A DNA stretch of 43,499 bases from Candidatus Saccharimonadota bacterium. GTDB taxonomy: Bacteria; Patescibacteriota; Saccharimonadia; Saccharimonadales; UBA10212. Of this stretch, positions 1 to 43,499 are shown piece by piece. The position numbers and the translations under genes were made by a program. The notes beneath the pieces are model-generated. The model was not told the DNA's origin. It saw only the letters and a program-made list of their open reading frames with translations, and did not search any database. Positions within the stretch are counted from its first letter, which is position 1, and each line of letters begins with the position of its first letter. Where the stretch lies: contig JACRBB010000029.1 in assembly GCA_016234585.1 (NCBI GenBank), positions 1 to 43,499 of the forward strand, given 5' to 3'.

Positions 1-2
1 CG

Positions 3-128
3 GTTTGGTATGCCCATAAACTTCGTAACCGGTTGGTGCACGAGCCGGGCACCAAGCTCAAAAAACGTGAGGCCCAAAACGCTTTGGCTGGATTCAGACG
101 GGGCTTAAAGGATCTGGGGGCCTTATAA
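3..128 (+). CDS. 3' end of a hypothetical protein (truncated by window edge), RxxxxH HEPN-like motif
   Basis: Own translation from nt 3: VWYAHKLRNRLVHEPGTKLKKREAQNALAGFRRGLKDLGAL*, stop TAA 126-128, 1 nt before the gatB ATG. Confidence 0.6.
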   Translation, partial: VWYAHKLRNRLVHEPGTKLKKREAQNALAGFRRGLKDLGAL

Positions 129-129
129 G

Positions 130-1560
130 ATGGCGCTTGATACAAAGGCAAAAGAAAAATATATTCCGACCATCGGAATTGAAACCCATGTGCAACTTAA
201 GACCAAAACCAAGTTGTTCGCCGCGGTTGGCAATGATGCCCGAGAGGCTGCGCCAAATACTCTTATCAGTCATATTTGTGTGGGTATGCCCGGAGCCTTA
301 CCGTATCTTAATCAAGCGGCCGTTGAACTGGCAGTCAGGGCAGCTTTTGCCCTCAATACTAAGCCTCAGACTCATAGTTACTTTGAGCGCAAGCACTACT
401 TTTACCCTGATTCACCACTGGGGTACCAGATTAGCCAAATGCACCATCCGATTATCGTCGGTGGCTCGGTATCAATCATGACCAACGGTGAGCCCAAAAC
501 TATACGGATCAATCGGGCTCAACTGGAGGCTGATGCCGGTAAAAACATCCACCCAGCTGGTACGGACTACTCGTTGGTGGATCTTAACCGAGCCGGAACC
601 CCCTTGCTGGAAATCGTCAGCGAACCTGATATCCATAGCGCCGCGGAGGCCAAAGCTTATGCCCGCGAGCTCTATTTGCTGATGAAGTATTCCGGGGTTA
701 GCGATGTGGATCTGTACCATGGCAACCTACGTTTTGACGTTAATGTCAGTGTTAGCCCGGATGCTTCAAAGCTGGGCGTCCGTTCGGAGGTAAAGAATTT
801 AAATAGCTTTAGGAGCGTGGAAAACGCCGTTAAATTTGAAATAAACCGCCAGATCGAGCTGCTAGAAAAAGGCCAAACCATTGTTCAGGAAACCCGAGGC
901 TGGGACGAAGCCAAGCAAAAAACCACCAGCCAGCGCGGTAAAGAGGAGGCTCATGACTATCGCTATATGCCAGAGCCCGATATCCCGCCAATCGAACTTA
1001 GCGAGGCCGATATTTCCCGTTTCAAAAAGGACTTGCCTGAACTGCCTAAATCTATTCGTCAAAAGTTAGATAAAGTAGGTCTGGACGCTAAAGTAATCGA
1101 GGATATTTTAGATATGCCAGAAACTAGTATCGAGTATATTCTGAAGGCTATAAACACCCGAGTCCCTAATGAAAATATCCGCAGGCTAGCTTTCAATTTA
1201 CTTGAAATATCTGGAGTATCGAAAGTAAGTTTTGAAGATATTATTGCGGTTACAGAAATGGTGCGAATGGGGAAACTTAGTACCACCGCTTCCAGGCAGA
1301 TTCTTCATGAAAGTGGAAGAACAGGCGATAATCTAGAAATTATTATTGAAAGATTAAATCTAACTCAGGTCTCTGACGAAGGTGAGATTGAAAAAATCGT
1401 GGCGGAGGTTCTGGAAGAAAACAAAAAAGCAACCGCTGACATCAAGAAAGGCGAGTTGAAAGCCATTGGCTTTTTAGTGGGACAAGTAATGGCCAAAAGC
1501 CAGGGTAAGGCTAACCCAGGAGTCGCCCAAAAAATTATCAAAAAACAGCTGGGCATATAA
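130..1560 (+). CDS. gatB: Asp-tRNA(Asn)/Glu-tRNA(Gln) amidotransferase subunit B
   Basis: IGIETHVQLKT, RKHYFYPD, LEADAGK, DLNRAGTPLLEIVSEPD, EVKNLNS, DYRYMPEPD motifs; C-terminal GFLVGQVMAKSQGKANP. Confidence 0.97.
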   Translation: MALDTKAKEKYIPTIGIETHVQLKTKTKLFAAVGNDAREAAPNTLISHICVGMPGALPYLNQAAVELAVRAAFALNTKPQTHSYFERKHYFYPDSPLGYQISQMHHPIIVGGSVSIMTNGEPKTIRINRAQLEADAGKNIHPAGTDYSLVDLNRAGTPLLEIVSEPDIHSAAEAKAYARELYLLMKYSGVSDVDLYHGNLRFDVNVSVSPDASKLGVRSEVKNLNSFRSVENAVKFEINRQIELLEKGQTIVQETRGWDEAKQKTTSQRGKEEAHDYRYMPEPDIPPIELSEADISRFKKDLPELPKSIRQKLDKVGLDAKVIEDILDMPETSIEYILKAINTRVPNENIRRLAFNLLEISGVSKVSFEDIIAVTEMVRMGKLSTTASRQILHESGRTGDNLEIIIERLNLTQVSDEGEIEKIVAEVLEENKKATADIKKGELKAIGFLVGQVMAKSQGKANPGVAQKIIKKQLGI

Positions 1561-1607
1561 GCGGTTTAATTGCTTAGTCACTAGTTTATTAGCTATACTA
1601 TGCCCAT

Positions 1608-1865
1608 ATGGATTCGGCAGCTGAAGCTTTACTGATAATCGTTAGCGCGACTTTAAGTGTATTTTTGATATTACTTATCGTTGTAGTGGTATATGTAATA
1701 TCTTTGCTCAAACAAATCCGTCGGATTGCCGAGCATGCCGAGAACGTCGCTGACTCGGTAGAATCGGCTGCCTCGGCGTTTGAAAAAACCGCTTCACCGT
1801 TGGCAGTACTAAAAATCGTGGGTAGTATCGTAGAAAATGCCGCCAAATTCAGGCGTAAAAAATGA
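1608..1865 (+). CDS. Small single-TM protein, DUF948/YoxC-like
   Basis: N-terminal hydrophobic helix followed by amphipathic helix; directly upstream of a YtxH-like gene, the usual pairing. Confidence 0.6.
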   Translation: MDSAAEALLIIVSATLSVFLILLIVVVVYVISLLKQIRRIAEHAENVADSVESAASAFEKTASPLAVLKIVGSIVENAAKFRRKK

Positions 1866-1877
1866 AGGGAAAATATA

Positions 1878-2288
1878 ATGGCTAAAGACGAACAGGCAGG
1901 AAAAAAAATGGCAATCGGAGCCGCAATCGCAGGAGTGGCGGGGTATCTGGCTGGTATTTTAACAGCTCCAAAGAGTGGTAAGCAAACCCGTACCGACATT
2001 GCCAACAAAGCTGAGGATATAAAAGAAGGCGCGGCCGAGCAACTAGAACAGCTACACCAGGAACTTAACTCGCTTTTGGATAAGGCCAAGACCCAAACAA
2101 TAGCGCTTAGCGCCCAGGCTCGCGAAGAGTTTAATGAAGCCGTCATACGAGCCAAAGATGCTCAAAACAAGACGACCCATGTTCTTAAGGCCGTTAAAAA
2201 AGGCGAGGCCGACGACCCGCAGCTAAACAAGGCCGTCAAGCAAGCCAAACAAGCCCAAAAAAATCTCTCCAAATACCTAAAAAGCTAA
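1878..2288 (+). CDS. YtxH domain (gas vesicle protein-like) protein
   Basis: GAAIAGVAGYLAGILTAPKSGKQTR signature then K/E/A-rich helix. Confidence 0.85.
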   Translation: MAKDEQAGKKMAIGAAIAGVAGYLAGILTAPKSGKQTRTDIANKAEDIKEGAAEQLEQLHQELNSLLDKAKTQTIALSAQAREEFNEAVIRAKDAQNKTTHVLKAVKKGEADDPQLNKAVKQAKQAQKNLSKYLKS

Positions 2289-2349
2289 GCGCGCTGCGCT
2301 CAATAAAAAGCTTGAACCATGCCAGGTTTTAATCTGTATAATATAGGTA

Positions 2350-5300
2350 ATGAGCCAGACAGGGGAGACTAAAATTAAAAAAAAAGCGGCTGCACCAACA
2401 ACTTTGCAGCCGTCTGACTATGTGCACCTGCATAACCACACCCAGTATAGCCTACTGGATGGTTTGACCAAAGTTCCTGAACTTACCTCGTTTATAAAAA
2501 AGATGGGTATGGATGCTGTGGCCGTGACAGACCACGGTACTATGAGCGGCGCCATAGAATTTTATAAAGCCGCCAATGATGCTGGAATAAAACCGATAAT
2601 TGGCATGGAGGCCTACATAGCTGCCCGTCGGCACACCGACAAAGATTCAGCTTCAGACAGGCAATACTATCACCTGACTATGCTGGCCATGAATAACCAG
2701 GGCTATCAGAATCTCATGCGTCTATCAACGATCGCCAACTTGGACGGATTCTATTACAAACCGCGAATCGACCGCGACCTGCTGGAAAAGCATGCTCAAG
2801 GCATTATTGTGCTAAGCGGCTGCATGGGCGGTGAAGTCAGCGACGCACTGCGTCAGGGCCAATACCAACAGGCTAAGGAAATCGCGGTTTGGTATAAAAA
2901 GGTTTTTGGTGACAGATACTACATAGAACTTCTGGATAGTGGCCACCCTAGCCATCCGAAAGCTTGGTCGGAACAAATTTCGGTTAACGAACAACTGCTG
3001 AAAGTAGCCGATGAACTAGAAATTCCGGCGGTTGTAACTTGTGACGCCCACTATTTGAAACACGAGGACCAAGAAGCTCACGAGATTCTGCTGTGCGTCC
3101 AAACTGGCTCTTTTTTAGCTGACGAACAGCGAATGAGTTTAAAAGATTTTGAACTACACGTCGCTGACCCACGTGAGGTTATTAGACGCTGGGGCAAAGA
3201 TAACCCGGAGCTTATCACTAACTCCAAGAAGATCGCTGACCGCTGTAAAATAAATATCGAACTTGGCAAAATTCTGATTCCCAAATTTCCGGTCCCGTCT
3301 GGCGAAACGGAAGAGACAGTCCTACACAAACAGGTTTGGTGTGGTTTGGCTTGGAGATATGGCGGGAAAACCAGGAACCAAGCGGAAAAATTATCAATTT
3401 CCGAGGCTAAGAAATGTTTACCGAAACAAGTTATCGAAAGGGCCGAATATGAGCTTGGCTCCATTAGTAAGATGGGCTTTAATGGCTACTTTTTAATTGT
3501 CGCGGATTTTATCAACTGGGGTAAAGACCAGGGCATTGTGTTCGGGCCGGGTCGTGGCAGCGCCGCCGGTTCCATCGTAGCTTACGCTACTCGGATTACC
3601 GAACTGGACCCGCTGGCCTATGATCTGTTATTTGAACGGTTTTTAAATCCCGATCGCATAAGTATGCCGGATATCGATATAGACATTCAGGATTCGCGGC
3701 GCGATGAGGTAATCAATTACTGCGTGAATAAGTATGGTACTGACCGAGTTGCTAATATCGTAACATTCGGCCGGATGGCTGCCCGCAACTCGGTACGGGA
3801 TGTCGCCAGAGTCTTGCAAGTGCCATATTCTGAGGCCGACCGGCTATCAAAGATGATTCCGCCACCGGTCCAGGGTCGTCATACGCCACTGGCTACCCAC
3901 TTGAAGGAGGTGGCTGAGCTCAAGGCCGAGAATGCTAACAACCCACAGTCGGCCCGGGTCTTCGAACTGGCTACCAGGCTGGAAGGCACTATTCGCAGCC
4001 ATGGCGTTCATGCCGCCGGAGTGGTTATTGCCCATGACGATATCGTAAAATTCGTGCCCTTGGAAATGGCTCAAAAAGGTGTGGTAGCCACTCAATATTC
4101 TATGGGTCCGATCGAGGATCTGGGACTGCTTAAGATGGATTTTTTGGGTTTATCTAACCTAACCACTATCAAGAACGCTCTGCGTATTATAAAAAAAGTC
4201 TACGAAAAAAACATTAATATCGATCAGGTCCCGCTTGATGATGCTAAAACATTTGAGCTTCTGAAACGTGGCGAAACTACCGGTGTTTTCCAGCTGGAAT
4301 CGGCAGGTATGCGACGATATTTAAAGCAGCTTAAACCCAATCAGTTCGAAGATATCATCGCCATGGTTTCTTTATACCGTCCCGGCCCGATTGCCGAGAT
4401 ACCCCAGTTCATAGTCGGTAAGAATCAACCAAAGCGGATTACTTACCCGCATAGCTCGCTGGAACCGATCCTAAAAAGCACTTATGGGGTGATGGTTTAT
4501 CAGGAGCAGATTATCGGCATGTTGCAGATGATTGCCGGCTACAGTCCGGGCCAAGCCGACTTGGTTCGTAAAGCCATCGGCAAAAAGAAGCGCGATATCA
4601 TGACAGCTGAAATGCCCCGGTTCATTGAGGGTTGTCTTAAACAGGGTCTCACTAAAACCGAGTCTCAAAAATTGTGGGCGCTCATTCAACCGTTCGCCGA
4701 CTACTCGTTTAACAAGAGTCATGCTGCCTGTTACGCCATGATAGCCTACCAAACGGCTTATCTTAAGGCCCATTATCCCGACGCTTTCATGGCGGCTGTG
4801 ATGACCAGCGATTACGATAATACCGACCGACTGGCCATAGAAATCAAAGAGTGTAAGCAACTTGGCATCGAGGTGCTATCGCCTGATGTTAACGAGTCGT
4901 TTCATGAATTCGCAATCGTTGGCGGCCAAAAACAAATCAGATTTGGCCTGGACGCTATAAAAAATGTCGGCCATGGCGCTGCCGAAGAAATTATCAGAGC
5001 CAGAGAAGCCAGTGGCGGCCGATTCAATAAGATTGAGGATTTTTGCAAATCGGTCAGCCCCCAGACAGTTAACCGCAAGTCCATGGAAAGCCTGATCAAA
5101 GCCGGAGCTTTGGATCGTTTCGGTGAGCGCAGTCTGTTGCTGCATAACATCGAAAATATCCTGGCCTTGTCCGGCCGCCTGCAAAAAGACGAAGCCAGCG
5201 GCCAAGTGGGGCTTTTTGGCACCGCCAGCGACAACCCCGACGAATCAATCCTTAAATTAGCCTGGAATAACGCCAATCCGGTTCATTCAGCAGCCGAACA

Positions 5301-5997
5301 GCTGGCTTGGGAGCGGGAACTGCTTGGTCTGTACCTTAGTAGCCATCCATTGGAGGCCTATGAGGCGATACTAGCGTCACAGACCGTACCGTTGAACACC
5401 GTGATAGCCGGTATGGAAGGCAAAGAGATAACTGTCGGGGGCACAATAACCGAAATGCGTGAAATAACTACCAAAAAAGGTGCCAAGATGGCCTTTGCCA
5501 AGCTTGCCGATATGGAAGGGGAGATAGAATTAATCGTATTCCCCAAGCTTTATGCGGTGGATCCCACCGTCTGGCAGCGCGACCAAATAATAATCGGACG
5601 GGGCAAGCTAGGAGGTGGCAGGGGCAACAACGCCGGCGAAGAACTGAAGTTGCTGGTCGATGAGGCCAAACTAATTAACTCCGATGACCCCGCCGGCAAC
5701 ACATTTAAAAAAACCGCTCCAGCTTCCATCCCTAAAACTACTAAAAAAGCCGAAATCTCGGTACCCAAGGTACCCCAGCGTCTATATATCCGCCTGGAAG
5801 ATAGTTCGGACAAACCAGTACTGCTGGCTCTAAAAGAAAAACTGGATATCTACAGAGGTCAAACCGAAGTAGTTTTAGTTACGGGCGTCGAAACTGGCAA
5901 ACAGGCCATAAAATTGCCTCAAGCTATCGATATTAACGAAGAAAGCCTGCGGGACTTAGCCTCAGTATTCGGCGCCACTAACGTGGTTTTACGATAA
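2350..5997 (+). CDS. dnaE: DNA polymerase III alpha subunit
   Basis: PHP motif HLHNHTQYSLLDG, GRGSAAGS, SMPDIDID catalytic motif, KMDFLGL, FNKSHA, C-terminal OB fold; length leaves no room for an intein. Confidence 0.97.
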   Translation: MSQTGETKIKKKAAAPTTLQPSDYVHLHNHTQYSLLDGLTKVPELTSFIKKMGMDAVAVTDHGTMSGAIEFYKAANDAGIKPIIGMEAYIAARRHTDKDSASDRQYYHLTMLAMNNQGYQNLMRLSTIANLDGFYYKPRIDRDLLEKHAQGIIVLSGCMGGEVSDALRQGQYQQAKEIAVWYKKVFGDRYYIELLDSGHPSHPKAWSEQISVNEQLLKVADELEIPAVVTCDAHYLKHEDQEAHEILLCVQTGSFLADEQRMSLKDFELHVADPREVIRRWGKDNPELITNSKKIADRCKINIELGKILIPKFPVPSGETEETVLHKQVWCGLAWRYGGKTRNQAEKLSISEAKKCLPKQVIERAEYELGSISKMGFNGYFLIVADFINWGKDQGIVFGPGRGSAAGSIVAYATRITELDPLAYDLLFERFLNPDRISMPDIDIDIQDSRRDEVINYCVNKYGTDRVANIVTFGRMAARNSVRDVARVLQVPYSEADRLSKMIPPPVQGRHTPLATHLKEVAELKAENANNPQSARVFELATRLEGTIRSHGVHAAGVVIAHDDIVKFVPLEMAQKGVVATQYSMGPIEDLGLLKMDFLGLSNLTTIKNALRIIKKVYEKNINIDQVPLDDAKTFELLKRGETTGVFQLESAGMRRYLKQLKPNQFEDIIAMVSLYRPGPIAEIPQFIVGKNQPKRITYPHSSLEPILKSTYGVMVYQEQIIGMLQMIAGYSPGQADLVRKAIGKKKRDIMTAEMPRFIEGCLKQGLTKTESQKLWALIQPFADYSFNKSHAACYAMIAYQTAYLKAHYPDAFMAAVMTSDYDNTDRLAIEIKECKQLGIEVLSPDVNESFHEFAIVGGQKQIRFGLDAIKNVGHGAAEEIIRAREASGGRFNKIEDFCKSVSPQTVNRKSMESLIKAGALDRFGERSLLLHNIENILALSGRLQKDEASGQVGLFGTASDNPDESILKLAWNNANPVHSAAEQLAWERELLGLYLSSHPLEAYEAILASQTVPLNTVIAGMEGKEITVGGTITEMREITTKKGAKMAFAKLADMEGEIELIVFPKLYAVDPTVWQRDQIIIGRGKLGGGRGNNAGEELKLLVDEAKLINSDDPAGNTFKKTAPASIPKTTKKAEISVPKVPQRLYIRLEDSSDKPVLLALKEKLDIYRGQTEVVLVTGVETGKQAIKLPQAIDINEESLRDLASVFGATNVVLR

Positions 5998-6001
5998 AAA
6001 G

Positions 6002-7096
6002 CTACTGAATTAGTCCAGCTGTCTGAGTCAACAGGTAGGCGCAGGCAGCTATCGTAATCAGACCAATATCGACTAACGGGTGCCTGATAGCGAAAGCCTC
6101 GCTCTTGCTGAAGGCTCGGCGAGCCGCCAGGGCATGTTTGCTTACCCATAGTCCTAATGCCGCTACGGCTATAAAACCAGCCATTCCAGTTGCCAGACTG
6201 GCTGCCGGAAGGTGAGCAAAGGCTACCTGGGCTTTGGAGGTTCGCAAAGATAGGGTCACACCAGAAGTCGGTGTTTCAGTCGTGGTCGGTTTGGCTTTTG
6301 TTTTGGCTTTAGGCGTCAATTTTTTTGTGTCCGCCGGTTTGGCTACATCTGAAGTTGGTTGCTCCGACGTCGGGCTGGCTGCTGGCGCTGGAGCGGGCGC
6401 TGGGATGGTCTGGGTAGATGTAGGTTTGGCCGCTGCGGCTGGAGGTGGGGCAGCTACTGCCGGTGGTGGCGCCGGCGCGCTAGCCGGCTTACCATAAAAC
6501 GCTACGACGATAGTCATCGGGCCGCCGCCAGCCGAGGTATAGTTTTCATTATTGGCGAAGCCAAAACCGACATCTGAAAAGGCTGGGTCCAATAGGTTTT
6601 CGCGGTGGGGCGCGCTGGCCATCCAACCGGCTATCGTTGATTGTTCATCACTAAAGCCGGCGGCCAAGTTTTCGCCCAATTTTTGGTAGGCATAGCCTTG
6701 GGCGTTAACGAATACCCACGGTGTATTTCCTTCGGGCGTGTTATGACTCCAATAGTTGCGGGTCGCCATGTCATTGGCTTTGGCTTGGGCGGCAGCGTTG
6801 AGTTTTCCGTTCAGCGATAACGCGCTGACACCGTTACTGGTTCTTTGGGTGTTGCTATTGCTTAAAAGTCCGCTGACACTCATGCTGGTGGCGTATGCCA
6901 GCACTTTGCTGCCAGGGTGGCGCACGGCGGCTTGCAGCACTCCAGTTTGGCCGCCTAGACTCAGAAAGAAACCGGCCAACAGTAGCACCGGTAGGTATGG
7001 CCAATGGACTCTTTCAAAAGCCTTAGAACTCACGCCCTTGGGCTTGTGTTTGTGTTGTCCGGTGGAACGGACGTAGTTTTTTATTTTGGCGCTCAT
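6002..7096 (-). CDS. CAP/SCP domain membrane protein with Pro/Ala/Thr-rich linker
   Basis: AAQAKANDM..YWSH, GENLA, WMASAPHRENLL CAP motifs; N-terminal TM and two C-terminal TMs. Confidence 0.9.
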   Translation of the reverse strand: MSAKIKNYVRSTGQHKHKPKGVSSKAFERVHWPYLPVLLLAGFFLSLGGQTGVLQAAVRHPGSKVLAYATSMSVSGLLSNSNTQRTSNGVSALSLNGKLNAAAQAKANDMATRNYWSHNTPEGNTPWVFVNAQGYAYQKLGENLAAGFSDEQSTIAGWMASAPHRENLLDPAFSDVGFGFANNENYTSAGGGPMTIVVAFYGKPASAPAPPPAVAAPPPAAAAKPTSTQTIPAPAPAPAASPTSEQPTSDVAKPADTKKLTPKAKTKAKPTTTETPTSGVTLSLRTSKAQVAFAHLPAASLATGMAGFIAVAALGLWVSKHALAARRAFSKSEAFAIRHPLVDIGLITIAACAYLLTQTAGLIQ

Positions 7097-7121
7097 TTTA
7101 CTATAAACATTATCATATTAT

Positions 7122-7646
7122 TTAACGAGCTTGTCCAGGCCAAAGCTCAGCAAATCGTAAATGATACAGACCGATAGCTGCCGCTACAGTTACGTTAAAT
7201 GACTCCTTAGAACCAGACATCGGTATCTGGAGATGGATGTCACAGCTATCTAAAACAGGTTGATTCAGACCATCGATTTCATTGCCGGCCAAAAGAGCGA
7301 TTTTGTTCGGCGGATCATAGTTGCCTAGATCTATGGAGTCAGGCGTCTGTTCCAGCGCGGCTATAGTATAGCCGTCGGATTTCAGAAAAGTGATCAGTGA
7401 CTTTATATTTGCCTCATGGCTCCACTCCAGAGTGTTTTCAGCACCCAGGGCGGTTTTGTGGATTTGCCGGGTTAACTTTGCCCTCAAATGCGGTAGTCTT
7501 TTGTCTTTTGGTACTTCGGGGTAGGGGCTATATCCGCTCAGGTATAGATGGTCGACTCCAAAACCTTCGGCGGTTCTCATCAGGCTGCCGATATTGTGGC
7601 AGGATCTTACGTCATGGGCTATTAAGACAATCCGGCGTGCTTTCAT
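7122..7646 (-). CDS. SpoU/TrmH family RNA methyltransferase
   Basis: HDVRSCHNIGSLMRTAE, GNEIDG, IPMSGSKESFNVTVA; start moved to MKARRIV (ATG at 7646). Confidence 0.92.
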   Translation of the reverse strand: MKARRIVLIAHDVRSCHNIGSLMRTAEGFGVDHLYLSGYSPYPEVPKDKRLPHLRAKLTRQIHKTALGAENTLEWSHEANIKSLITFLKSDGYTIAALEQTPDSIDLGNYDPPNKIALLAGNEIDGLNQPVLDSCDIHLQIPMSGSKESFNVTVAAAIGLYHLRFAELWPGQAR

Positions 7647-7715
7647 AGCACTAATATAACAGCCTGGCCGACACTTCTCGCAAGGATAAAGGTAATGCTT
7701 TATACTGTAAAACAT

Positions 7716-9320
7716 ATGTCTCAGGATGCTCGCAGGGACGAAGAAGTAACAACTCAGCGCCGGGCCGGTGTGCTGGGCATGAGCTATGTTGATACCAGCA
7801 AATTACAAAAACAACTCTTCAAAGACGTCCTGCCCATGCCGGAGCTATACAGTCTAAGAGTTGTTCCACTGGCAGCTGATAGCCACTACATCCAATTTGG
7901 GGTCACCACCCGTACCTCACAGCAGACAATTAACAATCTTAGAGCTCGATTTTCAGACCAAAGGCTTGACTTTTCGATAATTTCGGATACCGGCTACGGC
8001 GAGTATATGAAGCTTTATGATCCGCCTAAGCAAGTAAGCTATCAAGACATTGGTCTAGTTGTTGGCGGTGATGAAGGTCAAAAGATGGTAGAGTCTGTTA
8101 GCGCCACACTGAATCAGGTTCGGGCCGACGACATGCTAGCCTATCTGGTCCAGCAAGCCTATAAACTGAAAGCCAGTGACATCCATATGGAATGCCAGCG
8201 TGACAACGTGCGTATCCGGTTCCGTGTAGACGGCGTCTTGCATCCGGTAGCTTTCATGAGTCAAGACAAATATCACCACCTGGTAGCTGCCGTAGCCAGC
8301 TCCGCCAATGTTTCCACCAGCGCCAACGACGCCCAGACCGGCCATATCAGCCGCAGTTACAAACTGGCTACTGGCGAGGATGTGGTACTGAACCTGCGCA
8401 TCGAAACCGTGCCGACCGTTTATGGCATGGACGTCGTCATGCGGCTTTTCAACCTAAGACTTGAGCTTTTCAAGTTGGAAAACCTTGGCCTATCCGCTCA
8501 GGAGCTAGAAGTGGTCGGTGATGTCATAAAGCACCCTACTGGCATGGTCTTGATTGTTGGCCCAACCGGTTCAGGCAAGACAACCACCCTTTATTCGCTG
8601 ATTAACACCTTAAATACCCCGGAACGAAAAATCATCACCCTGGAAGATCCAGTAGAGTACAACATGCCCGGTGTCGTTCAAATCCCGGTTGCTGGCGATC
8701 TGAAAACCCAGAACTTCGCCGAAAGGTTACGGGCCGTCTTACGTCTGGATCCCGATGTGGTGATGGTCGGGGAAATCCGCGACCAAGATACCGCCAAGAC
8801 CGCCTTACAGGGAGCGCTAACCGGCCATTTGGTGCTTAGTACTTTCCACGCCAGCAATGCCGCCGCGGCCTTAACGCGCATGCTTGATTTGGTCGGCATC
8901 AACCCTCTGTTCGCCAGCGCTATGCACTTGATTATGGCCCAGCGGCTGGTGCGCCGCCTAGACGATACCACCAAACAACCTTATAAACCGGATGATGCGC
9001 TTAAGCAGCAGCTTCAGTCTGTCATCGACAGCATGCCGCCGTCCATCCAAAAACCTGACATTAACCAGATTACTTTATATAAACCGGGCAGCTCCGACAA
9101 AAACCCCTTCGGATACACCGGCCAGCTGGCTCTTCGTGAGCAGTTAATTATGACTCCGGGCGTTCAACAGCTACTTAGGTTACCGCCTAACCAGATTACA
9201 ACCGAGATTTTGCAAGCCAAAGCCGTGCAAGAAGGCATGCGGACCATGCTACAAGACGGCATATTGAAGGCCTTCCAGGGGCTGACGACTCTGGAAGAAG
9301 TCTACAGGGTTGTAGGCTAA
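7716..9320 (+). CDS. Type IV pilus assembly / T2SS ATPase (PilB/GspE family)
   Basis: ASDIH, RFRVDGVL, Walker A GPTGSGKT, TLEDPVE, LRLDPDVVMVGEIRD, TGHLVLSTFH; start taken at MSQDARR. Confidence 0.92.
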   Translation: MSQDARRDEEVTTQRRAGVLGMSYVDTSKLQKQLFKDVLPMPELYSLRVVPLAADSHYIQFGVTTRTSQQTINNLRARFSDQRLDFSIISDTGYGEYMKLYDPPKQVSYQDIGLVVGGDEGQKMVESVSATLNQVRADDMLAYLVQQAYKLKASDIHMECQRDNVRIRFRVDGVLHPVAFMSQDKYHHLVAAVASSANVSTSANDAQTGHISRSYKLATGEDVVLNLRIETVPTVYGMDVVMRLFNLRLELFKLENLGLSAQELEVVGDVIKHPTGMVLIVGPTGSGKTTTLYSLINTLNTPERKIITLEDPVEYNMPGVVQIPVAGDLKTQNFAERLRAVLRLDPDVVMVGEIRDQDTAKTALQGALTGHLVLSTFHASNAAAALTRMLDLVGINPLFASAMHLIMAQRLVRRLDDTTKQPYKPDDALKQQLQSVIDSMPPSIQKPDINQITLYKPGSSDKNPFGYTGQLALREQLIMTPGVQQLLRLPPNQITTEILQAKAVQEGMRTMLQDGILKAFQGLTTLEEVYRVVG

Positions 9321-9377
9321 CACTTGAGGGTTGTATTGCGTCACAGGGGTTTTTAGTGTAATATTTACTGGATTCTT

Positions 9378-9917
9378 ATGGAAAGTGTTATTAGAAAAAT
9401 TGAGAACAAGTATAAAAAAAGCGCCGTCGTTGATGTAAGAAGCGGCGATAATGTTCGAGTGCACCAAAAAATTGTCGAAGGGGGCAAAGAGCGAGTCCAG
9501 ATTTTTGAGGGTTTAGTTATCCGTGTCAATCGTAAAAACAGCTTAAGCAGTAGCTTTACGGTCCGTCGGATCGCCAGCGGTGTAGGCGTCGAAAAAACCT
9601 ATCTTATACACTCTCCAAACATCCTTAAAATAGAAGTTACTAAGCGTAGTCGTGTACGCCGTAACTACTTAAGTTACATGCGCGAACGTACCGGTAAGCG
9701 GGCTCGTTTGACTGGTGTGGATTTTGATAAAAACGCCGTGAATGAAGTCCGCGATGAAGTTGCCGAAGCCGAAGAGGCTAAGATCCAGGAAAAACAAGCC
9801 GAGGAACACGAAGCTGCCGAAGCAAAAAAAGAGGCTAAGCAGGCAAAACAAGAAGCCAAGGCCGAGGCCGCCATTGCCGAACACGAAGCTAAAGCCGAAC
9901 CCCAAAAAGCCGAATAA
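9378..9917 (+). CDS. rplS: 50S ribosomal protein L19 with E/A/K-rich C-terminal extension
   Basis: GDNVRVHQKIVEGGKERVQIFEG, FTVRRIASGVGVEK, VRRNYLSYMR. Confidence 0.97.
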   Translation: MESVIRKIENKYKKSAVVDVRSGDNVRVHQKIVEGGKERVQIFEGLVIRVNRKNSLSSSFTVRRIASGVGVEKTYLIHSPNILKIEVTKRSRVRRNYLSYMRERTGKRARLTGVDFDKNAVNEVRDEVAEAEEAKIQEKQAEEHEAAEAKKEAKQAKQEAKAEAAIAEHEAKAEPQKAE

Positions 9918-9957
9918 ATCACTAGACCCCGACGCTTAAAACCTATACCCTGTTTTT

Positions 9958-10527
9958 ATGATAGGGGTTGACGAAGTCGGGCGCGGTGCCTGGGCGGGTC
10001 CACTGCTGGTAGTTGCTGTCCGGCAAATAGGCAAGCTTCCAGATGGCCTGACCGATTCTAAGTTATTATCTAAAGCCCAAAGAGAACGGTTACAAGCTAA
10101 ACTCCTAAAGTGTTGTGATGTTGGTGAAGGCTGGGTAAGCGCCGAAGAAATCGATTTATTAAAACTATCCCAAGCGCTAAGATTAGGCATCAGCCGAGCA
10201 CTTAAAGCCCTAAACGCTTTACCGGTCGAAGAAATTATTCTGGATGGCTCTGCCAATTACGTCGACGATAAATATGTTAACGCCAGTTGCCAGGTAAAAG
10301 CCGACAGGCTGGTTCCGATAGTCTCGGCGGCCAGTATCCACGCCAAAGTTGCCAGGGATAAGTTTATGAGTAATCTTGCCAAACACTATCCGAGTTATGG
10401 TTTTGAAACGCATGTTGGGTACGGCACCAAAGCCCACACTGAGGCGTTGGCTCAAAACGGCGTAGTGTCCGGTGTCCACAGACTGAGCTTTAAACCAGTG
10501 GGCATATTAGCCGGAGTCGCCGCGTGA
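9958..10527 (+). CDS. rnhB: Ribonuclease HII
   Basis: GVDEVGRGAWAGP, DSKLL, SAASIHAKVARD, HVGYGTKAH, HRLSF; follows rplS. Confidence 0.95.
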   Translation: MIGVDEVGRGAWAGPLLVVAVRQIGKLPDGLTDSKLLSKAQRERLQAKLLKCCDVGEGWVSAEEIDLLKLSQALRLGISRALKALNALPVEEIILDGSANYVDDKYVNASCQVKADRLVPIVSAASIHAKVARDKFMSNLAKHYPSYGFETHVGYGTKAHTEALAQNGVVSGVHRLSFKPVGILAGVAA

Positions 10528-10871
10528 AAACCACGGTTCGCGGCAACCAGGCAGAGACGGCCGTGGCCCAGCAGTTGATTCGTAAGGGGTACGAGATAAC
10601 CGCTCAGAACTGGAAAACCAGCAGGTGCGAAATAGACATAGTGGCCAAAAAACGGGGCATCATTTACTTCATAGAGGTTAAATATAGAAGTACGATGGCC
10701 CAAGGCGCAGGGTTGGAATACATAACACCAAGCAAGCTCCGGCGGCTACACTTTTCGGCCAAAGTTTGGACCCAGTATCATGGCTGGGAGGGTGATTGGC
10801 GGCTTCTGGCTGCAGCGGTCACAACCGACGGCCAGGGCTACGTAGTCCAAGAAATTATCGAGCTAGAGTAG
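10524..10871 (+). CDS. yraN: YraN (UPF0102) family endonuclease-like protein
   Basis: GNQAE..NWK..EIDIVA..FIEVKYR; 4-nt overlap with rnhB stop. Confidence 0.92.
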   Translation: MKTTVRGNQAETAVAQQLIRKGYEITAQNWKTSRCEIDIVAKKRGIIYFIEVKYRSTMAQGAGLEYITPSKLRRLHFSAKVWTQYHGWEGDWRLLAAAVTTDGQGYVVQEIIELE

Positions 10872-12557
10872 GATTTTCTGGGCGTGCTGGGCAAGCTTAA
10901 CTATCAGTTTTTCTTCGAATGGCGAACGTAATCCGGCGCTATCAAGCGCCTTCAAAAAGCTTTTGGTGCCGCCTATCTTACATAGTTTCAGGTATTTACT
11001 GACAGCTTTTACATGGGATTCATCGGCTAACATGCCCAGTTGCATAGCCCCGGTTTCAGCCAGAGCGTAGTCGATGTAATAAAACGGCGCGCTAAAAATG
11101 TGGCTTTGGGCATACCAACGGCTCTTCTTATATTTTTCAAAGCCCTTATAGTCAACCCCCGGTGTGTACTTGTCGGATAGCTCACACCACTTTTTGTCGC
11201 GCTCCCCGGCCGAGGCATTCACGTTATCGTATACCCAGTGCTGGTACTCATCGACCACACAGACGTAACAGATTATTTTAATCGCTCCACTCCAACGTGA
11301 GACCCGGAATTTTTTTGCGTCTTCACTGCTAAAAAATTCGTCGATGTATTCAAGACTCAAAAATTCCATACCCATCGAGTAAACCTCGGCTAAATCAGCG
11401 GTTCCCGACTGCAAATCAACCGTCTCGATAGTTTGGCTTTCTAATGACTGAAAAGCGTGCCCCATCTCGTGGGTCAAGATCCTTATGTCTTCGGCGTCGC
11501 CGACACTGTTGCACAGTACGGCCGCCTTGTCTTCGTCGCTGAATGATATACAAAAAGCCCCGGTTCGCTTGTGTAGCCGGTTCTCCAGGTCGACCAGACC
11601 GTCACGCCTCATCTGCCTAAAGTGCTCGCCCAGTATTGATGAAAGCCGGGTGAATATCCGTTGGGCGTTATCCAATTGTTTATCTACCGGCGCCACACCC
11701 AGCGGTAGGCTGGTCGATGGGTCGTATGAGGCGTCCCACGGTTTTAGGGTCTTTGTACCGAGAGCTTTAGACTGGGCTTTAGTCAATGTGGCGTAGAGAG
11801 GGACAATATACTTGTAGACATTATCGCGGAAGGTTTTTGCCAGTTTAGGATCGTAATCGGTCCGGCCCATATTTTTGTATGCCAAAGATGTATAGGAAGA
11901 GTAGCCGACGTTTTTAGCCATTTTGTGGCGCAACTTAACCAACTGGTCGTAAATGTCGGCAAGCTGATCGTGATTTTTTAAGAACCAGTTGCGACCGGCT
12001 AAGTACGCGGCCTGACGAAGCTTTCCGTCATCTGACTCTAAAAGCGAGCGCGCCTTAGACAATGTGATTTTTTCGCCTTGCACATGTACCGTGGCGCCGG
12101 CCACCTTTTTCTCATAACGCTTAGTTAACTGTCCGGCTTTGATTCCTAGCTGCGTGTTAACGGGGTCCAGTGGTTTTAAGGCAGTCTCGTAGTCTTGCAC
12201 CAACTGTTCGCCGTAGCGCTTGGCTAAGGCCGCCCTATGACGGCTAGCCAAAAAGGCTTTTGTTAAACTGAACTCGGGCTTATCGCATACCGGCGCTATT
12301 TTTTCGCGTAAGTACTTTTCGGTTGCCTCGGCCGATTTATTGTTCATGTTCTGGCTAAAGCGCCAGTATATCCGCGCGCCTTCACTGCTAACGTACGATT
12401 TTAAGGCATTCCAATCAGCGTATAAGGCTAGCCAGGCGTCCGGTGAGTTTGAGTTTTCAGCGTTAGGTAAGGCAGCCAACAGTTTGTCGTATTCTTTTTT
12501 AACGAACGCGGCCGTCAGTTTTTTGGGGCGGTTAGGATAGTGGATATATTTAGTCAT
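10863..12557 (-). CDS. M3 family oligoendopeptidase (PepF-like)
   Basis: HEMGH zinc motif, AEVYSMGME, QSHIFSAPFYYIDYALA. Confidence 0.93.
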   Translation of the reverse strand: MTKYIHYPNRPKKLTAAFVKKEYDKLLAALPNAENSNSPDAWLALYADWNALKSYVSSEGARIYWRFSQNMNNKSAEATEKYLREKIAPVCDKPEFSLTKAFLASRHRAALAKRYGEQLVQDYETALKPLDPVNTQLGIKAGQLTKRYEKKVAGATVHVQGEKITLSKARSLLESDDGKLRQAAYLAGRNWFLKNHDQLADIYDQLVKLRHKMAKNVGYSSYTSLAYKNMGRTDYDPKLAKTFRDNVYKYIVPLYATLTKAQSKALGTKTLKPWDASYDPSTSLPLGVAPVDKQLDNAQRIFTRLSSILGEHFRQMRRDGLVDLENRLHKRTGAFCISFSDEDKAAVLCNSVGDAEDIRILTHEMGHAFQSLESQTIETVDLQSGTADLAEVYSMGMEFLSLEYIDEFFSSEDAKKFRVSRWSGAIKIICYVCVVDEYQHWVYDNVNASAGERDKKWCELSDKYTPGVDYKGFEKYKKSRWYAQSHIFSAPFYYIDYALAETGAMQLGMLADESHVKAVSKYLKLCKIGGTKSFLKALDSAGLRSPFEEKLIVKLAQHAQKILL

Positions 12558-12563
12558 AGTTAT

Positions 12564-12980
12564 CTAGATTACATCAAAATCAGTCAAAACGTCAGGCTCA
12601 TCAATGGAAGGGAATAGTTGCCGCAGCGGAATGTCTTTGCTTTTTTTCGGTGGCCGGGCTAGGTGCGTAAAATCAATCACTAGCTCGTATTCACCCCCGT
12701 ACATCGGACTGGCCGTATGTATGCGGACTTCTTCGAAGCCTCGGTGGTGGTTGATTCTGGCCGGCTCATACTCAATCTGACCTTTTTTGTTCTTGTACAG
12801 AATTTTAGCGGCTGTAACTTTAAGTCCTTTTTGGTGGAAGACCAAACGCTTGCTTGGCGGACCGGTTTTCTTGCCGATAATTTTAATTTGGCCAGTGGTT
12901 TTACCGTCAACTTCTACGGTTTTTAGTTCATAGCTCTCAACAATAAACTTGGACGATAATTTCCGAGCCTTTTTAGTCAT
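12564..12980 (-). CDS. Standalone protein resembling the N-terminal domain of M1 aminopeptidase N (no catalytic domain)
   Basis: Segments GQIKIIGKK..LVFHQKGLKVTAA and RQLFPSIDEP resemble the PepN N-domain (ARxxFPCxDEP); no GAMEN or HExxH. Confidence 0.55.
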   Translation of the reverse strand: MTKKARKLSSKFIVESYELKTVEVDGKTTGQIKIIGKKTGPPSKRLVFHQKGLKVTAAKILYKNKKGQIEYEPARINHHRGFEEVRIHTASPMYGGEYELVIDFTHLARPPKKSKDIPLRQLFPSIDEPDVLTDFDVI

Positions 12981-13022
12981 ATCCTATAAAGTTTAACAGT
13001 CTTTACCGTCTTCTGATGTAGC

Positions 13023-13703
13023 TTACTGCATATCCAGTACTTGGTCATACAGCTCTTGCATACTCATATGCAGCCTCTCATCAACGTCTTTAGCCGCTGC
13101 TTTTACCTGCCAAATAGTGTCACCCTCCGGTGCGGGGTCTATTGGTTTGCCGTAAATTACGCTCAGTTTTCGTCCAGGCCATAAATGTTCCGTGCTCATA
13201 GCTACCGGCACAACGGGGCAATCTATCCCTCTGGCTGCTGCTCTGGCCGCCATACGACCGACACCAATCCTTGTCTCACCAATCTCTCGGCCCCTATTCT
13301 TTAAGTTACCTTCGGGGGCTATGCCTAAAAGCAGGCCTTTATCTAGTAGAGAGTGGGCCTTGTCGTTTGACCCCCTTTTTGATGTACCTTCATCCCGGTT
13401 TACAAAAAATAAACCGCGATTGGCGAAGTATTTAGAACCAAGTCCGAGATAGTACCAGTTTAGTAGTTCAATTTTACCCATTCCCCTAGTAGCACGGGGA
13501 GTAGCAGCTGCCAATATCCAGGGGTCCATATGCGAGCGATGCACAAATGCAAGAATACCCGCACCCTGCATGGGTACATTTTCTTGCCCAATGACGTCCA
13601 ATCTCCACATAATCCGGGCAATTCTTCTGGCGCGATTTACAGTTCGCTCATATAGTTCTGGTTGTGGTGCTTCAGAAAAATCTGGTGTAATCTCGGACGA
13701 CAT
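13023..13703 (-). CDS. 1-acyl-sn-glycerol-3-phosphate acyltransferase (PlsC-like)
   Basis: HRSHMD (HX4D), FFVNR, APEG, VVPVA motifs. Confidence 0.88.
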   Translation of the reverse strand: MSSEITPDFSEAPQPELYERTVNRARRIARIMWRLDVIGQENVPMQGAGILAFVHRSHMDPWILAAATPRATRGMGKIELLNWYYLGLGSKYFANRGLFFVNRDEGTSKRGSNDKAHSLLDKGLLLGIAPEGNLKNRGREIGETRIGVGRMAARAAARGIDCPVVPVAMSTEHLWPGRKLSVIYGKPIDPAPEGDTIWQVKAAAKDVDERLHMSMQELYDQVLDMQ

Positions 13704-13747
13704 GTCGAGTTAATTAAAATATATGTACCTAAAACAAGCAAATAAAG

Positions 13748-13776
13748 TTGCTTTAGTTAAGGAGATTATGTATAAT
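13748..13776 (+). promoter_or_regulatory. Sigma70-type promoter of nusA
   Basis: TTGCTT-17 nt-TATAAT. Confidence 0.65.
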
Positions 13777-13787
13777 TACTCTCAGTT

Positions 13788-13813
13788 ATCCGGCCGACGT
13801 GGTCGGATTTTTT
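13788..13813 (+). terminator. Terminator-like hairpin in the nusA leader (possible attenuator)
   Basis: ATCCGGCC-gacgt-GGTCGGAT followed by a T run, between promoter and nusA start. Confidence 0.55.
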
Positions 13814-13850
13814 CATTCTTATAGCAATTTAAAATAAGGAAATCAAAAAA

Positions 13851-15053
13851 ATGGAAATGGATTTTAAACAACTGGCGGCTGCCATAAGGGTAATCGCCGA
13901 AGAAAAAAACTTACCGGAAGAGCAAGTACAGGAAATCGTCGAGCAGGCTCTAGCCGCAGCTTGGCGCCGTGATTTTGGTGAACGTGAGCAAGACGTCCGG
14001 GTCATCATGAATCTAAACACCGGTGAAGTGACGGCTTTTGTTACCAAAGACATCGTAGAAGAGGTGGAAGACCCGCGCTCCCAGATCAGTCTTAAGGATG
14101 CCAGCGTGATGCGCAAAAACGCCAAAGTCGGTGAAACCGAAGAGGTAGTTCAGAAGGTAGAAGATTTTGGCCGCGTGGCTGCCCAGACTGCCAAGCAGGT
14201 CATTTTGCAGCGCTTGCGTGAAGCCGAGCGCGAAATAGTGCTAGCCGAATACGAAGATAAGATCGGCGGACTGGTTAACGGTGTAGTTAGCCGCGTAGAG
14301 GGCCGTGTGGTACGGGTAGAGCTTGGTAAAGCCCAAGGCCTGATGCCTATCAGCGAGCAAATCCAGGGCGAGCGTTACTACCCCGGCCAACGCCTAAAGT
14401 TCTTCTTAAAAGATGTCGAAAAAAGTTTCCGCGGGCCCCAGTTAATCGTCAGCCGCGGCTGCAAAGAGTTCATCGAACAGCTATTTCACGGTGAGGTTCC
14501 CGAGATGGAAAACAACGCCGTAGAAATCAAAGCCATCGCCCGTGAGGCAGGCATCAGGTCCAAAATAGCGGTCAGCAGCAACGTCCAGGGCGTCGACCCG
14601 GTGGGTACGTTCGTGGGCGGCCATGGTACCCGGATTAATGCTGTCAGAGATGAAATTGGCAACCAGGAAATGATAGATATAGTTGTTTGGGACGACGACC
14701 CGGCGGTCTTTATCGCTAACGCCATGAAGCCAGCCAACGTCACCAAGGTTAAGCTCGATAAAGACGGCGAAAAAGCTGTGGTGGTTGTGCCGGAAGATCA
14801 ACTTAGTATTGCTATTGGTAAATCCGGACAGAATGTTCGTTTGGCTGGTAAGCTGACTGGCCGCGAACTGGATATAGAATCAGATAACGCCTCCCAAGAC
14901 AAAGAGCCTGAAGAGTCAGATAAGCCAGTTGCTGAAGAAAAAGAGGCATCTCCTGCCAAGACGGTAGAGTCTAAGCCGGTGGTCCAAAAGCTCAAGAAAA
15001 AAAGCGACCTGGAAAACTCTCTGCTAGAAGCCATCGAAGAGCACGGCCAGTAA
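13851..15053 (+). CDS. nusA: Transcription termination/antitermination factor NusA
   Basis: FGRVAAQTAKQVILQRLREAER, S1 domain, AREAGIRSKIAV, AIGKSGQNVRLA. Confidence 0.97.
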   Translation: MEMDFKQLAAAIRVIAEEKNLPEEQVQEIVEQALAAAWRRDFGEREQDVRVIMNLNTGEVTAFVTKDIVEEVEDPRSQISLKDASVMRKNAKVGETEEVVQKVEDFGRVAAQTAKQVILQRLREAEREIVLAEYEDKIGGLVNGVVSRVEGRVVRVELGKAQGLMPISEQIQGERYYPGQRLKFFLKDVEKSFRGPQLIVSRGCKEFIEQLFHGEVPEMENNAVEIKAIAREAGIRSKIAVSSNVQGVDPVGTFVGGHGTRINAVRDEIGNQEMIDIVVWDDDPAVFIANAMKPANVTKVKLDKDGEKAVVVVPEDQLSIAIGKSGQNVRLAGKLTGRELDIESDNASQDKEPEESDKPVAEEKEASPAKTVESKPVVQKLKKKSDLENSLLEAIEEHGQ

Positions 15054-15094
15054 ATCTTTTAAACTGACCACCCAAGAAGTGCTTAAGCGGTACA

Positions 15095-15823
15095 ATGTTT
15101 AGTATGCCGATAAATCTTAGCAGGCACCCCAAAGAGCCTCACGCCAAGAGCAGTAGCTCAAAACTTAATTGGCTAAGAGCTTCGGTGCTTGGTGCTAACG
15201 ATGGTATCGTATCTATATCAGGCTTGGTTGTCGGTGTGGCTGGCGCTACTAATACTAAAAGCGCAATTCTGACGGCCGGTATTGCTGGTGTAATCGCCGG
15301 GTCATTATCGATGGCGGCTGGTGAATACATTTCTGTCAGCACCCAACGCGATACCGAACGGGCTCTGCTCAAAAAAGAGCGGGCCGAACTTAGGGAGCTT
15401 CCGGAACAGGAACTGGCTGAGTTGACCGGACTCTACAGAGCTAAAGGCTTGTCAGCTAAAACGGCGGCGGTCGTGGCTAAAGAACTGACCACCCACGATG
15501 CTTTTGCCGCGCATGTCGACGCCGAACTGGGCATTGACCCTAATAATTTAACCAATCCTTGGCACGCGGCCATCGCTTCGGCAGCGTCGTTTGTTGCCGG
15601 TTCGGTAATCCCGATGTTAGCTATCATGATACCGCCTCAGTCGTCACGCATTCCGGTAACCTTTGTATCAGTCATTGTCGCATTGGTCGCTACGGGGGCG
15701 CTCAGCGCCAAAGCCGGTGACGCGCCTATTTCTAGGGCCATTGTCAGAGTCGTGACCGGTGGTGTATTGGCTATGTCTATCGCTTTCGTAGTCGGCCGTC
15801 TGTTTAACGTAGCCGGTATCTAA
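15095..15823 (+). CDS. VIT1/CCC1 family Fe/Mn transporter
   Basis: LNWLRASVLGANDGIVS, SMAAGEYISVSTQRD, NPWHAA. Confidence 0.93.
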   Translation: MFSMPINLSRHPKEPHAKSSSSKLNWLRASVLGANDGIVSISGLVVGVAGATNTKSAILTAGIAGVIAGSLSMAAGEYISVSTQRDTERALLKKERAELRELPEQELAELTGLYRAKGLSAKTAAVVAKELTTHDAFAAHVDAELGIDPNNLTNPWHAAIASAASFVAGSVIPMLAIMIPPQSSRIPVTFVSVIVALVATGALSAKAGDAPISRAIVRVVTGGVLAMSIAFVVGRLFNVAGI

Positions 15824-16392
15824 TTCCTAGATTTATCAATAAGCGGCACAAAAATAAACCCCGGGTGCGTATCTGTTTGCAGCTGGCCGTCTGCCGTTTT
15901 TTCTATTACTAAGATGTCGTTTCTTACCGGTATCACCAGTTTGCCGCCAGCTTTAAGCTGGTTGACTAAACTTTGTGGTACTTCCTCCGCGGCAGCACTT
16001 ACTAAAATCCGGTCATACGGGGCATGGCGGGGCAGGCCGTATTCGGACCCGGCTTCATAAAACCTGGCATTTTTAATGCCCAGTCGCTGGCAGTTATCCC
16101 TGCCGAAATCTACCAATTCAGGTATCAGTTCTACGGCGTACACCATGCCCTTTGACCCCACAATATTGGCCAGCAGCGCTGTTGTCCAACCAGAGCCGGA
16201 GCCAACATCCAATATCTTATTGCCGGGCTCTGGCTCCAGCCATTCCAGCATGTACCTTACGGTCGTTGGTTGGCTGATGGTTTGCCCAAAACCGATAGGC
16301 AGGGCGATATCTAAGTCCGCCACGCCGGGATGGTCTGGGAGCACAAAGCCAGCACGCTTTACTTTGGCAAAGGCCTTGCTTATATAATCCAT
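15820..16392 (-). CDS. pcm: Protein-L-isoaspartate O-methyltransferase
   Basis: GQTISQP, ILDVGSGSGW, APYDRILVSAA, GGKLVIPV, FVPL. Confidence 0.93.
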   Translation of the reverse strand: MDYISKAFAKVKRAGFVLPDHPGVADLDIALPIGFGQTISQPTTVRYMLEWLEPEPGNKILDVGSGSGWTTALLANIVGSKGMVYAVELIPELVDFGRDNCQRLGIKNARFYEAGSEYGLPRHAPYDRILVSAAAEEVPQSLVNQLKAGGKLVIPVRNDILVIEKTADGQLQTDTHPGFIFVPLIDKSRN

Positions 16393-16465
16393 CTATTTTT
16401 AGCATAGCACCGGTCTTGATACGTGGGCAGTATAATCACAGCCACTAAACCGGTACAATATAAAT

Positions 16466-18319
16466 ATGAAGAGATTCGGGCGGCTTAACAGGCCCTTGCT
16501 GTATCTGTTAATCATTGGTCTGGTGTTTTTAGGGGGCTTGCGGTTCGCTAAAGCCGATGTAAACGACTTCACTATTTCAAACTTCAGCGCCGACTACTAT
16601 CTAAGCCGGGATACGGCCAAAACCAGCACCATGGACGTCGTAGAAAAAATTGATGTAGAGTTTCCGAACTATGATCAAAACCACGGTATACTGCGGGCCA
16701 TACCCAAAAGCTACCAGGGCCACACAGTCAGCTTAAAAGTTAATAGCATAAAGGATGGCAGCGGCGGTTCGCTGAACTACACTACCTACGGTCAGAATGA
16801 CAACCTGGTTTTAAAAATCGGTAATCCGGACCAATACGTTCGTGGTCTGCAAACCTACGTGATCAGTTATTCCATGCGTAACGTGGCCAGCATATTAGCC
16901 GATCACGAAGAGCTTTACTGGGATGTCAATGGGGATCAGTGGGCTCAGCCCACGGGTACGGTCACTGCCAAGATACATGTTCCCAGCGGTTTGCTGGGCC
17001 AGCTCCAGGATCGCCAAACCTGTTATGCCGGATCTTATGGCTTCAACAGCTCAGGCGCCTGCTCAATCAACCGGGATACCACCTCAACCGAGACTGTCAT
17101 ATCCGCCACGGCCAGCAACTTGCAACCAAATCAAACTCTGACTTTCGTGCTCGGGTTTAATAGGGGCACTTTCGTGCTTGGTCCGGAAATCGCTCACGAA
17201 AAGCTGGTCCGTAAAGTCAAAACCATCGCGGCGGTTACGGTCATAGTTTTGCTGCCGCTGGTTGCTTTTATGTTCATGTTCAACCGGTGGCGGCGTTTTG
17301 GCAATGACCCTAAAGGCAGGGGTGTTATCGTACCAGAGTATGCTCCACCAAAAGGTTTTAATGTATTAAGTGCAGACTTTATGCTCAATGAAAAAATGAG
17401 CCAAAAAACGTTTTCGGCGGCCATTATAGAGTTAGCAGTTAACCGATATGTAAATATCTACGAAACAAAACATAAGAAAGCTTTGCGCCGGGATACGACA
17501 GATTACGAGCTAGAACTAATCAAAGACCCCGCCGACCTGTCGTCAGAACTTAAACAGGTTATTGATATGGTGTTTTCAACCGGCCAGACCGGTGAAAGGG
17601 TAAAACTTGCCGACATAAAAAAATCAACCACCCGCTCAGTGGAGTTGTATGAGCAGATGCGCAAGCTCGAGGATTCGTTGGCAAGCAGTTTGCATGAACT
17701 CGGTTACTTTGTTAAAAATCCTAAAAAAGTACGCAACGGTTATCGGATGTGGGCTATAGCAATTTTCTTTCTAGCATTTGCTTCAATTTTCGCCGCCATC
17801 TCTATTTCGGCGTGGCTTGGAGCGTTAAGCGCCGGTCTTATATTAGCCTCGCTGATCGTGTTTGGTTTTTCCTTTGTTATGCCAGCCAGAACGGAGACAG
17901 GAGTTCAGGTGCATGATGACTTGCTGGGGTTAAAAGATTATATAAAACTGGCCGAAGCCGATCGTCTTAAATTTCTGCAGAGCCCCCAGGGGGCAGAGCG
18001 GGTGAGCGACCCGGCAGCGTTCAGCCCCAAGACACCGTCCGAAAAGATTAAACTGTTTGAAAAACTTTTACCATATGCTATGTTATTCGGCCTGGAAAAA
18101 GATTGGGCCAAGCAGTTTAAAGATTTGTATACTCAGCCGCCCGATTGGTACAACGGCAATTGGACAACCTTTAACACGGTTTATCTGGCCTCATCTCTTA
18201 GCGGTTTCGGCAGTTATAGCAGTACTGTCTTTAGCTCGCCGTCTTCCAGCTCCGGCAATGGGTTTTCCGGGGGCGGAGCAGGCGGTGGCGGTGGAGGAGG
18301 CGGCGGTGGGGGTTGGTAG
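16466..18319 (+). CDS. DUF2207 family membrane protein
   Basis: Signal peptide, HGILRAIP, ELYWDVNG, TM helices, LLPYAMLFG, terminal GGGAGGGGGGGW. Confidence 0.9.
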   Translation: MKRFGRLNRPLLYLLIIGLVFLGGLRFAKADVNDFTISNFSADYYLSRDTAKTSTMDVVEKIDVEFPNYDQNHGILRAIPKSYQGHTVSLKVNSIKDGSGGSLNYTTYGQNDNLVLKIGNPDQYVRGLQTYVISYSMRNVASILADHEELYWDVNGDQWAQPTGTVTAKIHVPSGLLGQLQDRQTCYAGSYGFNSSGACSINRDTTSTETVISATASNLQPNQTLTFVLGFNRGTFVLGPEIAHEKLVRKVKTIAAVTVIVLLPLVAFMFMFNRWRRFGNDPKGRGVIVPEYAPPKGFNVLSADFMLNEKMSQKTFSAAIIELAVNRYVNIYETKHKKALRRDTTDYELELIKDPADLSSELKQVIDMVFSTGQTGERVKLADIKKSTTRSVELYEQMRKLEDSLASSLHELGYFVKNPKKVRNGYRMWAIAIFFLAFASIFAAISISAWLGALSAGLILASLIVFGFSFVMPARTETGVQVHDDLLGLKDYIKLAEADRLKFLQSPQGAERVSDPAAFSPKTPSEKIKLFEKLLPYAMLFGLEKDWAKQFKDLYTQPPDWYNGNWTTFNTVYLASSLSGFGSYSSTVFSSPSSSSGNGFSGGGAGGGGGGGGGGGW

Positions 18320-18324
18320 GCCTC

Positions 18325-19323
18325 ATGAGAACATCTAAACCAAGCCCCAGAACATACGAAAGTTTACCCAGAAGCACTGCTTCTAAAGAACGCCGGGGCT
18401 GGAAACGATCCCGGTCACTAAAGTGGCTTTTAGCTGCTGCGGGAATTACATTCGGCGCGGCAAGCATGGGCCTTAGCTTCAATCACGGTAAACTAGAGCA
18501 TTATCCGGCCCATGGCATGCTTGAAGACCCAGATTATCGCTCCCAAACAATAGTAACTGCTAATCTAGCCGGTATCTCTGACCTGGATAAACAGCTCACT
18601 TACGTAGGCAAAGAAATAAAACCCGCCGCTATTTGCTTAGAGGAAGTTAAGCGCTCAGATGTGGGTAGGTATATGAATGATTTAGAAGGCTATAGTGGTG
18701 AATATGCCGAGGCGGATTCCAGTGTGGACTTCCCGGATGGTTTTGGTAATTTGGTGCTAGTTAGATATCCTCAGACCAAACCAGCAGACATGCAGCAACT
18801 AGATGGTGATTTTGGCTGGCAAAATTTTACCACTCATATTTTCAGCAGATCATTGGGCCAAAATATTCGTGATTCGTATAGTGAAAATCGGGCCGCGGTA
18901 GCTGTGCATTTTAATATGCCCATGAAAGATGGCGCCCAGCTACCCGTAGATCTTATTGCGTCGCATATTGCGGCGGACTCTAACAATGGAGTGGGTAGAC
19001 GCCAAATTATTTCTTTAAAACGTTTTGTAGATGAAGAATTGGACAGTGACCAGGATTCTTTAGCCGTTGTTTGCGGAGATTTAAATCGAATACCCAACCA
19101 AGCGCGAAAAATCTTTAGTTTCCCCACCTGGGAAGTTCCTTTGATTGGCCCGACTTCGGTTAATTCCGGGAAACAGATAGACCAAATTATACTAAGACCT
19201 GAAATAAAAGGCGGCAATCGCGATATTGCCAGATATGTCATTGCCAAGACTGGTTTAGTCCATGGATTAATAACTGATCACCGCGGCGCCTATGCAACCT
19301 TCACCGAAGTACCCCTGAAATAA
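18325..19323 (+). CDS. Membrane-anchored endonuclease/exonuclease/phosphatase (EEP) family protein
   Basis: TANL, CLEEV, GNLVL, SH, CGDLN, IDQI, TDH motif series. Confidence 0.75.
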   Translation: MRTSKPSPRTYESLPRSTASKERRGWKRSRSLKWLLAAAGITFGAASMGLSFNHGKLEHYPAHGMLEDPDYRSQTIVTANLAGISDLDKQLTYVGKEIKPAAICLEEVKRSDVGRYMNDLEGYSGEYAEADSSVDFPDGFGNLVLVRYPQTKPADMQQLDGDFGWQNFTTHIFSRSLGQNIRDSYSENRAAVAVHFNMPMKDGAQLPVDLIASHIAADSNNGVGRRQIISLKRFVDEELDSDQDSLAVVCGDLNRIPNQARKIFSFPTWEVPLIGPTSVNSGKQIDQIILRPEIKGGNRDIARYVIAKTGLVHGLITDHRGAYATFTEVPLK

Positions 19324-19394
19324 ATAACCAAACAGCACATAAGTGACCTCATACTACAAGCGAGTATAATTAATAGGTCTAAGTGGAGAGTAAA

Positions 19395-20126
19395 ATGGCT
19401 AAGGCTAAGACACAACAGCAAAAATGGGATTTTTCGGAGCTAAATGCTTTATTTATAAACTGCACGCTGAAAAAATCACCGGAGGTTAGTAATACTGAGG
19501 GTTTAATGAATGTCAGCAAAAAAATTATGGATAAAAACGGTGTAAGAACTGAAGTGATTCGGGCAGTGGACCATGATATTGCCGTTGGTGTTTATCCGGA
19601 TATGACTGAGCATGGTAGCAAAACAGATGAGTGGCCTAAGCTTTATAAAAAGGTAATGGCTGCCGATATTTTAGTGCTTTGCGGACCAATATGGCTTGGT
19701 GACAACAGCTCCGTAATGAAACATATTATTGAGCGGCTTTATGGTAATTCCAGCCTGCTTAATAAAAACGGACAGTATGCCTACTATGGCAAAGTTGGCG
19801 GCTGTATTATTACCGGTAATGAAGATGGTGTTAAGCACTGTGCCATGAATATTCTTTACAGCCTTCAGCATCTGGGTTATGTAGTGCCGCCGCAGGCGGA
19901 CAGCGGCTGGATAGGCGAAGCAGGTCCGGGCCCCAGTTATTTAGATAAAGACTCTGGCGGGCCAGATAACGACTTCACAAACCGTAATACCACATTCATG
20001 AGCTGGAATTTAATGCATCTAGCTAAAATGTTAAAGGAGGCTGGCGGTATACCGGCCTATGGTAACCAGCGTTCAGAGTGGGACGCCGGCTGCAAATTTG
20101 ATTTTGAGAATCCAGAGTATCGCTAA
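19395..20126 (+). CDS. Flavodoxin-like NADPH-dependent FMN reductase family protein
   Basis: NCTLKKSPEVSNT, ADILVLCGPIWLG, ITGNEDGVKH. Confidence 0.85.
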   Translation: MAKAKTQQQKWDFSELNALFINCTLKKSPEVSNTEGLMNVSKKIMDKNGVRTEVIRAVDHDIAVGVYPDMTEHGSKTDEWPKLYKKVMAADILVLCGPIWLGDNSSVMKHIIERLYGNSSLLNKNGQYAYYGKVGGCIITGNEDGVKHCAMNILYSLQHLGYVVPPQADSGWIGEAGPGPSYLDKDSGGPDNDFTNRNTTFMSWNLMHLAKMLKEAGGIPAYGNQRSEWDAGCKFDFENPEYR

Positions 20127-20178
20127 TTTTTAATATTTCTGGTGGGAGTATAATTATGGGTGTAAGGGAGCGACGAAT

Positions 20179-20349
20179 ATGCCCGAAAAAGCCCAACCAA
20201 AAATAGACAAACTAGAGCAAAAGAAACGGCTGCGCCAATTTTATAACCACCCTATACTGGTCAAATCCAGGACCAAAGGCCGGCAGTTACTCGTATCCCT
20301 GGGCCCCAATAGGGGCGCCAGAAGTTCACTCCGGTCTCGCCACCGCTAA
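20179..20349 (+). CDS. Small basic hypothetical protein (56 aa)
   Basis: Own translation MPEKAQPKIDKLEQKKRLRQFYNHPILVKSRTKGRQLLVSLGPNRGARSSLRSRHR*; AAGGGAG and TATAAT upstream; below the ORF-track cutoff. Confidence 0.4.
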   Translation: MPEKAQPKIDKLEQKKRLRQFYNHPILVKSRTKGRQLLVSLGPNRGARSSLRSRHR

Positions 20350-20435
20350 GCTACCTGTCCCTGGATGTCTCATCCGGTCTAATCTAATAACTAACGCTTA
20401 CTTATGGCAAAAGTCCACATTTTTTTGCTACAGTA

Positions 20436-20651
20436 GTGCTGATGAGTAAGTTAAGTTGGCCGCGCAGAGCTAGTACTAAATGGTTACTGTTCTTTTGGTC
20501 GTTATCTTTGATATCCGTCGTATGCATATATTTTAATGTCGGGTCAGATAAACAGGGCGCCGAGAATGGCGGTATAGTATGGCTACTGCCGGCTTTAGTG
20601 TTCGCAATTACCGCACTGGCAATATCTATTGTGCGGTCGTTTCGGCGTTAA
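20436..20651 (+). CDS. Small two-TM hypothetical protein
   Basis: Two hydrophobic helices; fills the intergenic gap. Confidence 0.5.
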   Translation: MLMSKLSWPRRASTKWLLFFWSLSLISVVCIYFNVGSDKQGAENGGIVWLLPALVFAITALAISIVRSFRR

Positions 20652-20720
20652 GCGGTTATCGCTTGTAGTATAATATTATTAGCTGTTTTGCAAGAAGAGC
20701 ACCAGACTTGAGAGGTGAAA

Positions 20721-21242
20721 ATGAGAAAGGTATTGTGTGCTGTCACAATGACAGGGGCAGCACTGGCTCTTCCGTTAGGCGGAGGAGCAGCTCAAGCATC
20801 CGTGACCGATACGCTTCGAGCCTGCCTGAGGTACGAAGGGCGCGCCTACGAGGTGTGTACCGCATATGTCGGCAACTCCTCGCTACTGGCACTGGTTCCC
20901 TACTATAAGTGGGCCAACTCATCCAATCCAGCTCGTGCTGTGGCCGTCACCAACCGCCTGCGCTCTCGCTACTACGGAGCGGCTCGACGCTTGATTGCCG
21001 GGCGGGTCAACGGCTGGCCGGCTGGCGAGAACAAGGTCTCCATACCGCTTTTCACGATCCTGAGCGTCAGCTCCGATCTCGAGCACAATCGCGCGATCCT
21101 GAGGACGCGGGAAACATGGAGAGTTCGAACCAAGAGCAATGGTCGGACCATCTACCGCGAGATCGGTCGTCCTCACCGCATTACCATGAAGAGAGTCCAA
21201 GGACTCGTTCTTCACAAGTGGGTGGTCTCCGCGATCAGGTAG
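20721..21242 (+). CDS. GC-rich secreted hypothetical protein
   Basis: GAGGTG RBS, signal peptide ending AQA, Cys pair, strongly GC3-biased codons, own terminator. Confidence 0.75.
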   Translation: MRKVLCAVTMTGAALALPLGGGAAQASVTDTLRACLRYEGRAYEVCTAYVGNSSLLALVPYYKWANSSNPARAVAVTNRLRSRYYGAARRLIAGRVNGWPAGENKVSIPLFTILSVSSDLEHNRAILRTRETWRVRTKSNGRTIYREIGRPHRITMKRVQGLVLHKWVVSAIR

Positions 21243-21263
21243 CTCGCGCAGCAAGACAGCATG

Positions 21264-21289
21264 GGCCGGCCCCACAAGGCCGGCCTTTT
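21264..21289 (+). terminator. Rho-independent terminator
   Basis: GGCCGGCC-ccacaa-GGCCGGCC-TTTT. Confidence 0.8.
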
Positions 21290-21347
21290 GTTATTTATAC
21301 TAAAAATATTCAATCTACTTTGGGTTGCCAAAGTAGCAAAGCAACCA

Positions 21348-21430
21348 GGCTGCGTTTTTTCTTGATGTAATCTCACTCATGGAAAGCTGATGCCTGTCCA
21401 GCACTTATGTATAAGTGCTGTGGCCCGGAC
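21348..21430 (+). repeat. Left copy of 83-bp inverted repeat
   Basis: Exact reverse complement of 28387-28469 by manual alignment; contains palindrome CAGCACTTAT-GT-ATAAGTGCTG. Confidence 0.95.
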
Positions 21431-21483
21431 CCAAGAAAGTAAAACATTGCAAAGTGTAACCAAGTATTGTTTAATATATAAAT

Positions 21484-21894
21484 ATGTATAAGCCAAGTAT
21501 TAGGTTTAATGGTGAGCAGTACCAGGGGCTCGAGGATCATCTTGGAGATCTTGCCGAAAAGCTTGTTGGTATTGTGAATGCTACGGCATTCAACAGACTA
21601 AAGGAAAATGCCCTACGCGATCCGACAGATATTGAGGTGACACCAGTCATGTTAGAAAGGCCCTCATTTATTGTACGGTCTTGGCATGAGACAGAGTCTC
21701 CAGGGGGGTCGGTAGGCATATTACAGCCACAGGATCTAACCCTAGAAGTTAAGATGGACAAGGAAGACATGTACCTAACTACCGAAGAGGATTCAAGCTA
21801 CAGGTTAACAACAAGGGAAGCGTTCTTGATGGTCACCATAGGTGGTACGGCTATGCTTATGGGTGCCTTATCCAACCCAACAATTGGTGAATAA
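21484..21894 (+). CDS. Hypothetical protein with C-terminal hydrophobic segment
   Basis: 136-aa ORF with AT-rich promoter-like upstream; no recognised motif. Confidence 0.55.
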   Translation: MYKPSIRFNGEQYQGLEDHLGDLAEKLVGIVNATAFNRLKENALRDPTDIEVTPVMLERPSFIVRSWHETESPGGSVGILQPQDLTLEVKMDKEDMYLTTEEDSSYRLTTREAFLMVTIGGTAMLMGALSNPTIGE

Positions 21895-21950
21895 ACAAGC
21901 TGTACAACTCCTTATAACAGGGGTATAATGCGGGTTAATTGGAGTTTTGA

Positions 21951-22385
21951 ATGTCTAACAAAAAAATGACTGAGGACTTTGTTAAAAACTCAGTCATCAA
22001 ATGGCTATCCAGAAATGGTTGGGGGCATTTTGAATTTGATGAACTACACACCCACGGTGTTGATATAAGGGCGCGGAACGTTAGATACAGTCGCTATTTT
22101 TTTATTGAGGCAAAAGGCGAAAGCATTAACCGCTCTGGTCTAGAAGTAGCTTTTATATATTCGCTTGGACAGATTATCACGCGGATGAAAGATAGTGGCT
22201 TAACAAGAAATTATTACGGCTTAGCCCTGCCTGCGAACAGTGCAAAAATTGCACTGAGACGAATTTCATGGCAAGTCGCTAAAAAACTTTTACTCTATAT
22301 ATTCTCCGTTAGTGCAGACGGAAAAGTTATTCAGTATAGCTGGAGAGAAATAAAGGATCGACAAACGATCTCAGCAGGATCATAA
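21951..22385 (+). CDS. PD-(D/E)XK restriction-endonuclease-fold protein
   Basis: E..V..WL..GW, GVDIRA..FFIEAKG, LGQII motif spacing. Confidence 0.75.
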   Translation: MSNKKMTEDFVKNSVIKWLSRNGWGHFEFDELHTHGVDIRARNVRYSRYFFIEAKGESINRSGLEVAFIYSLGQIITRMKDSGLTRNYYGLALPANSAKIALRRISWQVAKKLLLYIFSVSADGKVIQYSWREIKDRQTISAGS

Positions 22386-22413
22386 TGGTTGCTGTAGATG
22401 ATTAAATGTAAAA

Positions 22414-23253
22414 ATGGCTAAGCCATTCCTCAAGTGGGTTGGTGGTAAAACTCAGCTGCTAGGCCAGTTTGCCGACATACTGCCGCCTCAGACAAAAATA
22501 AAAAAATATTATGAACCATTCGTGGGTGGAGGGGCTGTATTCTTCTACTTAGAACCGGCTGAGGCAGTTATCAATGATCTAAATTCACACCTCATTTATT
22601 TGTATCGTCACGTAAAGAGCAGTCTTCAAGAACTTATAGATGAACTAGAAATAATACAGAGTCAATATCTTCCTTTAAATCATGAAGAACGAAAAAACTA
22701 TTACTATGAGGCGAGGATCAAGTATAACAAGATAAAAACAGATGACTCAGTTACAAAGTCAGCGCTATTAATCTTTCTTAATAAAACCTGCTTTAACGGA
22801 ATGTATAGAGAAAATCCTAAAGGTGAATATAATATTCCATTTGGTCGCAACAATACGGTAGCTATTTTTGATCCAGCAATTCTGGAAAATGCCTCTAGGG
22901 TACTTCAGCAAACAAAAATTATGTATGGGTCTTACAAAAATTCTCTACGGTCGGCAGGAAACGGCGACTTTGTATATTTAGATCCGCCCTATGTTCCCTT
23001 GAATAACACCACCGCAAACTTTACACAGTACGTCAGTGAGGATTTTAATACGCGGCAACACGACAAGCTGAAAATAATTTTTGATGAGTTGGAGAAAAGA
23101 GGATGCAAAGTCATGCTCAGCAACTCGGATACAAAACTGGTAAGGAGTAAGTATAAAGAGTACAATATAACTCCAGTTTACGCAAACCGATTCGTAAATT
23201 GCAAACCAGGTGGTAGGGGTAAAATTAGCGAACTAGTCATAACTAACTATTAA
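22414..23253 (+). CDS. dam: Dam/DpnM-family (D12 class) DNA adenine methyltransferase
   Basis: PFLKWVGGKTQL, EPFVGGGAV, NKTCFNGMYRENPKGEYNIPFG, YLDPPY. Confidence 0.93.
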   Translation: MAKPFLKWVGGKTQLLGQFADILPPQTKIKKYYEPFVGGGAVFFYLEPAEAVINDLNSHLIYLYRHVKSSLQELIDELEIIQSQYLPLNHEERKNYYYEARIKYNKIKTDDSVTKSALLIFLNKTCFNGMYRENPKGEYNIPFGRNNTVAIFDPAILENASRVLQQTKIMYGSYKNSLRSAGNGDFVYLDPPYVPLNNTTANFTQYVSEDFNTRQHDKLKIIFDELEKRGCKVMLSNSDTKLVRSKYKEYNITPVYANRFVNCKPGGRGKISELVITNY

Positions 23254-23256
23254 CAG

Positions 23257-25290
23257 ATGTTAAAAGAACTTAAATTAAAACAGGTTTACAGCTCAGAAGC
23301 AGATAACTTGATACGGGACTTCTATGTACCTGTATTATCCACAGCCAAAAAATATCAAAGAATTACTGGGTATTTTTCGTCCAGAGCCATATTAGCAGCG
23401 AGTCAAGGAATGGCTAACTTCTTCATGAACGGCGGACAATATCAACTCATCATGGGGGCACAGCTTACACCAGAAGATTATAAAACTATAAAAAACACAG
23501 ACCTAACCTTAGAAAAAGTACTATTAGAAAAGTTATATTTCGATCCAGCTCATTTTATAACTGAAATAGAAGTAGATTACTTACGAGTATTCAGTCAGCT
23601 TTTATTATCTGGTTCGTTAGAGATCAAAATAGCAATAGTGGATAAAGACAACGAGGGAATATTCCACGAAAAAGTGGGTATTTTAGAAGACAAAGCTGGA
23701 GATAAGATAAGTTTTAGTGGATCTATCAATGAGACAGCCGCAGGTTGGGGGGCCAATATTGAGGAGTTCAAGGTCTTTAGAAGTTGGCTACCTGAAGAAA
23801 AGCCTTACCAAGAGAGAGACATAGAAAGATTCAATGCATACTGGAATAATGAATCGCACCTCAAGGCTCTACCTTTGCCGGAAGCACTCAAGGATAAGAT
23901 ACTAAAATGTTCTTCTGCACATGAAGATGTGAAGCATTCCTTAAAAAAGATTCAGCATTACGAAGAAGATCTAAGGCCTGCACCAAAAACACTGTATCGT
24001 TATCAGGAAGACGCGGTTGCTAGCTGGGTGAAGAACAACTACAGAGGTATCTTTGAGATGGCGACAGGCACCGGGAAGACCCTCACAGCCTTGGGGGCTA
24101 TCCAAAAAATATATGATTTCAATAAAAGGTACTTCTGTGTCGTAGGTGTCCCCCAGAAACATCTCGTCAGACAATGGAGAACCGATATAGAAATTCAGCT
24201 ACCCAAAGCTCATATTTTGGAGGCACACAGCTCGGCTGGGGAATGGAGAGAAAAAATACGAGATCTAGTTAGTGACTATGAAGATAATATTGTTAACGAA
24301 GTAGTCATAATCGCTACCCATGCAACTATGTCCTCTAAAGATTTCATAGATATCGTTGATAAGTCCGATCTTAGTTTGATCGCTGATGAAATGCATAATA
24401 TGGGTGCAGCGCAGACTAGAAAAGGCTTAACGAATTACTACACCTATCGGATCGGACTAAGTGCTACGCCACTTAGGGCGTACGATGAGGAAGGAACGGA
24501 TTTCCTAGAGCAATACTTCAGTGGAGCTATATTTAAGTATCCTCTGGACCAAGCGATTAAGGATGGATGGTTAACGCCATACAAATACTATCCTATCTAT
24601 GTCGAACTAGATTCTGATGAGACACAGGAGTATGTTCAACTGTCTAAAAAAATCACCCAGGCATCCTTTATTGAAGGAGGAGGTGAATATCTAGAAAGAT
24701 TGCTGCTAATTCGAAGTAGAATTATCAAAAAGTGTCGTAATAAGACAATTGCTTTTGAGCATTTGCTAGAAAGGCTGGTGAGCGAGGATGGAGAAATAAA
24801 TCATCTGCTTGTTTATTGCGACCAAGGACAGCAGCTAGAGGATGCCCAGGTAATAGTGAATAAAAAAGGTATTATTAATCATAGGTTTACTCAATCTGAG
24901 AGCATCAGTGATAGAAAAAAAATTCTCGATCTTTTTGATGATGGATCCTACCAGTGTCTCTTGGCTATAAAGTGCTTAGATGAGGGAGTAAATGTCCCTT
25001 CAACCAAACAAGCAATTATACTTGCGAGTACTACCAACCCTCGAGAGTATATCCAAAGGAGAGGACGAGTCTTGCGTAAATATCCAGGCAAGGAGTTTGC
25101 AATAATTTACGACTTTGTGGTGGTACCCGACAGCTCAACGCTCGATGCTGAAACATTTAAATTCGAGAGAAAAATAATAGCAGGCGAGCTAAGACGTATA
25201 AAGGATTTTATAGAAAGCTCTGATAATAAAGCGGAGGGCCTAAACAGTATTTATAGAATAACTGACAAATATCAGGTATATTTTGAGTAA
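23257..25290 (+). CDS. PLD(HKD)-nuclease / SF2 DExH helicase fusion (PbeA-like)
   Basis: GYFSS, FHEKVGILED (HxKx4D), FSGSINET; MATGTGKT, DEMH, GLSATP, LDEGVNVP, QRRGRVLR. Confidence 0.9.
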   Translation: MLKELKLKQVYSSEADNLIRDFYVPVLSTAKKYQRITGYFSSRAILAASQGMANFFMNGGQYQLIMGAQLTPEDYKTIKNTDLTLEKVLLEKLYFDPAHFITEIEVDYLRVFSQLLLSGSLEIKIAIVDKDNEGIFHEKVGILEDKAGDKISFSGSINETAAGWGANIEEFKVFRSWLPEEKPYQERDIERFNAYWNNESHLKALPLPEALKDKILKCSSAHEDVKHSLKKIQHYEEDLRPAPKTLYRYQEDAVASWVKNNYRGIFEMATGTGKTLTALGAIQKIYDFNKRYFCVVGVPQKHLVRQWRTDIEIQLPKAHILEAHSSAGEWREKIRDLVSDYEDNIVNEVVIIATHATMSSKDFIDIVDKSDLSLIADEMHNMGAAQTRKGLTNYYTYRIGLSATPLRAYDEEGTDFLEQYFSGAIFKYPLDQAIKDGWLTPYKYYPIYVELDSDETQEYVQLSKKITQASFIEGGGEYLERLLLIRSRIIKKCRNKTIAFEHLLERLVSEDGEINHLLVYCDQGQQLEDAQVIVNKKGIINHRFTQSESISDRKKILDLFDDGSYQCLLAIKCLDEGVNVPSTKQAIILASTTNPREYIQRRGRVLRKYPGKEFAIIYDFVVVPDSSTLDAETFKFERKIIAGELRRIKDFIESSDNKAEGLNSIYRITDKYQVYFE

Positions 25291-25298
25291 GGCAAATT

Positions 25299-25496
25299 AT
25301 GAGAATACTAAACCCTGAGATAGAGGCCCACATTAACGCACTACCCGATACATACAGAAGAGAGAAGAAACTTCTGAAGGATCTTCTCGTGTTTGAGCAC
25401 GAGCACTCAGACAAAGCAAACTACGCATTCAAACAAGAAATTCTACAAATGGTAGAAGAAGTGCTGAGAGATTTTCCAGATGATACAAATAAATAA
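25299..25496 (+). CDS. Small helical protein of the helicase-ATPase module (PbeB-like position)
   Basis: 65 aa, 8 nt after the helicase stop and overlapping the ATPase start. Confidence 0.7.
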   Translation: MRILNPEIEAHINALPDTYRREKKLLKDLLVFEHEHSDKANYAFKQEILQMVEEVLRDFPDDTNK

Positions 25497-27420
25497 AATA
25501 CGGATTAAAAATTTCCGCCAATACAGGTCTCTGGAACTGGCCTTTCCAGACGACAAAGGCATCTACTTATTTATTGGGAAAAATGGGATGGGAAAATCCA
25601 ACTTCCTGAACGCTATTTGCTGGTGTTTATACGAAGATATGCCTTTCCGCGCTCATGATAACACCGACAACAAATTAAATATTTATAATGAGGAATCTCT
25701 AAACGCCTCGGATAGCAAGGTAATCTTAGCTGAGGTGGAGCTAGAGGTAACAATTGATAAAACTCAGTATAAATTCCAACGTAAACTTCACAATCTGCCA
25801 GTGGGGAATACCAATACAGACTTTAAAGCTTTCAGATTAGATAATGGCGACTGGCAGTTAATACCTAATGCAACGCACTACATTGATAATTTTCTGCCTA
25901 GGTCTTTACGACAATTCTTCTTGTTTGACGGCGAAGGTGTACGAGGTCTATTCAAGGGGGACTACTCGACTAATCTAAAAATGAGTATCTGGAAGGTCTC
26001 TCATATTGACCTGCTTAATACCACGATCAATCACCTGGATACGGTTGCTAGTGAGTTGAGAAAAACTCTTGCGCTTGAAATGCCCGAATTAGAATCCACC
26101 ATACAAGCAATATCTGAGCACGAAACGCTGATTCAAAGAAAAAAGAGTGATCTTTTCGAAAATTCAAAGCAAAAAAAGGAGCTCGAATTAAATCTCCATA
26201 AAATCTCACAGAGATATAAAGAACATGCCAAATATAGGGAACTACAGATTAAACGTGAGTCTTTAGAAAACGAGAAGCATCGTTTGCTTAGTCAGCTTGA
26301 GGATATACGACGTGACGTAACGGCATTATATGTATCGTTGGGTCCCTTCGTATTCGTGGCAGATGAACTTTCAAAATATACTTCACAGATTGGTTTGCAA
26401 AGAGATAAAGGAACTATACCTGCGTCTATAAAACCCACCTTAATCAACGACTTACTTGAGACCAAGATGTGCATTTGCGGACGACATATCAGCCCCGCGG
26501 AAGAGTCTCATTTGCACCAACTACTTAACCAGAACCAGGAGGCGGACAAGAAAGAGTTCCTGGTCGATGATGGCTACATACTCGGCAATTTAAATCATAC
26601 GATATCTAGCAGCTACGAGAGTTTGCTATCCAAAAGAAAAACGATTAGAGAGTTAGAGCAACAAAATGAAAACATTGAGCGTGAACTTAAGGAGATAAGT
26701 GATAATCTGGTTAGTGCCCCAGAGGCCGAAATCGGTAATATAGAAACTCAGATCAGGATTATGCACGAAGAAGGAGGCAACTTGGCCGTGGAAGCCTCTA
26801 AACTTGTGCAAGAGATACAAGACTACGAACAAAAGCTAAAAGAATCTAAAGACGAAGTCCAAAAAATGGCTGAGACACAAGAGAAATTAAAAAAAGATAC
26901 TCAAAAACTTAGTTTGCTGGAATCAACTGTTGAGAAAGCTAAAAAAGTACGAGACAAGGTAATCGACCAGGTTCGAAAAAACGTGTCATTCCACACCAAT
27001 CAATATTTCCACGATCTAATGTGGAAAAGTGACTTTACTAAACTTGAATTCACTGACGGCTATAAGATAATAATTCAGAAGGAAGGAGTTGTAGAGCCAA
27101 TCGATCATACTAGATTGAGCAATGGTGAAACCAAAGTTTTAGGATTTGCCACTATAAAGGCCTTGACTGAACTATCCGGTTTCGAGAACTTCCCTGCTTT
27201 TATAGATGCACCTGTAGAGCAATTAGATCAGCAGGTAGAAAAAAATCTATTAGATTTATTACCAAACTTTATGCCCGAAAAACAAGTATTTGTCTTTTCA
27301 CTGGACGGTGAGAATATAGTTGAATTCGGGAAAGAAAAGATACCGAATGATAGACTATTTAAACTAGTGAGAGAACCAAATTCGTTAAGTAGCAAGATCG
27401 TGAATTACTATGGCAACTGA
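25480..27420 (+). CDS. Rad50/SMC-like ABC ATPase with CxC hinge (DndD/PbeC-like)
   Basis: IKNFRQY, Walker A GKNGMGKS, FFLFDGE, coiled coils around CICG, signature LSNGE, Walker B FIDAP. Confidence 0.9.
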   Translation: MIQINKIRIKNFRQYRSLELAFPDDKGIYLFIGKNGMGKSNFLNAICWCLYEDMPFRAHDNTDNKLNIYNEESLNASDSKVILAEVELEVTIDKTQYKFQRKLHNLPVGNTNTDFKAFRLDNGDWQLIPNATHYIDNFLPRSLRQFFLFDGEGVRGLFKGDYSTNLKMSIWKVSHIDLLNTTINHLDTVASELRKTLALEMPELESTIQAISEHETLIQRKKSDLFENSKQKKELELNLHKISQRYKEHAKYRELQIKRESLENEKHRLLSQLEDIRRDVTALYVSLGPFVFVADELSKYTSQIGLQRDKGTIPASIKPTLINDLLETKMCICGRHISPAEESHLHQLLNQNQEADKKEFLVDDGYILGNLNHTISSSYESLLSKRKTIRELEQQNENIERELKEISDNLVSAPEAEIGNIETQIRIMHEEGGNLAVEASKLVQEIQDYEQKLKESKDEVQKMAETQEKLKKDTQKLSLLESTVEKAKKVRDKVIDQVRKNVSFHTNQYFHDLMWKSDFTKLEFTDGYKIIIQKEGVVEPIDHTRLSNGETKVLGFATIKALTELSGFENFPAFIDAPVEQLDQQVEKNLLDLLPNFMPEKQVFVFSLDGENIVEFGKEKIPNDRLFKLVREPNSLSSKIVNYYGN

Positions 27421-27844
27421 ATCAGTTAAATACCCACAGTTTATTAATATGGATGCTGAGATAAAGGCTAAATATCTAGATCCGCTAGTATCAGATCCTA
27501 ATACGATATTCTTCAAACAAGACCTAGGGGAAGCATATCTAATGGCTGGTGTCTATGGCTTTATGTTTGATCTAAAAAAAACGACCAAAAAGATAGCCAA
27601 TATTAGAGTGTTCGATAGGTGGCAGGATCAATACAAAGTCTTATTTAGAGTTATTGCAGCTGCAGATAAGAAGTATGATTTCGAAGTTCTATTAGATGGT
27701 GCAAAGACTTTAAAAATTGTTGAAGAGTACGCTAATGGCGGAGCTCAAAGACTATATGAAGATGCCACCTTATTAAACTCCTCAGAAACGCTTGAGAAAA
27801 AAATATGGGGAAAAATAAAAGCAATTAGCTCCAAGACTGAGTAG
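27410..27844 (+). CDS. Dnd-associated small protein (PbeD/DndE-like position)
   Basis: Overlaps the ATPase stop; YLMAGVYG and IVEEYANGG resemble dnd-associated protein 4 as recalled. Confidence 0.65.
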   Translation: MATESVKYPQFINMDAEIKAKYLDPLVSDPNTIFFKQDLGEAYLMAGVYGFMFDLKKTTKKIANIRVFDRWQDQYKVLFRVIAAADKKYDFEVLLDGAKTLKIVEEYANGGAQRLYEDATLLNSSETLEKKIWGKIKAISSKTE

Positions 27845-27896
27845 CCCAGCCCTATAGCCTGAACAATGTCGGTGTGGAGTATATTTTGTCACACAA

Positions 27897-28017
27897 TAGT
27901 TTGCTGCATCCTTAGATGTTATTGATCAGGCTACCAGAGTCATTATTAACGGCAAAAGTAGTTCATTATTATGATAAAAACCCTGAAGAAATTCCTCTCA
28001 TCGAATCTCAAAAATGA
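27897..28017 (+). pseudogene. Possible decayed C-terminus of a T5orf172/GIY-YIG-like gene
   Basis: (*)FAASLDVIDQATRVIINGK then +1 shift VVHYYDK; resembles a recalled EWFxxPLxVIDxA..I..G.I..Y.YD ending. Confidence 0.3.
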
Positions 28018-28071
28018 TGGGTAGACACTTGACTTGTTAAGTATTCTTTAGTTTTTAAGATTCGGATTCGA

Positions 28072-28095
28072 GCCATTCGATAGGCTCAGGCTAAA
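28072..28095 (+). repeat. Degenerate REP-like palindrome
   Basis: GCCATTCGATAGGCTCAGGCTAAA, similar to copies at 32231-32254 (minus) and 39981-40004. Confidence 0.5.
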
Positions 28096-28124
28096 GAAAA
28101 CAGAGAGGGATAATTAGTTTCGTG

Positions 28125-28180
28125 AAAAGAAGAACCGGGACTGGCCGGGGAGGATTACTTTCGCACCTCCCCGGCCAGTC
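28125..28180 (-). terminator. Strong GC-rich terminator hairpin
   Basis: GACTGGCCGGGGAGG (28139-28153) / CCTCCCCGGCCAGTC (28166-28180) perfect 15-bp stem, then TTCTTCTTTT on the minus strand. Confidence 0.7.
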
Positions 28181-28334
28181 ACCGATGCTAGCTCGGTTTT
28201 GGTATTGCGAGCACCAGCTAGCACAACCACGATGTGCGAGGTGTTGGACGAATCGCTTTCGAGAAAAGACCAGTGTTTCGGCTGGACTAGTCAGGATTGC
28301 GACGGGGCCATATCCTCGCTCGAACGTGGTTGGT
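28125..28334 (-). ncRNA. Candidate ~210-nt structured non-coding RNA
   Basis: Upstream TTGCTA-17-TATGAT promoter, nested stems CAACCACG/CGTGGTTG and GCGAGG/CCTCGC, hairpin TGCTAGCT/AGCTAGCA, 15-bp terminal hairpin plus U-rich tail; no credible ORF. Confidence 0.55.
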
Positions 28335-28340
28335 AAAAAA

Positions 28341-28369
28341 ATCATAATGTCTTTTTCCATGTTTAGCAA
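28341..28369 (-). promoter_or_regulatory. Sigma70-type promoter
   Basis: Minus strand TTGCTA-17 nt-TATGAT. Confidence 0.55.
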
Positions 28370-28386
28370 ATGGTTGCCCGAGTTGA

Positions 28387-28469
28387 GTCCGGGCCACAGC
28401 ACTTATACATAAGTGCTGGACAGGCATCAGCTTTCCATGAGTGAGATTACATCAAGAAAAAACGCAGCC
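28387..28469 (-). repeat. Right copy of 83-bp inverted repeat
   Basis: Exact reverse complement of 21348-21430. Confidence 0.95.
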
Positions 28470-28608
28470 CGGCGTTTGGCCACACCTTTACGCTAAAGGT
28501 GTGAAAAATGTTTGCCGACTTTACAAAGTAGCCCAAGCCTCTTATAAATCCGTAAGAATAAATATTTCTTGCATATCGGCGTATAATTATAGGTAAGTAG
28601 GAGGGTCT

Positions 28609-29754
28609 ATGAAAAGGGGAGTCTGGTTGCCACTATTCGTTTTTGGGGCAGCCTTTTTATTATTGGTTTTTGGGGCCAAAGCCCAAGCTTGGACGGAATT
28701 TAGATCTGGCGATTCGGCAACGGTGTCTTCTGGTGAAACGGTAGATAGCAGCCTTTGGGTCGGCGCCAAGAACGTTGACATTGCTGGCACGGTGAACGGC
28801 GATGTTTTCTGTGGCGCCCAGACAGTTAACATCAGCGGAACTGTTAAGGGTGACGTGATTTGCGGTGCGCAGACTATTAATGTTAGCGGTAACGTGGAAG
28901 GCAGCGTCCGCCTAGGCGCTCAAACCGTTAACCTGACCGGCTCGGTTGGGCGTAATGCCACGGTTGGTGCTCAGACAATCACTACGGATTCCAAAAGCCG
29001 TGTGGGCGGCGATGCCAGTTTTGGCGCCAGCAACACGCATCTGAACGGGCAAGTCGGCCGCGACCTGGCTGTAGGCGGCTCTATGGTTGACTTGAACGGA
29101 GTGGTTGGGCGTGATGTAAAGGGTGGCGCCGATAAGATAACGCTTGCAGGGAGCGCCAAAGTTGGCGGTGGCGTAGAATACACCAGCAAAAATAAGATTG
29201 CCATTGCTGATGGCGCATCCGTGGCCGGCAAGGTTATCCAGCACGCACCCAAGCAGAAGTCTGGCACTTTTGCCTCTTTGTTAATTTTCCACGGGGTGGT
29301 GGCGCTGGTAGCCGCCTTATTCCTTCTGGTAACGGCTCTGATAGTTACAGCGCTGCTGCCGCAGTTTGTCCATAAGGTAAGCAACCAGGCCATGAACCGA
29401 GTATGGTGGGTGCTGTTGACCGGTTTTGTGGCCAGCATCATGGTGCCTATACTTTTTGTCCTGCTACTAATGACGGTCATAGGCATTCCACTGGCCATCC
29501 TGATGATATTCAGCTGGCTGTTAATTGCCTTTAGCAGCGGCCTATTTACGGCTTACTACGTTGGACGGAAGGTATGGCGCACACAAACCAATCCTTTGCT
29601 AAGGGTGCTGGCCGGCGGACCGATTTTACTGATACTGTTTCTGATCCCATACCTCGGCTTCTTTGTAATGCTGGTAGCCTTCTGGCTAGGCGCCGGTATG
29701 GTGCTGCTGGAACTTAAAGATCGCTACCACCGCCCCAAGTACCAGCTAAAGTAA
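28609..29754 (+). CDS. Bactofilin-like (polymer-forming) beta-helix membrane protein
   Basis: Signal peptide, repeated V.I.G.V.GDV..GAQ units, multi-TM C-terminus; GGAGG RBS. Confidence 0.8.
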   Translation: MKRGVWLPLFVFGAAFLLLVFGAKAQAWTEFRSGDSATVSSGETVDSSLWVGAKNVDIAGTVNGDVFCGAQTVNISGTVKGDVICGAQTINVSGNVEGSVRLGAQTVNLTGSVGRNATVGAQTITTDSKSRVGGDASFGASNTHLNGQVGRDLAVGGSMVDLNGVVGRDVKGGADKITLAGSAKVGGGVEYTSKNKIAIADGASVAGKVIQHAPKQKSGTFASLLIFHGVVALVAALFLLVTALIVTALLPQFVHKVSNQAMNRVWWVLLTGFVASIMVPILFVLLLMTVIGIPLAILMIFSWLLIAFSSGLFTAYYVGRKVWRTQTNPLLRVLAGGPILLILFLIPYLGFFVMLVAFWLGAGMVLLELKDRYHRPKYQLK

Positions 29755-29898
29755 TCCCCAGATTTCAACCATCAAACACCACAAGCAACCGTTGTATAAT
29801 TTAGCATAAAGTGGTATTATATATTTGTTTTAGGATAAGCCCCATGGCTTTGTCCTAGGCGTATCCCGTACTCTATGTCTCTTGAGAGGGGACTTGAA

Positions 29899-30105
29899 AT
29901 GAAGAGTTGGCAATGGTGGCTTGAGAAGCCGCAGAGGATTGTGATGGGCGTGATACTGCTCATCATCCTGCTGTTCGCAGCCCTCATCATCGTCAAGTAC
30001 CTTCTGTTGCCACTGTTGGCCGGGGCACTCGTGATCATCGTCCTGGTGGCGATTATCCGTTACGCCCTGACGGGTCGCATCGGTGGTCGCGGGAGTGGTA
30101 GCTGA
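29899..30105 (+). CDS. Small GC-rich hydrophobic membrane protein (68 aa)
   Basis: GAGGGG RBS, ATG 29899, long hydrophobic core, GC3-rich codons, downstream hairpin. Confidence 0.65.
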   Translation: MKSWQWWLEKPQRIVMGVILLIILLFAALIIVKYLLLPLLAGALVIIVLVAIIRYALTGRIGGRGSGS

Positions 30106-30257
30106 GGTAAAGACGACAAGGGATAGGCCTGGGTAGGGGACAGTTTGCCATCTGGCGGACATACTCTACCCAGGCGCGGCCTGGAATTACACTTTGATAA
30201 AAAATCAATTTCTTCCAGGCCGCCTTACATTTGATATCAATAGGAGAGGGATAAAAG

Positions 30258-30677
30258 TTATTTATTTTGGCGGCCGCGTTTGTATATTCCACCAAGAATT
30301 GCTAGGACCGCGGCAACGGTAAACGTACCCGCCGCAATAACTGTTCCAGTCCTATGCCTATCCACTGTTTCATGGATTCTGGCATATAGGGTACCTTCTT
30401 CATCGCCAGGAGCGAGTTCTATGTCGCCAAGCTCTACAATTTTATCGGTATCCCCATGCTTGACGCGTGTTGACCAAGGGCTCCCGACCTCGTCGGCGGT
30501 TCTTACAAGCCGTCTATGCCTATAAACCAAGGGCCTTCTTAGGTCGACGGGAGGGTATTCACCTTGTGGGTTCTCAAACTGTTCAAATTCAGGATTAAGA
30601 TCATTACTTTCTGGGGTGGACATGCTAACTCCTATAGCTAAATGGCAGTATATCACGGGCCAAAAAACTATGGACAC
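30258..30677 (-). CDS. Hypothetical protein with C-terminal TM anchor
   Basis: ORF track; true start probably the internal MSTPES. Confidence 0.55.
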   Translation of the reverse strand: MSIVFWPVIYCHLAIGVSMSTPESNDLNPEFEQFENPQGEYPPVDLRRPLVYRHRRLVRTADEVGSPWSTRVKHGDTDKIVELGDIELAPGDEEGTLYARIHETVDRHRTGTVIAAGTFTVAAVLAILGGIYKRGRQNK

Positions 30678-30727
30678 CAGGCAAAATTAAGCTTATGCTT
30701 AGCCCATTATTAATGGGAGCATGGGTC

Positions 30728-30946
30728 ATGGAAATGAACGCTTTAGATAAACTCGCTTACACGTTGGTTGTAATCGGGGGTCTTAACTGGGGCTTAATAG
30801 GGTTTTTTAACCGTGAGTTAGTTGAAGACATACTGAACTTATCATCCGGTGTATCCCGAACGGTTTACGCCATCATCGGTCTGGCAGCCGTATATATGCT
30901 GGCCAAGATGTTCATGATGATGAGCGAAAAGAAGCCTTCTAAGTAG
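30728..30946 (+). CDS. DUF378 family membrane protein
   Basis: LVVIGGLNWGLIGFF..LV..I...SRTVYAIIGLAA. Confidence 0.9.
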   Translation: MEMNALDKLAYTLVVIGGLNWGLIGFFNRELVEDILNLSSGVSRTVYAIIGLAAVYMLAKMFMMMSEKKPSK

Positions 30947-30958
30947 TCTTCTTCACTC

Positions 30959-31903
30959 CTACAAAAAAGCCTTGGTTGTCGCCGAGGTAATGCCGGCGAA
31001 TGCCTGTTTGCCGGCCACCGTGTCGTAAACACCGCTGTTGGTCTTGCTTAAAATTACCAGTACATAGGGGTGTTTGCCATTGTCTATAATCGCTCCGTCG
31101 TGGACGCGGTCTTCTAGCCAGCCGGCCTTGTGGTAAACTTTTACACCTGAAGGAATTGACGCTGGTATGTAGTCGGTCTCGTTGGCGTTTTGCATATAGG
31201 AAAGTAAAAGAGCGGTGTCGGAGTTATTGAGGAGCTGCTTATTATAAAGCTTGCCAAAAAGTATAGCGATGGTATCGGCAGTCAGCGTATTCTGGTCGGG
31301 ATCGTAACTGTTGAGTCCAATCTGTTTGGCATAGTCGCCAAGCTCTTGATGTCCAAGTAGCGAGTTAAACTCAGTCCACGCAGTGTTATCGCTTTGCTCA
31401 ATCAGTTGTTGCAGTTGATATTTGGCAGTTGAACCCCCCACCATGTCGGTTAGGCTGGCCTTGCCGTTCTCTACCTGATGTAAAAAGAGTACGGCCGTAA
31501 GGACTTTGGAAATACTAGCTGCTATAAACGGCTGATTTTCCCCGTATTGGTAGATTTTACCGCTGTTTAGGTCTTGGACGGCGACACCGATGTCAAGTTC
31601 GGGGTGGGCTGCGATAACCGCGTTAATCTTAGCGGCCATGGCGTCTGAGCTGGTTTGACTTAAACCAGGAGGCATAATATTCGCGGCTGTTACTTTCTTG
31701 CTGCCAGTATAATTTGAATGACGGGGTGACCACGGCAAACCGACAAAATGATACAAAAGGCCCAGTGCCACGACTAAAAACAAGACCGGCAAAAACTTAC
31801 GCTTACGCCGGCTCCTAACGGGCTGTGCCTGGGGAGTTGGCCTGTAGTAGTAGTTAGAGCTTGGAGCTGTACTCCTGGGAGTCTGCATATGATGTGTCCA
31901 CAC
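30959..31903 (-). CDS. Class A beta-lactamase-like serine hydrolase, membrane anchored
   Basis: ASISK (SxxK), SDN, HKAG, HDGAI motifs. Confidence 0.88.
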   Translation of the reverse strand: MWTHHMQTPRSTAPSSNYYYRPTPQAQPVRSRRKRKFLPVLFLVVALGLLYHFVGLPWSPRHSNYTGSKKVTAANIMPPGLSQTSSDAMAAKINAVIAAHPELDIGVAVQDLNSGKIYQYGENQPFIAASISKVLTAVLFLHQVENGKASLTDMVGGSTAKYQLQQLIEQSDNTAWTEFNSLLGHQELGDYAKQIGLNSYDPDQNTLTADTIAILFGKLYNKQLLNNSDTALLLSYMQNANETDYIPASIPSGVKVYHKAGWLEDRVHDGAIIDNGKHPYVLVILSKTNSGVYDTVAGKQAFAGITSATTKAFL

Positions 31904-32133
31904 AAAAATTGGCTTTTAGCCTTTAAATGTTAGATCGTAAGACTGAAATTAACCTTAAGTGGATGGCGAATTATTGAACTTTTTTGTTTTTACTTGGCAC
32001 TTATAGAATATACATGGCCAGCAAAAGTTGCACAATAAGCACATGCATAAACAACAACATAGCTGTTATTTTGCAAGCGTTAGCCCATGCTATACTGGAT
32101 GTGTTTTAAAAATTAATTATCAAGAGTGCGGTT

Positions 32134-32186
32134 CCCTCCGTCGTCAAGACTATGGAGGGTCCTCCGAAGCTTTTTGCGAAGGAGGA
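32134..32186. repeat. Two adjacent REP-like palindromes inside the riboswitch
   Basis: CCCTCCGTCGTCAAGACTATGGAGGG and TCCTCCGAAGCTTTTTGCGAAGGAGGA, related hairpins with CCTCC/GGAGG stems. Confidence 0.65.
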
Positions 32187-32230
32187 AGGGTTCTGGCCCG
32201 ATGACCCGCCGGCAACCCAGTCAAGCAGAG

Positions 32231-32254
32231 GTTTACCCTGAGCTTGTCGAAGGG
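32231..32254 (-). repeat. REP-like palindrome in riboswitch P3
   Basis: Reverse complement CCCTTCGACAAGCTCAGGGTAAAC, closely related to 39981-40004. Confidence 0.7.
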
Positions 32255-32295
32255 TGCCACATCCAGCCCGGATTCCGGGATAGATAAGCTTACTG

Positions 32296-32337
32296 CCCTT
32301 CTATCCCAAAATAACGGTAAAAAGAAGGGATTTTTTT
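32296..32337 (+). terminator. Riboswitch expression platform
   Basis: CCCTTCT/AGAAGGG stem plus T7 right before the metK ATG; alternative pairing of CTATCCC with GGGATAG at the aptamer 3' end. Confidence 0.6.
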
Positions 32338-33300
32338 ATGTCAACCTACAAAACGGCCGAGAGTGTATCGCCAAAACACCCGGATAAACTGTGCGATCAG
32401 ATATCCGATGCCATACTGGACGCTTATCTTAAAAAAGACCCAAAGGCTCGAGTGGCAGTTGAGGCGGTAGGCGGTCACGGCGAGGTTTTTGTAGTTGGCG
32501 AAGTGACGGCGCATGCCAAAATTGACGTTGAGCCGATAGTCAGGCGACTGGCAGGCGATAAGGTTAAAATACGACACAAAATCGTGCATCAAAGCCCGGA
32601 AATCGCCGTTAAGGTAGACAGTGGCGGAGCCGGTGACCAGGGTATTATGGTAGGTTACGCGACATCGGAAACAAATGAGCTATTGCCGCTGGAAGTGGTC
32701 TTATCCCGGCAGCTTAACCAATACATATTTAAGCGCTGGCCGTATGACGGTAAAACGCAGGTGACCTTAAAGGATGGTAAGATTACCGCTGTTGTAGCCA
32801 GCTTTCAGCATGCTAAACAAGTTGAGCTAGATGAAGCCGTTAAGAAATGGCTTAAAGATAAGCCTAAACTTGACGATGTCCAAATTTACGCAAACCCGTT
32901 TGGGGATTGGAATCAAGGCGGCTTTGACGCCGACAGCGGACTGACCGGCCGTAAACTTGTTGTTGATAATTACGGACCTCAAGTACCGGTGGGCGGCGGG
33001 GCATTTTCTGGCAAGGATGCTACCAAAGTGGACCGCTCCGGCGCCTATATGGCCCGGCGGATTGCCGTGGATTACATTAAAAAACATAAAGCCAAAGAAG
33101 TATTTTGTTACTTGGCCTATGCCATCGGTGTGGCCGAGCCGTTGGAAGCCACGGTAGTCTTGGACGGTAAGTCGCAACTTGTGAAAGGCTATGACTTAAC
33201 GCCAAAAGGTATTATTGAGTACCTGGATTTACGTAAACCCCAGTACGAACAAACTGCCCGTTATGGCCACTTTGGACACCACTTCCGCTGGGACTCGTAA
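32338..33300 (+). CDS. metK: S-adenosylmethionine synthetase (compact form)
   Basis: ESVSPKHPDKLCDQISD, GAGDQG, DSGLTGRK, GGGAFSGKDATKVDRSGAY, ARYGHFG. Confidence 0.96.
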   Translation: MSTYKTAESVSPKHPDKLCDQISDAILDAYLKKDPKARVAVEAVGGHGEVFVVGEVTAHAKIDVEPIVRRLAGDKVKIRHKIVHQSPEIAVKVDSGGAGDQGIMVGYATSETNELLPLEVVLSRQLNQYIFKRWPYDGKTQVTLKDGKITAVVASFQHAKQVELDEAVKKWLKDKPKLDDVQIYANPFGDWNQGGFDADSGLTGRKLVVDNYGPQVPVGGGAFSGKDATKVDRSGAYMARRIAVDYIKKHKAKEVFCYLAYAIGVAEPLEATVVLDGKSQLVKGYDLTPKGIIEYLDLRKPQYEQTARYGHFGHHFRWDS

Positions 33301-33316
33301 GGTGTTAGTAACTAAG

Positions 33317-33402
33317 TTATCCACAGATTTTAAGCATTGGCATTTTATAATATAAACACAAGCAATTGACAAGTTTTTAGAGCGGGAATAGACTGTGGAT
33401 AG
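33317..33402. promoter_or_regulatory. Sigma70 promoter flanked by two DnaA-box-like 9-mers
   Basis: TTATCCACA 33317-33325; TTGACA(33366)-17-TAGACT(33389); TGTGGATAG 33394-33402 (1 mismatch, opposite strand). Confidence 0.55.
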
Positions 33403-33453
33403 TTCATCGTGAGGTGAATCAGTAACCAAAGTCAGCAATGGCGGAAGTTACGG

Positions 33454-33485
33454 CAAAAAAGAGCCCCTCAAAAGGCTCTTTTTTG
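33454..33485 (+). terminator. Bidirectional-type intrinsic terminator upstream of the DUF475 gene
   Basis: CAAAAAAGAGCC-cctcaaaa-GGCTCTTTTTTG. Confidence 0.8.
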
Positions 33486-33521
33486 TATATTTTGGAACCT
33501 CTCGTGCTAGCATAAGACGAA

Positions 33522-34538
33522 ATGAGTGCAACTGCCCACCCAGGACTTCTGCGGCGATACGGCCTTGTGACGGGTGTGTCGCTTCTGGTAGTGATTGCCG
33601 CGATAATGTTTGGCGGACCGAGCGTTTTACTGCCAATTATCGCCCTGGCAGCCATAGAAATAACTTTTAGCTTCGATAATGCCGTTTTAAATAGCCAGGT
33701 GCTAGCTAAAATGAGCAAAATCTGGAGGACCCTATTTTTAACGGTCGGGATTGCCATAGCTGTTTTTGGCGTTCGGGCCATACTGCCCTTGGTTTTGGTG
33801 TCTTGGGCATCTGATAACGGCTTGTCACAGGTACTAGACCAGGCTTTGCACCACCCTGACGTCTACGCCGAAGAGTTAAAATCTGGCTATCCGATAATCG
33901 CGGCCTTCGGCGGGGTCTTTTTACTTATGGTCAGCCTAATGTTTTTTGGTGAACGCAAGAAGGTTAATTGGCTTAAAAGTATCGAAAAGCCTCTGGGCAA
34001 CTTCAACCGGCCATGGCTGGTGTCTGTTACTGGAGCTACCATAGCCATACTGCTTGTTTATCTGGTCTTATCTCCGGGTAGTAACAGGATAGCCCTTGCC
34101 GGGCTATTGGGAGCGTTGATATTCCTGGCTGTCAAAGGTGTAAGCGGCTTTTTGCTGAGCCGCAGCAAAAACTCAGCCCATCATGGACTTATCCAGTTTG
34201 TATACCTGGAGTTGCTGGATGCGTCGTTTAGTTTTGACGGAGTGGTAGCCGCCTTTGCTATCACCAAGGAAGTGTTTTTAATAGTTGCCGGGCTAGGCAT
34301 TGGTGCGCTATATCTGAGGTCTATGACGTTGCATCTTTTAGAGAAAGGCACATTGACCAACTACCGCTATCTGATACACGGTGCCCATTATGCTATTTTG
34401 GCATTATCGATCCTGCTGCTGGCCGGTATCCGGTTTGAAGTACCCGAAGCCGTAACTGGCATAATAGGACTGGCTATCATATTGGTGGCCTTTGAAGGCT
34501 CGCGCCGCCATAACAAAGTTACCCTGACAACAGTCTGA
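33522..34538 (+). CDS. DUF475 (TerC-related) integral membrane protein
   Basis: EITFSFDNAVLN, YLELLDASFSFDGV, YLIHGAHYAI. Confidence 0.92.
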   Translation: MSATAHPGLLRRYGLVTGVSLLVVIAAIMFGGPSVLLPIIALAAIEITFSFDNAVLNSQVLAKMSKIWRTLFLTVGIAIAVFGVRAILPLVLVSWASDNGLSQVLDQALHHPDVYAEELKSGYPIIAAFGGVFLLMVSLMFFGERKKVNWLKSIEKPLGNFNRPWLVSVTGATIAILLVYLVLSPGSNRIALAGLLGALIFLAVKGVSGFLLSRSKNSAHHGLIQFVYLELLDASFSFDGVVAAFAITKEVFLIVAGLGIGALYLRSMTLHLLEKGTLTNYRYLIHGAHYAILALSILLLAGIRFEVPEAVTGIIGLAIILVAFEGSRRHNKVTLTTV

Positions 34539-34997
34539 CTATCGCATCATGCCGCCATGCGGGCCGGCAGGTGGCGTGGGTAAAACATCATCCAGGTTAG
34601 TGATGCCGTTATCTTTGGCCCAGGCTTCCAGCTCGTCGTGGAGTTTTTGATGATTGGCCATGCGATCTTGGTGATTTTCGGTTTTAAATTCTGATTTTAA
34701 TGAGTCAAGCTTGGCGAGTAGCTTTGTTTTTTGATCTTCGGTCAGCTTGCCGTTCTTAACGGCAGCCGTGAGTTTATCTTCCAGTTTCTGTTGGCGATCT
34801 TTATCATGGGTGGCCTGTTCGTCCTTAAAGACTTGCTGGACGTCCGTTGGATTCAGGTGGAATTTGTCAGCAAGCTTTTGAACAATAGGCGGGTAGTCAC
34901 TGCTAGAAGTGGCGGCCATTGCCGTTGTTGAAATGCCGGCTATACCTATGGCTCCGGTTACGGCTGACGCGACTATTAATGTTTTGCTGTATTTCAT
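34539..34997 (-). CDS. Secreted helical hypothetical protein
   Basis: Start at MKYSKTLIV with signal peptide; AVKNGKLTEDQ helical motif; the longer ORF call overlaps the clpC promoter. Confidence 0.75.
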   Translation of the reverse strand: MKYSKTLIVASAVTGAIGIAGISTTAMAATSSSDYPPIVQKLADKFHLNPTDVQQVFKDEQATHDKDRQQKLEDKLTAAVKNGKLTEDQKTKLLAKLDSLKSEFKTENHQDRMANHQKLHDELEAWAKDNGITNLDDVLPTPPAGPHGGMMR

Positions 34998-35083
34998 ATC
35001 GTGCTTTGCTCCTTTGATTAGTTTAAGCCTTGATAGAATACTTGCTAAAACTGAAGGAAAACTTAAGTGCCTACAGTCTAATT

Positions 35084-35110
35084 CTGGCACTCTTGACATG
35101 AGAGTGCCAA
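35084..35110 (+). promoter_or_regulatory. CIRCE element (HrcA operator) overlapping the clpC promoter
   Basis: CTGGCACTC-N9-GAGTGCCAA vs consensus TTAGCACTC-N9-GAGTGCTAA; TTGACA in the spacer and TGcTATAAT at 35115-35123. Confidence 0.85.
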
Positions 35111-35197
35111 GTTCTGCTATAATGGTTTGTATAGCGGCAATCCAAAAATAACCGCCGCCAAAAAATTTTAAATTACAGAGGGAAAGAGTATCACCAA

Positions 35198-37675
35198 ATG
35201 ATGCCAAACTCACCTGATTTTCAGGATTTTTTATCTCACTTAACCAATAACGCGTTGCAGAGTTTGAAGCACGCCGACGCGATTGCTAGAGCCAGCGGTA
35301 GCGCTTACATTGGCACGGAGCACCTATTGCTGGGTGTGCTGGCCCAAGATGGCTCCCTGGGCGCCAAAATATTAGAAGGCGCCGGTGTAACCCTGGACCG
35401 GGCTCGCTTGGCGCTTAATTTGACGCCTAAGACCTTAGTTATAAATATGGGTGGCAAGGGTCTGTCCGAGACTGCCAAGTTGACCTTGAAAATGGCCTGG
35501 GAAATCGCCCAGGAATTCAACCAGGACCACTGCGGCACAGAGCATATTTTGTATAGCATCCTTAGTCAAAAAAATGCTCGGGCAACGACTTTAATGCGGG
35601 ACATGAGCGTCGATACTGACCGCCTGAGCAACGAAGTCGAACAGTTTCTGAGCCGCCAGCAGTATGAGGATGGCGAAAGGGCCGCCGGGGGCCAACGTCG
35701 CCGTGGCGGTGGTAAAAAGACCGCCCTGGAATTTTTTGGCACCGATATGACCGAGCTGGCCAGAAAGGGCAATCTGGACCCGGTAGTCGGGCGCGAGCCG
35801 CAAATCCGCCGGGTAATCACTATTTTAAATCGTCGCACCAAAAATAACCCGGTGCTTATAGGTGAACCGGGTGTTGGCAAAACGGCCATCGTAGAAGGTA
35901 TCGCCCAGCGTATCGTTAATGAAGAAGTGCCCGATAGCTTGCTGAACAAGCGGATTATTACCCTGGACTTAGCCGGTATGATAGCCGGTACCAAGTACCG
36001 TGGTGAGTTCGAAGATCGCCTTAAAAAAGTAATTGCCGAACTGGAGCAAGACAAAAGCGTGATTGTGTTTATTGACGAGTTGCACCTGATTGTTGGGGCC
36101 GGCTCAGCCGAAGGCAGCATGGACGCTGGAAATATCTTAAAACCTAGCTTAGCCCGCGGTAAAATCCGTATGATAGGCGCCACGACCACCGACGAGTACA
36201 CCCGCCACGTAGAAAAAGATGCGGCTTTGGAACGCCGCTTCCAACCGATTCAGGTACCCGAGACCACGCTCCCGGAAACGGTATCCATATTAAAGGGTCT
36301 AAGGGGCCATTATGAGGAGTTCCACGGTGTGAAAGTCAGCGACGAGGTATTGGCCGATACGGCCCAGTTTGCCCGCCGCTATATTAAAGATCGCTTTATG
36401 CCCGACAAGGCGATTGACCTACTAGACGAAACGTCGGCCTATTTAAGAGTTAACAAGGGCAAGACTCCGCCTCAACTGCGTACAATGCAAAAAGAGCTGA
36501 AACTTGCTAACACCCGGATAGATGACGCTGTGGAGGCCGAGGATTACGAAAAAGCCGCTCGTCAAAAACAAAAGGCCAGCCAGATCAGCGAAGAAATAAA
36601 GAAGCTGGAAACCAAGCATAAAACCGGCAAACCTATTACCATTACCAGCGATGACGTTGCTGAAACCGTGGCCAGAATAACCGGCGTGCCGGTGACCAAG
36701 GTTATTCGCTCCGAAGCTAAATACCTGGTAAATCTTGAAAAAAACCTCAGTAAATACATCGTCGGCCAGAGTGAAGCCGTCGAGACCGTATCTCGGGCAG
36801 TCCGCCGCAGCCGCTCTGGGATATCCAGCGAAAAGCGACCAATAGGCTCGTTTGTTTTCTTAGGCCCAACCGGCGTTGGCAAGACCGAACTAGCCCGCGT
36901 CCTGGCCAGAGAGTTCTTTGGCTCAGATGAAGCCTTGATTAAGATAGACATGAGTGAGTTTGGTGAGCACCACACGGTGGCCCGCCTGGTGGGCGCGCCG
37001 GCCGGTTACGTCGGTTACGAGGATGGCGGACAATTGACCGATAAAATCCGACGCCAGCCTTATAGCGTGGTGCTGTTTGACGAAATCGAGAAAGCCCACC
37101 CGGATGTGTTCAACATGCTGCTGCAGATTCTGGAAGATGGTGCCCTAAGCGACGCCAAAGGCCGTAAGATTGACTTTACCAACACTATCGTAATAATGAC
37201 CAGTAACCTAGGTGCTGAAAAACTCCAAAAAGAAGCCAGTTTTGGTTTTGGCGCCGCCACGCGTGGTGATCTGGATAATCTTGACGAGCTGCACGCCGCT
37301 AACAAAGACAAAGTTCACGAAGAACTTAAGAAAATGATGCGGCCGGAACTACTGAACAGGATAGACAAGATAATCGTCTTTAGGGCCTTAACCAAAGCCG
37401 ACGCCTTGAAGATACTAGACCTACAACTAGAAGATTTACGCGAACGCCTGGTTAAAAAGGGCATTGGTCTGGAAGTCAGCAAAGCTGCCAAAGCCCGTCT
37501 GTTAAAAGAAGGCTACGATGCCCTTAACGGCGCCCGGCCGATGCGGCGCTTACTGCAAGAAACCTTGGAAGACGCGATTGCCGGCGGGTTGCTGGACGAT
37601 ACCTATCATAAAGGTGACATTGTCAGCGTCGGCGCTAAAAAATCCGAGCTGACATACGCCGCTCTCCCCGAATAA
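35198..37675 (+). CDS. clpC: ATP-dependent Clp protease ATPase subunit ClpC
   Basis: Clp-N repeats (IGTEHLLLG), [18 protein letters not shown]-type middle coil, [17 protein letters not shown] ClpP loop. Confidence 0.93.
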
Positions 37676-37708
37676 TAAGCCAGGCTGCTATACTTTTCCT
37701 AGCAGTAT

Positions 37709-38686
37709 ATGAAGGCCGTTAAACGACTATCGACATTTACTTTGAGCCTGCTAATTTTAGCAGTGCCGATTGCGATCTACGCCCAGCGTCAGGCTATATT
37801 TGACTGGGCTAGGTTACGTAACTACAATCCCCCGGCTGCTATCGCGCAACTGGCTAGCGATGACACTATGACCAGCAAGGCCCGGCACATGTTTTACGTA
37901 AATCACACGTCGCTGGTCGCCAAAGCCGCCGATTTTAGAAAAAGTTGTCCTGTAAGCGAGCAGACAATCGTACTGGGCTGTTACCAACCGATCCAAAACG
38001 GAATCTACATATACGATGTGGCCGACACCCGTTTAAACGGCGTGCACGAGGTAACAGCGGCTCACGAAATGTTGCATGCCGCCTATGACCGGCTTAGCTC
38101 CAAGGACAAAAACTACGTGAACGGTCTACTGCAAAGCTACTATGATACCCAGACGGACCAACGTATCACGGATACTGTCAATGCCTATAAAAAGTCTGAA
38201 CCTAACGACGTTGTCAACGAAATGCACTCTGTTTTTGGCACTGAAATCGCTGACTTGCCGGCTCCGCTAGAAAATTACTACAATCAGTACTTTAGCAATC
38301 GGGCTGCCGTGGTGTCATTTTCGGCCAGTTACGAAGGAGAATTTACTAACCGTCTAGCCAAGATTACTAGCTATGACCAGCAACTGGCTGCCATGAAACA
38401 GAGTATCGATAGCCAAGAGGCTGATTTAAAGAACCTACTTAATCAAATAGAAAGCGACCGGGCCCGGTTGGACAGGTTAAAGAGCTCGGGTGACTTTGCG
38501 GCCTATAATGCCGCGGTTCCGGGGTTCAACACCGAAATTACCGCTTATAATAGCGGCGTGACCAGATTAAAAAACGACATTGATTCGTTTAACGAGCTGG
38601 TGCAGACGCGTAACAGCCTGGCTGCCGAACTTAGGAGTTTAGACAGCGCCATAGACACCCGGTTAACACCTCAAGCCGCGCAATAG
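37709..38686 (+). CDS. Membrane-anchored putative zinc metallopeptidase with C-terminal coiled coil
   Basis: N-terminal TM, AHEMLHAAY (HExxH), NEMHS, heptad C-terminus. Confidence 0.7.
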   Translation: MKAVKRLSTFTLSLLILAVPIAIYAQRQAIFDWARLRNYNPPAAIAQLASDDTMTSKARHMFYVNHTSLVAKAADFRKSCPVSEQTIVLGCYQPIQNGIYIYDVADTRLNGVHEVTAAHEMLHAAYDRLSSKDKNYVNGLLQSYYDTQTDQRITDTVNAYKKSEPNDVVNEMHSVFGTEIADLPAPLENYYNQYFSNRAAVVSFSASYEGEFTNRLAKITSYDQQLAAMKQSIDSQEADLKNLLNQIESDRARLDRLKSSGDFAAYNAAVPGFNTEITAYNSGVTRLKNDIDSFNELVQTRNSLAAELRSLDSAIDTRLTPQAAQ

Positions 38687-38703
38687 TCTGTTAAAATAGG
38701 CGT

Positions 38704-40074
38704 ATGGCAAAGAGTTTAGGGACACGCTATGTATGTAGTAATTGTGGGGCATCGTCGTTAAGTTATACCGGGCGCTGCGCCCAGTGTGGCGAGTGGAACA
38801 CCCTGGAGCAGCAGGTTGAGATTACAACCGCGACTGCCGGGGCCAGTGGCCACAGCCTAAAAGTAGAATCGGTTATTAAGGCCGCGTCTACAAAAACCTC
38901 CCGGATTCTGACCAATATTTCCGAAGTCGATGAGGTTTTGGGCGGAGGCTTGGTGGCCGGGAGCGTTAACCTATTGGCTGGTCAGCCAGGTATTGGCAAA
39001 AGCACGCTGCTGCTTCAAGTAGCTTATAACATTGCCAAGGGACACAAGGTTTTATACGTCAGTGGCGAGGAATCTGCCCGCCAGGTTGGCTTGCGAGCCG
39101 AGCGGCTGGGTGCCTCCCATAAAGATTTGCAACTGGCTGTTTCAACCGTTGCCAACGACATTGCGGCTACGATTGCCGACGGTAAGTACGACGTGGTGGT
39201 GATGGACTCGGTACAGTCTGTATCCGTTAACGAAATAGCCTCGGCTGCCGGCACGGTAAGCCAAATTACCAACAGCACGCAGCTTCTAACGGCCGCCGCT
39301 AAGGCCACAGGCACGGCGCTTTTATTAGTTGGCCATGTTACTAAAGAGGGGTCTATCGCCGGCCCTAAGGTGTTGGAGCACATCGTCGACGTTGTTTTGC
39401 AGCTAGAAGGCGACCGCTATGGTGGTTTTAAAATTTTACGGGCCGTAAAGAATCGCTACGGTTCGACCAACGAGACTGGTATCTTTGAGATGGGCGAACA
39501 TGGCCTGCAGCCGGTTGAAAACCCATCAGAAGCTCTGCTAGCCGAGCGGCAAGCCAGTGATGGCTCAATTGTCCACGCTACTATGGAGGGTAGCCGCCCA
39601 TTGCTAGTAGAAGTTCAGGCTTTGGTTAATACCACCAGCTACGGATACCCGAAGCGCACCGCTAGCGGCATAGACCTTACCCGTGTAAACCTATTGATTG
39701 CTATGCTGGAAAAACGCACCAAGCTAAAGCTGGCAGACAAAGATATTTACGTTAACATTGTGGGCGGTATACGCCTTAGCGAGCCGGCTGCGGACCTAGC
39801 TATTTGTATGGCGATTGCCAGCGCCGCGAAGGGTATGCAGCTTAAGAAAAACGCCGTGGTATTTGGTGAGGTTGGGCTGTCCGGGGAGGTCAGGCATGTG
39901 CCTTATCTAGAAAAACGACTGGCAGAAGCTAAAAAGCTCGGCTTTGAAGTGGCCATCGGGCCGCGGGTACGCTCTGGTAACCCTTCGACTTCGCTCAGGG
40001 CAGGAAAACCATCAATTTTAATGCCGGTTGCCGATATCAGAACCGCCCTTAATACATTCTTAGAAAAAGACTAA
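38704..40074 (+). CDS. radA: DNA repair protein RadA/Sms
   Basis: C4 zinc finger, GQPGIGKSTLL, KNRYG, Lon-like C-terminal GEVGLSGEVR. Confidence 0.97.
   Translation: MAKSLGTRYVCSNCGASSLSYTGRCAQCGEWNTLEQQVEITTATAGASGHSLKVESVIKAASTKTSRILTNISEVDEVLGGGLVAGSVNLLAGQPGIGKSTLLLQVAYNIAKGHKVLYVSGEESARQVGLRAERLGASHKDLQLAVSTVANDIAATIADGKYDVVVMDSVQSVSVNEIASAAGTVSQITNSTQLLTAAAKATGTALLLVGHVTKEGSIAGPKVLEHIVDVVLQLEGDRYGGFKILRAVKNRYGSTNETGIFEMGEHGLQPVENPSEALLAERQASDGSIVHATMEGSRPLLVEVQALVNTTSYGYPKRTASGIDLTRVNLLIAMLEKRTKLKLADKDIYVNIVGGIRLSEPAADLAICMAIASAAKGMQLKKNAVVFGEVGLSGEVRHVPYLEKRLAEAKKLGFEVAIGPRVRSGNPSTSLRAGKPSILMPVADIRTALNTFLEKD
39981..40004 (+). repeat. REP-like palindrome inserted in frame in radA
   Basis: CCCTTCGACTTCGCTCAGGGCAGG (24 bp) encoding PSTSLRAG. 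Confidence 0.7.
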
Positions 40075-43000
40075 TTTGTAACAGTGGTCGTGGCGGTATT
40101 ATTGTTACTATCGGTAACGGTAACAGTGCTGCCAACCGGTGCCGAAACTTGCGAGACCGTACAACCACTGGCTGAGCAGGCAATCGGGTTACCATTGTCT
40201 TTGACCGTGAATGGTCCGGAGCCATTATCCCAGGTAATTTTGGTATTCGCACCAGTACGCGTGGCCTGAAGATTGCTTGGCCCTGATGCGGCTGCAGCAA
40301 AGTTTACCGTAGCATTGCCTGAAGTAACATCGTACAGTACGCTGTCTATCACCTGAACGGCAATTGTTACGCTACCCGAACCAGAATAGCTAAAAGTCTT
40401 TGTATCTGACGGGTCGGAAACTGCTTGTGACTGAGCCACTTGACCATTGACCAGCAGGTTGACGGTGCCCGGGAATTGGGGGTGAGCCGGGTCGTTAAAC
40501 GGGTGGGTCCCAGCCGAAACCGTCGCTGTAACGTTACAGCTGCTGGAACAGTTGGCAGTCCCGCCGCTGCTGACATCCGTACCATCTATAAATACACTGA
40601 TATTCGGTTTGGTGTCGCTACAGCTGTGGACGTCGTCGTTAGCGGTGGTGTTGTTGGGGTTGGTGGCTGCCCCGTTGCCGTAAAAGATGTCAATCGAGAA
40701 GTGATCGGCCGTGCTGTTGCCGCCCTGGGTCTGCTTGGCAAGGCCGGGAGTACAGTCGGTAGCGACTTTGCCAGATACTTTATCAATCGTGGCGTTTTGG
40801 GTCGAAGCGGCCTTGGGCTTATACCAAGCCGGGTAAATTTCGGTGCTGGGCGTAGGTTCAACCGATCCGATTCCAACGTGGCTGGTAACTACATAGGCCG
40901 GTAAATGTTGGATGTCGCTTGGCTCGGTCCAGTTGGACGGCGTAAGGCCGTCATGAGCGCCGTTCATCCAACCCTGCCAAATTGGCTGGGTCATATTTTC
41001 CATGGTTCCAGACAGAGTTTTTTGCCTGGTGTGATATCCGACCCATACCCCGGCCGCGTACTTGGTAGAAAAGCCCATCATCCAACCATCCTTACCCTCA
41101 GCCGTCGTACCGGTCTTCATGGCGAAGTTCCAGCCCTTGTAGCGATGCGGTTTGCGTCCAGCCGGGAAGTAGCTGGCGTTAGGATCTGAAACCATATTGG
41201 CAACGATATAGGCAGCGTCCTGGCGGACAACTTGAGTGCCTTTGGGCTGTTTCCACTCATAGAATGGCTTGGTACTACTTTTAGAGTCGTAAATCTTCAT
41301 GATATAGGTCTGCGGGACGTAGCTGCCCAATCTTGAAATAGTTGAGTAGCCATTAACGTGCTCATCAAGATGCAAAAATGCTCCGTCACCTATGCCGGAA
41401 GCCCCGTAACACTGAGTGGTCTGGGTCAGTTTTTGATCGGAGTAACATTTGTAGCCTGTTTTTAGGCCCATGGCTTCGGCAGTCTTAATGGTCTTGTCTA
41501 CTCCGGCGATAAGCATAGCTTTAACTGCCGGAACGTTACGTGAACCGCCAAGCGCGTAACGCAGAGTCAGGGGCCCAGGATAACGGAAGTCATAATCTTC
41601 CAAACAGTTACCACCATTTTTCGGCAAAGCCTTATTGGTGCACGGATAACCGGGAATAGCTTGCTGGACGTCATATAATACCGAGCCGGCTCCGGCGCTG
41701 TTACTGTTCTCTATTAAAGTCGTGTAGTCGTATGGCTTAAAGCTGGAGCCCGGCGGCAATGGTGTCTGAGCGTAATTTATCTGGCCATAGTCAGCATTGG
41801 TAAAGTCTACACCGCCGACTAGCGCGACCATCTGGCCGGTCTTGACGTCTTCTGCAGCAAAAGCCGCCTCGTCACCACCTTGGCGCTTAACCTGGGTAAT
41901 GCCTTTTTGAACCTGCTGTTCGGCAAGATCCTGCAGCTTGGTGTCCAGTGTGGTAATAACTTTCCAACCGCCAGCCTTAGATGAACCACTGCCATTTTCA
42001 CCGCTTAGAAAGGTGTTGGTTAGTTCATTTTTGGCAGCAAGGACGAAGTATGGCGACTTTATGCCGGCGTATTTGGTCTGTTGCGGCTGGACGGTGGCGA
42101 CAACATCAAATTTTTTGGCTGTTTCCGCATCGGACTTCTTAATCTTTCCGGTTTGGACCATAGAATCCAATACATAGTCATAACGAGCCGTGAAGGCCGA
42201 CTTTTCAAAGTAGGGACTGTATGGTGAATAGTAGCCCGGTGCCTTTGGTATGGCAGCCAACATGGCGGCTTCCGGCAATGTCAGATCTTTGGCCGACTTA
42301 TGGAAGTAGTCACTGGCAGCCGCCTGGACACCGTGGTCCACTCCACCATACGGCGCGGCGTTAAGATACCCGGTCAAAATCTCGTCTTTAGAGTAGCTGC
42401 GCTCCAATTCAACGGCTAAGATTAACTCTTTAACCTTTCTAGTTATGCTGCGTTGTTGAGTCCATTCCTGGGTGATTTTTACTAGTTGTTGGGTGATGGT
42501 TGACCCGCCTTGGGTCCCACCGGTGTGGAAGATGTCGTTAATAGCAGCTCGAACAATTGCCTTAACGTCAAAGCCCTTCTCGTTATAAAAGTTTCGGTCT
42601 TCAGTGGCGATGGTAGCGTCTTTAACGTATTTTGATATGTCGCCGCTGTTAACTGGTACGCGTTTAATGGCGTTATAGTCTTGCCATAGCAGGGTTTGGC
42701 CGGTACGGTCGTAGTAACTAATGCTGCCGCCCAGATTGCCGCCGGATATATCGGTAATGGATGGCAGATCCTTACGGAAGTAAGCAAAGACTGCCAGTGT
42801 CGTAATGAATAAGACCAAAATGCCTATACCGGCAACCTTTAGCGCCATTATCGCGCCGTCGCGGCTGAACCAATAGGCGGCTAAGCGTTTTGGCTGTAAG
42901 CGCCACAACGCCCTTTTAAACCTTGATTTGGGCAAGCCTTGCATACGCTGTACTTTGCGTCTAGCTTTGAGTTCTTTGCGGGCTACCCATTTCTCACCCA

Positions 43001-43112
43001 AAGAGCGGTGTATCTTTAACTGGTTACCACTACGGGTGGTAACGGTATTATTGCTAGATCGTCGCTGTCGATTACTGCCTCTACCCAATCGGCTACTCAT
43101 AGATAAGCCCAA
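40071..43112 (-). CDS. Class A penicillin-binding protein (transglycosylase-transpeptidase) with Ig-like C-terminal domains
   Basis: EDRNFY, GGSTITQQLVK, RKVKE, SSFK, SRN, KTGT. Confidence 0.95.
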   Translation of the reverse strand: MGLSMSSRLGRGSNRQRRSSNNTVTTRSGNQLKIHRSLGEKWVARKELKARRKVQRMQGLPKSRFKRALWRLQPKRLAAYWFSRDGAIMALKVAGIGILVLFITTLAVFAYFRKDLPSITDISGGNLGGSISYYDRTGQTLLWQDYNAIKRVPVNSGDISKYVKDATIATEDRNFYNEKGFDVKAIVRAAINDIFHTGGTQGGSTITQQLVKITQEWTQQRSITRKVKELILAVELERSYSKDEILTGYLNAAPYGGVDHGVQAAASDYFHKSAKDLTLPEAAMLAAIPKAPGYYSPYSPYFEKSAFTARYDYVLDSMVQTGKIKKSDAETAKKFDVVATVQPQQTKYAGIKSPYFVLAAKNELTNTFLSGENGSGSSKAGGWKVITTLDTKLQDLAEQQVQKGITQVKRQGGDEAAFAAEDVKTGQMVALVGGVDFTNADYGQINYAQTPLPPGSSFKPYDYTTLIENSNSAGAGSVLYDVQQAIPGYPCTNKALPKNGGNCLEDYDFRYPGPLTLRYALGGSRNVPAVKAMLIAGVDKTIKTAEAMGLKTGYKCYSDQKLTQTTQCYGASGIGDGAFLHLDEHVNGYSTISRLGSYVPQTYIMKIYDSKSSTKPFYEWKQPKGTQVVRQDAAYIVANMVSDPNASYFPAGRKPHRYKGWNFAMKTGTTAEGKDGWMMGFSTKYAAGVWVGYHTRQKTLSGTMENMTQPIWQGWMNGAHDGLTPSNWTEPSDIQHLPAYVVTSHVGIGSVEPTPSTEIYPAWYKPKAASTQNATIDKVSGKVATDCTPGLAKQTQGGNSTADHFSIDIFYGNGAATNPNNTTANDDVHSCSDTKPNISVFIDGTDVSSGGTANCSSSCNVTATVSAGTHPFNDPAHPQFPGTVNLLVNGQVAQSQAVSDPSDTKTFSYSGSGSVTIAVQVIDSVLYDVTSGNATVNFAAAASGPSNLQATRTGANTKITWDNGSGPFTVKDNGNPIACSASGCTVSQVSAPVGSTVTVTDSNNNTATTTVTN

Positions 43113-43244
43113 CGATCCTTTCTCAGAAGTATTATATCAAACCCCAAGCTTCTATAAATGTACCATAAAACGTAAGCTCTAATCATCACCTAAGTCTTTG
43201 GGTTATACTATCAATATAGTAAGTAAAAAGTAGGTTTCTGAGAA

Positions 43245-43409
43245 TGAGCTTAATTTATGTCGCCGCTCTGTTAAGCAAGAGTAATGTGAACGTCGCCAAA
43301 ACTAGGGTCAGGCGAGGAAACATACTCGTAGAGTACGTTGACAAGCGGTATTCTAGTTGCAGGCAGTTCACATTACTCGAGGCTGGAGAGGAGGCATAAA
43401 TTGAGCTCA
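43245..43409 (+). repeat. 165-bp imperfect palindromic element (MITE-like or structured RNA)
   Basis: Outer arms TGAGCTTAATTTATGTC / GGCATAAATTGAGCTCA, inner perfect 13-bp arms 43279-43291 / 43366-43378, further nested stems. Confidence 0.65.
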
Positions 43410-43499
43410 ACAAGCCTAAGCGAAGATTTAACCTGGCGCGGACTAATAAAAGACAAAACCTTTGCCGATAATAAATGGTTAGATAGCCCCAAGGTTTTC

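Follow-up and report, generated by a model that had tools for sequence, protein, structure and literature searches.

Facing copies of a folded intergenic repeat frame a methylase and PbeABCD-type defence island in a Saccharibacteria genome

The window, i.e., the whole stretch of 43,499 nucleotides that was analysed, comes from a Candidatus Saccharimonadota bacterium (contig JACRBB010000029.1 of assembly GCA_016234585.1). The genome, here G000, is represented by 546 kb in 35 contigs and is 78% complete. In the window, an operon with genes for an adenine methylase and a PbeABCD-type defence system lies between two inverted arms, as follows.

21263 to 21286, plus strand: intrinsic-terminator-like GC-rich hairpin with a T-run, after orf175 (20715-21242) and outside the left repeat copy
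21345 to 21434, plus strand: left arm, comprised of the closing-stem 5' strand (CCAGGCTGCG), a rod-base stub, an inserted palindromic hairpin (21399-21420), and the closing-stem 3' strand with the tail (GGCCCGGACCC)
21484 to 21894, plus strand: orf136, the first gene of the operon, encoding a conserved protein with no assigned function; GC 0.457
21951 to 22385, plus strand: orf144a, the first low-GC cargo gene, without family assignment; GC 0.395
22414 to 23253, plus strand: Dam-like N6-adenine DNA methyltransferase (Pfam PF02086, 6.4e-58; PADLOC MTase_II, 3.7e-93)
23257 to 25290, plus strand: PbeA, a PLD/HKD nuclease fused to an SF2 helicase (PADLOC PbeA, 1.8e-223; Pfam ResIII, Helicase_C, PLDc_2)
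25299 to 25496, plus strand: 65-aa protein placed as PbeB by position, without a family match
25480 to 27420, plus strand: PbeC, a DndD-like / CxC ABC ATPase (PADLOC PbeC, 7.6e-96)
27410 to 27844, plus strand: PbeD-like protein (DndE cognate) of 144 aa, assigned by position and by a weak, below-cut-off match to NCBIfam dnd_assoc_4 (6.6e-4)
27958 to 28017, plus strand: possible relic of a type IIG restriction-methylase gene, its last about 19 codons and stop (borderline)
28027 to 28051, plus strand: palindromic motif ACTTGACTTGTTAAGTATTCTTTAG, which recurs elsewhere in G000 and is found just after repeat elements in G011 and G012
28075 to 28382, no strand: hairpin-rich stretch of normal GC content (0.51) between the cargo and the right arm, with no convincing gene
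28383 to 28472, minus strand: right arm, with the same anatomy as the left one; palindrome at 28397-28418

The repeat search of the window defined the arms as 90-nt segments, 98% complementary and separated by 6948 nt. A separate alignment of both arms assigned the two mismatches to positions 3 and 87 of the arm, leaving a perfect core of 83 nt (21348-21430 and 28387-28469), exactly as the original prediction had described it. The likeness ends abruptly at both sides. The palindrome within each arm can be drawn with 10-nt arms and a 2-nt centre, or with 8-nt arms and a 6-nt centre. Full arm copies in the assembled genome are limited to these two, with an additional partial match of 54 nt on contig C30. 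The absence of a recombinase and of an abutting target-site duplication, both also predicted, held up: no recombinase family of Pfam, PADLOC, NCBIfam, or PHROGs was matched by any of the nine ORFs that the arms enclose, and by eye we found no direct repeat adjoining either the arm ends or the outer hairpins.

The enclosed cargo is indeed AT-rich, as the ORFs from 21951 to 27844 have a GC content of 0.36-0.395 versus 0.53-0.58 in the flanking genes. The low-GC block extends from 21951 to about 28090, so that ∼500 bp separate its start from the left arm and ∼300 bp its end from the right one, while the arms themselves, orf136, and the segment 28091-28402 have a GC content of 0.43-0.51. PbeA was found in none of the 48 other genomes of the family, and the search of genome contigs yielded no close PbeA locus. 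The GC contrast together with this absence from relatives marks the arms as native and the cargo as foreign.

The gene orf136 is probably native as well, rather than a part of the cargo. In G001 (58% identity) and in G012, homologues are the leading genes of different defence operons, and in G069 a homologue resides between queA and metK; a word search of 5.8 billion proteins yielded none. The AlphaFold model of the protein (pLDDT 84) had no significant fold match. We also considered a hidden recombinase and rejected it, with the best Foldseek E-value at 0.047 and the best VIA-align Z-score at 5.1 (cystatin/NTF2-like), below the noise guide.

With PbeA and PbeC homologues in one operon, a small protein in the PbeB position, and a weak PbeD-like protein, the cargo qualifies as a PbeABCD system. 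Publications on PbeABCD and CxC-ABC-DndE systems (PMC6459918, PMC10853773) describe PbeA, a small PbeB-like protein, PbeC, and a DndE-like PbeD in the order observed here; they also describe versions that do not depend on dnd genes, as well as methylase-linked ones, and characterize PbeB as a small, rapidly evolving protein (PMC10853773). No dnd modification genes are present in the window. The partner in the window is an adenine methylase of the Dam class, whereas the methylases mentioned in the available part of PMC10853773 are cytosine-specific.

Just 3' of the Pbe genes, the possible relic resembles a gene of the G001 island described below (33 of 39 nt in blastn, E-value 8e-5; 10 of 19 aa ending at the stop codon in tblastn, E-value 0.016). 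It might be a footprint of in-place replacement, as far as the sequence likeness goes. The region 28030-28385 is not conserved in 48 relatives and has no match among the fetched loci. A minus-strand ORF at 28091-28402 and a plus-strand ORF overlapping it have no family match and an odd composition, and we treated both as non-coding.

The original prediction proposed looking for an empty site in relatives. The flanking genes are poorly conserved, orf175 being present in 2 and the bactofilin-like gene in 4 of 36 relatives, never adjacent to each other, and we found this exact site neither empty nor with other cargo. The entire part of the window from 16 to 32 kb is variable.

One sequencing run (X1) contained the stretch, as k=31-type contigs. 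These contigs end at 21377 and 28440, about 30 nt inside each arm. The island could thus be an artefact in which a foreign contig has been joined through a shared repeat: independent k-mer contigs break in both arms, so that the junctions rest on reads spanning 83-90 nt, and the depth is low, about 6. Still, the contig depth is 6.8-6.9 in the flanks and mostly 5-6.5 in the island, and this similarity argues against a chimeric join. Moreover, the same architecture is seen in independent assemblies of three other genomes, and orf136, which lies inside the segment, has family-specific homologues. We regard an artefact as extremely improbable. More generally, inverted copies of such repeats, 83-200 nt long, break short-read assemblies and leave the orientation of an island ambiguous.

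This ambiguity bears on the suggestion of a phase-variation switch in which the arms serve as recombination sites and the segment is invertible in a programmed manner. A perfect inverted repeat of 83 nt with copies 7 kb apart is a competent inversion substrate, the k-mer graph fits both orientations equally well, and the palindrome, if read as 8-nt arms around a 6-nt centre, might resemble a recombinase core. However, the Pfam, PADLOC, NCBIfam, and PHROGs searches revealed no invertase within or near the segment. In G000 as assembled, at 78% completeness, we found a single tyrosine recombinase, on contig C17, no match to serine recombinases or resolvases, Y1, IS110, or rve, and only a below-cut-off match to TnpB. 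In addition, the operon and its likely promoter both lie inside the segment, and hence flipping would not obviously switch anything. A programmed switch seems very unlikely.

The arms proved to be the cores of two copies of a structured intergenic repeat. A full copy consists of a hairpin of 9-10 bp (P0), a spacer, and a closing stem, CCGGGC...GCCCGG, followed by ACCC. The interior of the closing stem varies: it may hold nothing, a rod of ∼150 nt, or, in the window, a stub of the rod and a 22-nt palindromic hairpin. The 5' module, comprised of P0, the spacer, and the 5' strand of the closing stem, was described by a covariance model, R1. Its elements in the window are as follows.

21308 to 21367, plus strand: R1 match of the left copy, 71.7 bits
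21315 to 21336, plus strand: P0 hairpin of the left copy, with a 9-bp stem and a 4-nt loop, CTACTTTGG type; the loop is complementary to the following spacer (GGTTGC/GCAACC)
28450 to 28509, minus strand: R1 match of the right copy, 63.5 bits
28481 to 28503, minus strand: P0 hairpin of the right copy, CACACCTTT type, unlike the left P0 and resembling a copy in G012

Both 90-nt cores in the window carry the same rod deletion and the same inserted palindrome, while the outer P0 hairpins differ, so that the identity of the arms begins at the closing stem. The other repeat copies of G000 are 77-85% alike, compared with 98% for the window arms. Together with the shared derived features, this agrees with the recent duplication or homogenisation that had been suggested from the perfect identity of the arms.

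The fold is conserved. Among 20 copies of P0, 94.4% of alignment cells are paired, and seven of the nine pairs have changed on both sides. For full copies (eight copies from six genomes), 42 pairs are predicted and 90.1% of cells are paired, versus 36-51% with slid partners; 19 pairs have changed on both sides, and none of 500 shuffles reached such pairing. The complementarity between the P0 loop and the spacer is real in part, as runs of at least 5 nt occur in 8 of 20 copies and in 32 of 380 mismatched controls.

R1 matches were found in 37 of 49 genomes of the family, 184 in total, with 20 in G028, 17 in G012, 16 in G001, and 8 in G000, and the 5' module recurs at unrelated loci of the relatives. 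An exact 20-mer from the closing-stem region occurs in seven contigs of a species-representative collection, six of them titled Saccharibacteria or Saccharimonadales. The possibility, raised at the outset, that the arms belong to a high-copy dispersed element holds for the 5' part; the exact 90-nt variant exists in two copies only. As for the palindrome module, G012 is the only other of 401 searched genomes to carry it, and a metagenome scan for the palindrome with the tail returned only two contigs, both with the G012 version.

Rfam 15 contains no counterpart of the repeat. At the gathering threshold, the whole window yielded a SAM riboswitch elsewhere and nothing at the repeats, nine loci with full copies gave no match at E ≤ 1, and the two arm regions at E ≤ 10 gave chance-level rows far below gathering. 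A literature search returned no description of it. We conclude that this is a lineage-specific folded non-coding repeat of Saccharibacteria; its strongly supported conserved fold and its absence from Rfam make it worth describing whatever its role. Two other ideas were considered and set aside. A phage origin was rejected, since the repeat motifs had no matches in viral contigs or in phage records. A 5' leader or riboswitch was dropped because likely -10 boxes of the downstream genes, identified by eye, lie 3' of the element and the downstream genes are unrelated.

We then consider how the copies are arranged relative to each other. Among the 150 listed matches of the 184, a tally by eye of neighbours up to 12 kb apart gave 15 convergent pairs, one divergent pair, and about 15 tandem pairs. 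Inward-facing pairs are thus the usual arrangement of the repeat. In most of them the tails are separated by 20-60 nt and nothing is enclosed; eight short pairs, spanning 336-491 bp, consist of two complete copies, tail to tail. Some pairs hold foreign DNA. The arms are similar in the kilobase-scale pairs that carry defence cargo, but the two halves of the short pairs are dissimilar. All three pairs enclosing more than 6 kb, including the one in the window, contain restriction or defence genes. Three pairs of 1-2 kb that we checked contain only small proteins without a defence assignment. The related genomes compared here are non-independent samples.

In G001, a pair on contig C34, with arms of 175 nt at 89% identity, encloses 8.3 kb encoding a zeta toxin, an orf136 homologue, and a type IIG restriction enzyme (PADLOC, 2.3e-179). 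In G026, the pair on contig C26 has arms of 204 nt at 88% and a nested perfect 42-nt repeat of the tails; its cargo is an MmeI-type, i.e., type IIG, enzyme (PADLOC, E-value 0) and Hypoth_Ymh. In both pairs the whole repeat copies are 88-89% alike, unlike the window with its differing outer modules, and, by eye, no target-site duplication is present at their outer ends. A further pair in G000 itself, on contig C35, frames one ORF of 233 aa with a GC content of 0.627, versus 0.48 for the genome. In G012, the palindrome module adjoins a defence operon encoding an OLD/AriA-like ATPase, an SRA-HNH protein, and a Schlafen-type helicase, with the orf136 homologue at its head. At the same time, the gene neighbouring the G001 island has orthologues in nine other genomes with no adjacent repeat and a different gene order, and no repeat lies beside the orf136 locus of G069. 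Thus, the repeats do not mark fixed positions and might be mobile in their own right.

Such a distribution could result from passive accumulation, with a selfish or neutral repeat of the REP or MITE kind building up in accessory regions of a tiny, gene-dense genome, where insertions are tolerated; the bracketing would then be incidental, and the 98% identity would reflect one recent local copy event. Consistent with this, the surrounding part of the window is variable throughout, tandem neighbours are as common as convergent ones, and repeats also flank ordinary genes, as in G028, where two copies on the same strand enclose yidC, rnpA, and a gene for a KH/R3H (Jag-like) protein. However, the 15:1 bias of convergent over divergent pairs, the tail-to-tail unit repeated in the eight short pairs, and the restriction or defence content of three out of three large pairs argue against it, and we consider this explanation quite unlikely.

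Another explanation, included in the original prediction, is a non-autonomous cargo transposon, similar to a mobile insertion cassette, in which the copies serve as terminal inverted repeats recognised by an enzyme encoded elsewhere and the 7.1-kb unit was inserted whole. The three islands (the window and the pairs in G001 and G026) lie between unusually similar inverted copies while short pairs are dissimilar, and matched arms only in pairs with defence cargo are exactly what a cargo element with matched ends would predict. The same-genome copies form subfamilies of 77-85% identity at non-orthologous sites, suggesting mobility, and Y1 (IS200-like) transposase domains occur in the genus-mate G001 (seven), in G012 (one), and in G011 (one). 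On the other hand, the window arms are alike only from the closing stem inwards, with unlike outer hairpins, and the native-like GC content of the arms, orf136, and the right 300 bp does not fit a unit inserted whole. The lack of a target-site duplication weakens the claim further, although it would fit HUH-type or recombinase-type movement. As for the enzyme, the 78%-complete G000 offers only the tyrosine recombinase mentioned above, and no IS110 was found in five relatives. We rejected Y1 transposases as mobilisers, as their numbers do not correlate with those of the repeats (no Y1 in either G028, with 20 repeats, or G026, with 7). Moreover, the seven Y1 genes of G001 are paralogues diverged by 65-69%, and no Y1 gene of G001, G012, or G011 is flanked by the repeat, except for one in G001 at about 700 nt from a copy. 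The absence of repeat motifs from viral contigs and phage records also speaks against this explanation, which we find unlikely.

The best fit is the third option of the original prediction, in which the island was captured by two copies of a dispersed element: the repeat is structured and family-wide, and at no fewer than three other places foreign DNA lies between its inward-facing copies. Since such pairs are usual, mostly empty, and sometimes filled with foreign DNA, we infer that the pair in the window probably acts as a resident cassette slot whose cores have recently been homogenised, and is not the termini of a transposon that brought the island; we favour this reading with some reserve. 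The facing pairs and the recurrent defence cargo point to a slot, while the differing P0 hairpins and the shared core changes point to homogenisation rather than to matched transposon ends. Accessory DNA would lodge in the resident slot and later be replaced; in the window, the native orf136 would have been followed by an imported cassette of the Dam methylase and PbeABCD genes. The near-identity of the 90-nt cores is best explained by a recent event between the resident copies, either gene conversion or a local inverted duplication; the converted tract would be bounded by the conserved strands of the closing stem. By way of the arms, RecA could also invert the 7-kb segment. Against a slot, no variant of the exact site was found, and the repeats may accumulate where insertions are harmless.

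A bolder version of the slot is possible, if doubtful: facing pairs might make up a cassette system that is active in Saccharibacteria and works without a recombinase. Either the conserved strands of the closing stem would provide portable homology, or the pair would have a fragile palindrome at its centre; defence genes and other foreign genes would be caught between the tails and then exchanged between lineages via natural transformation. Such a system would be the functional equivalent of integrons, but in genomes with almost no mobile-element enzymes, and both the homogenised arms and the relic of the restriction gene would be traces of these swaps. Saccharibacteria and other ultra-small episymbionts have few transposases and integrases, and their defence repertoires differ between close relatives. 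If facing pairs repeatedly hold defence cassettes, they would offer a concrete, testable route for defence turnover, and, if the slot reading is true, a marker of accessory slots useful to annotators.

Several known systems share some of these features. Integron gene cassettes have attC sites in direct orientation, with attI and the IntI integrase gene close by; the arms in the window are inverted, and the only tyrosine recombinase is encoded on another contig, C17. The pdif modules of Acinetobacter plasmids are gene modules bounded by inversely oriented recombination sites, 28-bp XerC/XerD cores, with no recombinase inside. The geometry of the window matches, and the G000 chromosome has one Xer-like tyrosine recombinase; however, the likeness is confined to the geometry of the arms, with no dif-like 11-6-11 site identified. 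Mobile insertion cassettes and MITEs similarly carry inverted repeats around cargo without a transposase. Here, in contrast, neither a target-site duplication nor, in the 78%-complete G000, a cognate insertion sequence was found, and the identity of the window arms excludes the outermost module, whereas MITE termini are alike to the outermost base.

The REP, BIME, and REPIN families of Proteobacteria are extragenic palindromic units of 20-40 nt, present in hundreds per genome, and the hallmark of REPINs is a flanking RAYT transposase. The Saccharibacteria repeat is likewise made of extragenic hairpin units, often in inverted doublets, with within-genome subfamilies and a structure conserved more than the sequence. 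It differs in unit length (130-230 nt) and in number (8-20 per genome), and the association with a RAYT (Y1) gene is missing: G000 has no Y1 match, and Y1 in relatives does not track the repeat number.

The neisserial NIME arrays, Correia elements, and "minimal mobile elements" are lineage-specific, hairpin-forming, non-coding intergenic repeats. They frame sites with accessory or restriction cassettes that differ between strains and contain no recombinase, and the exchange is thought to proceed via transformation and homologous recombination. Lineage-specific non-coding hairpin repeats that frame accessory and restriction sites with no internal recombinase are what we observe here as well. 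By contrast, the Saccharibacteria repeat is a multi-stem unit of ∼130-230 nt with strong covariation, arranged in inward-facing pairs and having no sequence relation to the neisserial elements; its host is an ultra-small Saccharibacteria genome, for which exchange by transformation is only a proposal.

A repeat search of the window yielded two inverted arms, at 21345-21434 and 28383-28472, which are 90 nt long, 98% complementary and separated by 6948 nt. Pairwise alignment places the only two mismatches at arm positions 3 and 87 and shows that similarity stops sharply at either side; the perfect 83-nt inverted repeat of the original prediction is real, being the core left between these mismatches. 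The prediction also held that the interval contains no recombinase and the ends no target-site duplication, and we agree on both: no ORF between the arms matches any recombinase family, and no duplication is visible at this pair. The genome assembly (G000; 546 kb, 35 contigs, 78% complete, the window being the entire contig C21) contains only these two full arm copies, with a further 54-nt partial match on C30. One public run covers this stretch, as k-mer contigs with a depth of about 6 that end ~30 nt inside each arm, a break expected where an inverted repeat exceeds the word size. The k-mer graph would allow the island to lie in either orientation. Depth is similar in island and flanks, which speaks against a chimeric assembly.

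Many genomes of the same family carry the 5′ part of the left-arm region, at loci that are unrelated. Compared side by side, the copies have a common anatomy: a 5′ hairpin of 9-10 bp (P0), a spacer, and a closing stem in which CCGGGC(TGCG) pairs with GCCCGG, followed by ACCC. Apart from the window variant, the closing stem encloses either almost nothing, in two copies of the related genome G024, or a rod of ~150 nt whose internal loops (GAACTC / CTCAAACAG) are conserved. Of the rod, the window variant retains just the base, and comparison with a copy in G001 puts the break between two CTCA words; the variant also adds a 22-nt palindromic hairpin immediately 5′ of the 3′ strand of the closing stem. 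The two derived features, the rod truncation and the added palindrome, are identical in both arms, and beyond G000 the palindrome module occurs only in G012 among 401 genomes of the order searched. The P0 hairpins of the arms are unlike each other, the left one being of the CTACTTTGG type common in the family, and the right one of the CACACCTTT type, present in G012 too.

The fold is conserved. For eight full-length copies from six genomes, RNAalifold gave 42 pairs, and 19 of these show compensatory changes. In these copies 90.1% of cells are paired, compared to 36-51% with the partners slid, and 19 pairs are changed on both sides, compared to 3-9; none of 500 shuffles reached the observed values. 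P0 likewise covaries, with 94.4% of cells paired in 20 copies and seven of nine pairs changed on both sides. On the strand shown, six of the eight copies have G-U at three pairs, which hints at a strand-specific fold of RNA or single-stranded DNA, although these are inherited states. The P0 loop is also complementary to the spacer 3′ of the hairpin (window 21324-21351), and this complementarity covaries among copies; runs of at least 5 nt occur in 8 of 20 copies versus 32 of 380 mismatched controls, suggesting possible alternative folds. No Rfam family corresponds to the repeat, nor is it described in the literature searched, outside supplementary files.

A covariance model of the 5′ module (P0, spacer and 5′ strand of the closing stem) produced 184 matches in 37 of 49 family genomes, the maximum being 20 in one genome and G000 having 8. 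Among 24 genomes of the order outside this family, none matched the left-arm region, and the repeat had no match in viral and phage collections. Seven contigs of the species collection contain an exact 20-mer of the repeat, and six of them are titled Saccharibacteria or Saccharimonadales. Neighbouring copies (same contig, within 12 kb) were tallied by eye among the matches listed (150 of 184), omitting overlapping both-strand matches to palindromic P0s; among these, 15 neighbours were convergent, one was divergent, and about 15 were tandem. Eight short convergent pairs are two complete copies tail to tail, spanning 336-491 bp outer to outer with a gap of 20-60 nt, and their halves are dissimilar (best local alignment scores 20-56).

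The window pair likewise faces inward, its tails 6.95 kb apart, and other pairs also enclose DNA. In G001, from the same genus, copies of 175 nt that are 89% alike surround 8.3 kb of contig C34 encoding a zeta-toxin protein, DUF5674, a homologue (58% identity) of orf136, the first gene between the window arms, and a type IIG restriction-methylase. In G026 (contig C26), copies of 204 nt, 88% alike, surround an MmeI-type enzyme and a Hypoth_Ymh protein, with a nested inverted repeat of the element tails that includes 42 perfect bases. A second convergent pair in G000 (C35, 15705-16970, 1.27 kb) holds one 233-aa ORF, without a Pfam match and clearly foreign by composition (GC 0.627 versus about 0.48 for the genome). 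Three pairs of 1-2 kb, in G012, G021 and G027, contain small proteins with no defence assignment and have dissimilar arms. In G012, the palindrome module adjoins the far end of a defence operon headed by an orf136 homologue and comprising:

OLD/AriA-like ATPase
SRA-HNH
Schlafen-type helicase
MazG-like protein

G012 also has three same-strand copies in locus L037 (C1:135000-152000), at 1082-1259, 3240-3417 and 7952-8129, and two of these are 93% alike across 178 nt. The 6.7-kb segment flanked by the copies contains a collagen-repeat gene of 65% GC and a gene of the glyoxalase family, so foreign DNA is framed by similar copies in direct orientation as well.

We read the arms as resident copies of a dispersed folded repeat, and not as termini specific to the island. 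In several genomes inward-facing copies enclose foreign genes, and many pairs stand empty; both observations support the idea that the inward-facing pair is a slot for accessory DNA. The 98% identity of the arms is exceptional, since other G000 copies are only 77-85% alike. It is limited to the stretch between the conserved closing-stem strands, and the outer hairpins differ, a pattern expected of gene conversion or a local inverted copy between two resident paralogues, and unexpected of matched ends carried by a transposon.

The main rival explanation, a cargo element mobilised in trans, retains real weight for two reasons: kilobase-scale pairs, unlike short ones, have similar arms, and orthologous sites do not consistently carry the repeats. 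As assembled (78% complete), G000 encodes a single tyrosine recombinase, on C17, and yields no serine recombinase, Y1, IS110 or rve match, with just one TnpB-like match, below threshold. Five relatives have one tyrosine recombinase each and no IS110. Y1 transposase domains number seven in G001, one in G012 and one in G011; there are none in G028 and G026, despite their 20 and 7 repeat copies, and only one Y1 gene is near a repeat. The seven of G001 (about 0.8 Mb), on contigs C1, C20, C26, C33, C36, C40 and C51, are diverged paralogues of 204-229 aa with 65-69% nucleotide identity and a partial Y1 (IS200-like) domain. If resident repeats serve as slots, DNA could enter by homologous exchange via the conserved strands after transformation, by breakage at the centre of a near-palindrome, or through an unrecognised enzyme.

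Homologues of orf136 were found only in G001, G012 and G069:

Members of the orf136 family
21484-21894 (+), window
L047:4275-4691
L037:14525-14950 (-)
L056:1077-1481

This small, family-restricted group heads three different defence operons, and its members apparently start without a ribosome-binding site. The G069 homologue sits between queA and metK, in a setting free of defence genes and of the repeat, and 10 kb downstream of orf136 the window carries a SAM riboswitch and metK; from these settings we take orf136 to be a resident gene adjoining the variable interval. Its predicted structure is confident (pLDDT 84), and the fold has no significant match (best Foldseek E 0.047, best VIA-align Z 5.1). 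The riboswitch (RF00162, 32168-32290, + strand) scores 45.5 bits, just over the Rfam gathering threshold, immediately upstream of metK (32338-33300). To the left of the island, 16466-21242 encodes a DUF2207 membrane protein, an Exo_endo_phos nuclease/phosphatase, an FMN reductase and the secreted-looking orf175. These genes, like the bactofilin-like gene to the right of the island, are poorly conserved among relatives, making the whole stretch from 16 to 32 kb a variable region.

Genes between the arms, in order
orf136
144-aa ORF (21951-22385)
Dam-class methyltransferase
PbeA
65-aa ORF
PbeC
PbeD-like ORF

From 21951 to about 28090 the GC content is low (0.36-0.395); outside this block, GC is 0.457 in orf136, 0.51 at 28091-28402, and 0.53-0.58 in the flanking genes. 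Since PbeA is absent from all 48 other family genomes searched, and its best plasmid relatives are 32-39% identical, the island cargo is imported. Just 3′ of the Pbe genes, 27958-28017 is a short open stretch that closes with a stop codon and is similar to the final 19 codons and stop of the type IIG gene in G001 (DNA 33/39 nt, E 8e-5; protein 10/19 residues, a borderline E of 0.016), and may be a relic of an earlier cargo or cassette. The near-palindromic ACTTGACTTGTTAAGTATTCTTTAG at 28027-28051 also occurs in C5 and C18 of G000 and, just downstream of repeat elements, in G011 and G012 (loci L018 and L017), which represent two other genera; it may serve as a binding site for a protein or as a promoter-like element. 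The 144-aa low-GC ORF lies directly 5′ of the methylase, has no family match and may be an additional component of the defence cassette. The PbeA, PbeC and PbeD-like set corresponds to the CxC-ABC/DndE-anchored system of PMC10853773; in the system of the window, the methylase partner is an adenine methylase.
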